Assembly (NCBI GenBank): GCA_965240325.2
Contig: OZ251224.1
Span: 3,224,001 to 3,288,000 of the forward strand
Direction of reading: 5' to 3'
Length of the DNA stretch: 64,000 nucleotides
Source of the DNA: Rebecca billardiae RCC1528
Taxonomy: Eukaryota > Protista > Haptophyta
Program-made: the position numbers and the translations under genes
Part shown: positions 1-64,000 of the stretch, piece by piece
Numbering within the stretch: position 1 is the stretch's first letter
Layout: each line of letters opens with the position of its first letter
Notes under the pieces: generated by a model
Told to the model about the DNA's origin: nothing
Database searches by the model: none
The model's input: only the letters and a program-made list of their open reading frames with translations

Positions 1-263
1 CGCCGCCGTTGTGATGACGAGTTCGTGGCATGACACGAATAACGATGAGTCGTATTACGACTACCCTACTCGAACGTGCTACTGACGGATGAGTATTGTT
101 GCGCAATATGTACGTGCGCTAAAATTGGAACGGGCGATGGTACTGGTCGGTGAGCATCGTGCACATCAGTATCGCCTGATTTGCCTCATTCGATGAAGCA
201 ATTCTCGACCGGTCGTAACTTCACTATGTACCACCGCCATACAGTATCGCGACATTACTGTTA

Positions 264-298
264 ACCAAGTGTGCACGTTAAATCATAGTAAACTGTAC
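264..298 (-). repeat. 35-bp dispersed element, family 1 (GTACAGTTTACTATGWTTTAACGTGCACACTTGGT)
   Basis: Reverse complement matches 6636-6670 at 34/35 nt; ~195 bp upstream of the Sel1 gene ATG. Confidence 0.85.
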
Positions 299-493
299 CC
301 ATCATCTCAGGATGGATCACAGCCCGCGGAACATACGTGAAATTGGCCAAATTGCGCTTTAACGTCGCATCGTCGTCGCGCCAGCTTGATTAAGAATTAA
401 TTCAGTGTGGCCCGCCCGGCAAGAGCCTCGACTCTTCGACTAGTTCGAGGAAGAGGCGTGCCGCCGTGCCAACATCGCGCACAAGCTCAGTGA

Positions 494-2881
494 ATGGAGG
501 ACGCTAGCGTGGCGATGGAGCTTCTCCAAGCTGAATCGGCGCGGGGCGACGCCCGTGCGACATTCCAGCTCGCCGAGCGCTTTGCTGCGGGCGACGGAGT
601 TGCACAGGACCTCGTCGAGGCAGTTCGGCTGTACCTCGACGCTGCCGAGAGCGGGCTGGCCGACGCGCAGGCCAAACTGGGCGACATCTACATGGAAGGG
701 CCTTATGGGAGAGCGCCTGAACGGGAGGCGGCCGCGCGCTGGTACCAACTGGCGGCCGAGCAGGGCCATGCAGACGCGCAGTGCAAGATGGGACGATGCT
801 TCCGTGCGGGGACGGGTGTTGTGCAGGACGCGTGCAAGGCGACGCACTGGTTCAGGCTTGCGGCGGAGCAGGACCACTCTCGCGCGCAGAGCGAGCTCGG
901 CGCGTGCTACGGACTCGGCGAGGGGGTGACGCAGGACTGGGGCGAGTCTGTACGCTGGGTACGCCGCGCGGCTGAGCAGGGCTACAGTGTTGCGCAAGCG
1001 AATCTTGGTGGTTGCTACTCCGACGGCAAGGGCGTGCAGCGGGATGTTGCAGAGGCTGCGCGCTGGTGGCGGCTGGCAGCCGAGCAGGGCAATGCAATCG
1101 CGCAGTTCAACATGGGCGTCTGCTATTACCAAGGCATGGGCGTATTGCAGGATGTGCGCGAGGCGGCGCGCTGGTACCGATTGGCCGCCGACCAGGATCT
1201 GGCGGATGCGCAGTGGCGGCTCGGGGACATCACATTCAGAGGTGCTGAGGGCCTGCCCTCGAATGACACAGAAGCGGCGAGCTGGTACCTCCGGGCAGCC
1301 GTGCAAGGCCACGCTTCCGCGCAGTACAGCCTGGGCTATTGCTGCTTAATCGGCGTGGGGGTGCAGCAAGACATGGCAGAGGGCGCGCGTTGCATCCGGC
1401 TGGCGGCCGAGCAGGGCATCGCAGAAGCGCAGTGCGAGCTGGGAGTCTGCTTCCAACACGGGAGGGGCGTGACGAAGGATGATGCCGAGGCGGTGCGCTG
1501 GTTCCGGCCAGCTGCCGAGCAGGGCCACGCCCGAGCGCAGCTCCTTCTCGGCATCCGCTTCCATACGGGTGTGGGAGTGCCTAAGGACATGGCCGAGGCC
1601 CTGCGCTGGTGTCGACTGGCAGCCGATGCGGACGACGACCACGCTTCTGCATCTGCTGCGCAATTCGTCATCGGCGCATGCTACTCCCGAGGCGATGGCG
1701 TGCCACATGACCAGGGCGAGGCGGCGCGCTGGTATCGACTGGCAGCCGCGCAGGGCAACGGCATGGCGCAGGCCGACCTGGGCGCGTGCTACGCGCAAGG
1801 GCGAGGCGTGCCGCAGGATCGATCGGAGGCGGTGCGATTGTATCGCCTTGCTGCAGCACAGGGCGTTCCCGATGCGCAATTCAATCTGGGCTTGAGCTTC
1901 GAGTGGGGCAGAGGCCTCCCGCAGGATTGGAGCGAGGCAGTGCGCTGGTATCGGCTTGCAGCAGCGAACCGCCACGCGTCGGCACAGCTCAATCTCGGCC
2001 TGTGCTACGATCGGGGCACGGGCGTGACGCCCGACCGGGCCGAGGCGGCGCGATGGTACCAGCTCGCAGCAGCTCAGGGCAATGCCCTGGCACGCCTCAA
2101 TTTGGGTCGTCGCTGCGCGGGAGGCGACGGGGTGGCCAAGGACATGCGCAAGGCAGTGCAGTGGTTCCGGCTGGCCGCCGAGGCGGGTGAGGCACACGCG
2201 CAGACCGATCTGGCCGTGTGCTACGAAAATGGAGAGGGCGTGCAAAAGGACATGGCACAGGCGGTGCACTGGTACCGGCTCGCGGCTGAGCAAGGCTTCG
2301 ACGCTGCTCAATTCCGTCTCGCCCAGTGCTTTGCGACGGGCGATGGTGGCCTGCGGCAAGATTGGAGCGAGGCCGCGCGCTGGTATCGGCTGGCCGCTGA
2401 GCAGGGCCAGGTGGACGCGCAGTTCGCTTTGGGCATGCTTTGCAAGCTCGGTGGTTCTGGCGTGCCGCAAGACGATGCCGCGGCGGCGCGCTGGGCCCGG
2501 CTGGCAGCGGCTGGCGGAAGCGCGAAGGGGTATGCACTGCTGGGGAGTCTCACATTGGCGGGTAAGGGAGTGGGACGCGATGTGGAGAAGGGCTTGGCGT
2601 TGTACCGCCACGCTGCAGAGCTTGGCTACTCCATGGATCCAATGCAGCTTATGTCCGACTTTGCCGGAGATCGTGAGGTGGCTTCCAGGTGCTGCATCGT
2701 GTGCGGGCAGACTGCCCTGACCCTGACTGCTCCTGGGATGAGAATGAAGCAGTGCAGTGGGTGCCATGTGGCGCTTTTCTGCTCGCCCGAGCACCAGCGC
2801 CAAGCGTGGAAGGCGCACAGGGCGCACTGCCGCACGTGGAGCGGCCGCCGACTGGCTGAGCCTGGTGGTGTCACACAGTGA
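494..2881 (+). CDS. Sel1-like repeat protein with C-terminal MYND zinc finger
   Basis: About 19 repeats of the type AQxxLGxCYxxGxGVxQDxxEAxRWYRLAAEQG; C-terminal CIVC...CSGC...FCSPEHQRQAWKAHRAHC fits zf-MYND; single 795-aa ORF. Confidence 0.93.
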   Translation: MEDASVAMELLQAESARGDARATFQLAERFAAGDGVAQDLVEAVRLYLDAAESGLADAQAKLGDIYMEGPYGRAPEREAAARWYQLAAEQGHADAQCKMGRCFRAGTGVVQDACKATHWFRLAAEQDHSRAQSELGACYGLGEGVTQDWGESVRWVRRAAEQGYSVAQANLGGCYSDGKGVQRDVAEAARWWRLAAEQGNAIAQFNMGVCYYQGMGVLQDVREAARWYRLAADQDLADAQWRLGDITFRGAEGLPSNDTEAASWYLRAAVQGHASAQYSLGYCCLIGVGVQQDMAEGARCIRLAAEQGIAEAQCELGVCFQHGRGVTKDDAEAVRWFRPAAEQGHARAQLLLGIRFHTGVGVPKDMAEALRWCRLAADADDDHASASAAQFVIGACYSRGDGVPHDQGEAARWYRLAAAQGNGMAQADLGACYAQGRGVPQDRSEAVRLYRLAAAQGVPDAQFNLGLSFEWGRGLPQDWSEAVRWYRLAAANRHASAQLNLGLCYDRGTGVTPDRAEAARWYQLAAAQGNALARLNLGRRCAGGDGVAKDMRKAVQWFRLAAEAGEAHAQTDLAVCYENGEGVQKDMAQAVHWYRLAAEQGFDAAQFRLAQCFATGDGGLRQDWSEAARWYRLAAEQGQVDAQFALGMLCKLGGSGVPQDDAAAARWARLAAAGGSAKGYALLGSLTLAGKGVGRDVEKGLALYRHAAELGYSMDPMQLMSDFAGDREVASRCCIVCGQTALTLTAPGMRMKQCSGCHVALFCSPEHQRQAWKAHRAHCRTWSGRRLAEPGGVTQ

Positions 2882-3026
2882 CACGCGCATCACTGATCAT
2901 CGCAGTGATGCATATGAATAATTGTGACGACGCAATAATATAGCGAATAACTACGACTAGCTAGTCAGTAGTCACTCCCGGCCAACGCGACGCGGCTCAG
3001 AGTCTCCGCTCAGAGAGATGTCAGAT

Positions 3027-3081
3027 GAGAGAGAGAGAGAGAGAGACGATATAGATCTCTCTCTCTCTCTCTCTGTCTCGC

Positions 3082-3140
<59 letters not shown>
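3027..3140. repeat. (GA)n followed by (TC)n microsatellite
   Basis: GA run at 3027-3046, short spacer, then an interrupted TC run at 3056-3140. Confidence 0.95.
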
Positions 3141-3146
<6 letters not shown>

Positions 3147-3555
3147 ACGCGATATATAGCTACCATCAGCGTACGACGTCCGTACGCGCGGTAGGATGCG
3201 ACTTCTGTAGTAGTGCGACTCACAGCAATAATTCGGATTGCGTCTGATGATCATGATGCAGCAGCGCGCCAGACGCGCGCAGTATGATCGCACAGGCGGT
3301 CGTCACAATATAGCGTAAATGTTGCCGACTTCCTTCGGAGACGATTCGTGACTGTGATTAGTACGTGCTCGGTGCTGATGACTACTGCTGACTGCAGGAT
3401 GCGGACCCGTTTGCACTCTGCAGTCTTGCCGAGCGCTCTCCGGTCGAACTCGATCCCTTGGTCGGCACTTTTGGAAGTGCTCCGGCCGCAGCCTTCCTGC
3501 GCGGCGAGGCCGCCTGCTGTCCGTGTTGCCCGGCTCCCCGCCGTGCTCGCCGGCG

Positions 3556-4935
3556 TCACTCGCCGTCACGGAAGCCGCAGACCACCGTCGTGGAGAGGGC
3601 GTGCAGCTCCTCCTCGAGCGAGTCGAGCTCGGCGCTGAGCTCGGACACGCGCTGCTCGTAGGCCTCGCCCCACCACGCGAAGGAGTCGAGCACGACCTTG
3701 CTGCTCGTGTGCTGCAGCACGGCCTGCATCGCCGCCTTGCTCGCGGCGACGAGCAGCAGCGAGCCGGCGCCCGCGTCGCCGCAACCCGACGCCGACGCGA
3801 TTGGCAGCAGCACGCGCGCCACCTTGAGCGAGTGCACGGCCCACTCGGCGACCTGCATGCTGACGGACGCGGCCTGCTCGTACGAGAGCTCGACCGCGTT
3901 CAGCCGCTCCTCCGCCGCGCCGAGCTTCGGCTGGCGCAGCGCCGCCATCACGCGGCAGTAAGCGCTCATGTCCAGCCCGGCCAGCCTCTCCAGGCACTTG
4001 CGCGCGCCCGCGAGCTCCGCGTGCGCCCGGTCGACGGTCGCGCGCTCGGGGCTGCCCGGGTAGGGCCCGCGCGTGAGCGCGGCCGCCATCATGAGGAGCG
4101 ACGCCCCTTGCGCCGCGGTGAGCGCCACGCACGTGCCCCCCGCCGGCGCGGCGAGGTCGTTCGCCAGCGCGTTGTGCAGCGACTCGAGCGTGTCGTGCAT
4201 GAGCATCATCGGCGACATCTCGCCGATGAACACGTACAGCAGCGCCTCCCACGCGGCGCTGACGTCGAGCAGGCGCTGGTGGCGGTCGACGGGCTGCGCG
4301 CCGAAGCGGCGGCGCGGGAGCGGCGAGTCCCGATCGTCGTCCGACGAGAACGCATCGTCGGACGACTCGGCGTTCTCGCGGTCGTTGAGCGCCTGCTGGT
4401 CAACGATCGAGACCATCTGCATGAACGAGGATTTGACCGCGGAGAAGTGCTGCAGGTGCGCCCTGTACTTGACGTGACGCTCTCCGAGCGCGCGCAACCC
4501 CTCCGCCAGCGTCGGCGTGTCGCTGATCGCGCCGCCCACCCACTTGAGCATCCCCATCAGCATCCGCTCCTGCTGCGACGTCGACCCAAACAACGGCTTG
4601 AGCTCGGGCGAGATTGAGAAGAGCTCGCCGTAGAAGATGGAGGCGGCCTCGGCACTGCCGATGACCGGGATGGACTCATTGATGAGTCTCATCGTGTCCG
4701 ACGTGAGGGCGAGGGCTGGGGAGCCCCCGATCGTCGGGAGCTCGGGCCGCTCGGTCGGGAACTTTGAGCCCGGGGAATCGGCCTCGATCCGCGTCCGCGT
4801 GCGCCGCGTGAGGCGGAGCCAGATCGACCGCGGGTGCATTCGCGAGCGCTGGGTGCGCTGCCAGACAACCGCCACGCCGAAGCCGGCGACAACGCCGACC
4901 AACGCCGCGCCCGCGAGAGCGGGAGCCGACGTCAT
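3556..4935 (-). CDS. N-terminally anchored globin fused to a formiminotransferase-cyclodeaminase (FTCD_C/FchA-like) domain
   Basis: Likely ATG at 4935 (MTSAPALAGAALVGVVAGFGVAVVW, hydrophobic). Globin motifs FYGELFSISPELKPLF, QQ, LRALGERHVKY, AAWEALL. Cyclodeaminase motifs LANDLAAPAGGT, AAQGASLLMM, LDMSAYCRVMAALRQPK, GDAGAG. Confidence 0.82.
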   Translation of the reverse strand: MTSAPALAGAALVGVVAGFGVAVVWQRTQRSRMHPRSIWLRLTRRTRTRIEADSPGSKFPTERPELPTIGGSPALALTSDTMRLINESIPVIGSAEAASIFYGELFSISPELKPLFGSTSQQERMLMGMLKWVGGAISDTPTLAEGLRALGERHVKYRAHLQHFSAVKSSFMQMVSIVDQQALNDRENAESSDDAFSSDDDRDSPLPRRRFGAQPVDRHQRLLDVSAAWEALLYVFIGEMSPMMLMHDTLESLHNALANDLAAPAGGTCVALTAAQGASLLMMAAALTRGPYPGSPERATVDRAHAELAGARKCLERLAGLDMSAYCRVMAALRQPKLGAAEERLNAVELSYEQAASVSMQVAEWAVHSLKVARVLLPIASASGCGDAGAGSLLLVAASKAAMQAVLQHTSSKVVLDSFAWWGEAYEQRVSELSAELDSLEEELHALSTTVVCGFRDGE

Positions 4936-5166
4936 GGGCGCGCGGGAAGGACCGTGGGCCGGTCGCGCGCGGAGCACTCTAAAGACTAACTCTTCAGAAG
5001 ACGGTACCCCCGTACCCCCATACCTTGCGGGTAAGCAAAGCGGGTGAAAGGTGTTCACAATGCGAAATACGATCCGGCTTGATCCGGCCGCGGTCCGGCT
5101 TGATGCATTGATGACGGCGGGAGACATGCGCGTGGCCGTCGCGAGCTGAAGGACCTGCGCGCGCAG

Positions 5167-6387
5167 ATGTGGCACGACCGCACGAACGTGCTCGACGCCC
5201 TGCTCGTCCTCACCGTCTACCTCCTCGTCCCCGGCTTCTACCCTCCGGCCGCCTCAGCCGCTCTTGCCGTCTACGTCGCGCGCCGGCTGCGGCGGCTCCC
5301 GCGCCTTCGCCTTCGCTCCACGCCCCCGACTGTCGAGTGCATCCTCTTCGGAGCGTCGCCGCTCGCGGGCTTCACCTACGCGCCGTGCTCGGAGGCGGAG
5401 GCGGTCGAGGCAGTGCGCGCGGCCGTGGAGCTCGGCGTGTGCGCGTTCGATACGGCGCCGCACTACGGGCTCGGCGTGAGCGAGTCTCGGCTCGCAAAGG
5501 GCCTGCAGAGCCTCCCGCGCGGCGCGCCAAAGTGCCGAGTCTGGACCAAGGTCGGGCGCTACCTCCTGCCGCGCGACCAGCTGCACAGCGCGCTTGGGAC
5601 GGGCGAGGTCCGTGGCGACGCCGTCGAGTGGGACAACATGGGCGGCTCCCCGACGTGCCTGTTCCCCGACGTGGACCAGAGCGTCGGCGAGGTGGCCGAC
5701 TACTCCGCCGCCGCCGCTCGCCGCGCGCACGACGGCAGCGTGCGCCGCCTCGCGCTGCAGCCGCCAGCCCAGCTCGCCGGTCAGCGCGTGCATGACCCGG
5801 ACACAGACGAGCGCTGCGCCGCGGCGCTCGCGCCCGATGGCGCCGTGGACGAGCTCGTGCGGATGCGCACGGCCGGAGAGATCAGCGAGGTGAGCATCGG
5901 GTGCTGGTCGAACGAGCACGTGCTGCGCATGCTCCGCTCGAAGCCGCGCGGCACCTTCGACTCCGTCATGCTCGCCGGCCGGTGGAACCTGCTGGACCAG
6001 TCGGGCGCGGAGGTGCTCGCCGAGTGCGAGCGCTTGGGAGTGCGCGTGCACAACGCGTCGGTCTTCGCGAGCGGGCTGCTCGCCGGGGGCTGGACGTACC
6101 AGAACAAGGAGGCGCCGGTCGAGATCAAGCAGCGCGCGGCGCAGTGGGCCGCTCTCGCCGCGAAGTACGGGACGACCCTGCCCGCGCTGGCGCTGCAGTT
6201 CGCTCTTCTGCCGGACGTGGTCGAGCTCGTCGCGATCGGCATGACCAACCGCACGCAGCTCGAGCAGAACAAGGCGTGGGTCGAGGAGCGCGTGGACCCG
6301 CGTGTGTGGCATGACGCGCGCCGGCTGGGCTTGCTGCCAACGAGCGTGCCGCTCCCTGCCGTCCCCACCGCGCCCTCGTCCGCATGA
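5167..6387 (+). CDS. Aldo-keto reductase (aldose/L-fucose dehydrogenase-like) with hydrophobic N-terminus
   Basis: FDTAPHYGLG, WTKVGR, RVHDPD (Asp/Tyr/Lys/His tetrad), AGRWNLLDQ, VFASGLLA. Confidence 0.9.
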   Translation: MWHDRTNVLDALLVLTVYLLVPGFYPPAASAALAVYVARRLRRLPRLRLRSTPPTVECILFGASPLAGFTYAPCSEAEAVEAVRAAVELGVCAFDTAPHYGLGVSESRLAKGLQSLPRGAPKCRVWTKVGRYLLPRDQLHSALGTGEVRGDAVEWDNMGGSPTCLFPDVDQSVGEVADYSAAAARRAHDGSVRRLALQPPAQLAGQRVHDPDTDERCAAALAPDGAVDELVRMRTAGEISEVSIGCWSNEHVLRMLRSKPRGTFDSVMLAGRWNLLDQSGAEVLAECERLGVRVHNASVFASGLLAGGWTYQNKEAPVEIKQRAAQWAALAAKYGTTLPALALQFALLPDVVELVAIGMTNRTQLEQNKAWVEERVDPRVWHDARRLGLLPTSVPLPAVPTAPSSA

Positions 6388-6635
6388 CTCGGTGACGAGC
6401 ATGCGCTCTGCTCAGCACCCGGAGGTGCCGCTGGAACCGCCGCGGTGCCCTCAGGCGCCGCGGCGTGGCGCCGCGCGCGCACCCGGCCGCCGTCTTGGAC
6501 TTGAGGCGCGCCTGGTTGCCAGCTTTGAGGCAACGAACTATGACGACTACTCACAAACAGTGTGCGGGTCGCATGCTGCCGCCGATAGACACCGCCGCCG
6601 AGCTTGTCTGTCATACGCGCGTAGTAGTAACTATA

Positions 6636-6670
6636 GTACAGTTTACTATGTTTTAACGTGCACACTTGGT
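6636..6670 (+). repeat. 35-bp dispersed element, family 1 (second copy)
   Basis: 34/35 identical to the reverse complement of 264-298; ~205 bp upstream of the PCS ATG. Confidence 0.85.
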
Positions 6671-6873
6671 GGCGTGCCGTTAGTACAGTCTTGATCAGTG
6701 CCAGTGCCCTGGTGGGCAGCCTCGCGCATGAAGAGTGAATTCGTCAGTTCGAAAAAAGCGCGCGCGACGACTGCCGAGGCGCGGGCGCAGCGCGGCGTGC
6801 CAGTGCCACTGGGCAGCCGCGACGCGCGGACTCGAGGTGCTGCTTGCCGTCAAGGCCGCCTGCGCAGCGAGCC

Positions 6874-8448
6874 ATGATGGGCGCGCGCATGCCCATCAGG
6901 TGGCGTGCGGCTCGGCGGGTGGCCCTGTCGTCGTCGGCGGCGCTCACCTCCTCGGGCCGGATAGCACCGGCGAGCACGCTCGAGGACGACTTGCTGCCCA
7001 TCAATCGGCTGCCCACGCCGCCTGCGCTCGCCGCCAGTGGCGCCTACTACCGCCGGCCACTCTCGGATGACCTTGTGCCGTTCAGCTCACCGCGCGGGCG
7101 CAAGCTCTTTGAGGAGGCGATGGAGGCACGGAGTATGGAGAGCTACTGGCCGCTCGCCGAGCACTTCCAGTGCCAGGCGCACCCAGCCTTCTGCGGGCTC
7201 ACCACGCTCACCATGGTGCTCAACTCGCTCGAGATCGACCCGGGGCGGCCATGGAAGGGGCCATGGCGCTGGTTCACCGAGGAGATGCTCGACTGCTGCA
7301 AGCCACTGACCGAGATCGTGCGCTCGGGGCTCAGCCTCCGCGAGTTCGCCACGCTCGCGCGCTGTCAGGACGCGCAGGTCGAGCTGCACTATGCGTCGGC
7401 GTGCTCGCTCGATGAGTTCCGCGACGCCATCGCCGCGGTGTGCCGGCCGACGGCGGAAGGCGAGCCGCCGAGCGATCGGCTCGTGCTCTCGTTCTGCCGG
7501 CAGAAGATCGGGCAGACGGGGAGCGGCCACTTCTCCCCCGTCGCCGGCTACCACCCCGGCGAGGACCGGATGCTGATCCTCGACACGGCGAGGTTCAAAT
7601 ATCCGCCCTTCTGGGTACGCGTCGAGATGATGTGGGAGGCGATGCGCGCGCAGGTACAGCCGGACTTCCCGGTGTCGCGCGGGTACATGCTGATCCGCAA
7701 GCGCAAGCTGCCCCCATCGCACTGCCCCACCACTATCGCCTCCTTCGCCGCCGCCGCGCCGCGCCTCCGGCTGTGCTGGTCAAAGGCCCTCAAGCACTTT
7801 CTGGTGAGCGCCGCGCTGCTCGACGGTGGCGCGCCCCTCGAGGCGAGCACCGGCGCGACGCCCGCGGATGCGGCCGGGGCTACGTCTCAGGGCGCGACGG
7901 TGGGCCCGCCGGTGGCGCTGGCGAGCGTCGCCCCCGCCGCGCGGCACGTCGACTGCTGTCCGGAGCATGCTGGCACGGGCAGCAGCGGCGCTGCAGCGGC
8001 CGCGGATGCGCGGTGCTGCACTGAGGCGCTGCGCGAGCAACTCGAGCTCCTGTTCCTGAGCACGTCTGGGAACGGCAGCCTCTCCCTCGCAGAGACGCTC
8101 ATGGCCGAGGCGCAGCGGCATGGGCTGGACACGGCGAGAATCTCCGAGCACCTCAACCCGCTCACGGAGACCGAGACGCGCCGATGTGTCGCCGCGACGC
8201 TGCGGCGGGCAGGATACGCGCAGGTGGTGGACCTCGCGACGCTGATGGTGCTCGCAGGTGCGGAGTACGAGCCGTTCCGACAAAAGCTCGGGCCACAGGC
8301 GGCCGCTGAGCTCGTGTCGATGCACCGTCGGGATATGGCGCTGGAGTCACTGCCCCTTCTTGACGAGGTGCTCGCGTACCAGGTTGGAAAGATCCGAGAC
8401 CAGATGCACCTGCTCGGCATGGTGCCGGAGGGCTGCCTCATGCTGTGA
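6874..8448 (+). CDS. PCS: Phytochelatin synthase
   Basis: QAHPAFCGLTTLTMVLNSL, WKGPWRWFTEEMLDCC, GQTGSGHFSPVAGYH, LILDTARFKYPPFWV; Cys-His-Asp triad intact; first in-frame ATG at 6874. Confidence 0.96.
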   Translation: MMGARMPIRWRAARRVALSSSAALTSSGRIAPASTLEDDLLPINRLPTPPALAASGAYYRRPLSDDLVPFSSPRGRKLFEEAMEARSMESYWPLAEHFQCQAHPAFCGLTTLTMVLNSLEIDPGRPWKGPWRWFTEEMLDCCKPLTEIVRSGLSLREFATLARCQDAQVELHYASACSLDEFRDAIAAVCRPTAEGEPPSDRLVLSFCRQKIGQTGSGHFSPVAGYHPGEDRMLILDTARFKYPPFWVRVEMMWEAMRAQVQPDFPVSRGYMLIRKRKLPPSHCPTTIASFAAAAPRLRLCWSKALKHFLVSAALLDGGAPLEASTGATPADAAGATSQGATVGPPVALASVAPAARHVDCCPEHAGTGSSGAAAAADARCCTEALREQLELLFLSTSGNGSLSLAETLMAEAQRHGLDTARISEHLNPLTETETRRCVAATLRRAGYAQVVDLATLMVLAGAEYEPFRQKLGPQAAAELVSMHRRDMALESLPLLDEVLAYQVGKIRDQMHLLGMVPEGCLML

Positions 8449-8835
8449 CGGCAGTCGTCGCAGTGCTGATGCGGCCTACTCCGACGATCTCTGAGCTCTA
8501 ATCTACTGCTACGTATATACTAATCATCGCGCATATGGCTATTAATTAGCTAGATCATGTGCTATTAAATAACTAGTAGTCTAGTATTCATTATATATAT
8601 ATGTGTGTATTATTATATAATATATATACTTATTCTGATCGTCATCAGCAGCGGGCGCAGCGGCGGATCCATCACCCGGCCCCGGGCCCGGGGATCAGGA
8701 TGTCATCCGTTGTCATAGTAATATCGAGTCATCGACTCAGCTCATGTCATCGTCACAAAGTTGGCGGCAGCAGTGGCACCACCAGCGTCATGGGCCGAAA
8801 ACGACCCCCTGCGTAGACACCTGGCCACGCTGAAG

Positions 8836-9675
8836 CTACGACTGCAGCTGCTTGGCCATCGCGAGCAGCGTCGCTTCGGCTGTGGAGACCTCGAGCTTGG
8901 AGCCGGAGTTGGCAGAAGCGACGCGCGTCACTCTGCTGGGCTGCGTCCACACCGTCTCGAAGCCTAGGCGCTCGTAGAGCTTGACGGCGGGCGTGTTCAG
9001 CTCCTCCACGAGGAGCCACAGATCATCGCCGCCCCAGCCATCCGCCGAGCCAACCAGCTCCTCGCAGCTCTTGACCAGCCGCGCACCAAGCCCCGTGCCG
9101 CGCGTGTCAGGGCGGACTGCCAGGTTGGACAGGACTGGCCGGACGGCTTGGGTCTCGAGGAATGCGCTGGAGAGCTCAGCCAGTGAAGCTTTCCGGTATT
9201 GGCTGCGCTCACGCCCGCCCATCCCCGCGAACTTGTCACTGAAGAACGTCTCCGCCTGCTCCCGATCCCAGAAGGCATTCGCGATCGGATCGATAACCGT
9301 CATCTCGACGCCGGCGCATCCGAGGATGCTCTCGCCGTCGTGGGCGATGAGCAACGCCGACGGGAAGCGCCGTTTACCCGTGAGCTCTGCATACCGCCGG
9401 TCAAAATCTCGCTGGTGCTCGTCCGACAGCTGGCCAACCTGCTCATCGGAGAGCTGGTCAAAGCTCGGCCAGAACGCGCGCGCGAAGAAGCCGGCGGCAT
9501 CCTTAATGACGCCATCGCCGACAGCGCGCTCGATGGTCACCTCGGTGGTCGACAGCACGGCGTGGGCTCGATGGGCACGTGGATGCCGTGCGATCGGAGC
9601 GTGCAACGCCCTGCTGCTGTGCAGAGCAATGGCGCAAGGGGAGAGGACGAGTGCGGCGAGGATTGCGCACACCAT
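8836..9675 (-). CDS. GNAT-family N-acetyltransferase, probable bipartite plastid-targeting presequence
   Basis: LSNLAVRPDTRGTGLGARLV and NTPAVKLYERLGF acetyl-CoA motifs; signal peptide followed by an R/H/A-rich transit-like stretch from ATG 9675. Confidence 0.88.
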   Translation of the reverse strand: MVCAILAALVLSPCAIALHSSRALHAPIARHPRAHRAHAVLSTTEVTIERAVGDGVIKDAAGFFARAFWPSFDQLSDEQVGQLSDEHQRDFDRRYAELTGKRRFPSALLIAHDGESILGCAGVEMTVIDPIANAFWDREQAETFFSDKFAGMGGRERSQYRKASLAELSSAFLETQAVRPVLSNLAVRPDTRGTGLGARLVKSCEELVGSADGWGGDDLWLLVEELNTPAVKLYERLGFETVWTQPSRVTRVASANSGSKLEVSTAEATLLAMAKQLQS

Positions 9676-9774
9676 CGTGGCGAGCGATGCTTCGCGCCAC
9701 GCCACGCGATTTCGTTGTCCTCGCCTTCAGAAATGATTTCTGGCGCGAAATCACAGGGACGGGTTGAACGCAGG

Positions 9775-11328
9775 ATGGCGTCGACCTCGGAGAGCGGGGC
9801 GAGAGAAAGTGACGAGGAGTACGCGCTGAGGCTCCAGCAGCAGGAGGACGAGCTCGCTCGGCAGACAACATCCGAGGTTGAGAACGACGAGGCCATCGCG
9901 CGCGAGCTGGCGGCGCTGGACGTGCAAGCGGCAACCGTGCCGGATGCGGCTGCGCCAAGCGCCGAGCGAGCCGCGACGCAGGGGGACGAGGACCTGGCAC
10001 GCAGCCTGCAGGAGGAGGAGAAGCGAGCATCACGGCCAGCGCCACCCGTCGCGCACGCGTACCCTGCCATCGACCCCAGGCGCACACACCCCAGCGTCGT
10101 CCAAGCATATCGGCTGGTGAGCGACTTGGAGGCGATCGTGAGCGAGGTTGGCAAGTGGTTCGAATCGCGCATCGAGGAGGCGCTGCGAGCCGGGCAGGTC
10201 ACCGCACCGCCGGCTGCGGCACCAGCGCAGGCCTCCGCGGCGGGCCCCGCCGGCGAGCCCGCTGCGAACGGGGCAGCTCCGCCCGTGACTGCCAACGGGA
10301 CGGCCCCACCCGCGAACGGAACGGCGAGCAGCATCTACGGGCAGAGCCGGGCGGAGTATGTCGTCCCGGTGAGCGCGCGCGCCGCGCCGTGCGCGGCGCG
10401 GGCGCCCGCCGGGCCCGGGGCGCTGACGGCTGGCGCGCCGCGCGGATGCTGCCTGCGCCGCGCTTGTGCGCAGGAGGTCGACGACGACCAGGATCTGCCC
10501 GCCGCGTCCGCCGGGACGATCGGAGACCTGTCGGCCGGGCCGCGCGTGCTCAAGTCTCGACCGGAGGTCGAGCTGGTGGCGTTCGGGGACGAGGTGGTGG
10601 GGTCGGCGGCGGACGCGGTGCGGATGGACGGGGCGCTGGAGGAGCTGATACTCGGCCGGCTGTGCGGGCTGCTCCAGGCCATGCTCTCCGACGGGCTGAT
10701 GCAGCCCCTGCTGGGCGGTCTCTTCCAGGGCGGCGCGCGCTCGGCCTGGTCGCTCTTCGAGGCGTGGGCAAACCTGATCGAGAGCCGGTGCGAGTCGACG
10801 ATGGGCGAGCAGGAGCGCGTCAAGCCGAGCGTGTGCCTGATCGGGCTGCTCAAGGCAATCCGACGGATCTCGCAGCTCTACGATGAGCAGCTCACGCAGC
10901 GGCCCCAGCTGCCACCGCCGTACGAGTTCAAGTTCCGCGCGCTTGTGTGCTACGGGTTGAAGTGCGCGCACCCGGCGACACGCACGCGCGTGAGCGCGCG
11001 ACACATCCGCGATGCGGTGGCTGCACGACTCAGCGCCCGGGCGTCCCACGCGCACCGCTGCCGCCCGGCCCCGCCGCGCAGCGTGGGCGAGCTGCACGAG
11101 TGGTTCGCCATGCTCGCCCTCGATGGCCCCGCCGACCGCATCTTCGACTGGTACGACAGCGACGCGTTCCTCACGATGCGCGAGGCGGTGCTGGTCGCAG
11201 CCGAGAAGCTCGTGCCGCTCGCGTCGGAGCAGTTCCGGCTACCGCTGCAAATCGAGTGCAAGGCGATCACGCGCGATGGAGGGCTGTACTGCTTCGCCGC
11301 GCAGCAAGAGGCCCATGCGTGGCTATGA
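9775..11328 (+). CDS. UIM-repeat plus RUN-domain protein; introns 10369-10473 and 10962-11081
   Basis: Three UIM-like motifs (DEEYALRLQQQE, DEAIARELAA, DEDLARSLQEEE). Removing two GT-AG introns gives the RUN-like LCxLLxAMLSDGL...KFRALVCYGLNVGELHEW...WYDSDAFL. Confidence 0.75.
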   Translation: MASTSESGARESDEEYALRLQQQEDELARQTTSEVENDEAIARELAALDVQAATVPDAAAPSAERAATQGDEDLARSLQEEEKRASRPAPPVAHAYPAIDPRRTHPSVVQAYRLVSDLEAIVSEVGKWFESRIEEALRAGQVTAPPAAAPAQASAAGPAGEPAANGAAPPVTANGTAPPANGTASSIYGQSRAEYVVPVSARAAPCAARAPAGPGALTAGAPRGCCLRRACAQEVDDDQDLPAASAGTIGDLSAGPRVLKSRPEVELVAFGDEVVGSAADAVRMDGALEELILGRLCGLLQAMLSDGLMQPLLGGLFQGGARSAWSLFEAWANLIESRCESTMGEQERVKPSVCLIGLLKAIRRISQLYDEQLTQRPQLPPPYEFKFRALVCYGLKCAHPATRTRVSARHIRDAVAARLSARASHAHRCRPAPPRSVGELHEWFAMLALDGPADRIFDWYDSDAFLTMREAVLVAAEKLVPLASEQFRLPLQIECKAITRDGGLYCFAAQQEAHAWL

Positions 11329-11887
11329 TGTGCTCCTGACAACCACGCTCCGAAGTCGCCGTGTCGGCTGTGCGCGTTCGGCGTTGGCTGCGCTGCGTCC
11401 GGGCTCCGTGAGGTCCCGTATATTGTCAGACCATGTCGGCCCGGCAGGCCGACTCTGAAATGAGGATGATCATCTGCCGTGCCGAGCAGCGCGGCTATCA
11501 CGCCAGCAGCCACGACCCCTGAATGACCGCGTGAGTGAATCCGCCGGACTGCCATGCACTGCGACTGCCAGTGGCAGTGGCGTACCGTTACCGTGCCCGT
11601 GGTTGATCGGCATTCGGCTCAATCGGCTCTGCTAACTGCTTATAGTTACTCTTACCGCGAATACGGCGCGAATGCCGGGCGGAGTCGATCCGGGACCGGG
11701 ACACTGCTGACTGTCAGCTTCGTCAGCGGCTGAGCCCGTGCCACTCGGCACGCTCCTAAGTCGGATCAGGATGGCGCGGGTGTTCATCCGGCCTGCTACA
11801 CACAGGCTGAGGTGCGAGCCCGGATGCCGACAGTGACCGCGCCTCAGCCCGGATCGTACTGTGAGCGAGTAGCGCACATTATCAAAA

Positions 11888-14800
11888 TCAGTCCTTACTG
11901 CAGAGCAGGCATACGCCGCGCAGGACCCACTTATTTGGCGGGTCCTCCGTGCGCAGCTCAATGGAGGTGACGAAGTTGAGGCCCGTGCGCTTCGGCGTCT
12001 TGTACAGCGGGCAGACGTACGCTTCGTTCGGGTTGGTCCGCTTGTTGACGCTGAGCACCGCGGCGATGTGGATGACAGGCAGCTGCGCGTACAGCACCTT
12101 CGGGTCCGAGTCGACAAGGCGCTCCTTCGCCTTGTCCCACTTGCACCCGTCGAGGAAGAGCCCGTGGATATACACTCCCTCCTCGGGCCCTCTTCTGAGC
12201 TCGTCCTTCTCCTGCGGGCGGCGGAACGGATGCGCGCGAGCGGCATGGCGCGCGGGTCAGCTCCCGGTCGCGGACGCATGCGGGCGGCGCCGTGCGCGCG
12301 CCGTGATCGCGCCGGGCGCGCGCGCTCACGTATTTGAGCACCTCCGAGTAGTCGACCATGTCGTCCAGCGCCCAGTTCTCCTTGGCGTGCCTTCTGCACA
12401 CCTCCTGCCGGTTGGCCGTGAGGAAGCCCTGCGGGTTGAAGAAGCCCGTCAGCCAGAACGCGAGCGGTCGGTTCGTATGCAGCCAGCTGGACAGCTGCTC
12501 GTACCGTGAGAGGATGTTGACCCACCACAGGCCGATGTTGGGCATGACGAGCTGCGACACCTTCTGCCACAGCTCGGGCACGCGCGCCATGAACAGCGCG
12601 TCGAGCATCTGCGCCAGCTCGGCCGACATGACGATGGTGCCTGTGCGAGCGCGCACACGGCGCGGGGAGAAGGCGCGGTGAGGCGGTGCGCCGCGCACGC
12701 TCGCGCGCGTGCACGCTCGCGCGCGCGCCAGGCTGGGCGGCGGGAGCTCCGGCGCGGCCTGCCCGCGCGCGCACCGGCGATCGCCAGCTTGAGGTTGATC
12801 AGCATCCGGCGCACGACGGAGAGCACCTTCTGCAGGCGGTCGACCTCCTGCGAGAGGCAGATGTTAAGCGGCCGGCCCATCCCGCCGATCGCCTTGATCT
12901 GCGCGTTCACCTCGTCGCGCACAAAGTCGCTGGGCAGCTTGGCCTGCAGGTCCTCGGCCTGCTTGAGCACGATCTCCTCGCGCGTGAGCCCGCCGCCGCC
13001 GCCCGACTCCTTCGGCTGCACGTTGAGGATCGTCTCGAGCACCTGCTTCGTCTGCATCGTCCGGTACGCAAGGTCCGCGTTCGTGTGCAGCCCAAACACC
13101 TCCGGGTTGTCAATGTGCGGCAGCTGCTCGATCGCCTTGCGGAAGGTCTCGATGTCGTTCACGTTGCCTGCGCCGCGGCCGCGCGGCAGCGGCGTGAGCA
13201 CGAGCGCGCGAGCGGTGCGCACCATACTACGCGCGCGCGCGCGTGCCGGGCGCGACAACGGGCAGCCCCGCTAGCGCGCGCGCGCGCGTGCGCGCCGCGC
13301 CCGGGTCGGGCGCGGTCGGGCGCGCACCGGTCGTCGGGATGTTATACCGCAGGTTGCCCAGCTCGTAGAAGGAGAAGGTGGGCTGCAGGATGCGCGAGGT
13401 GAGCCACGCGAGGCCGTACGTGTTGAACAGCCGCCGGTCCCAGTCGTCCGTGATGCGCCCGCCGTACTGCACCTCGCACACCATGTAGTTCACCACGATC
13501 CAGTCGACCGGCCGCTTCTTGGTCTCGACGTCGGAGAGATGGTTCTGCATGAACTGCACGGACGCGGAGAGGTCGGACTGGTTGAACTCGTACGGCACGT
13601 TGAAGCCGAGCGGGCCGAACTTGCGCCGCTCCTGCACGATCGTGTGCATGAAGCACAGCGCGTACAGCATGCTCTTCCACTGCGGCTGCGACACCGCGTC
13701 GAGCACGTCCTGGTTGAGCCACGCGTAGGACGCCTTGAGGCCGGCGCGGATGCCGGACGGCGCCTCGTTCGTGATCTTGATCGAGAGCTGGAGCAGCCCG
13801 ATGGGGAACTTGGGGTGCGGCTCGCAGGTGATCCACAGCCGGAACGACGGGTTCACCGCCTCGTCGAACTTGAGGATCGTCTGCTCCACCTCCACCATGA
13901 ACTTGAGCCCCAGGTGGCAGTTCTGCAGCATCACCCACGAGCCGTTGGCCGTGCCGGTCGCAATCAGCTTGCGCGCGGCCGGCTCCTGCCCCTGGCCCAT
14001 CGAGATGGACTGGACCAGCTTCTTCTTCTTCTTCGCCAGCTCCATGATGATGCCCGTCGGGTCGGCGCCCTGCGAGAGCAGCGCGATCAGCGGGCACGCC
14101 GCCGACGCCTCCTCCTCCGTCGCGCGCAGGTCGAGCGGCCGCGAGTCGGTGAAGCGCTGCCCGATCGTGTCAGAGATGTACGCGTTCACCGAGAGCAGCG
14201 TGCGGTCGTCGCGCAGGCAGCGCACGACGAGCAGCCGCTCGAAGAGGTCGAGCCGGTCGTCGAACTCGGGGATCTTCACCACCTCCGGCGTGTCCTCGTC
14301 GTACCAGTGCTTCCACAGCTGGTCGTTGCGCGAGAACGAGTCGGTGATGTCGCGCAGCACCGGCACGGTGCGCGAGAGCTGGATCAGGTTGAGCCACGCG
14401 GCGTCGGGCAGCCAGCCGACGGGCTTCTGGCGCTCGGACTTGATGTCGAGCGCGCCGCCCGCCTTGAGCAGGCACTGCACGTACGCCGTCGACAGCCGCT
14501 CCGCCGTGCTCTCGATCTTCATTGTGAGCATCAGCACCCACACCAGACGGTGCGACTCGAAGAGGCCGCGCTGCACGTACGACGTCACGTAGAAAGTCAT
14601 GTACTCGATCACCGCGGCGATGCGCTTCGAGGCGAGCATGTTGTTCGTCTTCTCCGAGTTGTCGATGGAGTAGTCGAAGAGCCCGAGGAACTGCACCAGC
14701 GACGTCTGGTACATCGGGTTGATGTTCGCCATGTCCGTGATCAGGAAGTAGAGCAGCGAGCCGCGCGTCGCGACCGGCCGGTACTCCTCTCGCGCCACGT

Positions 14801-17800
14801 TGATGCGCCGGTCCGTGTCGGCGGCGTTGGCGAGCTTCTCCTTGACCTCGGCGGAGGTGGTCTTGGTGTTGTTCAGCACCTCGATCAGCTCGGTGTCGTC
14901 GAGCAGGTTGCCCGTCGAGTTCGCCAGCCGGAAGAGCAGGTCGTCCTCGAGCTGCTTGAGGATCTTCTGGTTGGAGTTGACGTCCTCGACCAGCTTCTGC
15001 CGCTGCTCCTCGAGCTCGGCGCGCTCGTGCTGCAGCGTGCGCGCGAGCAGCTGCTGCTCGAGGCCGAGGATGGTGACGGTGAAGTTGATCACCGTGAGCT
15101 GCGCGCACAGCTCGGGCGAGAAGTGCGGGTTCGCCAGCTTCGACGTGAGGAAGAGTCGGAAGGTCTCGGTGTACTCGCACTCCTTGTCCGCGAGCACGAT
15201 CACGAGCGCGCGCCCCTTGCGCTGCACCTGCTTGTCGAGCACGGGGTCGATGATCGGGTCGAGCTCCTCCTCGACGTTCTCGATGATCAGCGGCGTGCCC
15301 ATCGACATGCCCTCCTCCAGGTGGTTGCGGAACTTCTTCTCGAGCAGCGACGTCACCTTGAGCCCGTTCACTTCCTCGCGCGTCTTGAGCCAGTTGAGGC
15401 CCTGCCCCTGCGGGTCGATGAGCAGCGGCCACTTGGACGAGCGCGTGACCATGATGCCGTTCTGCACGGAGAGCTCGTCGGAGGGCAGCCCCTCGAGCGC
15501 CCAGTCGCCCACCGTCGACTCGTCCGCCATGAACTTGGTGACGCTCAGCTCCTCCGTCACCGGGATCGCGCGCGTCTTGCAGTCGTTGTAGAAGCGCTCC
15601 TGCAGCAGCATGCGGAACTCGGCGTTGAACGGGCCGACGTACTCGACGAACGCGCACGAGAGCGCGACGTCGCCGGTGAGCCGGCGGATCTCGTCGGCGA
15701 ACGCCTCGGAGAGGTGGGTCCACCGGTCACGCTCGCCCGCCAGCCCGTTGATCAGCTTGTTCGCCGAGTCCATCCGGCGCTGCGTCGCGTCCGCGTCGTC
15801 CTGGATCCGCTGCTTGGTCGCCATCGCGTCGTCGAACTGCACCTGCATCTGGTGCAGCTCGGCCTGCACCGAGTCGAGCTCGCTCTGCGCCTTGTCGAGC
15901 TTGGCGTTCGCCACCTTGAGCTTGCTCTCCGCGATGCGCAGCTGCTCCATCTTCGGCTTCACCACCTTGGCGATCGTCGTGTACATGTCCATCGCGCGCA
16001 CCCACGTGCACAGCCCCGCCACGTTGCCCGACGCCTTCTTCGCGTCCTCGTACGTGAAGTCCTCCGCCGAGATGTACGGGTGGAGCACCTCGATGGTCTC
16101 GTCGTTGATCGCGTCGCGGTCGAAGTTCATGATGTCGTCGAGGAACGTCGACTTGCCCATCATCGGCAGCGCGAGCGACCACGACGACTCGAGCGTCCAC
16201 CGCTCCTTGGGCTTGACGAGCGCAGGCGCGACGATGTCGCCGCCCATCAGGATGAGCACGCAGTCGAAGATGCGCCGGATGATCTCGGGCGGCGACTTGA
16301 GCTGCTTGAGCAGCTGGATGTCCTTCGCGTTGATCGCCTTGAGCGCGTTCTCCGCCTCGTCCAGCGCGGGCTGCGCCGCCGCCAGGTCGCGCTCGACGTC
16401 GGCCTTCTGCCCAGCGATCACGTCGGCCTCGGCGGCGAGCACGTCCTTCACGCCCTGCACCTCCGCCTTCTTCTTCTCCGCCTTGGCCGTGTTGGTGGTG
16501 ATCTCCTGCAGCAGCACGGCGGACTTCTCCTGCGCGATGACCAGCCCCTTCTCCTTCTCCTTCAGCTCCACCTTCATCTTGCTCACGTCCTCGCCCGCCT
16601 CGACCAGCTTCGTCAGCCCCGTGTTGATGTTGGACGCGAGCATCTCGACGTGCTCCACCTTGCGCTTGTACACGTCCTGGTACGCGCTGATGAACGAGAG
16701 GAACGACTTGGGCGTGACGTACGCGTACCGGCGGTAGCGCTCGAAGTACTCGGCGGTCGAGTCGCGCACCGCGTTGTGCGTGTGCGCCATGTGCGTGATC
16801 AGCGCCGCGCGCACGTCGGGCGGCGCCTGCAGCTTGGAGAAGGTCGAGAGCCCGGACGAGGCGACGTCGACGAGCGCCTGCTCGGGCCACGGCAGGAACC
16901 AGTCGATCGTGCAGTTGTTGATCAGCCCGGGGAACTTCTGCGCGCGGTCGCGGAACTTGGAGCCGACGGGCGAGAAGCAGAGCACGAGGTGCAGGTTGGC
17001 GCGCACGCGCTTCAGGAAGAAGGCCCACAGGTCGTCCGCCGTCGGCTCGACGCCCTTGAACACCTCCGAGTAGGGCCGCGCGATCTCGCCGAGGATGCCG
17101 TCCATCTCGTCGCGCGCGAACAGGTTGGGCAGCTCGCCCGTGTTGAGGAAGATGTTGAGGTACTCGAGGAAGACCTCCTCCTTGATCTCCTTGTCGGTGA
17201 ACATGAACGAGCACGGCCGGTTCAGCACGCCCGCCGTGCGGTACATCGGCTTGAAGTCGTCGAGCAGGTTGTTCACGTTGTACTGCTTGGTGAGCGTGAT
17301 CTGCGAGATGGTCGCGTCGGCGATGAAGGACGCGAGCCGCGTGAGCGACTGCTTGCCCGAGCCGCCGACGCCGACGAGGAGGGCCGAGCCGCGCGGCGAG
17401 CGGATGATGCGCGAGATGCGCATAAAGTGCGCGAGCGCGTCGTCAAAGAGCACCAGCTCGACCGCCTGCAGCTTGTTCACCTCCTTGAAGCGCTTCATGT
17501 ACCCGCCGATCACCTCGCGCAGCACGCCAAAGTCGCTCTCCGGCACGGGCTCGTACACCTTGGGCGGCGGCAGCTCCTCGCCCGTCTCGGGGTCCTCGGG
17601 CGCGGGGCGGAGGAAGTCGACGAAGTACGCGGGCGCGAGCTTGTGGAAGCCCTTTGCGCCGCCGAGCTTCTCCTCGATCAGCTTGGTGACGCACGCGTCG
17701 AACCACGCCTTGTCGTCTGAGTCGATCAGCCGGTCCTGGAAGACGCGCGTCGCCTCGTGCCGCCACAGCTTGATCAGCAGCGCGTCCGAGTCGATCACCT

Positions 17801-20800
17801 CGTGCACGGGGCACGTGAAGATGCCCTGGAAGACGCGCGAGAGGTCTCGCAGGTTGAAGATGTAGTGGAACTTGGACGGCGTCGGCAGCATCCGCGCCTT
17901 CACCGCGTCCCACACCGAGATCGTCAGCTCGACCAGCCGGCGCGAGAGCGAGATCACGTCCTCGCCGATCTCGGGCCCGCCCTCGGCGCCGGCGCCCTCG
18001 CGGAAGTGCACGCGCACCATCGAGCCGAAGATCTGCGAGATGGAGAGCTGCGACGGCAGCGGCACGTTCATCACGTGGAAGTGGCGCTTTGCGCGGTTCG
18101 GGATGTCCTGCTTGCCGCCGCCCGGGTGCAGCATGCAGCCGAGCACGAGCAGGTCGACGATCTGCATGATCTCGCCCGGCTTCTGCAGGTTGTACAGCCC
18201 GCCCTGCTCGATCAGCTGCCGCACGATCTCGAGCGTCGGCTGGTCGCCCCACGTGTTGATCTCGGGCATCGAGATGTCGTCGACAAAGACGAGCATGTCC
18301 TTGCCGCCCGGCGGGCCGAACGTCTTGCCCTGCCGCTTCTCGACCGAGCCCTCGATCGTCTTCTGGAAGATGAGCGGCGTGGTCGCGGCCGAGAAGGAGA
18401 TCTTCTTCGAGAGCACCGCCGACGGGTCCTGCTTGGCGAGCACCTGCAGGATGCACGTCGTCTTGGCGGTGCCCGGCCCGCCGATCAGCAGCACGGCGCG
18501 GTTGCGCGCGAGCGAGGTCTGCAGCGTGAAGAGCGTGCGCGCCGAGTCGACCGTGGGGATCGTGAGCGTGGGGAAGTCGGCGGCGAGGTCGGTGCCGTCG
18601 TAGTTCCACTCGGGCACGCGCGCGTCCCAGTGCGACCACTCGCACGTCGCCTCGTCGACAAAGAAGTCGTACACAGTCTCGTCGTCGTCGGCGCCCGGCC
18701 CGGCGCCGGCGGGCATCGCGAGGTCCTGCTCGCGCAGGAACGCGTCCACGCGCATGCGGTCGGCCGGCTCGAGCGTGCCGCCCACGGTCCAGATGAGCGC
18801 GTACGTGAAGATGCGCATCACCTGCTCCTCCGACAGCGTCTCCGCCGCCGGCATCGACGGCAGCAGCCCCTCGAGCAGCGTGCACATGGACTGGAGCAGC
18901 GCGATCGGCGCGCACGCCATCTTGGGCGCGCACTCCTTGCGCACGAAGTCGAGCAGCGGGTCGACGTACGCCTCGAAGAGCGGGCGGAGCGCCGCGCCCG
19001 CCGCGGCCGGCTCGAGCTGGTCGCACCAAGACGCCACGAACGGCGCCCAGCCCAGGTCCAGGTCGGAGATGTAGATGATGCCCGCGCGCGACACGGTCGC
19101 GGGCGACGCGTTGCGCAGGTCCTCGACCTCGAAGTTGAGCGTCACGTTCGGCCGCAGCATGGGGATGCGGTCGTTGTTCGCGAGCGTGAGGATCTTGTTG
19201 TCGTCCATCACCGTGTTCAGGTTCTCGATCCAGATCGCGTCGACCGGGCCGTCGAGCACGAGCCAGGTGAAGTTCTTGCGGTCCTTGTTCGCCTTGCGCC
19301 ACAGCTGCGCAAAGATGCCCTCTGTCCACTCGTTGGCGATCACGTCGAGCGCGCCGAACATCTGCGGCGAGGTGATCGCCTTGGGGTTCATGCGCGACTC
19401 GCGGTGCGGCTGGCCGACCATCGGCGGCAGGTCGAGCGACGGCGTGCAGCTCGTGAGCGCCTTGTGCAGCACCTCCGTGATGCGCGTCTTGCCGACGCCC
19501 GACGGCCCGACCGACATGACCGAGTGCCGCACGAGCGCCATCTCGTACACCTGCACGATCTTGAGCACCCACCCCTCGTGGTCCTGCAGCCCGAGCCCGG
19601 CGACCACGCTGGCGATCGCCTCCTCCACCTCCTTGTGCTTCTTCTTCTCCGCGTACATGCCGGGGAAGAGGTCCTCGATCGTCGACATGAAGAGCGGCAC
19701 GTCCTCGGCCACAAACTTGGAGAGGTTCATGTCGCGCAGCGAGCGCATCAGCAGCTCGAGCTCAGGCTTCTCCTGCTGCTGCCGCTTGGACGCGCCGGCG
19801 GTGCGCAGCACCGCGAGGATGTTGCGCAGCCCAAAGTCGTAGTGCGCCTGCTTCGAGAGCTGCTCCTCGCACAGCCGGTACAGCACGTTGAACTTCTTCG
19901 CGCACAGCACGGCGTCCTTGTACCCGCACGCGACCAGCTTCACCTTCATGATGATCTCGCGGTCGGGCACCATCATCGTCACGCCGCGGAAGAGCGACTT
20001 GAGGTTCTCGGGCAGCTCCTGCCGGCCGGCGTACCCCGGGTTCATCGTGATGAAGAAGCCCACCTCCTTGTCCAGCGCGATCACCTGCCCGTCGGTGAAC
20101 TGGAACGTCTTGCGGTCCTCGCGGATCGCGATCAGCACCGACATCACCTGCTGCGCGACGACCGAGAGCACCTCGAGGTCGATGCGGTTGAACTCGTCGA
20201 AGCAGCCCCAGCAGCCGGACTGCGCGAGGCCCTTGAGGATGTTGCCCATGATCCGGTAGTCCATCTGGTCCGAGCAGTTCGTCACGACGACGTACTTGCC
20301 GAGCGTGCAGCCCATGTCCTTGGTCGTCTCCGTCTTGCCCGTGCCGGCCGGGCCGGCGGGCGCGCCGCCGAGGAACATGCCGAGCGCCTGCGCGAGCGTG
20401 ATGTAGCAGCGGTCGGTGAGCGGCGTGATGACGAGCCGCTCCTTCACGCCGAGGTACTCGTTGCAGTACTTGAAGTCGACGTCCGCTACCGAGATCATCG
20501 CGTAGTCGAGGTCGTACCGCCAGTAGAAGCGCGCCTGCTTCTGCCACTCGAAGTCCTCCGTGTCGCGCACCTTGCGCTTCACAATCTCCTCCCACACGTC
20601 GCGCTGGTGCACGTCGACGGTGATCATCGTCTCGATCTTGCGCCGCGTCCACGCGCCGAGCGCGCGCAGCGCCTCGTCCGGCTGCAGGTTCATCGCCACC
20701 AGCTCGTTGAGCCGCGCCTGGTTCTTCTTGTTGGTCTGCGACATGATGCCGCGCTCCGACTTTGAGCGGTACAGCGCGTCCTCGCAGTCGCCCGTCCACT

Positions 20801-23800
20801 TGAACTGGATGCCGATGAGCGAGACCTGCGCGGCGTACTTGTTGGTGAAGTCGGCGGTCTCGAGCACCTCGCAGTCGTCCGCCGCCGCGCGCACGATCGA
20901 CTTGATCGTGTCGCGCATCTCGCGCAGCAGCGCGTTCAGCCAGTCCTCGATGTTGCCCTCCGCCTTGACCGGCTTGTTGAGCCGCACACTCTGCCCGTCG
21001 TTCGACGAGATCACCTCGATCTTGGTCTTGTCGGCGCGCGCGAAGGTGACGTTCTCGATCGAGTCGAAGACCGACTGCAGGTGCGGCTGGATCGCCTGCG
21101 GGTTCGAGCCCTGCGAGAGGATCTCGAGCAGGTTGGGGTCGGAGACGAAGTAGAAGCGCGGGAACGCGGCGCGCTTCTGGTCGAGGTAGCCCGACAGCGC
21201 CTTCTGGCACATTTCGAGCTGCTCGAGCAGGTGCGGCAGCAGCTGCTGCAGCACGTCGTTGCCGTAGCAGTACTGCACGACCACCGGCTGCTCGTTCGCC
21301 TTCTGCATGATCTTCATCCAGTTCTTGTCGATGCCCTGGAAGCGCTTGCTCTCCTGCGGCAGCTGCTTGGCGATGTCGCCCGACGTGAACACGGCCTCGA
21401 GGTACATCCACATCGCCTGCACCTGCACCCACTGCTCGAGGATCTCGGAGACGGTGGAGAGCTTGAGGATCCACTCCTGCACGTCCTCCTTGAACGGCGT
21501 GACGTAGCGCGACGCCATCATCGAGCCGAGCAGCATCTGCGCCTCCTCGAGCTGCTCCATCAGCTCGGTCGTCGCGCCGCCCGACAGGATGATCGGCCCG
21601 CGCGCCTTGAACTGGCCGAACGAGAGCGCGCGGTCGGACCACTCGGCCGAGACGCCCGCGAGCTTCTCCTCGATCTGCAGCTCCTTCACCGCCGAGTTGG
21701 CGATCTCCTCCACGTCCTCGCGGTACTCGAGCAGGTTCGCGTCGAGCAGGTCGGAGAGCTTGAACGACTCCGAGTGGACGGCGAGGTTGTGGCCCGAGAC
21801 ATCGCACAGCGCCTCCCAGTGGCGCGCGCGCATGCCCGGGTGCGTGAGCATCTGCACGAGGGGCAGCGACTCGAGGAAGTCGTCGATCGTGCGCTTCAGC
21901 TCGATGAACGCGTCCCACTCGCGCAGCGCCTTGGGCATCTTGCGGCACGACCCCTGGAACTCGGTGATCTTCGAGACCATCACGTCGAGGTTGGCGGGCA
22001 CCTCGGTCCACGGCTTGTCGTTGTACTCGCCGACGGTCGAGATGACGTGGCTGTACAGGTCGTACAGCTTGGTCAGCAGCTGCAGCTCCTGCTTCGTGCG
22101 CTCGAGGTCGGGGTACTCGGTGACGGGCAGGCCGAACAGCTTCTCGCCCGCCGAGTACGCGTCCCACTTGCGCTCGCGCTCCTCGAACAGGCGCTGGAAC
22201 TTGCGCAGCCGCTCCTCCGCCTCCATCGGCGCGACGCCGGGCACGCCCGGCCCGTTCGCCTCGAAGTCGTGCCGGAACTGGATCACGTCGACGACGAACA
22301 GCTTGATGTTGCGCACGAGGTTCTTCTTGAACGGCGCCTGCTTGCGCGAGAGGTGCTCCTGCAGCTCGTCCGCGAGCTTCTTGAGCTTCTTCCACGAGTA
22401 GCGCAGGTCGGTGACCATGTCGACCTCCTCCTTCGGGATGGAGACGTGGTAGCGCTGCAGCATGGCGTACATCTCCTCGATCGGCAGGAACTCGGTGTCC
22501 AGCGCCGACTCCTTCTCCTTCACCACCTGCAGGTGGTCGACCGCGAAGCGCACGTCGTCGAGGTCGCTCACCTCGCGCTTGAGGTTGCGCGTCATGTCGT
22601 GCATCCACTGCATGATGTCGTTGAGCTTGCCGTGCGCCTGCTGGTGGAGGTTCTTGGCGTACTGCGACTTCCACTCGTTCGCCTCCGCCTGGAACGCCGC
22701 CTTGAGCGGCTTCGTGTCGAGCGAGATCGCGCCGATGTTGTGCAGCGGCGGGATCTTGGAGATCTCCGTCTCGATCGCGACGTACTTTTTGAGCTCGGCC
22801 TCAAAATCCTCGAGCAGCGGCTCGGAGCGGAGGAACTGCGTGTACGCCTGCTGCATGTCCTCCTTCCAGAGCCACTCGTACTTGGCGAACGAGAGGAGGA
22901 ACTCGACCACGTGCCGCTTCGCGCCCTCCATCGAGCCCGTGAGCAGCAGCAGCGTCTTGATCACCTCGCGGTTGCGCGAGACGACGTCGTACACAGACTG
23001 CGGCGAGGGCGCGCCCCAGCGCGGCAGCTGCTTGGAGACGTCGAGCACGAGGCGCGAGGTCTCGTTCACCGCGTCCTGGATCTCGTCGAGCGAGGGCGAG
23101 GTGGTGATGTCGGGCACGGTCAGGTTGACGTTCACCTCGAAGAACGGCCGGTCGAGGAAGAGGAAGCCGCCGGACGCGCGCGAGCCGACGCGCAGCTTGA
23201 GCAGCTCGAGCGAGTGCTGCGTCGCGTGCAGCACCGCGCCGTGGAGCCGGCTGGCGAAGTGCTCGCGCAGCTTGAGCACCTCCGCCTCGTCGGCGCGGCG
23301 CGTGTGCGTCGGGCGGCGCGACGAGAGCGCCGGCGGCTCGTCGCCGCCGTCCTCCTCGTCGCTCGCGCCCGCGCTCAGCCGCCGGTCGCGCGGCGCGACG
23401 CCCGAGACGATCTCAATCAGGTCCTCGACCGCGGCCATCACCTCGTCGTTCTTCGAGCGGAGCATCGCGGTCTCCTCGCCGACCTTGCGGCGCTGGAGCT
23501 CGACGAAGCGGTCCGGCGACATCGACGAGCCCGACGCCTCGGGCAGCTCGATCAGCACGCACGACTTGACCACGTCGAGGTTGCGCTCGATGCGGTTGGA
23601 GATGATGTCGTCGACCTTGGTCACGAGCTCGTCGAGCCGCGCGAGCGCGGCGTGCACCGAGGCGAGGTACATGTCGATGTTCATCGAGGACCAGGTGAGC
23701 AGCGTGAGCCCGGGCGCGATCGCCGCCTCCATCTCGTCCAGGTGCGGCCGGAAGAGCGAGAGCGTGATCGGGCTCACGCGCGCGAGCACTGCCTCGTACT

Positions 23801-34100: not shown

Positions 34101-35200
34101 CGGACCGGCGGCTCGTTGAGCTCGTCGACGCCGATCTGGGCGCCGAGCACGAGCCGGCGCCGCTCCGCGATCCACCCGTCCGGCGCGTAGCGCGGGCCGC
34201 CACGCCAGCGCGCGTCAGGCGAGCCATCGAGTGCGAGCGCTCGGCTCGCGGCCGCGTCGCCACCGAGCCGGGGCCGCTCGAGCGGCAGCTCTGGCGGGCG
34301 GGGCGCCACGCCCGCGGGCGCGCCCGCCGGCGGCGTCCGCGCGAAGCACGTCGGTCGTTGCAGCGGTACGATCGGCGGCGACGCGCCGCTCGCGAGCGCC
34401 GGACCGCCGCTGCCGCATACCCTCCCACCGGCCGCGGCGGCGGCGGCACCGCTCGCAGGCGCAGCCTCGCCCGAGGCCGGCGTGGCGGCGGCGCCGGAGC
34501 CCCCGCCGCCGCCGCCGGGGCCCGCGGCGCCGGCGGTGGGCACGGCGCCGGCAGTGACGCTGGCGACGGTCGGGCGCTGGAGCGCGACGACGGGCGGCCC
34601 GCGTCCGCCGTTGGCCTGCGCGCCGCCTGCTGCTGGCCCCGAGCGCTGCGCTGCGAGCGGCGGCGGCGCAATCATCACCGCCGGCGGCCCGGCGGAGATC
34701 ACGGGCGCCGCCGCGGGGCGGGGCGGTCCACGCGCACCCGGTGGGCGCGGCTGGGCCGAGATCTCCTGCGGCACGCCCACCGAGGCTGGGAGCGGCGTGC
34801 CCGCGCCCTCCGGGCTCAGCCTGGGCGGGCCACACGCGCCGTCCGTCGGCAGCTCGACTTTCGCAACGGCCGCCGTGCTCGTCGTGCCCGTCGTGCTCCT
34901 CGCGCAGGGGCCTGCAAACGTCGGCTTGGCCGGTCGGCGGGTATCGCCCGTGGGCGCCGCGTACACGGGCGCGTGCGGCAGGCTCGGCGGCGTGCCACTG
35001 GCTGGCACGGGCGCGGGCACGGGCTGCGGCGGTGACGCAACACGCCCACCACGCGCGCCGCGTGCATTGCCAGGGCCGAGCGCGAGTGTGGGCTGCCCAA
35101 CGTGGTGTGGGGAGCTGATCACGTGCGGCGCCGTCTGCAGGGCCGCCGTGTCCACCACGGGCTTCGCCAGCGGCGCGTCCCTCGGGGGCGGCCGCACCAT
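31196..35200 (-). CDS. TMC/OSCA/anoctamin-superfamily membrane channel with long Pro/Ala-rich N-terminus; intron 31297-31440
   Basis: GAGMRLYFDLLK, SIRDYSV, QEPADLILEN, LYEGEQLDIAKRYG...YAPGMPLLY...YWVDKWALL...PPPYD; about 10 TM segments. Confidence 0.8.
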   Translation of the reverse strand: MVRPPPRDAPLAKPVVDTAALQTAPHVISSPHHVGQPTLALGPGNARGARGGRVASPPQPVPAPVPASGTPPSLPHAPVYAAPTGDTRRPAKPTFAGPCARSTTGTTSTAAVAKVELPTDGACGPPRLSPEGAGTPLPASVGVPQEISAQPRPPGARGPPRPAAAPVISAGPPAVMIAPPPLAAQRSGPAAGGAQANGGRGPPVVALQRPTVASVTAGAVPTAGAAGPGGGGGGSGAAATPASGEAAPASGAAAAAAGGRVCGSGGPALASGASPPIVPLQRPTCFARTPPAGAPAGVAPRPPELPLERPRLGGDAAASRALALDGSPDARWRGGPRYAPDGWIAERRRLVLGAQIGVDELNEPPVRTLEDVETWRAWAVEQALKLQDRTQVRRHLPDGTAEKMPLWETSPRDLGRAMGAGMRLYFDLLKLIAGLLLIGLLLAIPSLELNVSGGPDERRGSELRLTQESAAIGVRPFPEGMLYMTTVGPRAWCVTEHCRSVSLLTGFFDAAFIIFLLWAIHSFSQRIDGVALEVDMEVTSIRDYSVQLHGYPRHITPRQVKEHVEAVLAVRARTRLEGLGDRATTTRAGIWAHAYYSDFLSRRKFAVHEIVPLLDNYALLKAGVDKAPLEAEVAYLESRLQRLELVHASLSAGQPGHHMLQSQIGETRKRLRRRQRQLRACRDAISETIIADRESGGSTLSIIVSFHWEAARSEALHAFPADWLGRAAQQLGRAQVDSRFRASASARPSAIRAARLQEPADLILENFTFAGSAANVGRRLFSALIVLVLLFVAFLVFFWAQVEQQRRLGGAAESAAAISAYASLVAVATNMMLKQVIKRVVVLERRTLRSDVQLDTAFKLFVAQLVNMGLIVPLVSSAVPSWMPYRLCGSPEDECALDGVCCLIGPRGLLFRGEHTDVSAAWFGTVGSKILLTMIVQLFAMNLQPLARALRWWAWREISLRSDRVFTLEGMLKLYEGEQLDIAKRYGELMAYAGVVLIYAPGMPLLYVLGVACFVSAYWVDKWALLNVYAQPPPYDTKMAILASTIMPYFVLFHCAFALAAYTLTPGSAFSIAGVLALIDRRLPGATINEEAVLESARASDPFLLVDRVNSASTLAFFLLSMVLVCVGTVVVRVPKVCGRAYASAAMLWCAPSRVGTFLEGNPPLVDAIRGCDHPVLRVMEGGTVVSPADIERGADPWFLYLSPMTWLFKVLGIHSPRPAVTAEQFAAAKPVHIHLDEASGQQSTYAPDKNPFCASPRALAVGWLRGRDAADGAESSSRAPCTPAPRPCARPAPRARACIPDRDAFLYDTSRAVGGLLRDADTVAGALSPDVKG

Positions 35201-35807
35201 GCCCAAAGATGGGGGCGAGGGCGCAAGCAACGGCGCCAGAAGCCCAGCGGAAAGCCAGAAATTCGTTCACGCCATAAATATCGCGGCCGTTCAGTCATGA
35301 CTCATCTTCAATCTCGTCGTTTTCGGTTACGCTTACGGCCTTGCGCGATGGTAGCATGCAAGTTCATTAGTTCAAAGTCCAACGAACCGGCCGAGAAGAG
35401 CGGAAGTTTGCGTCCGTCAGCGACTTACTGTAGCGTCCGAGCGAAATGGCGGAGCACGGGATCATTGATCAATCGGCGGCCGCGGGCCGACAATGTTACC
35501 AATGATGTCAGAGTGAGACACCGGCGGCGGCTCGCAGTTTAAGACCGGACCCGCGCCACGCCGAGCATGTGACGGACCTGGCGGACAGCCCCGCGGCTGT
35601 CCCGCTCTGTCCGTGTCGCTCGTCACTCTGTCTCTGACCGCAAGGCAGCAGCAGCGGCAACTGATATCAGTCGTCTGATCACTGCGTCTGCCAGTCGTGT
35701 AATCGCCTCGTCATTCGTCGCGCATTCGTCAGGCGAATCATCTATCGTCATCAATCGACGACAGTGAATCGTCAGCGCCATTGTCATCAGACGACGTCAA
35801 CCTGTTA

Positions 35808-38800
35808 TCAGAGCAGCTCGGACGCGTACTCGCACGGCGTGCACGTGCGAATCCCGGCGCCGGGCCGCCCATGCGCGCTGTCGTCGCGCGGCGTCAGCGG
35901 CCCCGCGTGTGGCCCGGCCGCCGCCGGGACCGCGGCTGCCCCCTCCGACGGCGGCGCGCCCGAGCCCATGAGTGGAAGCTGGTCGGCACCGTGCGGCTGG
36001 TCGTTCGGCGGCGCGGCCACCAGCTGCGCTGGCCCCTTGAAAGCAGGAGGGCCCGGCGAGGCCGGCGGCGTGTCCTGCTGGCCGCTGAGCGCGTGCGCGA
36101 GCGCGAAGAGCCAGCGCGCCTCAGCCTCGCGCATCGCGTGCAGCCGGCCGAGCTTGTGCCGGTGGTACGGCTCGAGCCAGCAGGAGGTCGCGAGCTGGCA
36201 GCTCGCGAGCGCGCGCGCCAGCGGACCCGGGAGGCATGCGCCGAGAGCCGAGCTGCCGTACTCGGTGTGTGCGCTCGCGTCGACCACGACGTGAAGGCCC
36301 CACTCCGCAGCCTCGACCGCGGCATGGGCGTCGGCTGCGCGGCGCATCGCCGCGAGCAGCGCATCCTGCAGCGAGCGCGCCAGGCTCTCCTCCAGCTCCA
36401 AGACCTGTCGCAGCCGCACGGCGCGCGCGCGCCGGCGCATGCCGCTCGCGAGCGCCAGCCATGCGGCGCGCACAGCCTGTGGGCTCGCGCGCGCCGACTG
36501 CTCCGCGCCCGCGTCGGTTGATGCGCGCCGAGGCTCCGCCGCGCGGATCCGGAAGCTGCCGGGGTCCGGCTCGGCGCGCGCCGTCGAGCGGAGCGAGCGG
36601 AACGACGTGCCCAGGTCCGAGCCGTCCGCGGCCGCACCGGCGTAGCCATCGGTTGCGGCGGCGGCGGCGGCGGCGGCATCCAGCGTCTCGTCGAGCTCGT
36701 CGTGTGCCTGTGAGCCGCCGTGCGAGCACGCCGAGGCACGGCGCGAGCCGAGGCACGAGCCGACGCCGCCGCCGAGGGTCGGGGCGCTCGTGCGCATGGC
36801 GAGCGCGGCGCGGGGCAGCGGGCGGGGCGGCGCGACGAGCGACGACTGCACGAGCAACGAGAGATGAGCCGTGCTGCCGCGCGCGCCCGGCGCGACGGCC
36901 GACGGCACACCTCGCGCGTGCGCGTGGCGCTGCGCCGCCTCGAGCGCGGAGCGCTGCTGCCGTCGGAGCGCGGCGTGCGCGCTCGCCACGGCCGCATCGG
37001 CCTCCCGGAGCTCCTCACGGGCGGCGAGCACCTCGGCATGCAGCTTGGCGACGGGCGAGTCAGTGCCGTGCACGTGTGCGCCCGCGGCGGAGGCGCGGGC
37101 CGACGCTCGCGCGCGCTCGCGCGCGGCGAGCGCGCGCGCCGCCTCCCCGACCAGGTGCGCCGCGCGCGGCGCCGAGACCGACCAATCAGCCGCGAGCGGG
37201 AAGTAGAGCAGGTAAAGCAGGGCGTACCCGACCACCGCCGCGAGCGCGACCGCGCACTGCGCGCGCGCGCGGTGCGCGAGCAAGAGGGCTGCGAGCGCCG
37301 GCGGCGCGCGCAGCGCGAGAGAGGCAACGAGCACAAACCACCACGCGCGCGGGTTTGCCGCGAGCACCGCGCCGCACCGGCCGTACAGCCGCGTGTAGTG
37401 CGTCTCGTACGTCCGGAGCGAGACGTCGTCGAGGGCGTCGATGGTGGCGACGTACTGCCCGGCCATGCGCAGCTTCGCGGCGCGGAGCACGGCGCACGCA
37501 CACGCCGGGACGGCCACGCCATACACGCACCCGAACAGCGCGCCGAGCATCACGAGCCGTCGGTGCTCCGCGCTCTGCCAGCAGCGCATGCGCGGGAAGG
37601 CGTCGAGGCTCCACACGCCCTCCGCCTCGCGCGTGCACGCGAACGGCTGCAGCGAGAGCGAGAGCGCGAACACGTGCGTGATGCTCAGCCACAGTAGCAG
37701 CAGCTGCGTGTGCGCGCCGCACGCGCCCGCGTCAGACGAGCCGCACTCAAGCACCGCGCTGCACGCGCCGAGCCGCCGCCCGCCGGGGGACGGAAGGCCT
37801 GCGTCCGCCTCGGCGCGCGCGGCGCGCAGCCGGCAGAGCACGCCGTGCGCCGCGCGGCCGACGGCCGCGACGCTCGCCAGCCCGAGCGCGCCCACCATCA
37901 CCATCTCGACCACGCCGGCCGTGCGCGCCGACACGAGGCGCGCGTGCCGCGCGACCGCGAGTAGGAGGTGCGCTAGCAGCAGGGCGAGGGACAGCAGCTG
38001 CAGCTCGTCGGCGGCGTGCACGCGCGCGGCGAGCTGGGTCGCCACCGTCGACCCAGGCTCGAGCTCAGACACGGCGGAGCAGCCGCCCTTGCGCGCCGCG
38101 GCCGGCCAGAGTCCGGAGATCGAGTCCTGCCGACCGAGGGCCCCAGGGCGCGGCGCCGCCGCCGCCCAGCGCTGGCCGTCCGCCGCGCCGGCGTCGGCGT
38201 CGCGCGCCGCCGCGGCGCGCGCGCTGTACCCGGCGTCGCTGTCGCTGTCGTGCCGCTCGGACGTGTCCAGCGCGGTGCGCCAGCCGTGGCCGAGCGCACG
38301 CCGACGGCCGCGCGACGCGCTCACGAGCGCGAGCGCGCCGAGCACAGCGCCGACGAGAGCTGGGAAGGCCGTCATCAGCGCCCAGCGCGATCCGAACGTG
38401 CCCGCGTGCGCGTGCACGCACTCGGCGGGCGCCACGATCGGCTCGATCGAGAGCGAGGTGACCTGCCTCACCCACGCGCCCATCTTGCGCACGTACTTGG
38501 GGAAGCCCACGTCGTAGGCGAGGGTGAAACCCCACGCCTGCCACGTGGCGATCACGAGCACGCAGACACCGAACGCGTGCTGCGTCTCGCGCGCGCACGG
38601 CGCGAGCGCGCCGCGCAGCACGACCCACGCGCTCCCCAGCGCGAGCGCGATCAGCAGCGCCATCCACGGCCACGGCGACGGAGCCTCGGGGCACAGCGCG
38701 CACGCGGCGCCGTCGAGGAAGAAGCCGGGCGCGCAATGCGCGCATGCGACGCCCATCCGACCCGCCGCGCACGCGCGGCCGCCCGTGCACCACGCGGGCT

Positions 38801-41351
38801 CGCCGCACGCCACGCACGCCTCCGCGCCCTCCTCGTTGCCCCACGTCCCCGGCGGGCACGGCGCGCACTCCGCGGCCGACTCCGAGTTGAACATGCCCGC
38901 GGGGCACGCGACGCACTGCGCCGCGTCGTCGGCGGAGGCGGTGCCGACAGGGCACCGGAGCAGCGCGACCGCGACCGCTGCGGCCGTGCCCGGCTCTCGG
39001 ACGCCGCCGGAGCGCACGGGCGCGCGCGCCGCGACCTCCCGGTCGCCGACGCGCACCACCGCGTCCGCGCGCCGCACGGGCACGCTGCGCACGCCCCGGA
39101 TCGGCATGGCCCGCAGCACGAACCCGCGCTCGATCGAGCACCGAGCGGAGCAGCCGTCGCCATCCTGCAGGTTGCCATCGTCGCACACTTCCTCCGCGAC
39201 GAGTCGGCCGTCGCCGCACAGAGGGCTGCACGAGCTCGAGCCGCCGTCGGCGGGCTGCTCGCACGCCCAGCCCTCCTCCACGCTGCACGTGGCCGAGCAG
39301 CCGTCGCCCGGCTCCAGCCCGCCGTCGTCGCAGCCCTCGGCGCCCACGCTCAGCCCGTCGCCGCAGACCGAGCTGCATTCAGACGGCTCGCCGTCGTGCG
39401 GCACAGTGCACGCAAAGCCGAGCTCGGTGGCGCAGCGCGCCGAGCAGCCGTCGCCGTCGAGCGCGTTGCCGTCGTCGCACGTCTCCGCGCCGCGCAGCCG
39501 CGCGTCGCCGCACGTCTCCACGCACACGCTCTGGGGCACCGGGGAGAAGGCCGCGTTGGCGGCGGCGGCCGCGGCCGCGTCGGCGGCGGCATCCGCGTTC
39601 GCGTCGGCGTCAGCATACTTGGGCGCTGAGCACGACCAGCCGGACTCGATCTCGCACGCCGACGAGCACCCGTCGCCGTCCGCCGTGTTCCCGTCGTCGC
39701 ACGCCTCGTCGCGCACGCGCAGCCCGTCGCCGCACACGGGCGAGCACGAGTCCTCATGCCGCCAGGTGCCGCCGTCGCACGCGAAGCCAGGCTCGACGGC
39801 GCACGCGCCGGAGCAACCGTCGCCGTCGGCACGGTTGCCGTCGTCGCACGGCTCGGCGAGCAGCGCGGGCGCGGGGTCGGCCGAGGCGTGCGTCGGCTCG
39901 GCAGAGTCCGTGGACGCGTCGATGGCGGCGGTGGCGCTCGCGGCCAGCACCACGGCCGCGGCGTCGCCGCCGCCGCCGCCGTCACCAGCCTCATAGCCGA
40001 ATCGCGAGCCGTCGCCGCATTCAGCCGGGCACAGCTGCAGCCGCCACACGCCGCCGCCGTCGGCGGAGGGCGCGCCGACGAGCAGCTCGCGGCGGGACGC
40101 GAGCACGCCCACCGCGCAGCCGAAGCCGTCGCCGGGCCGCGTCGAGCCGCTGAAGCCGCCCACGTGCACCAGCTTGCGCGAGCGGCTACTTGGCGGGTAC
40201 TCACCTATTGGCTGCCACGCGCTCGCGGCGCCGTCCCGCCCGAGGAGGCCGAGCCACGCGCGGCCGTGGAGGTGCACCGAGCCGTCGCACGAGGCGGGCG
40301 CGCCGATCAGCAGGTCATCCTCCCCGTTCCCGTCGATGTCGCCCACGTTCGCCACCGACTCGCCGAAGATGCCGCCGGTGTGCTCGTCCGGGCCAGCCGC
40401 GCCGCGGACGAGGTCACCCGCGCCGTTGCGCGCGTACTGAGACGGGCTGACGAAGCCGCCGCCCGGGCGGAGCCGCGCGGGCTGGTCGGCCGCCCAGGGC
40501 ACCTCGAGCAGGTACACGAGCCCGCGCCCCCCGTCGGCTCCGGGCGCGCCCACTGCGAGCGACGCGCAGCCCGCCTTGGCCGAGCAGCTCGAGCCGGCGT
40601 GCGCCGAGCGCATGGCGGCGAGCGCGCGGCCGAAGGAGGCGCCGGGCTGCGCCGCGGCGGGCGGAGGCTCGACGATGCGGTGCCAGACGGCGGTGCCGTC
40701 CGCGCGCAGGCTGAAGAAGTGGATGGCGCCGCCCTGCTCGCTGTTGTCGCCCGACGCGCCCAGCGCGAGCTCGGTCAGCCCGTCACCGTCCATATCGCCG
40801 ATGGCTGCGATCGCGCTGCCGCAGTGATCCTCCGGCGCGGCGCCCTCGCACAGGACGGACTGGGTGGAGAGCACCTCGCCGCTGGCGTCAAGCAGCAGTA
40901 CGTACGCCCCGCCGCGCCCGCGGTTCATCCCCGGCGCGCCCACAGCAATGTCCTCTGCACCGTTGCCGTCGACGTCGCCAAGCGTGGCGATCGATGCCCC
41001 GAAGAAAGATGCCGAGGACGGGTGCTGGTTCGAGATCTTCGAGCCATGCATCGGCTTGCTCGCGTCACCGTCGTCGTCTGCCACGTCGATGCGCCACACC
41101 GTGCCCTGGTAGTGCCGGCCGTCGTCGTCGTGCGGCACGCCCACGGAGAACGACGCGCCGGCCCGCACGCCCGCGACCGCGCTTCCAAAGTCATCGCGCT
41201 TGGACGTGAACGCGTTGCCGACGAACGTTGAGGCGCACACCAGCCGTGGCGTAGGGCGCTCGTCGCCGCGCGCGGCGGCCACCGGGCGGAGAAGGCTCAG
41301 CGCGGGCAGGAGCGCGACGAGAGCCGCCCCCTTCACCGCGCACATCTGCAT
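35808..41351 (-). CDS. Cell-surface protein: FG-GAP (integrin-alpha-like) repeats, Cys-rich CDDGNxxDGDGCS repeats, CxxCPxG repeats and a multipass TM region
   Basis: Signal peptide; FGASIATLGDVDGNGAEDIAVGAPG-type repeats; five ECDDG..GDGCS..C repeats; TM helices with PFAC...LDAFPRMRCW. Confidence 0.82.
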   Translation of the reverse strand: MQMCAVKGAALVALLPALSLLRPVAAARGDERPTPRLVCASTFVGNAFTSKRDDFGSAVAGVRAGASFSVGVPHDDDGRHYQGTVWRIDVADDDGDASKPMHGSKISNQHPSSASFFGASIATLGDVDGNGAEDIAVGAPGMNRGRGGAYVLLLDASGEVLSTQSVLCEGAAPEDHCGSAIAAIGDMDGDGLTELALGASGDNSEQGGAIHFFSLRADGTAVWHRIVEPPPAAAQPGASFGRALAAMRSAHAGSSCSAKAGCASLAVGAPGADGGRGLVYLLEVPWAADQPARLRPGGGFVSPSQYARNGAGDLVRGAAGPDEHTGGIFGESVANVGDIDGNGEDDLLIGAPASCDGSVHLHGRAWLGLLGRDGAASAWQPIGEYPPSSRSRKLVHVGGFSGSTRPGDGFGCAVGVLASRRELLVGAPSADGGGVWRLQLCPAECGDGSRFGYEAGDGGGGGDAAAVVLAASATAAIDASTDSAEPTHASADPAPALLAEPCDDGNRADGDGCSGACAVEPGFACDGGTWRHEDSCSPVCGDGLRVRDEACDDGNTADGDGCSSACEIESGWSCSAPKYADADANADAAADAAAAAAANAAFSPVPQSVCVETCGDARLRGAETCDDGNALDGDGCSARCATELGFACTVPHDGEPSECSSVCGDGLSVGAEGCDDGGLEPGDGCSATCSVEEGWACEQPADGGSSSCSPLCGDGRLVAEEVCDDGNLQDGDGCSARCSIERGFVLRAMPIRGVRSVPVRRADAVVRVGDREVAARAPVRSGGVREPGTAAAVAVALLRCPVGTASADDAAQCVACPAGMFNSESAAECAPCPPGTWGNEEGAEACVACGEPAWCTGGRACAAGRMGVACAHCAPGFFLDGAACALCPEAPSPWPWMALLIALALGSAWVVLRGALAPCARETQHAFGVCVLVIATWQAWGFTLAYDVGFPKYVRKMGAWVRQVTSLSIEPIVAPAECVHAHAGTFGSRWALMTAFPALVGAVLGALALVSASRGRRRALGHGWRTALDTSERHDSDSDAGYSARAAAARDADAGAADGQRWAAAAPRPGALGRQDSISGLWPAAARKGGCSAVSELEPGSTVATQLAARVHAADELQLLSLALLLAHLLLAVARHARLVSARTAGVVEMVMVGALGLASVAAVGRAAHGVLCRLRAARAEADAGLPSPGGRRLGACSAVLECGSSDAGACGAHTQLLLLWLSITHVFALSLSLQPFACTREAEGVWSLDAFPRMRCWQSAEHRRLVMLGALFGCVYGVAVPACACAVLRAAKLRMAGQYVATIDALDDVSLRTYETHYTRLYGRCGAVLAANPRAWWFVLVASLALRAPPALAALLLAHRARAQCAVALAAVVGYALLYLLYFPLAADWSVSAPRAAHLVGEAARALAARERARASARASAAGAHVHGTDSPVAKLHAEVLAAREELREADAAVASAHAALRRQQRSALEAAQRHAHARGVPSAVAPGARGSTAHLSLLVQSSLVAPPRPLPRAALAMRTSAPTLGGGVGSCLGSRRASACSHGGSQAHDELDETLDAAAAAAAATDGYAGAAADGSDLGTSFRSLRSTARAEPDPGSFRIRAAEPRRASTDAGAEQSARASPQAVRAAWLALASGMRRRARAVRLRQVLELEESLARSLQDALLAAMRRAADAHAAVEAAEWGLHVVVDASAHTEYGSSALGACLPGPLARALASCQLATSCWLEPYHRHKLGRLHAMREAEARWLFALAHALSGQQDTPPASPGPPAFKGPAQLVAAPPNDQPHGADQLPLMGSGAPPSEGAAAVPAAAGPHAGPLTPRDDSAHGRPGAGIRTCTPCEYASELL

Positions 41352-41529
41352 CTCGATGACGCCGCCCTCCGGCCGTAAACCGCACACGCGTAGCGGCGTA
41401 GGCCGCCAAATGAGTAGATCTGCATATCTTGGTCAGCACCAGCCAAGGGAAGGGCCCTTGCACCAGCGCCCGCCCGGCTCCCGAGCTGGAGAGCGGCGGT
41501 GCTCAGATTTGGTTGCGTACTGTGTAGTT

Positions 41530-41619
41530 TACAGTTTACTAAGAATAAGAGACGCACACAGCTCAGGCAGGCGAGATTAACCGTAAGAATAAGAGACGCA
41601 CACAGCTCAGGCAGGTGAG
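41530..41619 (+). repeat. 50-bp dispersed element, family 2, plus an adjacent partial tandem copy
   Basis: 41530-41579 is TACAGTTTACTAAGAATAAGAGACGCACACAGCTCAGGCAGGCGAGATTA; the core is repeated at 41584-41619; an identical inverted copy lies at 56291-56340. Confidence 0.92.
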
Positions 41620-42155
41620 TTCTCAGAGCGCTGGTCACATAGTTTCCGTCTTGAACTTCGACGAGCTGTACAGCACGGCGGTGTACTAGCACGCAGCATT
41701 CGGAGGGAGCAAGGGGCTCGAGCGGGCGCGAGGGTGGAACAGGCGGGCGAGGGGGTGTAGCGCGGCCGGCGCGGCGCACGGCGCATCTGGTCTCGCGCAA
41801 AAGGCGTTCTCGTCCGGATGTGACTCGTCATCAGCGGCGGAGGTAGCCGTGTGAACGGCGGGCCAGCCACGCACAGTGACGCAGGCGCGTCCCGAGAGTG
41901 AGTCGCTGGAGCGAGGTCGCGAAGCGGCGATTAACCTCTGTCGCTCGGCGCCAATGGGAGTTGACAGCCCACCGCGCCCTTGCTCTGACCCAGAGCAAGG
42001 GTGCCCAAGAGCTTGCGACTCAAGCGTCGTCCGTGGTCCGGCTGTGTCCGAGTCCGACGGGCCCAATCCGCCATGCTGGATTGCTGGAACTCAACCGAAC
42101 GGCAACCTGGCCGACCCCCGCGGCGTGCACCGAGCAGCGGGGTCGCCGCGCTACC

Positions 42156-42695
42156 ATGTCTGCGCCAGGGCCCAGGGGGAGTGGTCACGTCCTCCAGCCG
42201 TACCTGGACTGCATCCGCCACACCCTCGACGCCGCGCTCTGCCTGCAGAACTTCGCTTCGCAGGTGGTCGAGCGGCACAACAAGCCGGAAATCGAAGCGC
42301 GCGGCTCAGAGGAGCTGCTTCTAAACACGCTCGTCATCTGCCGCAGTGAAGACGAAGCGTGCATGATCGAGACCTCGGTGAACTCCGTGCGCGTGAGCAT
42401 CAAGATCAAGCAGGCAGACGAGACGGAGGAGATCCTCGCGAAGAAATTCTCGCGCTTCTTGATGCAGCGTGCGGACAACTTTGTCGTGCTGCGCCGCAAG
42501 GCCATGGAGGGCTACGACATCTCGTTCCTTGTGACGAACTTCAACGTCGAGCACATGTACAAGCACAAGCTCGTCGACTTCATTGTCCAGTTCGTGGAGG
42601 AGATCAACAAGGAGATCTCTGCGATGAAGCTGAACGTGAACACGCGCGCTCGGCTCGTTGGGTTGGAGTTCCTGAAGGAGCTCAGTGCGCAGTGA
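42156..42695 (+). CDS. ARPC4: Arp2/3 complex subunit 4
   Basis: [35 protein letters not shown]...[11 protein letters not shown]...NTRARLV. Confidence 0.97.
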
Positions 42696-43407
42696 ATGAT
42701 GTAGCTATATATGTCCAAGGGGGAAGTTTCTTGACGATTGACTGTGACGATGCGATGAGTACAAGCCCGTCAAGCTGCCGTCGCGTATTCACTTGTAGTT
42801 GATCAGGCGGGCGGGATGGATGGATATTCACTCTGACAGGGGTAGGCTGTGAGACGCGCGGAGCGAGCGTCTCATTGCCATTCCGAGCCGTACCGCGCCG
42901 CCGAGCGGCCCGCCATCGGAGACGGAGTGGGCGGCCGGAGTGGCGACGGTTCAAGTGACTGTGAGTCCGCGGTCGGCGGCGCGGTTGCAGAATTTGCAGC
43001 ATGGCCACGGACCGGTGCACGCGTACACTGTCACTGAGTCTGATGAGTGCCAGTCACTGACCCTCAGCCGTAAGCTGCTTTAGCTTGCCGAAGGCCCGCT
43101 GAACCCGCCAGCGTGAGCGTCACTCCGAGCAGGCCGCGCCCGAGCCGCCGCACGGTCCGTGACGCTTGCGAGCTATGACGATGCGGAATTGTATTATTAT
43201 AAGCGCGACTCACTTCTACTGTAGCGTAGTTGCGCGGCACGCGGCGCGTCGGCATGATATTCTTCGCCGACTGCTTGATGCATAATGCATCAGCAGTGGG
43301 CATCAGCATCAGGAATTGGACAACGCAGAATGCGCTGCTGTCTCTGCCTAGCTGGACGATATATATATGTAATTAATCATCAGCCTGATCGGAAATCAGA
43401 TGATTTA

Positions 43408-46400
43408 TGGCCCGCGGTGCAGGGCGGAGCGCGTAGCGTGGAGCCCCGCCGGGGGCCCTCACTACGTTGTCAAAAAGATCTTTTGATCAAAGAAAAGGGG
43501 ATGGGGGACGATTTTGAGGGCTGTTGGAGGGTGAGTTTTCGACTTTTTGAGGGGGGGTATGCTGTCCATCACAGCTTAAAAGGCCGCGCCCGCTGCAATT
43601 CTTGTATCTACTATGGACGGACGTGGGATCAGATACCCCGGGGGTGAAACAAGTGAGTATTCCTATCCCTCTTGTATGCTGAAGTACGAGTTTGCCGAGC
43701 GACGTTTGATTGTTTTGGGTCGAAAACAGCTATGAAGCCAGATTCTTTTGAATAGTGCTTGTTCAAATACGTTACCCGTCTGTCTCGATGGATGAACCGC
43801 CTCGTCATGGCCCGCGGTGCAGGGCGGAGCGCGTAGCGTGGAGCCCCGCCGGGGGCCCTCACTACGTTGTCAAAAAGATCTTTTGATCAAAGAAAAGGGG
43901 ATGGGGGACGATTTTGAGGGCTGTTGGAGGGTGAGTTTTCGACTTTTTGAGGGGGGTATGCTGTCCATCACAGCTTAAAAGGCCGCGCCCGCTGCAATTC
44001 TTGTATCTACTATGGACGGACGTGGGATCAGATACCCCGGGGGTGAAACAAGTGAGTATTCCTATCCCTCTTGTATGCTGAAGTACGAGTTTGCCGAGCG
44101 ACGTTTGATTGTTTTGGGTCGAAAACAGCTATGAAGCCAGATTCTTTTGAATAGTGCTTGTTCAAATACGTTACCCGTCTGTCTCGATGGATGAACCGCC
44201 ACGTCATATTAAAAGAGATTCTTTTCAATAGCGCTTTTCCAACCAAGTTACCCGCCTGCCTCGATGGATGAACCTCCTCATAATATTGAAAGAGATTCTT
44301 TTGAATAGCGCTATTTAAAGCCAGTTACCCGCTTGCCTCGATGGATGAACCTCGTCCTGTACTCCTGTGCCATAAGCCCATAATGAAAGAGAGGCGCTTG
44401 TGAAAACAGGTTACCCGCCCGCCAGCGTTTATTGCGGGAGGCGCGACACGCCCGAGGCAGCGGGCGAGGATGCCGTGCAAAGGCGTGCGCGCCGCGCCGG
44501 TGCCCTCGCGCCGGTGGCGTGGGCTGGCTGGCTGCTGGTCTCGCCCACGCGCCCCACTCGCCCCAAGCGCGCAACGCCTGCGGGAAGCGCCGGCACCATA
44601 CCTAACTAACCTGCGCGTCGACGCCCGTCCTGCCGCGGCCCGCGCCCTCTGATCGATCGTCGATCGGACCGCGTGCGTGCGACTCCGTCCGCGCCCGCGC
44701 GCAGGGTGGGAGGGGCTGATGCAGGAGCAGATGCAGGACTACCTCGAAATTGCACGCGACGAGGAGGTGCCCAGCGCGCACTTTACGCTGCGCGCATCAT
44801 CGAGTGGTCGCCCAGCGAGCGCGGGCAGCCGCACCGCCGCCGGCTGACGGCGGGCGCAGCAGCGGCGCAGCTGCCAGCTGCGGACGCGCAGCGGGCGCGG
44901 AGTGGAGGCCGGCGCGGCGGCCGGGCAGCGGCGGCCGGCGCGGCAGCACGCTCGTATACATCGCGGCAGCTACCGCCGTCGTGCGGGGAAAGCACACGCT
45001 CTCCGCGGCTTCCAAGATGCCGACGGGCCACGGCGTGCAGGCTGCGTGCGCGCTGCAGTGGCTGTGTCGAGCTGCCTGCGGCGTGTGCTCGAGGCGCGGC
45101 GCTCGCACGGGCTACGCGGGCGCAGCGGGTGCGCGCAGCTGGCGCACGCAGTGCCACGTCCTGCGGCGCCAGTTTGGCGGCCGTCCGCCCCCCCGAGCTC
45201 GAGTTCTGCGCGCTTTGCGACGGCGCGGCCGGCCGCGCCCATCTGCCTGCTTGCTTGGGCACGCCAGCATGGCCGCCGCCGGGCCTGCTACGCGCGCCGA
45301 AGCTGGAGGGCGGAGGAGGGCGCTGGGCTGCTCCTACGGCGTGCTGCAGCCCGGGCAGGCTCTACCGCGGCGCGGCGAGGCCGTCGCGCCTGCTCGCCGC
45401 CGTCGAGTCGCCCGTGCTGCGTGACCCTCGGCCGCACGTGCTCGGCGGCACCGCAGCAGGCGTCCCATACCACGGTATGCTCGAGCCGCTGTGCGCACCC
45501 AAGGCGCGAGCTGCTTACGAGCGGGCCAGGTGGGCCCAGGGGGTGCGCGCATCTGGCACACGCAGCCCCGCGTCATGGGGTGTCGGTTTGACGGTCGCCA
45601 GCCCCTGTGGGCTCGAGCGCTGTGCGCTTCACCACGGAGGTGCCGGCAGCGCCCCGCGGCGCGCAACGGCGGGGCAGCATGGCCGCCGCCGGCGCCGCCG
45701 CACATGCCGCCGCTGTTACGGGCAGTCGAGAGCTTGGGGCAGCACCTACGGCGCATGCTGCAGCTCGGGCGGGCTCTGCCAGCCTGCTGTGGCGTGATCG
45801 CGCATTTTCCAGACCGTCGACTCGCCCGCGCTGCATAATATTCCATTATTCGTTTGCCGCGCGTGCTCGACGGCGCTCCGCGCTGCTGCTGCCGCTACGG
45901 CCGCGCGTTGGACGGACAGCATATGCCGACGGAGGGTGCACCGCGGGCCCCTAACTACGTTGGTTCTATGGAAGGACCGCGGAACGCGGTCATATTAAAA
46001 GAGATTCTTTTTAATGGCGCTTGTCCAACCAAGTTACCCGTCTGCCTCGATGGATGAACCTCCTCATAATATTGAAAGAGATTCTTTTGAATAGCGCTAT
46101 TTAAAGCCAGTTACCCGCTTGCCTCGATGGATGAACCTCGTCCGCCTGTACTCCTGTGCCATAAGCCCATAATGAAAGAGAGGCGCTTGTGAAAACAGGT
46201 TACCCGCCCGCCAGCGTTTGGATGCCGTGCAAAGGCGTGCGCGCCGCGCCGGTGCCCTCGCCCCGCGGTGGCGTGGGCTGGCTGGCTGCTGGTCTCGCCC
46301 ACGCGCCCCACTCGCCCCAAGCGCGCAACGCCTGCGGGAAGCGCCGGCACCATACCTAACTAACCTGCGCGTCGACGCCCGTCCCGCTGCCGCGGCCCGC

Positions 46401-47738
46401 GCCCTCGATCGATCGTCGATCGGACCGCGTGCGTGCGACTCCGTCCGCGCCCGCGCGCAGGGTGGGAGGGGCTGATGCAGGAGCAGATGCAGGACTACCT
46501 CGAAATTGCACGCGACGAGGAGGTGCTCAGCGCGCACTTTACGCTGCGCGCATCATCGAGTGGTCGCCCAGCGAGCGCGGGCAGCCACCGCCGCCGGCTG
46601 ACGGCGGGCGCAGCAGCGCAGCTGCCAGCTGCGGACGCGCAGCGGGCGCGGAGTGGAGGCCGGCGCGGCGGCCGGGCAGCGGCGGCCGGCGCGGCAGCAC
46701 GCTCGTATACATCGCGGCAGCTACCGCCGTCGTGCGGGGAAAGCACACGCTCTCGGCGGCTTCCAAGATGCCGACGGGCCACGGCGTGCAGGCTGCGTGC
46801 GCGCTGCAGTGGCTGTGTCGAGCTGCTGCGGCGTGTGCTCGAGGCGCGGCGCTCGCACGGGCTACGCGGGCGCAGCGGGTGCGCGCAGCTGGCGCACGCA
46901 GTACCACGTCCTGCGGCGCCAGTTTGGCGGCCGTCCGCCCCCCCGAGCTCGAGTTCTGCGCGCTTTGCGACGGCGCGGCCGGCCGCGCCCATCTGCCTGC
47001 TTGCTTGGGCACGCCAGCATGGCCGCCGCCGGGCCTGCTACGCGCGCCGAAGCTGGAGGGCGGAGGAGGGCGCTGGGCTGCTCCTACGGCGTGCTGCAGC
47101 CCGGGCAGGCTCTACCGCGGCGCGGCGAGGCCGTCGCGCCTGCTCGCCGCCGTCGAGTCGCCCGTGCTGCGTGACCCTCGGCCGCACGTGCTCGGCGGCA
47201 CCGCAGCAGGCGTCCCATACCACGGTATGCTCGAGCCGCTGTGCGCACCCAAGGCGCGAGCTGCTCGAGCGGGCCAGGTGGGCCCAGGGGGTGCGCGCAG
47301 CTGGCACACGCAGCCCCGCGTCATGGGGTGTCGGTTTGACGGTCGCCAGCCCCTGTGGGCTCGAGCGCTGTGCGCTTCACCACGGAGGTGCCGGCAGCGC
47401 CCCGCGGCGCGCAACGGCGGGGCAGCATGGCCGCCGCCGGCGCCGCCGCACATGCCGCCGCTTACGGGCAGTCGAGAGCTTGGGGCAGCACCTACGGCGC
47501 ATGCTGCAGCTCGGGCGGGCTCTGCCAGCCTGCTGTGGCGTGATCGCGCATTTTCCAGACCGTCGACTCGCCCGCGCTGCATAATATTCCATTATTCGTT
47601 TGCCGCGCGTGCTCGACGGCGCTCCGCGCTGCTGCTGCCGCTACGGCCGCGCGTTGGACGGACAGCATATGCCGACGGAGGGTGCACCGCGGGCCCCTAA
47701 CTACGTTGGTTCTATGGAAGGACCGCGGAACGCGGTCA
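43408..47738. mobile_element. Non-autonomous ~2.15-kb element, outer copy (43408-43807 plus 45993-47738), interrupted by a second copy
   Basis: The two pieces join into a sequence collinear with 43808-45992 and 58092-60272; flanked by A on the left and T on the right. Confidence 0.88.
43808..45992. mobile_element. Non-autonomous 2185-bp element, nested inner copy; Helitron2/Helentron-like architecture
   Basis: Terminal GGCCCGCGGTGCA (43809-43821) with a perfect inverted partner at 45937-45949; end hairpin GACCGCG-GAA-CGCGGTC (45975-45991); internal ~77-bp repeats; no transposase recognised. Confidence 0.85.
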
Positions 47739-47916
47739 TTATCAATTATCTGCCAACCGTATATATATATATACGGATTAGCAGCTGACGATGCGCTATT
47801 TGAAAATGCTAGCTAGCTTATAATGCAGTCTACATGCCGCTGAATCGCTGATAACTACACGTAGTCAGAGGCCGCCCGACTCGACAAGCGTCAATAATCA
47901 GACGTTCAGACGAGAA

Positions 47917-50421
47917 TCAGGCTCCTCGAAAGCTCTTGTGCTCCGAACATCGACGGGACGCGCGCTCGCTGATCTGCATGGAGCCGTGCACAACGTCGCC
48001 GTCGCTCTTGCGCACGGACACGAAGCGGTGACAATCGAGGAAGGTGATCTCGCACGTGGCGCCGACAAAGTTCGCGATGATGGTGTCGTCGCTGCCTTCC
48101 TTGGGCCTCCAATTCCCCGGCGCCCAGGGCGTGTGCAGCCGGCCATGGTCGAGGAACGCGATGGTGGGCACGCCCGCTGCGAGCGTGGCCGCGCGCGGGA
48201 GGGCGAAGGGCGCGTCGGCAATCACACGGCGTCACGCGAGCGGGTGTGAGCGTGCGGCGTGAGCACCCCGGCCCACCCACCCGCCGAGCCGTTCGGCGGC
48301 GCCGCTGCGCACAGCGGCACGGCGCCCGCGCGGCGCGCGCGCACCCCACGCCCACGGGCCAGTGCCGATGATGCGCTTGGCCACGGTCGAGCTCCACGCG
48401 CTGTCGGGCACGCCCTCGAGCTTGGGGTAGGCGACTGAGGCCATGCGCAACGTGTAGTGCGCGCCGCGCAGCTCGAGCGCGCCGTCGTCCGCAGTCGCGA
48501 GCTCGAGCTCATCGGTCCGGCAGAAGTGGAAGGTCAGCCCGGTGCCGGACGCCGAGGGCGCCCACGTGGCCGCGCCGATCGGAGTGATCGCTCGGCCCTT
48601 CTCAAAGAAGAAGAAGACGTTTGCGGCCGTGCCCCCCGTGTACTCGGGGCGCACGAGCTCCCACGGGCCCGCGCCCACGACCGAGCTGTACACCACAGAG
48701 CTCGTGTCGAACGGCGCCGGCCGCTGCCGCCGCGTCGTGTCGCGCGACGGGTCGACGGCGCTCTTGGTCCACGGCGGCGACGCAGCCGATGCCTCGTCAA
48801 AGAGGCGCGTGAGCACGTGCGCCGCCTCGTGTGCGCACTTGGGCGGCGGGCCGAAGGGGGTCGGGGGGAACCTGCCCATGAACTTGCGCTTGTCGAAGGA
48901 CCACTCGCCTTCCTGCCCCACCATCGGCAGCCCATCGAACGTGTACTCCAGCCCAAACTGTGCACACGCGCACGCCGCGCGGAGCAGAGCGGAGCGGCAG
49001 AGCGGAGCGGCAGGCGGGTGGCGCACACCAGGCGGGGCGCGCGTCAGCGCCGCTCACGTGACGCGTGGCGCGCACGCAGCACGGGGCGGCACACCGTGTA
49101 GTGGTAGATGTACGGCATCTCCGCCGTGATGTTCTGGTGCCACGTCGCGGCCGGCTCGATCTGCAGCTGCTGGATCACCTTGTGCTTCACCCCCAGCCGC
49201 GCGCACGTGATCGTGTAGCCCCACATCTCGAGGACCCAGCCGAACACACGGTCCGACTCCTGGTCGGCCTTGAGCTCGACGCTGAGCTCGTACCACATCT
49301 TGGTGATGTTGCGCAGCGTGGCGATGTGCAGGATGGCGGGCGACGGCCCGGTGGGCTGCACGTCCTTCCTCGGCCCGGCGTACCACTTGCCCACCACGCG
49401 CGGGTGGTCAGGCTGCTGCTCTGGCGACATGTATGGGAAGAAGAAGCCAGCCGCCTCGTCGCGGGTCGCAAGGTTGGGGATGGGCCTGAGCAGCAGGTGG
49501 TCACCCTCGAGGATGAGCACGTAGTCCTCCTTGATGCGCTCGTCCCACATGGCCGAGTGCATGAACGTGAGCACGCTCCACGGCCTGTTGATCACCTGGA
49601 AGCCGCGCGTCTTCTCCGAGCCGAGCTGCGGCGTCAAGTGGGTTGGCAGCAGGGCCATCAGGGCATCCGCCTTGCCGCCCGGCGACGCGAGCAGCCGCGT
49701 GATGGCGACCATGTCGGTGCAGTAGTCGGCCTTCTGCTGCTTGACTGCGGACGCGCGCGTGTGTTCGGGCGCGCCATCGGCCGGGCACGGACCACCGGCT
49801 CAGCCATGGGTGCAGCAGGGCGGGCGCCGCCGCGAGGGAGTGGGGCGCACAAAAGCGCAGCGAGGTCAGCGCACCAAAATGGTAATACGCTGCGTACGTC
49901 TGCCACTGCATGTACGGCCGATCTTGCACGGTCAGCAGCGAGTGGTACGGCCGCCGCTGAGGGCAATCGCGTGCGCGGATCTCGTCCTCGTCGATCACGC
50001 TCACGAAACCCTCGCGTGGGTAGCCAGCCACAGTGCTCGGCGCGCCGTCGTCCGACTTGGCGGCGCTGTGCACAGGACGCGAACTCGTGCTCGTCGCAGG
50101 GGTGCCGACGGTGGCGGGTTGGCTGGTGACAGCGGGTATGGGCGTAGTGGTGAGCGCCGATGCCGCAGGCGTGGGCTTCGGTCCTGCATCCTGCTCCGCC
50201 AGGCGCGCGAATGCCGCGCCCGGCGTGTTGTGGACAGCCGCCCCGGCTGGCGCTCGATTGAGCTGGAGCCAGCCGGCTGATCTGAGGTCGAAGAGCTGGT
50301 GCGTGTGGCGATGTTCCAGGTGCTGGTCCAGCCGGAGCACGTGCACGATCGAGAAGGCGAAAGCCAGGAGCAGGCTGACGGCTGCCACGGCGCCGAAGCG
50401 AGTGCCGCGAGAGGCGGACAT
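47917..50421 (-). CDS. HPAT: Hydroxyproline O-arabinosyltransferase-like (GT95) type II membrane protein; introns 49745-49874, 48958-49094, 48177-48344
   Basis: RPYHSLLT...YMQWQ...YYHF, VINRPW, IKEDYVLILEGDHLLLRP, FGWVLEMWGY, YHYTFG, WSFDKR; N-terminal TM anchor. Confidence 0.87.
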
Positions 50422-50613
50422 CGTGTGCGTTGGATCGAATATCCGTGGTTGTTGTTAGGGGTTGTTATTGGTCCATCAGCCTTTATTGGCGCATGGTCTT
50501 GATAGCCTGATGATAGAGTCGTGATAAGGTACTTTAGCTGGTCAGAACTTCAAACTCGTCAACTCGACGAGAAAGGCGCAGGTCCCGGCGCCATTCTCCT
50601 CGCTGCGAGGCGC

Positions 50614-51453
50614 ATGCTTTACGAGCTGAGCACGGGCACGCGTGCCCGTGTCGGCATCGAGCCTTTCTTCAGCTGGGCGCGGCTGGTGCGAGAATGTCTC
50701 GTGCTGGGATTCATCATCTCGTACATCATGATGTGCTTGCATTTCCTCACCGGCGCCGCCCCGCAAACGACCCTGGTCATGCAGCCCACTGCGGGTGCAG
50801 CTGCAAACGCCGAGCCATTCAGGCTACCCAAAGGAGCGTCGACCTGCGGGAACAGGCCTCGCGTGTACGTGCAGTGTGCACGGACCGGGCTGTACTGGAG
50901 GCTGAGCGATCGCGACGGCGTCATCGTCGCGGACGAGAGCCCACCCGAAACGCCGTTTCGAATCGAGCCGGTTTCTTCAGACGAGAGCACCAACGCCTCG
51001 TTCGCGATCCGGCATCTCTCGTCGCTGCAGCTGATCTCGGTGGTGCCACCAGGTGATCCAAACGCCTACGTGCTGCGGCTTGGCCCGCTGAGGCCGCGCT
51101 CAGCGCACGAGCTCTTCACCGTGCGCGGCGCGTCGCTCTGGAGCAACGGCGTCGGCTCGCTGATCAATCATCGGGAGCGGACCGCCGTGCGCGCGCACGG
51201 CAACACGGAGCCGTGGCAGCCGCTGACGGTCGAGACGTACAGCACGCGGGTCTACTTTCGCCTCCTGCCGTGCGACGACCCCTATGCCGTCGAGAATGCG
51301 CTCCTCGAGATGGTCGATCGTGGCGAAGGCGGGCTCCCTGCCTCAAAGCCAAATGGCGCTGGCGCGCGCAGCACCTCACGCTTCACACCTCCTGCGCGCA
51401 AGCGGCCGGCGTTTGGGCCACCCAGGGCGATACACAAGTCGATTCGAGGATAG
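50614..51453 (+). CDS. Hypothetical single-TM protein, possible beta-trefoil-like domain
   Basis: TM segment CLVLGFIISYIMMCLHF followed by a beta-rich region (VQCARTGLYW...FRIE...FAIRHLSS); start uncertain. Confidence 0.6.
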   Translation: MLYELSTGTRARVGIEPFFSWARLVRECLVLGFIISYIMMCLHFLTGAAPQTTLVMQPTAGAAANAEPFRLPKGASTCGNRPRVYVQCARTGLYWRLSDRDGVIVADESPPETPFRIEPVSSDESTNASFAIRHLSSLQLISVVPPGDPNAYVLRLGPLRPRSAHELFTVRGASLWSNGVGSLINHRERTAVRAHGNTEPWQPLTVETYSTRVYFRLLPCDDPYAVENALLEMVDRGEGGLPASKPNGAGARSTSRFTPPARKRPAFGPPRAIHKSIRG

Positions 51454-51777
51454 CCTGGTCGGGGGTTCGGCTGCGTCTGGGACGCGCGCGACGTGCTTCT
51501 GGGGTGAGCTGAGCGATCCGTAGCAGCCATTCATACCGTGGATGACCGCTCCAGTCTCTAGTCAGTGGCTCCGGTGCGCGCAGCTGACTGCAGAATCTCA
51601 GCAGAAGCCAGAACTGTGAGACTGGCGCCAGACTCCAGAGCCCATCGGACCGCTAACCGCCACTGCCGCCAGTCCGTTTCACTTTCATGCAGGCGTCTGA
51701 CGGTGACGACTCGAAGACTGCTGACGACTGCCGATATTAATCAGCAGTAGTTAACTGTAGTACTGTTAATAACGATG

Positions 51778-51782
<5 letters not shown>

Positions 51783-51833
<51 letters not shown>
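51783..51833. repeat. (TA)n microsatellite
   Basis: Pure TA run between convergent genes. Confidence 0.95.
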
Positions 51834-51836
<3 letters not shown>

Positions 51837-52090
51837 ATGAGTCTGAACGAGCGAGTGATGAAAATGTGATGATGGTGTCGCGCAGCATTGAAGTAAGAGT
51901 ATAGATTGAGCTCCGAGTCGCGAAGCGGAAAGCCGCAGCTCCAATCGCTCAGCAGCTGCTAGCTCTAGCCTCTAGGCGCCGCATCTCAGGCAGCGCAGCT
52001 GGGGTGCTCGGGCTCCGGCATGCGAAGTGCCGCTGACAGCCGCGCGCCGCTGCGAACCGCTCCCGACGGTCCACACCCAGCGCTGCGAAA

Positions 52091-54334
52091 TCACAGGATG
52101 AGCGCCTGCTTGTGCGCGGACACGGGCGTCACGTGCGACGGCGTGCGCACCGGCGTGGCGCGCCTCAAGTTGAGCAGCTCCTCGACGGCGTCCGCGTCGT
52201 GCTCCATGTGCCGCTTCGAGACGGGCGTGTGCACCATCTTCGTCGCGCCCGCGTCCACGCCGTCGCGCGTGTCGCTCCACGGCGTGCCCATGTCATACAC
52301 CTTGCTGCCGACCGGCGTGCTGCCCGGCGCGGAGGGGTACGGCTCGGTCGGCGGGGACATGACAAAGTGCGCGCCAGTCTCGTCGACGCGCACGCGCTTG
52401 GCCGCAGACTCCGGGGTGATCACGAGGTCCGGCGTGGACGTCCCGCGGATCGGCGTCTGGCCGATGCTGCTGAGCGCGACAGCCGCGTCGTCCGCGCGCG
52501 CGTCGCCGCCCCGCGGCGGCGTCGTGTGCCCCGCGCGCGCGATGTGCGCTCCGTAGTCGTAGTGCTCGTCGTCCGCGGCGCCTGAGCGGCGCGGCGCGCA
52601 GGCGGGAGCCGTGGGCGCGGGCGGCGCGCGTGAGCGGCACTCCCGGGCAGAGCGCGCGCTCGTTTCCCATGCGAGCGAGCGAGCCTGCGCGCGCGCGCGC
52701 GCGAGCGCGCACCGACGCTGCCGGAGACATCGGTGCTCTTGGGTCCGCTCGCGACCCCAACCAGCTCGCCGCCCGCCGCGGCCGCGGCGGCCGCCGCCTC
52801 GGCCGCAGCGCGCGCGCGCTTGCCCGCCGCCGAGCGCTTCTTGCGGATGGGCTGCTGCAGAGCGGCGAGATGGTCGGGGTGGACCGGGCCGATGTTTGGG
52901 TTCTCCGCCATCTGCCGCTGCAGCCGCCGGCGCACGGAGTTGTTCCAGTGGTTCTTCACCGCGTTGTCCGTGCGGCCGGGCAGCAGCCGAGCGATCTCAG
53001 CCCAACGGTTGCCCATCTGGCGGTGCGCGTTGATCAGCGTCTCGTCCTCCTCCGCGGTGAAGCTCTCCTTCCGGATCGACGGGTCGAGCTGGTTGTGCCA
53101 CCGCTCGCGGCACTGCTTGTTCAGCCGGCCCGGCAGGTGCGCGGCGATACGCGACCACTTGGTCGGGCCGAACTCGGCGACGAGCCGCGTGATCGTCGCG
53201 TCTTCCTGCGCGCGAGCGAGCGAGCGGCGTGGGCGGTGGAGGGCCACAGCCTCGCTCGTCAGCTCACGGCGGTGGCGCCGCGGCTCGGCACGGCGCGCGC
53301 GCGCCACAGCCGCGGGCGCGAGTGCAAGCCCGCTCGCACGCCGGCGCAGCCGGTGAGCGACGTCGGGGCGTGCGCCGCAGCGGCCGCGCACCTCGGGTGT
53401 CCACGGGCCCTTGATGCGGCTCGGGTCGAGCGCGCGGTTCCACCGATCGCGGCACTGCCACTCCGAGCGCTGCACGAGCTGCAGGGCCACCGCCTCCCAG
53501 TCCACCTCGTTCTCGCCGTACGTGGCCACGAGCTGCTTGAGCTTCTCGTCCTGCGAAGCACAGCAGCACGGCGCAGCGCAGCGCAGCGCGGCGCGGCGCG
53601 GCACGGAAGGCCATCACAGTCAGACACGGGCGCCGGGGGCGGGACGCGTCACGGCCGCGCCACGTCGGCGGCCGGGGTGCGAGGCCCGCGGGCAGCGGCA
53701 GCCCCAGCGTGCGGCCGCCCCGACGCGCGGCCGAGCGGGCGCGCACCTCCTCCGGCGACCACGCTCGCGGCCGCCACCGCGGCTTGCCCTTGCCCGAGAA
53801 CTTGGACACCTTGGAGGGCTTGCCATCGGCGGCGGGCGGCGCGGCGGGTGCGTCGGCGCTGCCGTCGGCGGGCTCCGAGCGGCCGTCGGGGTCTTCCTCG
53901 TCCTCCTCGTCCTCCTCCTCCTCCGCGTGCCGCGCCTCCTCCTGCGTCGCAAACTGGCTCGGGTGGTGCGTCACGAACTCGCTCCGGTGCGTCGCGAACT
54001 CGCCCGGGTGCGCGTGCTCCTCGAGCGGGGTCTCGGCGGCCGGGGTGTCTGTCAGGTTCTCATCAGCAGCGCTGTGCGGTGGGCGCAGACGCGGCGCGGG
54101 TGCGTGGGGCGCAGGCGGTGAGCGGCGAGGCCAGCGATGGCTTGGGTGGATTCGATGGCGCCTGGAAGCTGCGCGCGTGCCCCCGCGCGCAGCACACGCC
54201 CCCCGTCGCCCACCCTTTGCCTGTGGGCGCGCAGCCGTACGGGCGAGCACGGCAATTTGCATGCGAGCGCACCTCAGATCGAAGTCATGCTCGGGCACAT
54301 CGACGTATTCGTCGAAGGTGAAGCTGCGGGGCAT
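52091..54334 (-). CDS. MYB3R: Three-repeat MYB (R1R2R3) transcription factor; introns 54072-54272, 53551-53746, 53206-53391, 52582-52712
   Basis: Spliced repeats AWSPEEDEKL...QCRDRW, KGPWTPEED...KQCRERWHNQLDP, FTAEED...GNRWAEIARLLPGRTDNAVKNHWN; C-terminus rich in TP sites. Confidence 0.9.
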
Positions 54335-56290
54335 GATACTGGGTGTGTTGGGGACGCGCGCGCGCCGTCGGTGTCAGCCGAGGGCGCCGGCACGCCCGGG
54401 CGCGAGCCCATCTCCCGAGGCGCTAAACAGGGCTGCTCACCTGCGGCTCGCCGACACCAGATTGTCGGGCGCACGGGCCATCTCCGGCGGCGATCTGCGC
54501 GGGCAACGCGACCGGGGTTGGAGGGTCAGCGCGGAGCCCCGAGCCCCACGCGCCGCGTGCGCTCCGTCCCCCGCGCCCGCGCACCCGTCGAGGTAGTACA
54601 TCGGGCAGCTGTGCCCACAGCAGTGGTTAGGCTCGTGAAAGGGCTGGCACGCTCTGGCCCGGTTCGGGTCAGCCGAGCAAGGGCCAACGGCGGTAGGCCC
54701 TTTTCGGCCGCAACGGGTGGTGCGTGCTTACGCCCGCTCAGATGCGGCAGCGGGCGCGGCTTCGCGAGGGGTCGCGAGGCCGCGCGAGTCTGTTGCGCAA
54801 CTTACAAACTGTCGGCGACGAGGGAGTCTGAACCGGAACGGCACGCGTGGTTGACGTAACCGGCCAGTGGTCCGGATGAATCTCCGACTGGTGCTTCCGG
54901 ACTTCTCACCGAGAAGCGCCGGAACGGCGGAACCGGCAGCCGCGCCGGCCCGGCCTCTCTCGGCCGGCGCGTGGTCACGGCGCTGTCCGCCCCGGATCGG
55001 GCGGTGCTCACGTCACCGGCCCGGCTCGATGACGAGCGCCGTCTTGCCTTTACGCGACCAGCGAAGACGATCCGCCAGCTTGTCCCACCGATGCCAGCCA
55101 CGCGGCGCTACTCCCTCAGCGCCGCGCGGCGCGGGCCAAGACGACTTGTGTCATCCTCAGCCATAGCCAGATGCGCTACGCACATGTTTCGTGCGGGCCG
55201 GAGCCCGGAGGGCCGGCCCACACCCGTAGAACGGGAGTCCACTGGCATTCGGCTGAGCGGAGTGATGGACGTGATCGTCAACTGGTGCACGCGACTCGCT
55301 TACCTTCGAGGCGAGCTTGTCACGGTGGCCGTGATTGATAGCTCCGCACAGCATCATGTAGCAAGCACAGACGCGCAGACCACTGCGCACGCCCTCTCCT
55401 TTTCCACATCGGCGCCGGCAGTAATGGACTCAGCTGAGGCTCCACCACGGCGCCGACTCGGCGACTCTTCCTCTGCGGGCTGGGCCGACGTGCGATGATG
55501 CATCATGATGATGACGCCGCTAGATCTGCGGAGATGCATCACAAGAACTCGGATTGCTGAATCTGTCGAGCAGACTTATCTGAGACACTCACTAGCTGAG
55601 TACAGTAGAAAGTATAGTAGTAGTATGCGACAGTAGTGAACACCATCCGAAGCTCAAGTCATCCGGCCGCGCACCGCGCGAACCGGAGTGCCATCAATCC
55701 CGCGGCGCGCAGTGGCTACGTGATGGCCGGCCTCAGTAGAGCTCGTCGAAGCTGCTGCTGAGCTCAACGCGTCGCTGCGGTGCGCAGGAGGCGGGGCTGT
55801 GGACGAGCTCGGCAGCGGCATCAGGCTCAGCTGAGCATTTTGCCGTCTCTCAGCGGGCTTGCTGATGAGCGCTAGCTGCGCCCGAGACCATCCGCTGGGG
55901 TGAGGGCGGCGGCTGCCTCCCAGCTGTTGCTGCTCGTCACGTCTGTGAGCCCGGGGTACCTCGGCGCCCAGTTCACGCCCGTGGCTAGCGGCCCTGAGCG
56001 CGAGCGCATCTCCGTCAGGAATGGCCGCTGCGCTACTACGCTGGTCGGAGCGCTTGTCTCAGCCTCGTCACGACATGTTTGGCCGCTTGACGCCTCGGTG
56101 GCCATCAATACGACGCGCACGAGTGGCAGCGGTATTAAGCTGACGCCGCTGGACGCATGCGCCGTTTACATCCTGGGCATCAACGTGGAGCTGCGCGTCA
56201 GCTTCGCTCGAGCTGACAAGTCCGCCATGCTGTACTGTAAGCACTGTACCTCCCTCGGCTCAACTTTGATGCTTGGGGATTCCACCGCAG

Positions 56291-56340
56291 TAATCTCGCC
56301 TGCCTGAGCTGTGTGCGTCTCTTATTCTTAGTAAACTGTA
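56291..56340 (-). repeat. 50-bp dispersed element, family 2 (inverted copy)
   Basis: Reverse complement is 50/50 identical to 41530-41579; ~210 bp upstream of the F-box ATG. Confidence 0.92.
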
Positions 56341-56552
56341 GCGCGAGCAGACGTTTTGTATCACCCAAAGCAAGGAGACTTTAAAAAACCACACCCCTTG
56401 CCCAAAGAAGCGTTTTCCCGGTCCGCTACAGATACGGTTTAGAAGATCGAAACGCCCAGTCTGAATCGGCCGCAAAGTTTGTGGCTGAACCGCCTTCGTC
56501 GCTCGGCGGGACCAAACCTCACGAACGCCGCGCCGTCGCCCTCCGTGCGGGC

Positions 56553-57476
56553 ATGTCGTCCCTCGAGTCCTTGCCGCTCGAGCTGCAGGCAGAGGTTTGC
56601 GCGCTGCTGGACGACAAGTCGCTGTGCAAGCTGGCCGGAGCGAGCCGCACGACCAACACCACCGTACACCTCCAATGGGAGTCGCGCTTCGCCACGTCGA
56701 TCGGGGATGCCGCCTCCTTGCGAGCGGCTGACGTCTCGCTGGGCGACACCTTCGTGAGCTCGTGCACCGGGGAGCGCCTGCTGCAGCGCCTGGGGAAGCT
56801 GGGTACGAGGAAGTCGCTATGCCTGTGGGTGAAGGTCCTGTGCGCCATGTGCAACGACGGCTCCTACATCTCGGGTCGGCCGCGCCTTTTTGGCGCGGAG
56901 CTGTACGGGGAGATCGCGCGCAAGCACGGCTGGCGGAAGCTGTACGAGACGGTGCACCGGCGGACGTGCGCCGACTGTGGCGTGGCGACCGCGCTTGTCC
57001 ACGTCCAGACGTGCAAGCGCGTGTGCCAGGGCTGCTTCGCTTCCAACGGCCCGAAGCGCCTATCGAGCGATCCGGCGGAGAACGGTCTGGAGGCACTCGG
57101 CGTCTGGTTTGACTGCGCACAGGTGCCTGGCCACAGGAAGCCACTACGGGGCTGCGTCACGTCTGAGCACGCCACGCATCGGGCCACCAGCCAGAAGGTG
57201 CGCAAGGATGACGTGGACGACATCAAGCTCGACGCTCTCTCGCTGAGTGACTGCGAGCCGAAGCGGTTCAAGCACCGGCGCATGCACTCGCCAAGCTGCT
57301 CCAACGGCATGCGCGCGCGCGCGCACCTCGCAACGAGTCCAGTGGTGCCCCTGTGCCGTGCCCTTGCGGTCGGCGGCAAAATGCTAGCTGCTCAGAACGC
57401 ACCCGCGCTCATCCTCTGGGGACCGCAGGCGCACGTCGACGAGTGGGAGGCAGGCTGCAGCGCGCCTTCGTGCTGA
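56553..57476 (+). CDS. F-box protein with a CxxC...CxxC zinc-binding motif
   Basis: N-terminal LESLPLELQAEVCALLDDKSLCKLAGASR...W; CADC...CKRVCQGC. Confidence 0.72.
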   Translation: MSSLESLPLELQAEVCALLDDKSLCKLAGASRTTNTTVHLQWESRFATSIGDAASLRAADVSLGDTFVSSCTGERLLQRLGKLGTRKSLCLWVKVLCAMCNDGSYISGRPRLFGAELYGEIARKHGWRKLYETVHRRTCADCGVATALVHVQTCKRVCQGCFASNGPKRLSSDPAENGLEALGVWFDCAQVPGHRKPLRGCVTSEHATHRATSQKVRKDDVDDIKLDALSLSDCEPKRFKHRRMHSPSCSNGMRARAHLATSPVVPLCRALAVGGKMLAAQNAPALILWGPQAHVDEWEAGCSAPSC

Positions 57477-57897
57477 TGCCGATGGTGGCGTCAGCTGGCT
57501 CAGCTGCTCGTCAGTTTCGAATGCCATCTTGAGTCTGACGACGACTCCGACGACGGCGGCAAAGTACAGAATCGACGATGACGATCGCGAAGTGCAAGAG
57601 AGGGAGAGACGAGAGAGAGAAAGAGATCAGAGAGAGATCGACGAGAGAGAGAGGCGGACTTAAGCTAAGCTAATCCGCGAGCCCGAGGGCGGCCGGCCGA
57701 GCAGGCGAGCTACGGACGACTCAGACTGTGTAGATAGACGGTACGTAGTCTGTAGAGTGTCAGACGAGACTGAGACTGAGTGAGCCATCAGAGAGACAGA
57801 GAGTGAATATAGTGTCTTAGTGATACAGTAAAAGTGACTGCCGACGACAATGGGTGCGATATGGGCATGGCCTGAGAGACTGACGAATATGATCTGA

Positions 57898-57936
<39 letters not shown>

Positions 57937-57948
57937 GGGGCGTTGCGC

Positions 57949-60403
57949 CAAGGGGCTTACAAAATACCACTGGGGGCGAAACACAGCTGTCGGATGAGAT
58001 GTACATGAGACGGAAAGTGTCCGGTCAGCGGAAAACACTGTGCGAGAAGTTTGAATCCGGGAAAGCGGGTAGATCTGTCGTGACCTCATCATGGCCCGCG
58101 GTGCAGGGCGGAGCGCGTAGCGTGGAGCCCCGCCGGGGGCCCTCACTACGTTGTCAAAAAGATCTTTTGATCAAAGAAAAGGGGATGGGGGACGATTTTG
58201 AGGGCTGTTGGAGGGTGAGTTTTCGACTTTTTGAGGGGGGTATGCTGTCCATCACAGCTTAAAAGGCCGCGCCCGCTGCAATTCTTGTATCTACTATGGA
58301 CGGACGTGGGATCAGATACCCCGGGGGTGAAACAAGTGAGTATTCCTATCCCTCTTGTATGCTGAAGTACGAGTTTGCCGAGCGACGTTTGATTGTTTTG
58401 GGTCGAAAACAGCTATGAAGCCAGATTCTTTTGAATAGTGCTTGTTCAAATACGTTACCCGTCTGTCTCGATGGATGAACCGCCTCGTCATATTAAAAGA
58501 GATTCTTTTCAATAGCGCTTGTCCAACCAAGTTACCCGCCTGCCTCGATGGACGAACCTCCTCATAATATTGAAAGAGATTCTTTTGAATAGCGCTATTT
58601 AAAGCCAGTTACCCGCTTGCCTCGATGGATGAACCTCGTCCTGTACTCCTGTGCCATAAGTCCATAATGAAAGAGAGGCGCTTGTGAAAACAGGTTACCC
58701 GCCCGCCAGCGTTTATTGCGGGAGGCGCGACACGCCCGAGGCAGCGGGCGAGGATGCCGTGCAAAGGCGTGCGCGCCGCGCCGGTGCCCTCGCGCCGGTG
58801 GCGTGGGCTGGCTGGCTGCTGGTCTCGCCCACGCGCCCCACTCGCCCCAAGCGCGCAACGCCTGCGGGAAGCGCCGGCACCATACCTAACTAACCTGCGC
58901 GTCGACGCCCGTCCTGCCGCGGCCCGCGCCCTCTGATCGATCGTCGATCGGACCGCGTGCGTGCGACTCCGTCCGCGCCCGCGCGCAGGGTGGGAGGGGC
59001 TGATGCAGGAGCAGATGCAGGACTACCTCGAAATTGCACGCGACGAGGAGGTGCCCAGCGCGCACTTTACGCTGCGCGCATCATCGAGTGGTCGCCCAGC
59101 GAGCGCGGGCAGCCGCACCGCCGCCGGCTGACGGCGGGCGCAGCAGCGGCGCAGCTGCCAGCTGCGGACGCGCAGCGGGCGCGGAGTGGAGGCCGGCGCG
59201 GCGGCCGGGCAGCGGCGGCCGGCGCGGCAGCACGCTCGTATACATCGCGGCAGCTACCGCCGTCGTGCGGGGAAAGCACACGCTCTCCGCGGCTTCCAAG
59301 ATGCCGACGGGCCACGGCGTGCAGGCTGCGTGCGCGCTGCAGTGGCTGTGTCGAGCTGCCTGCGGCGTGTGCTCGAGGCGCGGCGCTCGCACGGGCTACG
59401 CGGGCGCAGCGGGTGCGCGCAGCTGGCGCACGCAGTGCCACGTCCTGCGGCGCCAGTTTGGCGGCCGTCCGCCCCCCCGAGCTCGAGTTCTGCGCGCTTT
59501 GCGACGGCGCGGCCGGCCGCGCCCATCTGCCTGCTTGCTTGGGCACGCCAGCATGGCCGCCGCCGGGCCTGCTACGCGCGCCGAAGCTGGAGGGCGGAGG
59601 AGGGCGCTGGGCTGCTCCTACGGCGTGCTGCAGCCCGGGCAGGCTCTACCGCGGCGCGGCGAGGCCGTCGCGCCTGCTCGCCGCCGTCGAGTCGCCCGTG
59701 CTGCGTGACCCTCGGCCGCACGTGCTCGGCGGCACCGCAGCAGGCGTCCCATACCACGGTATGCTCGAGCCGCTGTGCGCACCCAAGGCGCGAGCTGCTC
59801 GAGCGGGCCAGGTGGGCCCAGGGGGTGCGCGCAGCTGGCACACGCAGCCCCGCGTCATGGGGTGTCGGTTTGACGGTCGCCAGCCCCTGTGGGCTCGAGC
59901 GCTGTGCGCTTCACCACGGAGGTGCCGGCAGCGCCCCGCGGCGCGCAACGGCGGGGCAGCATGGCCGCCGCCGGCGCCGCCGCACATGCCGCCGCTTACG
60001 GGCAGTCGAGAGCTTGGGGCAGCACCTACGGCGCATGCTGCAGCTCGGGCGGGCTCTGCCAGCCTGCTGTGGCGTGATCGCGCATTTTCCAGACCGTCGA
60101 CTCGCCCGCGCTGCATAATATTCCATTATTCGTTTGCCGCGCGTGCTCGACGGCGCTCCGCGCTGCTGCTGCCGCTACGGCCGCGCGTTGGACGGACAGC
60201 ATATGCCGACGGAGGGTGCACCGCGGGCCCCTAACTACGTTGGTTCTATGGAAGGACCGCGGAACGCGGTCATATTCTTCCCAGGCATTCCTGTGTTTTC
60301 CTCATACGAGCTCCCGGACACTTTCCGTCTCATGTACATCGCATCCGACGGGGCTCCTCACTGGCGCTTTCGCCCCCAGTGGTATTTTGTAAGTCGCCCC
60401 TTG
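57949..60403. mobile_element. P-element-like MITE (~274 bp: 57949-58091 plus 60273-60403) with 7-bp TSD, interrupted by the 2.2-kb element
   Basis: Long imperfect TIRs (CAAGGGG...TTACAAAATACCACTGGGGGCGAAA...GATGTACATGAGACGGAAAGTGTCCGG); GTTGCGC duplicated at 57942-57948 and 60404-60410. Confidence 0.82.
58092..60272. mobile_element. Third, uninterrupted 2181-bp copy of the non-autonomous element
   Basis: Nearly identical to 43808-45992, with the same ends (A|TGGCCC...GCGGTCA|T). Confidence 0.9.
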
Positions 60404-60589
60404 GTTGCGCCAGCTCAAGCTGGATGGACAAACACTGCTCCCGTCGTCTCTTCTGCCTGGACATGCTCAGATGCTGCGGGTTCTTCGCGTTAGTGATTGA
60501 TTGATAGCTGCTTATAATTAGTGTCCAGCTGGCGCAATATAACGCTCCGGAGCCGAGACGACTGAGAACCCACCTTCAACTTGCGGGAC

Positions 60590-60770
<181 letters not shown>

Positions 60771-60823
60771 GAGAGTGAGATATGGTTGTCATCGAGTCGA
60801 TCATCAGCCATCAGGCTTCGTCA

Positions 60824-61996
60824 TCAACTAGTCGTTACATCATCCACATCATCATTATCGTCTCCACCGCCTGCTGCACGCGCACGCGTGTTGAGCTCGC
60901 CAAAGTACGCCATGATAGCCTTCGGCCGCCCGTTGAGCACGCAGCTCTCCACCTCGACCGAAGCTCGCCAACGCTTTCCCTGCATGCCGCCCATCTGTGA
61001 CAGCTGCAGGTCATCGGCCGTGCGGGGGAGATAGTAGCCCACGTGCGGTGTGATGCCTAGCGCCAAGCGCAGCAGCTCGAAGCCGTCGAGGCCGCCCATC
61101 TGGCGCGCATCGAACGACTCGGCGTCTTGGTAGCTCGGGCCACCCCACGGCGGCGACAGGAAAACCACATCCGCGCGCAGCCTGGGTGCAAGGGCGGTGA
61201 AGTCACCGTGGATGAACTCGATGCGATCGGCAACACCGTACACGCGCGCGTTGTCTCGCGTGAGCTGCAGCCTGTGCAGGTCGATGTCGATGGCGACGAC
61301 GCGCTCGCACATCATCGCGAATTGAATCGCATTCCCACCCACGCCCGCAAACGGGTCGAGCACCAGATCGCATTGGCATCGGTGCGCGATGTGCCGCGCG
61401 AGCCGCTCAGGCGTGACTGAGAACCAGCCCTCCTCGTCCATCCGGATGCCATCGTCAAACCGCGACCAGAGCGAGTAGCGCTGCGGCCAGTACTTGCCCG
61501 CCGCTGCCGCAGCGGGCGTAGGGGCCGCAGCCTCGGCGGGCGCGTCCTCTCGCTGTGCCGGTGGCAGCTCGGCACGCGCCGAGTCGCGCTCGTCCAGAGC
61601 TGACGCGTGGCTCCCTGCGGCGAGAGTCAGCTCCCAGTTGCCCGCAACATCAATGAGCATCGCGTCTGACGAGCGTAGCTGGGCCAGCGAGATCGTGCCG
61701 TCAGCCGTGCAAAGCCCTTGGACGAAGAGCCCGTTCTGTTTGGCGTCGCACGCGACCAGCGTGCCCGACACTCGCGTCTGGTCGTGCATGAGGACATCCA
61801 CGCGTGAGCCCATGATCTTCCGCCAGACATCCAGCGTGCGAATGCGCTGGCGCCCGCGCGAAGCCTGGCCCTGCGCATCCTCTGCTCGCCTTCCGCTCGG
61901 GGCCAGGCCTGCCTCTGCCCGGGCGTGAGCCTCCGGCTTGGCCAGGCCCCCATCACGCATTGTCCGACGCGTGTGATGCACGGCGCAGTCCGACAT
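60824..61996 (-). CDS. TGS1: Trimethylguanosine synthase with an N-terminal Gemin7-like Sm-fold domain
   Basis: KYWPQRYSLWSRFDDG, EGWFSVTPE, DPFAGVGGNAIQFA, VFLSPPWGGP; N-terminal GSRVDVLMHDQTRVSGTLVACD...FVQGLCTADGTISLAQLRSSD. Confidence 0.92.
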   Translation of the reverse strand: MSDCAVHHTRRTMRDGGLAKPEAHARAEAGLAPSGRRAEDAQGQASRGRQRIRTLDVWRKIMGSRVDVLMHDQTRVSGTLVACDAKQNGLFVQGLCTADGTISLAQLRSSDAMLIDVAGNWELTLAAGSHASALDERDSARAELPPAQREDAPAEAAAPTPAAAAAGKYWPQRYSLWSRFDDGIRMDEEGWFSVTPERLARHIAHRCQCDLVLDPFAGVGGNAIQFAMMCERVVAIDIDLHRLQLTRDNARVYGVADRIEFIHGDFTALAPRLRADVVFLSPPWGGPSYQDAESFDARQMGGLDGFELLRLALGITPHVGYYLPRTADDLQLSQMGGMQGKRWRASVEVESCVLNGRPKAIMAYFGELNTRARAAGGGDDNDDVDDVTTS

Positions 61997-62231
61997 GCTG
62001 GACGTCGTCGGCGTCCTTTCCAGCCAGGAGCTTTTTTACTTTTTGACGATCCTCGGATTGTCGTCAATGGCAATGGCCGCCCGGCGGCTTGTTCATCAGC
62101 TTGCCGGTGGTCCTGCGTGTGACCCTACTGTAGCTCCATTTTCTGACCAGTCCGTCCTCTCGGCGTGCCGGCGCGCGGAGCATGCAGTCTAGCGACGTTG
62201 CAGGAGGCATGCGGTACATTCGAGATGTCCT

Positions 62232-64000
62232 TCAAGGCGGCGCGAATTGAAGGCTGGATGACGGCGCGGAGGCGACGCCGTGGGGGTGCAGGTAGGGCGC
62301 CGAACGAGACACACCTCGGGCGCGGCGGCGACGACCACCGACGATGGCGGGTGGCTTGGCGCGCTTTCCGCCGAGCTTATGGCCGCCATGCTCACACGGC
62401 GTCGTGTGCGGAGCTGTCGTTCCGCACGCGATGGCGTCGACGGCCGCTGGTGGCTGCAGCTGCAGCGATTCGCGATCGTGTGCGGCCGAGGTAGCCGCAA
62501 TGTCGCACTCGCCGCGGGTGTCCACAGCAGAGGCCGTGCCCCAGTCGAAGGCCGCCGGGTCTGGCTCGAGGCTGTACAACTCGGCCATGTGCCCGTCCCG
62601 AGCGAGTGCCTCCGCCATCGTCACCGAGGACGGCTGGCACGTCACAGCCCACTCCGGCAGCGGCGACTCGTCACAGCGCGCCTTCTTGCTCGCGCGGGCA
62701 TGCCCGGGCATGCCGAACGGCGCGCTGCTGCACTGCGCGATTCCTCTCACGAGGCGCTTCGGCCTGAGGGCGGCGCCCTTGTCTGACCCCTCGTGCGCGC
62801 GATGGACTCGCGATGTCGAGCCCTCGCTCGTCGCGAGCGCGCCCGATGCCGAGCTGTGCGCGTAGGCTGTCGTGCACGGCCCGTCGTGCAGCAGCGTGAG
62901 CAGCGTGCGCCCCTGCGAGCGCGTCTTGAAGTCGAGCTGCAGGGAGCCCGCGATCTTGCGCTCGGCAACGGGCGCAAACCGCTCGCCGAGGTTGTTGTTC
63001 AGCGCGCGAAGTGCGCAGGGTGCCTTGGTCACCGACGCATCTGGCGGGCGCAGCTCGCCTGCCGCCTGAAGCACCTCTGCGCCCGCGTGCCGGGCCACAC
63101 CACCAGCGTCGGCCGCGGGCTGATGGCTGTAGTCGGCCTGCGAGTCAGTGAAGACGTCGTCGAAGAGGTTGATGGGCACGAGGAGCTCGTCGTCATGCGA
63201 CAGCTGCTCGCACGCATCCGTCGCCGCCTCGGCGAGCGCGGTGGCGAGAAAGTCGTAGTCGTCGAATTCATCCGCGATTGGATGATGGCGGCTGCTGGTC
63301 CCGCGCAGCAGGCTGTCCATGAATTCGACGCCCCACGAGAGAAGCTCAGCCTCGTCGTCAGCCGTGGTGTCGGCGGCGAGTGTCTTCCCGTCAACGGACG
63401 CGGCCTGCGTATCGTCTGGCTCGAGTCGCACGCCGTCCGTGTCGTCGTCGATCACCCTGGCTGCAATCGTCACGGGCACCTCCGGCGGCGTGGGAGCCGC
63501 GGCCTCGGCGGTGGTTGGGAACGATGCGGTGCGCGCCGTGTCGCCGGGCTGCGCAGAGGTGGACGGCTCCTCGACGGCAGATGGTGGAGAAGGAGCGAGC
63601 GCGTGAGCTCGTGGCGGGGACGGCTCGAGCGTGGGCTCGGCGTCATCTTCGTCCGGAGTGGGCAGATCTCCGCCCGTGGCGGCGGTGGGAGAGACGAGGG
63701 GCTGGTCCATTGCATCGCCCGGCGCGTTGCTCTCGACGTCAAATGCGCTGCCGAGCGCGCGCCGAGTCGAGCCAGCGCTGCCGGACGCGGACGCAGGCAT
63801 CTCTTCGGCGGGATTCCCTGTGGCCTCCGCATCAGCCGGCTCGCCGGGCTGTGGCAGCGCGTCTGGTGCGTTCAACGGCCGGCGGAGCGGCGGGGGCTCA
63901 GTCGGCGGCGCGTTCCCGAGCGCGCTGGGCGTGCGAACGCCTGGCTTCTCGGCCGGCGGGAGCGCCGCGCCGGGCTGGGATGTGAGCACGGCAGCGGCGA
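62232..64000 (-). CDS. Hypothetical low-complexity acidic/Pro-rich protein, 5' end probably outside the window
   Basis: Open frame of at least 585 codons running to the window edge; no family recognised. Confidence 0.55.
   Translation of the reverse strand, partial: AAAVLTSQPGAALPPAEKPGVRTPSALGNAPPTEPPPLRRPLNAPDALPQPGEPADAEATGNPAEEMPASASGSAGSTRRALGSAFDVESNAPGDAMDQPLVSPTAATGGDLPTPDEDDAEPTLEPSPPRAHALAPSPPSAVEEPSTSAQPGDTARTASFPTTAEAAAPTPPEVPVTIAARVIDDDTDGVRLEPDDTQAASVDGKTLAADTTADDEAELLSWGVEFMDSLLRGTSSRHHPIADEFDDYDFLATALAEAATDACEQLSHDDELLVPINLFDDVFTDSQADYSHQPAADAGGVARHAGAEVLQAAGELRPPDASVTKAPCALRALNNNLGERFAPVAERKIAGSLQLDFKTRSQGRTLLTLLHDGPCTTAYAHSSASGALATSEGSTSRVHRAHEGSDKGAALRPKRLVRGIAQCSSAPFGMPGHARASKKARCDESPLPEWAVTCQPSSVTMAEALARDGHMAELYSLEPDPAAFDWGTASAVDTRGECDIAATSAAHDRESLQLQPPAAVDAIACGTTAPHTTPCEHGGHKLGGKRAKPPAIVGGRRRRARGVSRSAPYLHPHGVASAPSSSLQFAPP

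Follow-up and report, generated by a model that had tools for sequence, protein, structure and literature searches.

Does a single gene of the haptophyte Rebecca billardiae really encode a globin joined to a folate-enzyme domain, and if so, what might such a protein do? The question was raised by one gene on the minus strand of a 64,000-nucleotide stretch of contig OZ251224.1 (the window). The partners already known from chimeric globins are reductase, signalling, kinase, cytochrome b5 and Roadblock domains. Our literature search turned up no account of a globin joined to an enzyme domain of folate one-carbon metabolism, nor any paper that deals with a globin and an FTCD_C domain in one protein. 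In the window protein, one polypeptide consists of an anchor, a 3/3 globin and an FTCD_C/FchA-type domain, and we hold this anatomy with high confidence. Its function is a more difficult matter.

The gene and its relatives

The coding sequence occupies positions 3556..4935 of the minus strand and has 459 codons plus a stop codon (3556-3558) in what is predicted to be a single exon. The longest automatic ORF is larger (3556-5175, minus strand) and opens with GTG. However, all of the aligned homologues start a few residues ahead of the hydrophobic segment, and GC3, which is 0.89-1.00 across the 459 codons from the ATG at 4935, falls to 0.65 over the 80 codons that precede it in frame. Therefore, we place the start at ATG 4935, and the gene is the 3556-4935 ORF that was originally predicted; longer versions that begin at GTG 5175 or ATG 5127 were rejected on the same two grounds. 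The only close sequence, L001, differs from the window gene by five nucleotides (two synonymous, three not); it is identical in the DNA upstream of the gene and so does not inform the choice of start. A protein from an independent Logan contig (P0001) is 99% identical to the window protein, and identity to relatives beyond L001 is 58% or less. The collinearity of the homologues and the uniform GC3 indicate that the coding sequence is probably intronless, and on one homologous contig (L008), which may be a transcript, both domains lie within one ORF.

Fusion proteins of this type form about 10 clusters among 1.84 billion representatives, and all of the named organisms that have them are Pavlovales; a word search found no named organism outside of this group. 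The fusions found number 17 proteins, 15 of the haem type and two haem-less ones in which Tyr B10, Gln E7 and His F8 are missing. More distant fusions come from the ENA assembly ERZ25074135 (P0015 and P0079) and from a metagenome (P0016), and two NCBI gene models of Diacronema lutheri carry the fusion. The window copy is a positional orthologue, the divergent aldo-keto reductase neighbour being common to both copies, and it shares a 231-bp intergenic region (4936..5166) with that gene; the same head-to-head arrangement is present at locus L006. Orthology is also indicated by the tree (support 97/97), in which the window copy has a long terminal branch (0.68). Thus, the predicted fusion is real, and the architecture search found it conserved in all 17 proteins, with a syntenic orthologue.

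In the original prediction, no description of the pairing was known. As far as papers are concerned this still stands, but automatic annotations already name the two halves, as 'formiminotetrahydrofolate cyclodeaminase/hemoglobin-like flavoprotein' at JGI and 'Globin domain-containing protein' in UniRef. The architecture is, therefore, catalogued in part by automatic annotation and uncharacterised.

The anchor and the globin

The hydrophobic N-terminus that had been noted in the sequence is residues 1-25 (4861..4935, minus strand), a probable signal anchor whose best 19-residue Kyte-Doolittle window, residues 6-24, reaches 2.36. The next 25 residues include nine Arg/Lys and no Asp/Glu, and this layout of an anchor with an Arg-rich flank is common to nearly all of the full-length homologues. 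The positive-inside rule would place most of the protein on the cytosolic side of some membrane. Alternatively, the hydrophobic N-terminus may be a bipartite plastid-targeting signal. A linker that is first Arg-rich and then Pro/Ser-rich (residues 26-76, 4708..4860, minus strand, pLDDT <60) leads to the globin.

The whole globin consists of residues 77-246, and the second domain follows directly; the span first assigned to it, 4692-4216, corresponds to residues 82-240. Helices A-G (residues 77-182, 4390..4707, minus strand) were delimited from PDB sequence and fold matches and a residue table. Residues 183-216 (4288..4389, minus strand, pLDDT 49-65) then form a disordered, acidic insertion at the G-H corner, and residues 217-246 (4198..4287, minus strand) make up helix H and the junction with the second domain. 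The length of the insertion varies among aligned homologues; its GC3 is 0.94, and so it is coding. Helix H and the junction are the best-conserved stretch of the protein, with 93-97% identity to P0002 and P0003, as compared to 56-65% for the two domains.

Scoring both domains against Pfam gave a divided result: the FTCD_C domain passes easily (see below), but the globin, at 14.3 bits, is below the PF00042 cut-off of 22. Two other family members do pass this cut-off, P0015 (36.2 bits) and P0016 (28.1 bits). In our judgment, the PDB matches, the fold and the pocket residues override the formal failure of the window protein. A phmmer search of the PDB matched the globin of HGbRL (E 2.3e-9), neuroglobin (3.8e-5) and thermoglobin (1.7e-3). 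The AlphaFold2 model has an overall pLDDT of 81, with values >90 in both domains and about 90 over residues 77-182 and 217-246, and Foldseek matched its globin half to Hell's Gate globin I and thermoglobin (3s1i, 7dih) with a TM of 0.79 and a probability of 1.00. Structure prediction thus bears out both domains, the best TM of the second one being 0.82. A fold search of the ESM Atlas found no full-length look-alike, and the globin half alone matched NO dioxygenases.

The haem-pocket residues are Tyr102 (B10), Phe116 (CD1), Gln122 (E7), Leu126 (E11), Arg153 (F7) and His154 (F8), the last two in the motif RHVKY at 4465-4479 (minus strand); the four residues first read as TyrB10, PheCD1, GlnE7 and HisF8 are among them. 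None of the pocket residues, His154 included, varies among the 15 haem-type members, and this conservation suggests that the globin half is a haem-binding domain. Other positions in the window copy are Met125 (E10), Tyr157 and Phe164 (G5). The residue at E10 is Lys in most of the family, and Phe at G5 is near-invariant across it.

Among solved structures, the one closest in sequence to the globin half is HGbRL of Methylacidiphilum infernorum (3wfw/3wfx), which is a putative sensor: its globin is N-terminal, its output domain is C-terminal and a relay mechanism has been proposed for it (PMC4476040). The FHb/HGb-like group to which it belongs is defined by TyrB10, GlnE7 and the lack of a D helix (PMC4476040). 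The window globin has these same features: Tyr102 and Gln122 are aligned with HGbRL residues Tyr28 and Gln49, and only five residues separate Phe116 from Gln122, in a short CD-E region that has no D helix. The two proteins also have in common the Arg(F7)-His(F8)-x-x-Tyr propionate contacts, since Arg153 and Tyr157 align to Arg80 and Tyr84, both of which bind the haem propionate in HGbRL (PMC4476040), and each has a non-enzymatic-looking C-terminal domain in the same chain. Lys E10, which ligates the haem in closed HGbRL (PMC4476040), is shared by most members of the fusion family, the window copy having Met instead. However, HGbRL is bacterial and soluble, its output domain is Roadblock/LC7 and it keeps the Tyr at G5 ('EHY'); its E and F helices are fused with a domain swap, whereas separate helices are predicted in the model of the window copy.

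The term flavohemoglobin-type, which was used in the original prediction, fits the distal pocket but not the rest of the protein. Flavohemoglobins (Hmp/FHP/Yhb), VHb, HGbI and thermoglobin have the same TyrB10/GlnE7/LeuE11 pocket and a similar fold (TM 0.67-0.79). Unlike these globins, the window protein has a 34-residue acidic G-H insertion, a membrane anchor and Phe in place of the G5 Tyr, which in flavohemoglobins is part of the proximal His-Tyr-Glu network. Pfam found neither FAD_binding_6 nor NAD_binding_1 in it, and so there is no reductase module; the NCBIfam flavohemoglobin equivalog NF009805 matches just the globin part, with 21.5 bits where its cut-off is 432.

Classical globin-coupled sensors such as HemAT and GsGCS have the same order of an N-terminal globin and a C-terminal effector. 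However, their globins are of the sensor-globin/protoglobin lineage and their outputs are MCP, GGDEF or kinase domains, whereas the window protein has an FHb-like globin and an output of the metabolic-enzyme type. No Protoglobin domain was matched in Pfam, and the strongest matches are all to neuroglobin or globins of the FHb-like kind.

The FTCD_C/FchA-type domain

The second domain is all-helical (residues 247-445, 3601..4197, minus strand) and matches Pfam PF04961 over residues 250-407 with 71.2 bits (gathering threshold 24.5; E 1e-19). In the PDB, phmmer matched the C-terminal half to FchA (7vg4, E 9.5e-7) and FTCD (1tt9, E 4.9e-4), and Foldseek to 7vg4 (TM 0.82), 1o5h (TM 0.75) and 1tt9 (E 4.4e-4). 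FchA of Methylobacterium extorquens is a methenyltetrahydrofolate cyclohydrolase with the same fold, the same Pfam family and the same P-x-G-G, Asp322, Pro336, Arg344 and Asp387 signature. It differs in being free-standing and soluble, with about 23% identity. Among stand-alone proteins, the C-terminal half is nearest to FchA-like ones of bacteria, which are about 205 residues long, and the NCBIfam FchA equivalog NF045657 gives 41.2 bits, below its cut-off of 275. Animal FTCD (1tt9) has a homologous C-terminal cyclodeaminase domain; it, too, carries a second domain in the same chain and belongs to a membrane organelle ('Golgi-associated' in the PDB title). Its N-terminal partner is a formiminotransferase that channels its product to the cyclodeaminase; in the window copy this place is taken by the globin, and Pfam matched no formiminotransferase domain in the window protein.

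To judge the individual residues, we derived an FTCD_C signature of ten positions (P264, G266, G267, D322, P336, R344, P359, D387, N405 and N409) from 56 stand-alone representatives. The PAGG motif (264-267), the conserved Asp (Asp322) and the xDAGxG motif (Asp387-Ala-Gly) that were originally reported are all present in the window copy, which keeps seven of the ten positions. The other three, which FchA has, are changed: Ser359 (3859..3861, minus strand) replaces a conserved Pro, and the N-V/C-x-I/V-N of the relatives reads AVLQH (residues 405-409, 3709..3723, minus strand), so that N405A and N409H are added to P359S. AVLQH had, therefore, been read correctly, and the change is specific to the lineage of the window copy (one of the 17 fusions); the altered motif is identical in a second data set. 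The signature is kept in the other 16 fusions, and the three lost positions are conserved in 91-95% of the bacterial stand-alone enzymes (Pro359 in 52 of the 56, Asn405 and Asn409 in 51 and 53). Because of these three substitutions the catalytic competence of the window copy is doubtful, although its fold and family membership stand; going by conservation alone, its folate chemistry is probably altered or lost.

At columns that are otherwise constant in the family, the window copy has seven unique departures in the FTCD_C part and one in the globin. The family as a whole departs from the stand-alone enzymes in that Gly265 is replaced by Ala or Ser and Asp415 is lost. The two haem-less members still keep the signature, and so the folate-type pocket appears to be under selection of its own. 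Few members of the FTCD_C family have been characterised, and Pro359, Asn405 and Asn409 are candidate active-site positions for all of it.

Possible roles of the fusion

The reading that we tentatively prefer, at somewhat less than even confidence, is that of a haem sensor coupled to a folate domain, the chemistry of which is altered or lost in the window copy. This would amount to the gas- or redox-gated one-carbon metabolism of the original prediction, for which the best support is that HGbRL is the closest solved relative of the globin. The family globin would be a haem-bound O2, NO or redox sensor. Ligand binding would shift its CE loop and E helix, and this movement would be relayed to the C-terminal domain, as proposed for HGbRL. 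The latter domain, probably dimeric like FchA and the FTCD cyclodeaminase domain, would bind folate and interconvert formimino-, methenyl- and formyl-tetrahydrofolate. If its own folate chemistry is altered or lost, the window copy would be a haem-binding regulatory or scaffold subunit and might pair with a paralogue elsewhere in the genome. We give this mechanism, from sensor to folate domain, a slightly lower probability than the reading as a whole. The linkage of the two domains through helix H and the junction, the most conserved part, counts for a sensor; against it are the FHb-like rather than classical sensor-globin lineage of the globin and the haem-less members, which imply that the FTCD_C part can function without a haem signal.

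It could also be that the globin does the work, as an NO dioxygenase, O2 scavenger or peroxidase tethered to a membrane, and that FTCD_C is a dimerisation or scaffold module without folate chemistry throughout the family. The distal pocket is typical of NO-dioxygenating globins, FTCD_C-type proteins are oligomeric according to the titles of 1tt9 and 7vg4, and the window copy keeps all of its haem residues despite the losses in its signature. However, a mere scaffold would not need the signature that 16 of the 17 fusions keep, even without haem ligands, and the absent reductase and the Phe at the proximal G5 position also speak against this possibility, which we consider unlikely. Tetrahydrobiopterin or tetrahydrofolate donates electrons to the haem in NO synthases, and a tetrahydrofolate or pterin held by FTCD_C might do the same here in place of a flavin reductase. 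Such cooperation would suit a haem domain that lacks a reductase and is tied closely, by the best-conserved segment, to a pocket of the folate type, and the changes at Gly265 and Asp415 hint that this pocket is modified. But the idea is purely analogical, without residue-level support, the haem-less members speak against obligatory coupling and we know of no precedent for FTCD_C as the holder of a redox cofactor; we think it improbable.

Two further explanations were considered. The window copy might be a decaying duplicate, or incipient pseudogene, whose odd residues are drift, and the seven unique departures in FTCD_C, the Lys-to-Met change at E10 and the long terminal branch count for this. 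However, the frame of 459 codons is intact with a GC3 of 0.98 in the FTCD_C part, the gene is the positional orthologue rather than an extra copy, all of the haem residues and most of the FTCD_C signature are retained and an identical sequence occurs in a second data set, all of which make decay very improbable. Nor is the fusion at all likely to be an artefact, with two neighbouring genes read as one or joined in assembly. Independent assemblies yield at least 17 proteins with the collinear two-domain ORF, the two Diacronema lutheri models among them, the junction has neither a stop nor a drop in GC3 and helix H is predicted to continue into the first FTCD_C helix after a break of three residues.

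There is also a slim chance that the family represents an unrecognised kind of haem-folate protein, in which haem ligation (O2, NO or redox) switches a membrane-bound folate enzyme or reduced folate or pterin feeds electrons to the haem instead of a flavin reductase. The window copy would then be a pseudoenzyme partner with an intact haem site, possibly with His-Met ligation, and a remodelled folate site, and it would regulate a catalytically intact paralogue by FTCD_C heterodimerisation.

If the coupling of haem sensor and folate domain works, a marine alga would have a direct link between O2, NO or redox sensing and its one-carbon metabolism, and haem sensors would have a new class of output. 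The family provides natural controls in this regard: some members have the haem residues and an intact signature, others have the signature without the haem residues and the window copy has the haem residues and a broken signature.

Gene extent and domain identity

The mechanical ORF list contains a frame of 539 codons with a GTG start (3556-5175, minus strand), and within it the coding sequence of the globin-FTCD_C fusion has 459 codons and begins with the ATG at 4935 (3556-4935, minus strand). In the alignment, all of the homologues start a few residues ahead of the hydrophobic segment. In addition, GC3 is 0.89-1.00 in all segments of the 459 codons and drops to 0.65 over the 80 codons that continue the frame ahead of the ATG; this region is the 231-bp spacer separating the gene from a divergent one that starts at 5167. 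The homologue N-termini and the fall in GC3 therefore indicate that the coordinates of the original prediction, 3556-4935, are right, and ATG 4935 is the biological start of the gene. An independent Logan contig of 1769 nt carries P0001, a protein 99% identical to the window protein; its coding sequence has 5 nucleotide differences and shares the unusual AVLQH motif.

Residues 6-24 of the window protein have a Kyte-Doolittle mean of 2.36, and the 25 residues after the hydrophobic segment include nine Arg/Lys and zero acidic residues, a pattern present in nearly all of the full-length homologues. By the positive-inside rule, the segment would be a signal anchor that leaves both domains in the cytosol. 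Alternatively, it could be a bipartite organelle-targeting signal.

Both the globin and the FTCD_C domains are real, even though the two scored differently in Pfam. FTCD_C covers residues 250-407 with 71.2 bits (E 1e-19); Globin, by contrast, stays at 14.3 bits, under the cut-off of 22, and the NCBIfam scores for FchA (41 bits) and flavohemoprotein (21.5 bits) were also sub-threshold. The globin was recovered with phmmer against the PDB, which matched residues 80-170 to the globin domain of HGbRL, a Methylacidiphilum infernorum globin with a C-terminal Roadblock/LC7 domain (E 2.3e-9). Further matches were neuroglobin (3.8e-5), thermoglobin, Hell's Gate globin and Vitreoscilla haemoglobin. The second half matched FchA (7vg4, 9.5e-7) and rat FTCD (4.9e-4). 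An AlphaFold2 model made from a 12-sequence alignment (mean pLDDT 81, about 90 within each domain; pTM 0.75) has the two expected folds. Foldseek matched the C-terminal half of the model to FchA (TM 0.82), TM1560 and FTCD; for the N-terminal half the matches, each with probability 1.00, were Hell's Gate globin I and thermoglobin (TM 0.79), Vitreoscilla haemoglobin, neuroglobins and flavohemoglobins. The low Pfam Globin score is thus divergence rather than a missing domain.

A conserved three-part protein family

Anchor, globin and FTCD_C domain occur together as one conserved protein of three parts, in which the H helix and junction are the most conserved segment (93-97% identity to orthologues versus 56-65% in the domains). 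Eleven homologues with 44-58% identity came from a word-based search, including two from Diacronema lutheri (KFE25_008859 and KFE25_007707) and one from Pavlovales sp. CCMP2436. When 1.84 billion representatives were searched exhaustively with a profile, no more than about ten fusion clusters emerged; two more distant members exceed the Pfam thresholds for both Globin and FTCD_C. A further search that started from a distant fusion member added no named organism outside the Pavlovales.

The closest homologue, P0002, is head-to-head with an aldo-keto reductase gene whose product is 65% identical to that of the window's neighbour, and this conserved neighbour makes P0002 the positional orthologue. 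In a maximum-likelihood tree the window protein groups with P0002, P0003 (D. lutheri KFE25_008859) and P0005 (support 97/97). Two members, P0079 (L003:4001-5500) and P0136, can still be aligned to globin over the N-terminal domain; Tyr B10, Gln E7 and His F8 are gone and the FTCD_C signature is retained. As judged from these residues, they are putative natural haem-less variants. At another locus (L002:4001-6245, ENA assembly ERZ25074135), a 268-residue globin-only gene, P0035, directly follows the fusion gene P0015; it is 86% identical to the first half of P0015, as if part of that gene had recently been duplicated in tandem.

The literature searched, including that on Pavlovales and haptophyte chimeras, holds no description of a globin paired with a folate enzyme (cyclodeaminase/formiminotransferase), and a survey of cryptomonad and protist globins lists cytochrome b5 chimeras and not folate ones. 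The original prediction that the pairing was undescribed stands for published papers; however, automatic annotation already names both halves, and the architecture is therefore catalogued, though uncharacterised. We class the fusion among the chimeric globins or haem sensors.

The haem and folate pockets

Aligned to HGbRL and across the fusion family, the window protein has a predicted haem-pocket residue set that is complete: Tyr102 (B10), Phe116 (CD1), Gln122 (E7), Leu126 (E11), Arg153 (F7), His154 (F8) and Tyr157. The B10, CD1, E7 and F8 residues are those first read from the DNA, and all seven show little or no variation among the 15 haem-type fusion proteins. Arg153 and Tyr157 align with Arg80 and Tyr84 of HGbRL, which contact the haem propionate (PMC4476040). 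The window globin belongs to the bacterial-type group without a D helix and with TyrB10/GlnE7, as PMC4476040 defines it. It is not a flavohemoglobin, because Pfam finds no reductase domain and the proximal Tyr G5 is replaced by Phe164. The G-H corner carries an acidic, disordered insertion of 34 residues, variable in length among homologues; its GC3 is 0.94 and it is therefore coding. In the profile search (matches P0013, P0019, P0020, P0031 and P0040), the proteins closest to the globin half were very large ones with many globin domains, for example one of 2461 residues with 14 such domains and one of 1208 residues from the diplonemid Sulcionema specki; the globin half also resembles proteins that combine an MCP signalling domain with two globin domains.

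For the second domain, the FTCD_C halves of 17 fusion proteins were aligned with 56 representatives of the stand-alone bacterial FchA-like proteins, which reach 150-245 bits with the FchA model and include one from an Ardenticatenia MAG. The most conserved columns among the stand-alone enzymes are, in window numbering, Pro264 and Pro336 (54 of 56 each), Gly266/Gly267, Asp322, Asp387 and Asn409 (53), Arg344 and Pro359 (52) and Asn405 (51). Conservation in the alignment shows the predicted pocket signature to be under selection family-wide, independent of haem. Pro359, Asn405 and Asn409 are present in 16 of the 17 fusions; the one exception is the window copy, with Ser359, Ala405 and His409, together with Gln408 where other members have Ile or Val, so that the altered terminal motif noticed originally is borne out. 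The syntenic orthologue P0002 retains the motif as NVSVN, and therefore the change arose in the window lineage, after the fusion and after the paralogues split. At columns where the other members agree with at most one exception, the window copy shows one departure in the globin and seven in FTCD_C; close Pavlovales relatives show one to three in FTCD_C, except for P0005 with six.

Possible function, rival explanations and neighbouring genes

HGbRL, the nearest solved relative of the globin half, is a putative sensor: on ligand binding, Lys E10, the haem-iron ligand of the closed form, is displaced and the CE loop and E helix are reorganised; this rearrangement is proposed to move the C-terminal domain (PMC4476040). 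By analogy, the fusion family may be a haem sensor whose target is a folate-binding domain of cyclohydrolase/cyclodeaminase type. E10 is Lys in 12 of the 15 haem-type members, Thr in two and Met125 in the window copy, whose likely sixth haem ligand would have switched from Lys to Met and whose folate site would be remodelled. It probably lacks the ancestral folate reaction and may be a regulatory or scaffold subunit.

Of four rivals to the haem-sensor reading, the leading one is that the globin is the enzyme and FTCD_C merely a dimeriser; the selection on the FTCD_C pocket speaks against this. Direct redox chemistry between haem and folate ranks second, decay of the window copy third, and an annotation artefact last.

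The divergent neighbour (5167-6387, plus strand) encodes an aldo-keto reductase; among solved structures its best relatives are L-galactose dehydrogenases, which serve the ascorbate pathway. At its N-terminus the reductase resembles the globin fusion, with a hydrophobic segment and then an Arg-rich stretch. Another Pavlovales species (L006) keeps the head-to-head pair, which suggests that the two genes share regulation or location. Compared with window 4936-5246, a second data set (L001:1-321) has a 3-bp indel within the N-terminal region of the reductase gene, and the spacer is identical. Tail-to-tail with the fusion gene is a gene (494-2881, plus strand) for a protein of 795 residues that carries 17 Sel1 repeats and, at the C-terminus, a MYND zinc finger. 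The 3' intergenic region holds a simple repeat (about 3020-3230) where GC drops to 0.54 and two frames give long Arg-Glu and Ser-Leu runs.

What the first reader, a model, noticed from the sequence alone, without database searches (positions are those of the whole stretch)
60824..61996. Gemin7-like domain fused to trimethylguanosine synthase TGS1
Seen: one intronless ORF. The N-terminal ~75 aa (~61864-61643: RQRIRTLDVWRKIMGSRVDVLMHDQTRVSGTLVACD...FVQGLCTADGTISLAQLRSSDAM) follow the Gemin7 pattern (G.qV...l.e...V.a.f.a.D....f.V..L.Tp.G....A.LR.sD). An Ala/Pro linker joins this to a complete TGS1 methyltransferase. Known: Gemin7 is an Sm-like subunit of the SMN complex, and TGS1 hypermethylates snRNA caps after Sm-ring assembly and associates with SMN. 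Inference: a Rosetta-stone fusion hard-wiring cap trimethylation into the SMN complex via Gemin6/7/8. I know of no report of it.
Basis: partly seen in the sequence, partly recalled or inferred. Interest (0 to 1): 0.82.

Follow-up and report, generated by a model that had tools for sequence, protein, structure and literature searches.

The report
Gemin7–TGS1 fusion gene in haptophytes
This haptophyte-type alga has one gene that joins Gemin7, a small subunit of the SMN snRNP-assembly complex, to TGS1, the enzyme that trimethylates snRNA caps; the same fusion occurs across haptophyte algae and I found no paper describing it.

Summary
Window 60824-61996 (-) is one uninterrupted 390-codon ORF. Residues 44-116 are a true Gemin7 domain: Pfam PF11095 scores 46-49 bits against a cut-off of 25. 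A profile of the domain hits human Gemin7 in the PDB at E 2e-14, while Sm D1 scores about E 1. The AlphaFold model's best match is human Gemin7 (TM 0.74-0.78). Residues 167-371 are a complete TGS1 catalytic domain (E 1e-71 and Z 28 to human TGS1, cofactor and cap motifs intact). A disordered Ala/Pro linker joins the two.

The same architecture occurs in about 30 protein clusters at 39-58% identity. These include Diacronema lutheri, Pavlovales sp. and Prymnesium parvum, so both haptophyte classes are covered. Their TGS1 domains form one supported clade. Outside this group, Gemin7 is a stand-alone protein of 70-200 aa in animals, Amoebozoa, Rhizaria, euglenids and streptophytes.

Residues matching the human Gemin7 contacts with Gemin8 are conserved. 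The likely role is therefore to tether the cap hypermethylase covalently to the SMN/Gemin6-8 module. That role is inferred. I could not check whether haptophytes have Gemin6, Gemin8 or SMN, nor get transcript or protein evidence. The sequences are public under automatic names, but I found no paper on the fusion. It is a new variant of known parts, of moderate interest.

The parts
60824..61996 (-). Whole ORF: 390 codons plus a TGA stop at 60824-60826, intronless. The start is ATG 61996; a second ATG at 61960 (M13) is the start used by the database gene call P0001.
   Evidence: Orthologues conserve residues upstream of M13, which favours M1.
61931..61987 (-). Conserved N-terminal motif (aa 4-22, consensus t..L.D..GL), predicted as a beta-strand (aa 5-13, pLDDT about 80). 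Its role is unknown. Some structural alignments suggest that it packs against the methyltransferase domain.
   Evidence: 30% mean pairwise identity against 13% in the next segment; methyltransferase alignments whose model range starts at residues 2-12.
61649..61867 (-). Gemin7 domain (aa 44-116): an N-terminal helix followed by a five-stranded Sm-like sheet.
   Evidence: Pfam PF11095, 46-49 bits. Profile against the PDB: human Gemin7 at E 2e-14. AlphaFold pLDDT 91. Foldseek top hits are 1y96_B and 7bbl_D. ESM Atlas top hit is a Gemin7 cluster, TM 0.82 by the query.
61607..61648 (-). Extension after strand beta5 that is specific to the fusion family (aa 117-130; G.W.L in the window, G.W.LS.PLP..P in prymnesiophyte-type members). 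Human Gemin7 ends just after beta5 and has no such extension.
   Evidence: The Trp is 96% conserved in fusion proteins against 23% in stand-alone Gemin7.
61499..61606 (-). Ala/Pro-rich linker (aa 131-166), predicted to be disordered. The segment between the two domains varies from 47 to 145 residues among orthologues.
   Evidence: pLDDT below 50 for aa 132-156; 18% mean pairwise identity and the range of lengths.
60884..61498 (-). TGS1 cap guanine-N2 methyltransferase domain (aa 167-371). It includes the N-terminal KYW.QRY..W.RFD extension, motif I (V.D.F.GVGGN) and motif IV (SPPWGGP).
   Evidence: PF09445, 134.6 bits. Human TGS1 3gdh at E 1e-71. Structural match Z 28.0, rmsd 2.0 A, 206 residues aligned, 57% identity. 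The motif residues are invariant in alignment A1.
60827..60883 (-). Short acidic C-terminal tail (aa 372-390), not conserved and modelled with low confidence.

Best explanation
This is a single, intronless, protein-coding gene of a haptophyte-type alga. Its product has four parts in order: a short N-terminal strand, a canonical Gemin7 (Sm-like) domain, a flexible linker, and a complete and apparently active TGS1 cap guanine-N2 methyltransferase. The fusion arose before the Pavlovophyceae and Prymnesiophyceae diverged and has been kept under purifying selection. Shown: the identity of the domains, their continuity in one frame, their conservation and their phyletic pattern. Inferred: the Gemin7 domain still does what Gemin7 does elsewhere. 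Its N-terminal helix would bind the C-terminal helices of Gemin8, and its beta5 edge would pair with Gemin6. That would place TGS1 on the SMN complex as a covalent subunit. A newly assembled Sm-class snRNP would then have its m7G cap converted to the 2,2,7-trimethylguanosine cap on the same machine that closed the Sm ring, without the non-covalent recruitment of TGS1 by SMN described in animals. I put the probability that the fusion gene is real at about 0.95, and the probability that it works by docking to SMN/Gemin6/8 at about 0.55-0.6.
For: One ORF with an in-frame stop just upstream, and the same codon-position GC pattern in both domains. Gemin7 by Pfam at 46-49 bits against a cut-off of 25, with LSM below its cut-off. 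The family profile hits human Gemin7 at E 2e-14; the next hits are RimP at 0.046 and Sm D1 at about 1. The domain model has pLDDT 91 and its best structural matches are human Gemin7 in the Gemin6/7 and Gemin6/7/8 crystal structures, at TM 0.74-0.78 and rmsd 1.8-1.9 A; Gemin7 clusters also come first in the ESM Atlas. TGS1 is complete, with intact motifs. About 30 orthologue clusters share the architecture, including D. lutheri, Pavlovales sp. and P. parvum. Their TGS1 domains form a clade with 96-97% support. Every hit above 95 bits in the exhaustive search with the Gemin7-domain profile is a fusion protein or a fragment of one; lower hits are stand-alone Gemin7 from very diverse eukaryotes. 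The equivalents of the human Gemin7 residues that contact Gemin8 are kept: R63 as R in 27 of 28, L67 as L in 27 of 28, L70 as W in 25 of 28, and F92 as a hydrophobic residue in 28 of 28. Per-column conservation in fused domains tracks that in 123 stand-alone Gemin7 proteins (Spearman 0.76). The literature says the SMN complex recruits Tgs1 in the last cytoplasmic step of snRNP assembly (PMC5463183) and that Gemin8 bridges Gemin6/7 to SMN (PMC8287938).
Against: There is no transcript or protein evidence for this organism; no RNA run was listed. I could not test whether haptophytes encode Gemin6, Gemin8, SMN or Gemin2, or whether they also have a stand-alone Gemin7. Three of the eight human Gemin8-contact positions (Q56, A60, L71) vary among the fusion proteins, and L97 is replaced by small residues (A in 20 of 28, otherwise G or S). 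The stand-alone set used for the conservation comparison was picked with the fusion-derived profile, which inflates the correlation. The fusion-specific extension after beta5 and the N-terminal strand could change or block the Gemin6-pairing edge. Cleavage in the linker, or internal initiation, cannot be excluded: the window has M113, and P0009 has a Met just before the KYW motif.
Confidence: 0.58

Rival explanations
1. The fusion is real, but the Gemin7-like domain works independently of an SMN/Gemin6/8 complex. It might act as an Sm-fold module that binds Sm proteins or the open Sm ring directly, or it might self-associate. It would then replace the Sm-binding N-terminal regions of other TGS1 proteins as the device that targets the enzyme to its substrate.
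For: Gemin6/7 have been proposed to stand in for the SmB/D3 dimer on the Sm ring (PMC5463183). The domain has a good Sm fold. The fusion family has features of its own: the extension after beta5, the near-invariant Q46, Y61 and W80 of the profile, and an N-terminal strand. Nothing here shows that haptophytes have Gemin6 or Gemin8.
Against: The helix alpha1 residues that contact Gemin8 in the human structure are among the best conserved in the domain, and they match the consensus of stand-alone Gemin7. That is hard to explain if the Gemin8 partner had been lost.
Confidence: 0.3
2. The fusion is a gene-model artefact. There are two separate products: either translation of TGS1 starts downstream of the Gemin7 part, or two transcripts exist, and the open frame between them is an accident of a GC-rich genome.
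For: GC-rich DNA gives long chance ORFs; several overlap nearby. No RNA evidence was available. One database gene model (P0027) starts at a Met just before the TGS1 domain in a related species.
Against: A Gemin7 product could not terminate, because no stop follows the domain in the window ORF or in any of the 28 aligned orthologues. The window has no Met between M113, which lies inside the Gemin7 domain, and the conserved start of the TGS1 domain. Domain order, frame and a conserved N-terminal motif are kept across sequences only 39-58% identical. The codon-position GC pattern is the same in both parts. Independent gene calls on metagenome, Logan and NCBI contigs give the same two-domain protein.
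Confidence: 0.04
3. The N-terminal domain is a generic Sm/LSm domain, or a chance resemblance, and not Gemin7.
For: The LSM family gives weak hits at 12-16 bits. Many Sm/LSm structures match the model at TM about 0.6.
Against: Gemin7 scores well above its Pfam cut-off while LSM is below its own. The profile hits human Gemin7 at E 2e-14 against about 1 for Sm D1. Gemin7 ranks first by Foldseek and in the ESM Atlas. The family signature residues (R10, L14, W17, D43, L54, T56, P57, G59, A64, R67 and D70 of the profile) are shared with stand-alone Gemin7 proteins.
Confidence: 0.02

Closest known systems
Gemin7 (human GEMIN7, S. pombe Gem7; Pfam PF11095; PDB 1Y96 and 7BBL)
   Same: Same family by sequence profile and by fold: an N-terminal helix plus a five-stranded Sm-like sheet. 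The signature residues are shared, including the equivalents of human R63, L67, L70 and F92 that contact Gemin8.
   Different: Known Gemin7 proteins are small stand-alone proteins of about 70-200 aa that end just after strand beta5. Here the domain sits inside a 390-aa enzyme. It is followed by a conserved Trp-containing extension and a linker, and preceded by a conserved N-terminal strand. Binding to Gemin6 and Gemin8 was not shown.
TGS1 / Tgs1 trimethylguanosine synthase (human TGS1 catalytic domain, PDB 3GDH and 3EGI; Pfam PF09445)
   Same: 57% identity over 206 structurally aligned residues with the human catalytic domain (Z 28). The cofactor-binding motif (GVGGN) and the cap-binding motif (SPPWGG) are intact, and the N-terminal extension of the active form is present.
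   Different: In the tree, the TGS1 relatives outside the fusion clade, apart from P0069, show no Gemin7 domain in the precomputed Pfam list or against the family profile. In animals TGS1 is recruited to SMN non-covalently; here a subunit of the SMN complex is part of the same polypeptide.
Non-covalent recruitment of TGS1 by the SMN complex in animals (Mouaikel et al. 2003, as cited in PMC5463183)
   Same: The same two functions are brought together: Sm-core assembly machinery and cap hypermethylation.
   Different: In animals the link is a protein-protein interaction with SMN. Here the link would be covalent and would go through the Gemin6/7/8 arm of the complex.

Membership tests
Gemin7 (PF11095) | Scores above the curated Pfam gathering threshold. 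| tested here: met
   46.0-48.8 bits against a cut-off of 25, covering profile positions 3-75 of 76.
Gemin7 (PF11095) | Sm-like fold, N-terminal helix plus five-stranded sheet, closest to solved Gemin7 structures. | tested here: met
   AlphaFold pLDDT 91; helix 3-20 and five strands. Foldseek ranks 1 and 2 are 1y96_B and 7bbl_D, TM 0.74-0.78, rmsd 1.8-1.9 A. A Gemin7 cluster is first in the ESM Atlas, TM 0.82/0.87.
Gemin7 (PF11095) | Closer to Gemin7 than to canonical Sm/LSm proteins. | tested here: met
   The profile of 28 fusion domains hits human Gemin7 at E 2e-14, and Sm D1 at E 0.6-1.4. Pfam LSM scores 12-16 bits, below its cut-off of 23.4.
Gemin7 (PF11095) | Gemin8-binding surface on helix alpha1 (human Q56, A60, R63, L67, L70, L71, F92, L97; PMC8287938). 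| tested here: inconclusive
   The equivalents of R63, L67, L70 (as Trp) and F92 (hydrophobic) are conserved in 25-28 of 28 sequences. L97 is replaced by small residues (A in 20 of 28, otherwise G or S). Q56, A60 and L71 vary. This fits retained binding but does not show it.
Gemin7 (PF11095) | Forms a heterodimer with Gemin6 and is part of an SMN complex. | not testable with these tools
   No haptophyte proteome or whole genome could be searched for Gemin6, Gemin8 or SMN, and no multimer modelling was available.
TGS1 cap guanine-N2 methyltransferase (PF09445) | Scores above the curated Pfam threshold over the whole domain. | tested here: met
   134.6 bits against a cut-off of 22, covering profile positions 2-164 of 165.
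TGS1 cap guanine-N2 methyltransferase (PF09445) | Homology to the solved active catalytic domain, including its N-terminal extension. | tested here: met
   3gdh_A at E 9.6e-72, chain residues 33-236 of 241. Structural Z 28.0, 206 of 209 residues aligned.
TGS1 cap guanine-N2 methyltransferase (PF09445) | Cofactor-binding motif I and cap-binding motif IV (SPPWGG) are intact. | tested here: met
   D214, F216, G218, G220, G221, N222 and S281 through P287 are invariant columns in the 29-sequence alignment and are present in the window protein.
TGS1 cap guanine-N2 methyltransferase (PF09445) | Converts m7G caps to m2,2,7G caps. | not testable with these tools
   This needs an enzyme assay.

The most novel reading that the evidence does not exclude
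In haptophytes the fused copy is the only Gemin7. Every SMN/Gemin6-8 unit then carries its own cap hypermethylase, and one machine performs both Sm-ring assembly and TMG capping. That would point to an old functional link between the poorly understood Gemin6/7/8 arm of the SMN complex and TGS1, one that may exist non-covalently in other eukaryotes, and it would give a direct experimental handle on what Gemin6/7 do.
Probability: 0.3. Interest if true: 0.7.

Novelty: new variant of a known kind. Interest (0 to 1): 0.55.

Why it matters
Conserved gene fusions are among the more reliable genomic pointers to proteins that work together. TGS1 is known to be recruited by the SMN complex, but the role of the Gemin6/7/8 arm is still debated; proposals include release of ICln and standing in for SmB/D3. 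A whole algal phylum that has welded Gemin7 to TGS1 suggests that one job of this arm is to position the cap hypermethylase. That can be tested in haptophytes, and also in yeast or human cells by asking whether Gemin6/7/8 contribute to TGS1 recruitment. For annotation, these proteins are currently named only 'trimethylguanosine synthase' or 'hypothetical protein', and their Gemin7 part is not named.

Tried and rejected
RNA evidence: the look-up of sequencing runs listed no RNA run for this stretch.

Transcript-like contigs: the orthologue contigs I fetched are genomic or metagenomic, with several genes per contig or no poly(A) end. They do not count as transcripts.

ESM Atlas search by sequence features on the Gemin7 part gave only low-score, unrelated clusters.

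Word-index search with the Gemin7-domain profile found 4 short proteins: two ant Gemin7 and two fragments. It missed stand-alone Gemin7 proteins that the exhaustive search later found, so its silence about a stand-alone haptophyte Gemin7 means little.

A tree of the Gemin7 domains alone (89 columns) was unresolved, and I draw nothing from it.

Single origin including the divergent member P0069: the best tree puts P0069 outside the haptophyte clade, but the AU test does not reject one clade (p 0.17). The question stays open.

I could not obtain a Gemin6, Gemin8 or SMN query sequence from any tool, and I did not type one from memory. Their presence in haptophytes was therefore not tested.

I could not measure contacts of the N-terminal strand or of the extension after beta5.

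The neighbouring ORFs 62235-63989 (-), 59649-60116 (-) and 58957-60231 (+) have no Pfam match.

Full report
WHAT IS THERE

Window 60824-61996 on the minus strand is one open reading frame of 390 codons ending in TGA. A TAA at 62036-62038 lies in frame 14 codons upstream of the first ATG, so the frame cannot be extended 5' without an intron. A second ATG at codon 13 is the start used by the database gene call P0001 (378 aa). Orthologues conserve residues upstream of that position, so the first ATG is the better start. GC content by codon position is 0.66/0.47/0.81 in the Gemin7 part and 0.67/0.45/0.82 in the TGS1 part. This is the same coding signature in the same frame.

THE TWO DOMAINS

Pfam places Gemin7 (PF11095) at aa 44-116 with 46.0 bits in the whole protein and 48.7-48.8 bits in N-terminal pieces, against a curated cut-off of 25. 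The generic LSM family reaches only 12-16 bits against a cut-off of 23.4. The window domain alone is a weak match to human Gemin7 in the PDB (E 0.05). A profile of 28 orthologous domains (alignment A2) hits human Gemin7 chains 1y96_B and 7bbl_D at E 2e-14 over almost their whole length; the next hits are RimP at 0.046 and Sm D1 at about 1. AlphaFold2 on A2 gives a confident model (pLDDT 91) with one N-terminal helix and five strands. Its two best Foldseek matches are human Gemin7 in the Gemin6/7 and Gemin6/7/8 crystal structures (TM 0.74-0.78, rmsd 1.8-1.9 A, 28% identity), ahead of Sm and LSm proteins at TM about 0.6. The best ESM Atlas match is also a Gemin7 cluster (TM 0.82/0.87).

The C-terminal part is a complete TGS1. 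PF09445 scores 134.6 bits. Human TGS1 3gdh matches at E 1e-71, and the match includes the N-terminal extension of the active form. The structural match is Z 28.0, rmsd 2.0 A, with 206 of 209 residues aligned at 57% identity. The motif I and SPPWGGP residues are invariant in the family alignment. Between the domains lies an Ala/Pro-rich segment with pLDDT below 50. Among orthologues this segment varies from 47 to 145 residues and is only 18% identical on average.

IS IT ONE GENE?

No RNA run was listed for this stretch, so the case is comparative. A word-index search found the same two-domain architecture in about 30 protein clusters at 39-58% identity to the window protein. They include Diacronema lutheri KFE25_008864, Prymnesium parvum AB1Y20_020167 and Pavlovales sp. 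KAJ1624616.1, plus many proteins from marine and freshwater metagenomes. They align end to end. Mean pairwise identity is 40% in the Gemin7 domain, 35% in a short extension after it, 66% in TGS1, 30% in a short N-terminal motif, and 13-18% in the spacers. That pattern is what purifying selection on a translated multi-domain protein looks like. No stop separates the domains in the window ORF or in any of the 28 aligned orthologues, and 11 of those 28 have no Met between the end of the Gemin7 domain and the start of TGS1. In the window, the only Met in that interval (M113) lies inside the Gemin7 domain. Independent gene calls on unrelated contigs give the same protein, also without introns. One database model (P0027) that lacks the Gemin7 part is simply a call that starts at a Met just before the TGS1 domain of a P0009-like gene. 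I rate the chance of a gene-model artefact at about 0.04. Cleavage in the linker or internal initiation cannot be excluded.

DISTRIBUTION

In a tree of 119 TGS1 domains, the fusion proteins fall into one clade with 97% local support, and the window protein is sister to the Pavlovales-type sequences. A 68-row IQ-TREE analysis agrees (96% SH-aLRT). An earlier agent of this scan called the genome a haptophyte-type alga, and my tree agrees. Because both haptophyte classes have the fusion, it most likely predates their split.

Two outliers exist:
- P0026 has only a weak Gemin7-like N-terminus (24.8 bits against the family profile) and sits inside the clade.
- P0069 comes from a freshwater eukaryotic MAG. 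It has a clear Gemin7 domain (57 bits) but lacks the family-specific N-terminal and post-beta5 motifs, and it falls outside the clade. The AU test does not reject one clade (p 0.17). Whether it marks a second fusion event or a wider distribution is open.

An exhaustive HMMER search of 1.84 billion representative proteins with the A2 profile found 632 proteins at E up to 0.001. Every hit above 95 bits is a fusion protein or a fragment of one. Lower hits are stand-alone Gemin7 proteins of about 70-200 aa. The named ones come from Euglena longa, Phalansterium, the foraminifer Nonionella, Mesostigma, insects and a nematode. Gemin7 is therefore old and is normally a stand-alone protein, and the fusion to TGS1 is specific to this lineage. 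None of the 20 stand-alone representatives I looked up was named as a haptophyte. Most carry no name, so a second, stand-alone Gemin7 in haptophytes is not excluded.

HOW IT PROBABLY WORKS

Established background: Gemin8 bridges the Gemin6/7 dimer to SMN. It binds the N-terminal helix of Gemin7 through human residues Q56, A60, R63, L67, L70, L71, F92 and L97, while Gemin7 strand beta5 pairs with Gemin6 strand beta4 (PMC8287938). SMN/Gemin6-8 can release ICln from the Sm pentamer (PMC13249430). The SMN complex recruits Tgs1 in the last cytoplasmic step of assembly, and the TMG cap together with the Sm ring forms the nuclear import signal (PMC5463183).

In the fusion family, the equivalents of R63 (R in 27 of 28), L67 (L in 27 of 28), L70 (W in 25 of 28) and F92 (hydrophobic in 28 of 28) are conserved. 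L97 is replaced by small residues (A in 20 of 28, otherwise G or S). Q56, A60 and L71 vary. Per-column conservation of the fused domains correlates with that of 123 stand-alone Gemin7 proteins (Spearman 0.76), with the same consensus residues at the strongest positions. The caveat is that the stand-alone set was selected with the fusion-derived profile.

My reading is that the domain still docks to Gemin8 and Gemin6 and so makes TGS1 a covalent subunit of the SMN complex, coupling Sm-core assembly to cap hypermethylation. This step is inferred. The main rival, which I put at about 0.3, is that the Sm-fold domain targets TGS1 to Sm proteins directly, or self-associates, without an SMN complex.

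UNEXPLAINED FEATURES

- The conserved N-terminal motif (aa 4-22) is predicted as a strand with pLDDT about 80. Several structural alignments of methyltransferases to the full model begin at residues 2-12. This hints that the strand packs on the catalytic domain and leaves the Gemin7 domain as a tethered loop-out.
- The Trp-containing extension after beta5 is 96% conserved in fusion proteins and 23% in stand-alone Gemin7. It lies next to the edge that should pair with Gemin6.
- I could not inspect model coordinates.

NOVELTY

Searches of about 8.4 million papers and preprints found nothing that combines Gemin7 with haptophyte names and nothing describing a Gemin7-TGS1 fusion. The proteins are public, named automatically as 'trimethylguanosine synthase' or 'hypothetical protein', and carry both Pfam hits in precomputed tables. 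The architecture can therefore be seen in databases but has not, as far as I can see, been described. Both parts and their functional link are known, so I class it as a new variant of a known kind. Interest is moderate (0.55): it is a clean, phylum-wide Rosetta-stone fusion that points specifically at the Gemin6/7/8 arm.

LIMITS

- There is no transcript or protein evidence.
- Haptophytes were not tested for Gemin6, Gemin8, SMN or Gemin2.
- The taxa behind P0069 and P0026 are unknown.

Noticed in passing
window 60591-60780: A 190-bp (GA)n/(CT)n microsatellite (96% matches) starts 44 bases downstream of the stop codon, probably in or just after the 3' UTR of the fusion gene.
   Followed up: partly
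protein P0037 (EukProt, GILK01007126.1): A transcriptome-derived protein whose TGS1 domain is sister to the haptophyte fusion clade has a different architecture: TGS1 (aa 208-360), a PHAX RNA-binding domain (aa 372-449, 63.7 bits) and an SDE2 C-terminal domain (aa 517-578). PHAX is the snRNA export adaptor, so this may be a second fusion within the snRNA biogenesis pathway. It could also be a chimeric transcript.
   Followed up: partly
proteins P0154, P0156, P0160 (metagenomic): The best-scoring stand-alone Gemin7 proteins (153-197 aa) share a conserved N-terminal motif that looks like a C2H2 zinc finger (C..C...F.....L..H.....H) ahead of the Gemin7 domain. Pfam reports only Gemin7.
   Followed up: no
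L001 6001-7377 (protein P0069; MAG GCA_977009605.1): A divergent Gemin7-TGS1 fusion with a 119-aa N-terminal extension, lacking the haptophyte-type flanking motifs. It is intronless and lies next to an apparently intronless 4676-aa dynein heavy chain gene in a freshwater lake metagenome. Its TGS1 domain falls outside the haptophyte clade; the organism is unknown.
   Followed up: partly
proteins P0148, P0155, P0194: Bacterial proteins of 1333-3007 aa matched the Gemin7 profile through 13-21 repeated partial stretches of about 30 residues. P0148 and P0194 are Ig/cadherin-like repeat proteins by Pfam, and P0148 reaches 89 bits on Pfam Gemin7 in this way. These are false positives to watch for in domain surveys.
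   Followed up: yes
window 58750-60250: A stretch of about 1.5 kb at 72-77% GC carries overlapping long ORFs in several frames on both strands. The ORFs tested have no Pfam match. Another first-stage note places a repeated mobile element across 43408-60272.
   Followed up: no
L004 1322-1888 and L005 1556-2140: In two Pavlovales-type contigs the fusion gene is followed on the same strand by an ARPC4 gene. The window has the microsatellite and the GC-rich repeat region in that position instead.
   Followed up: no
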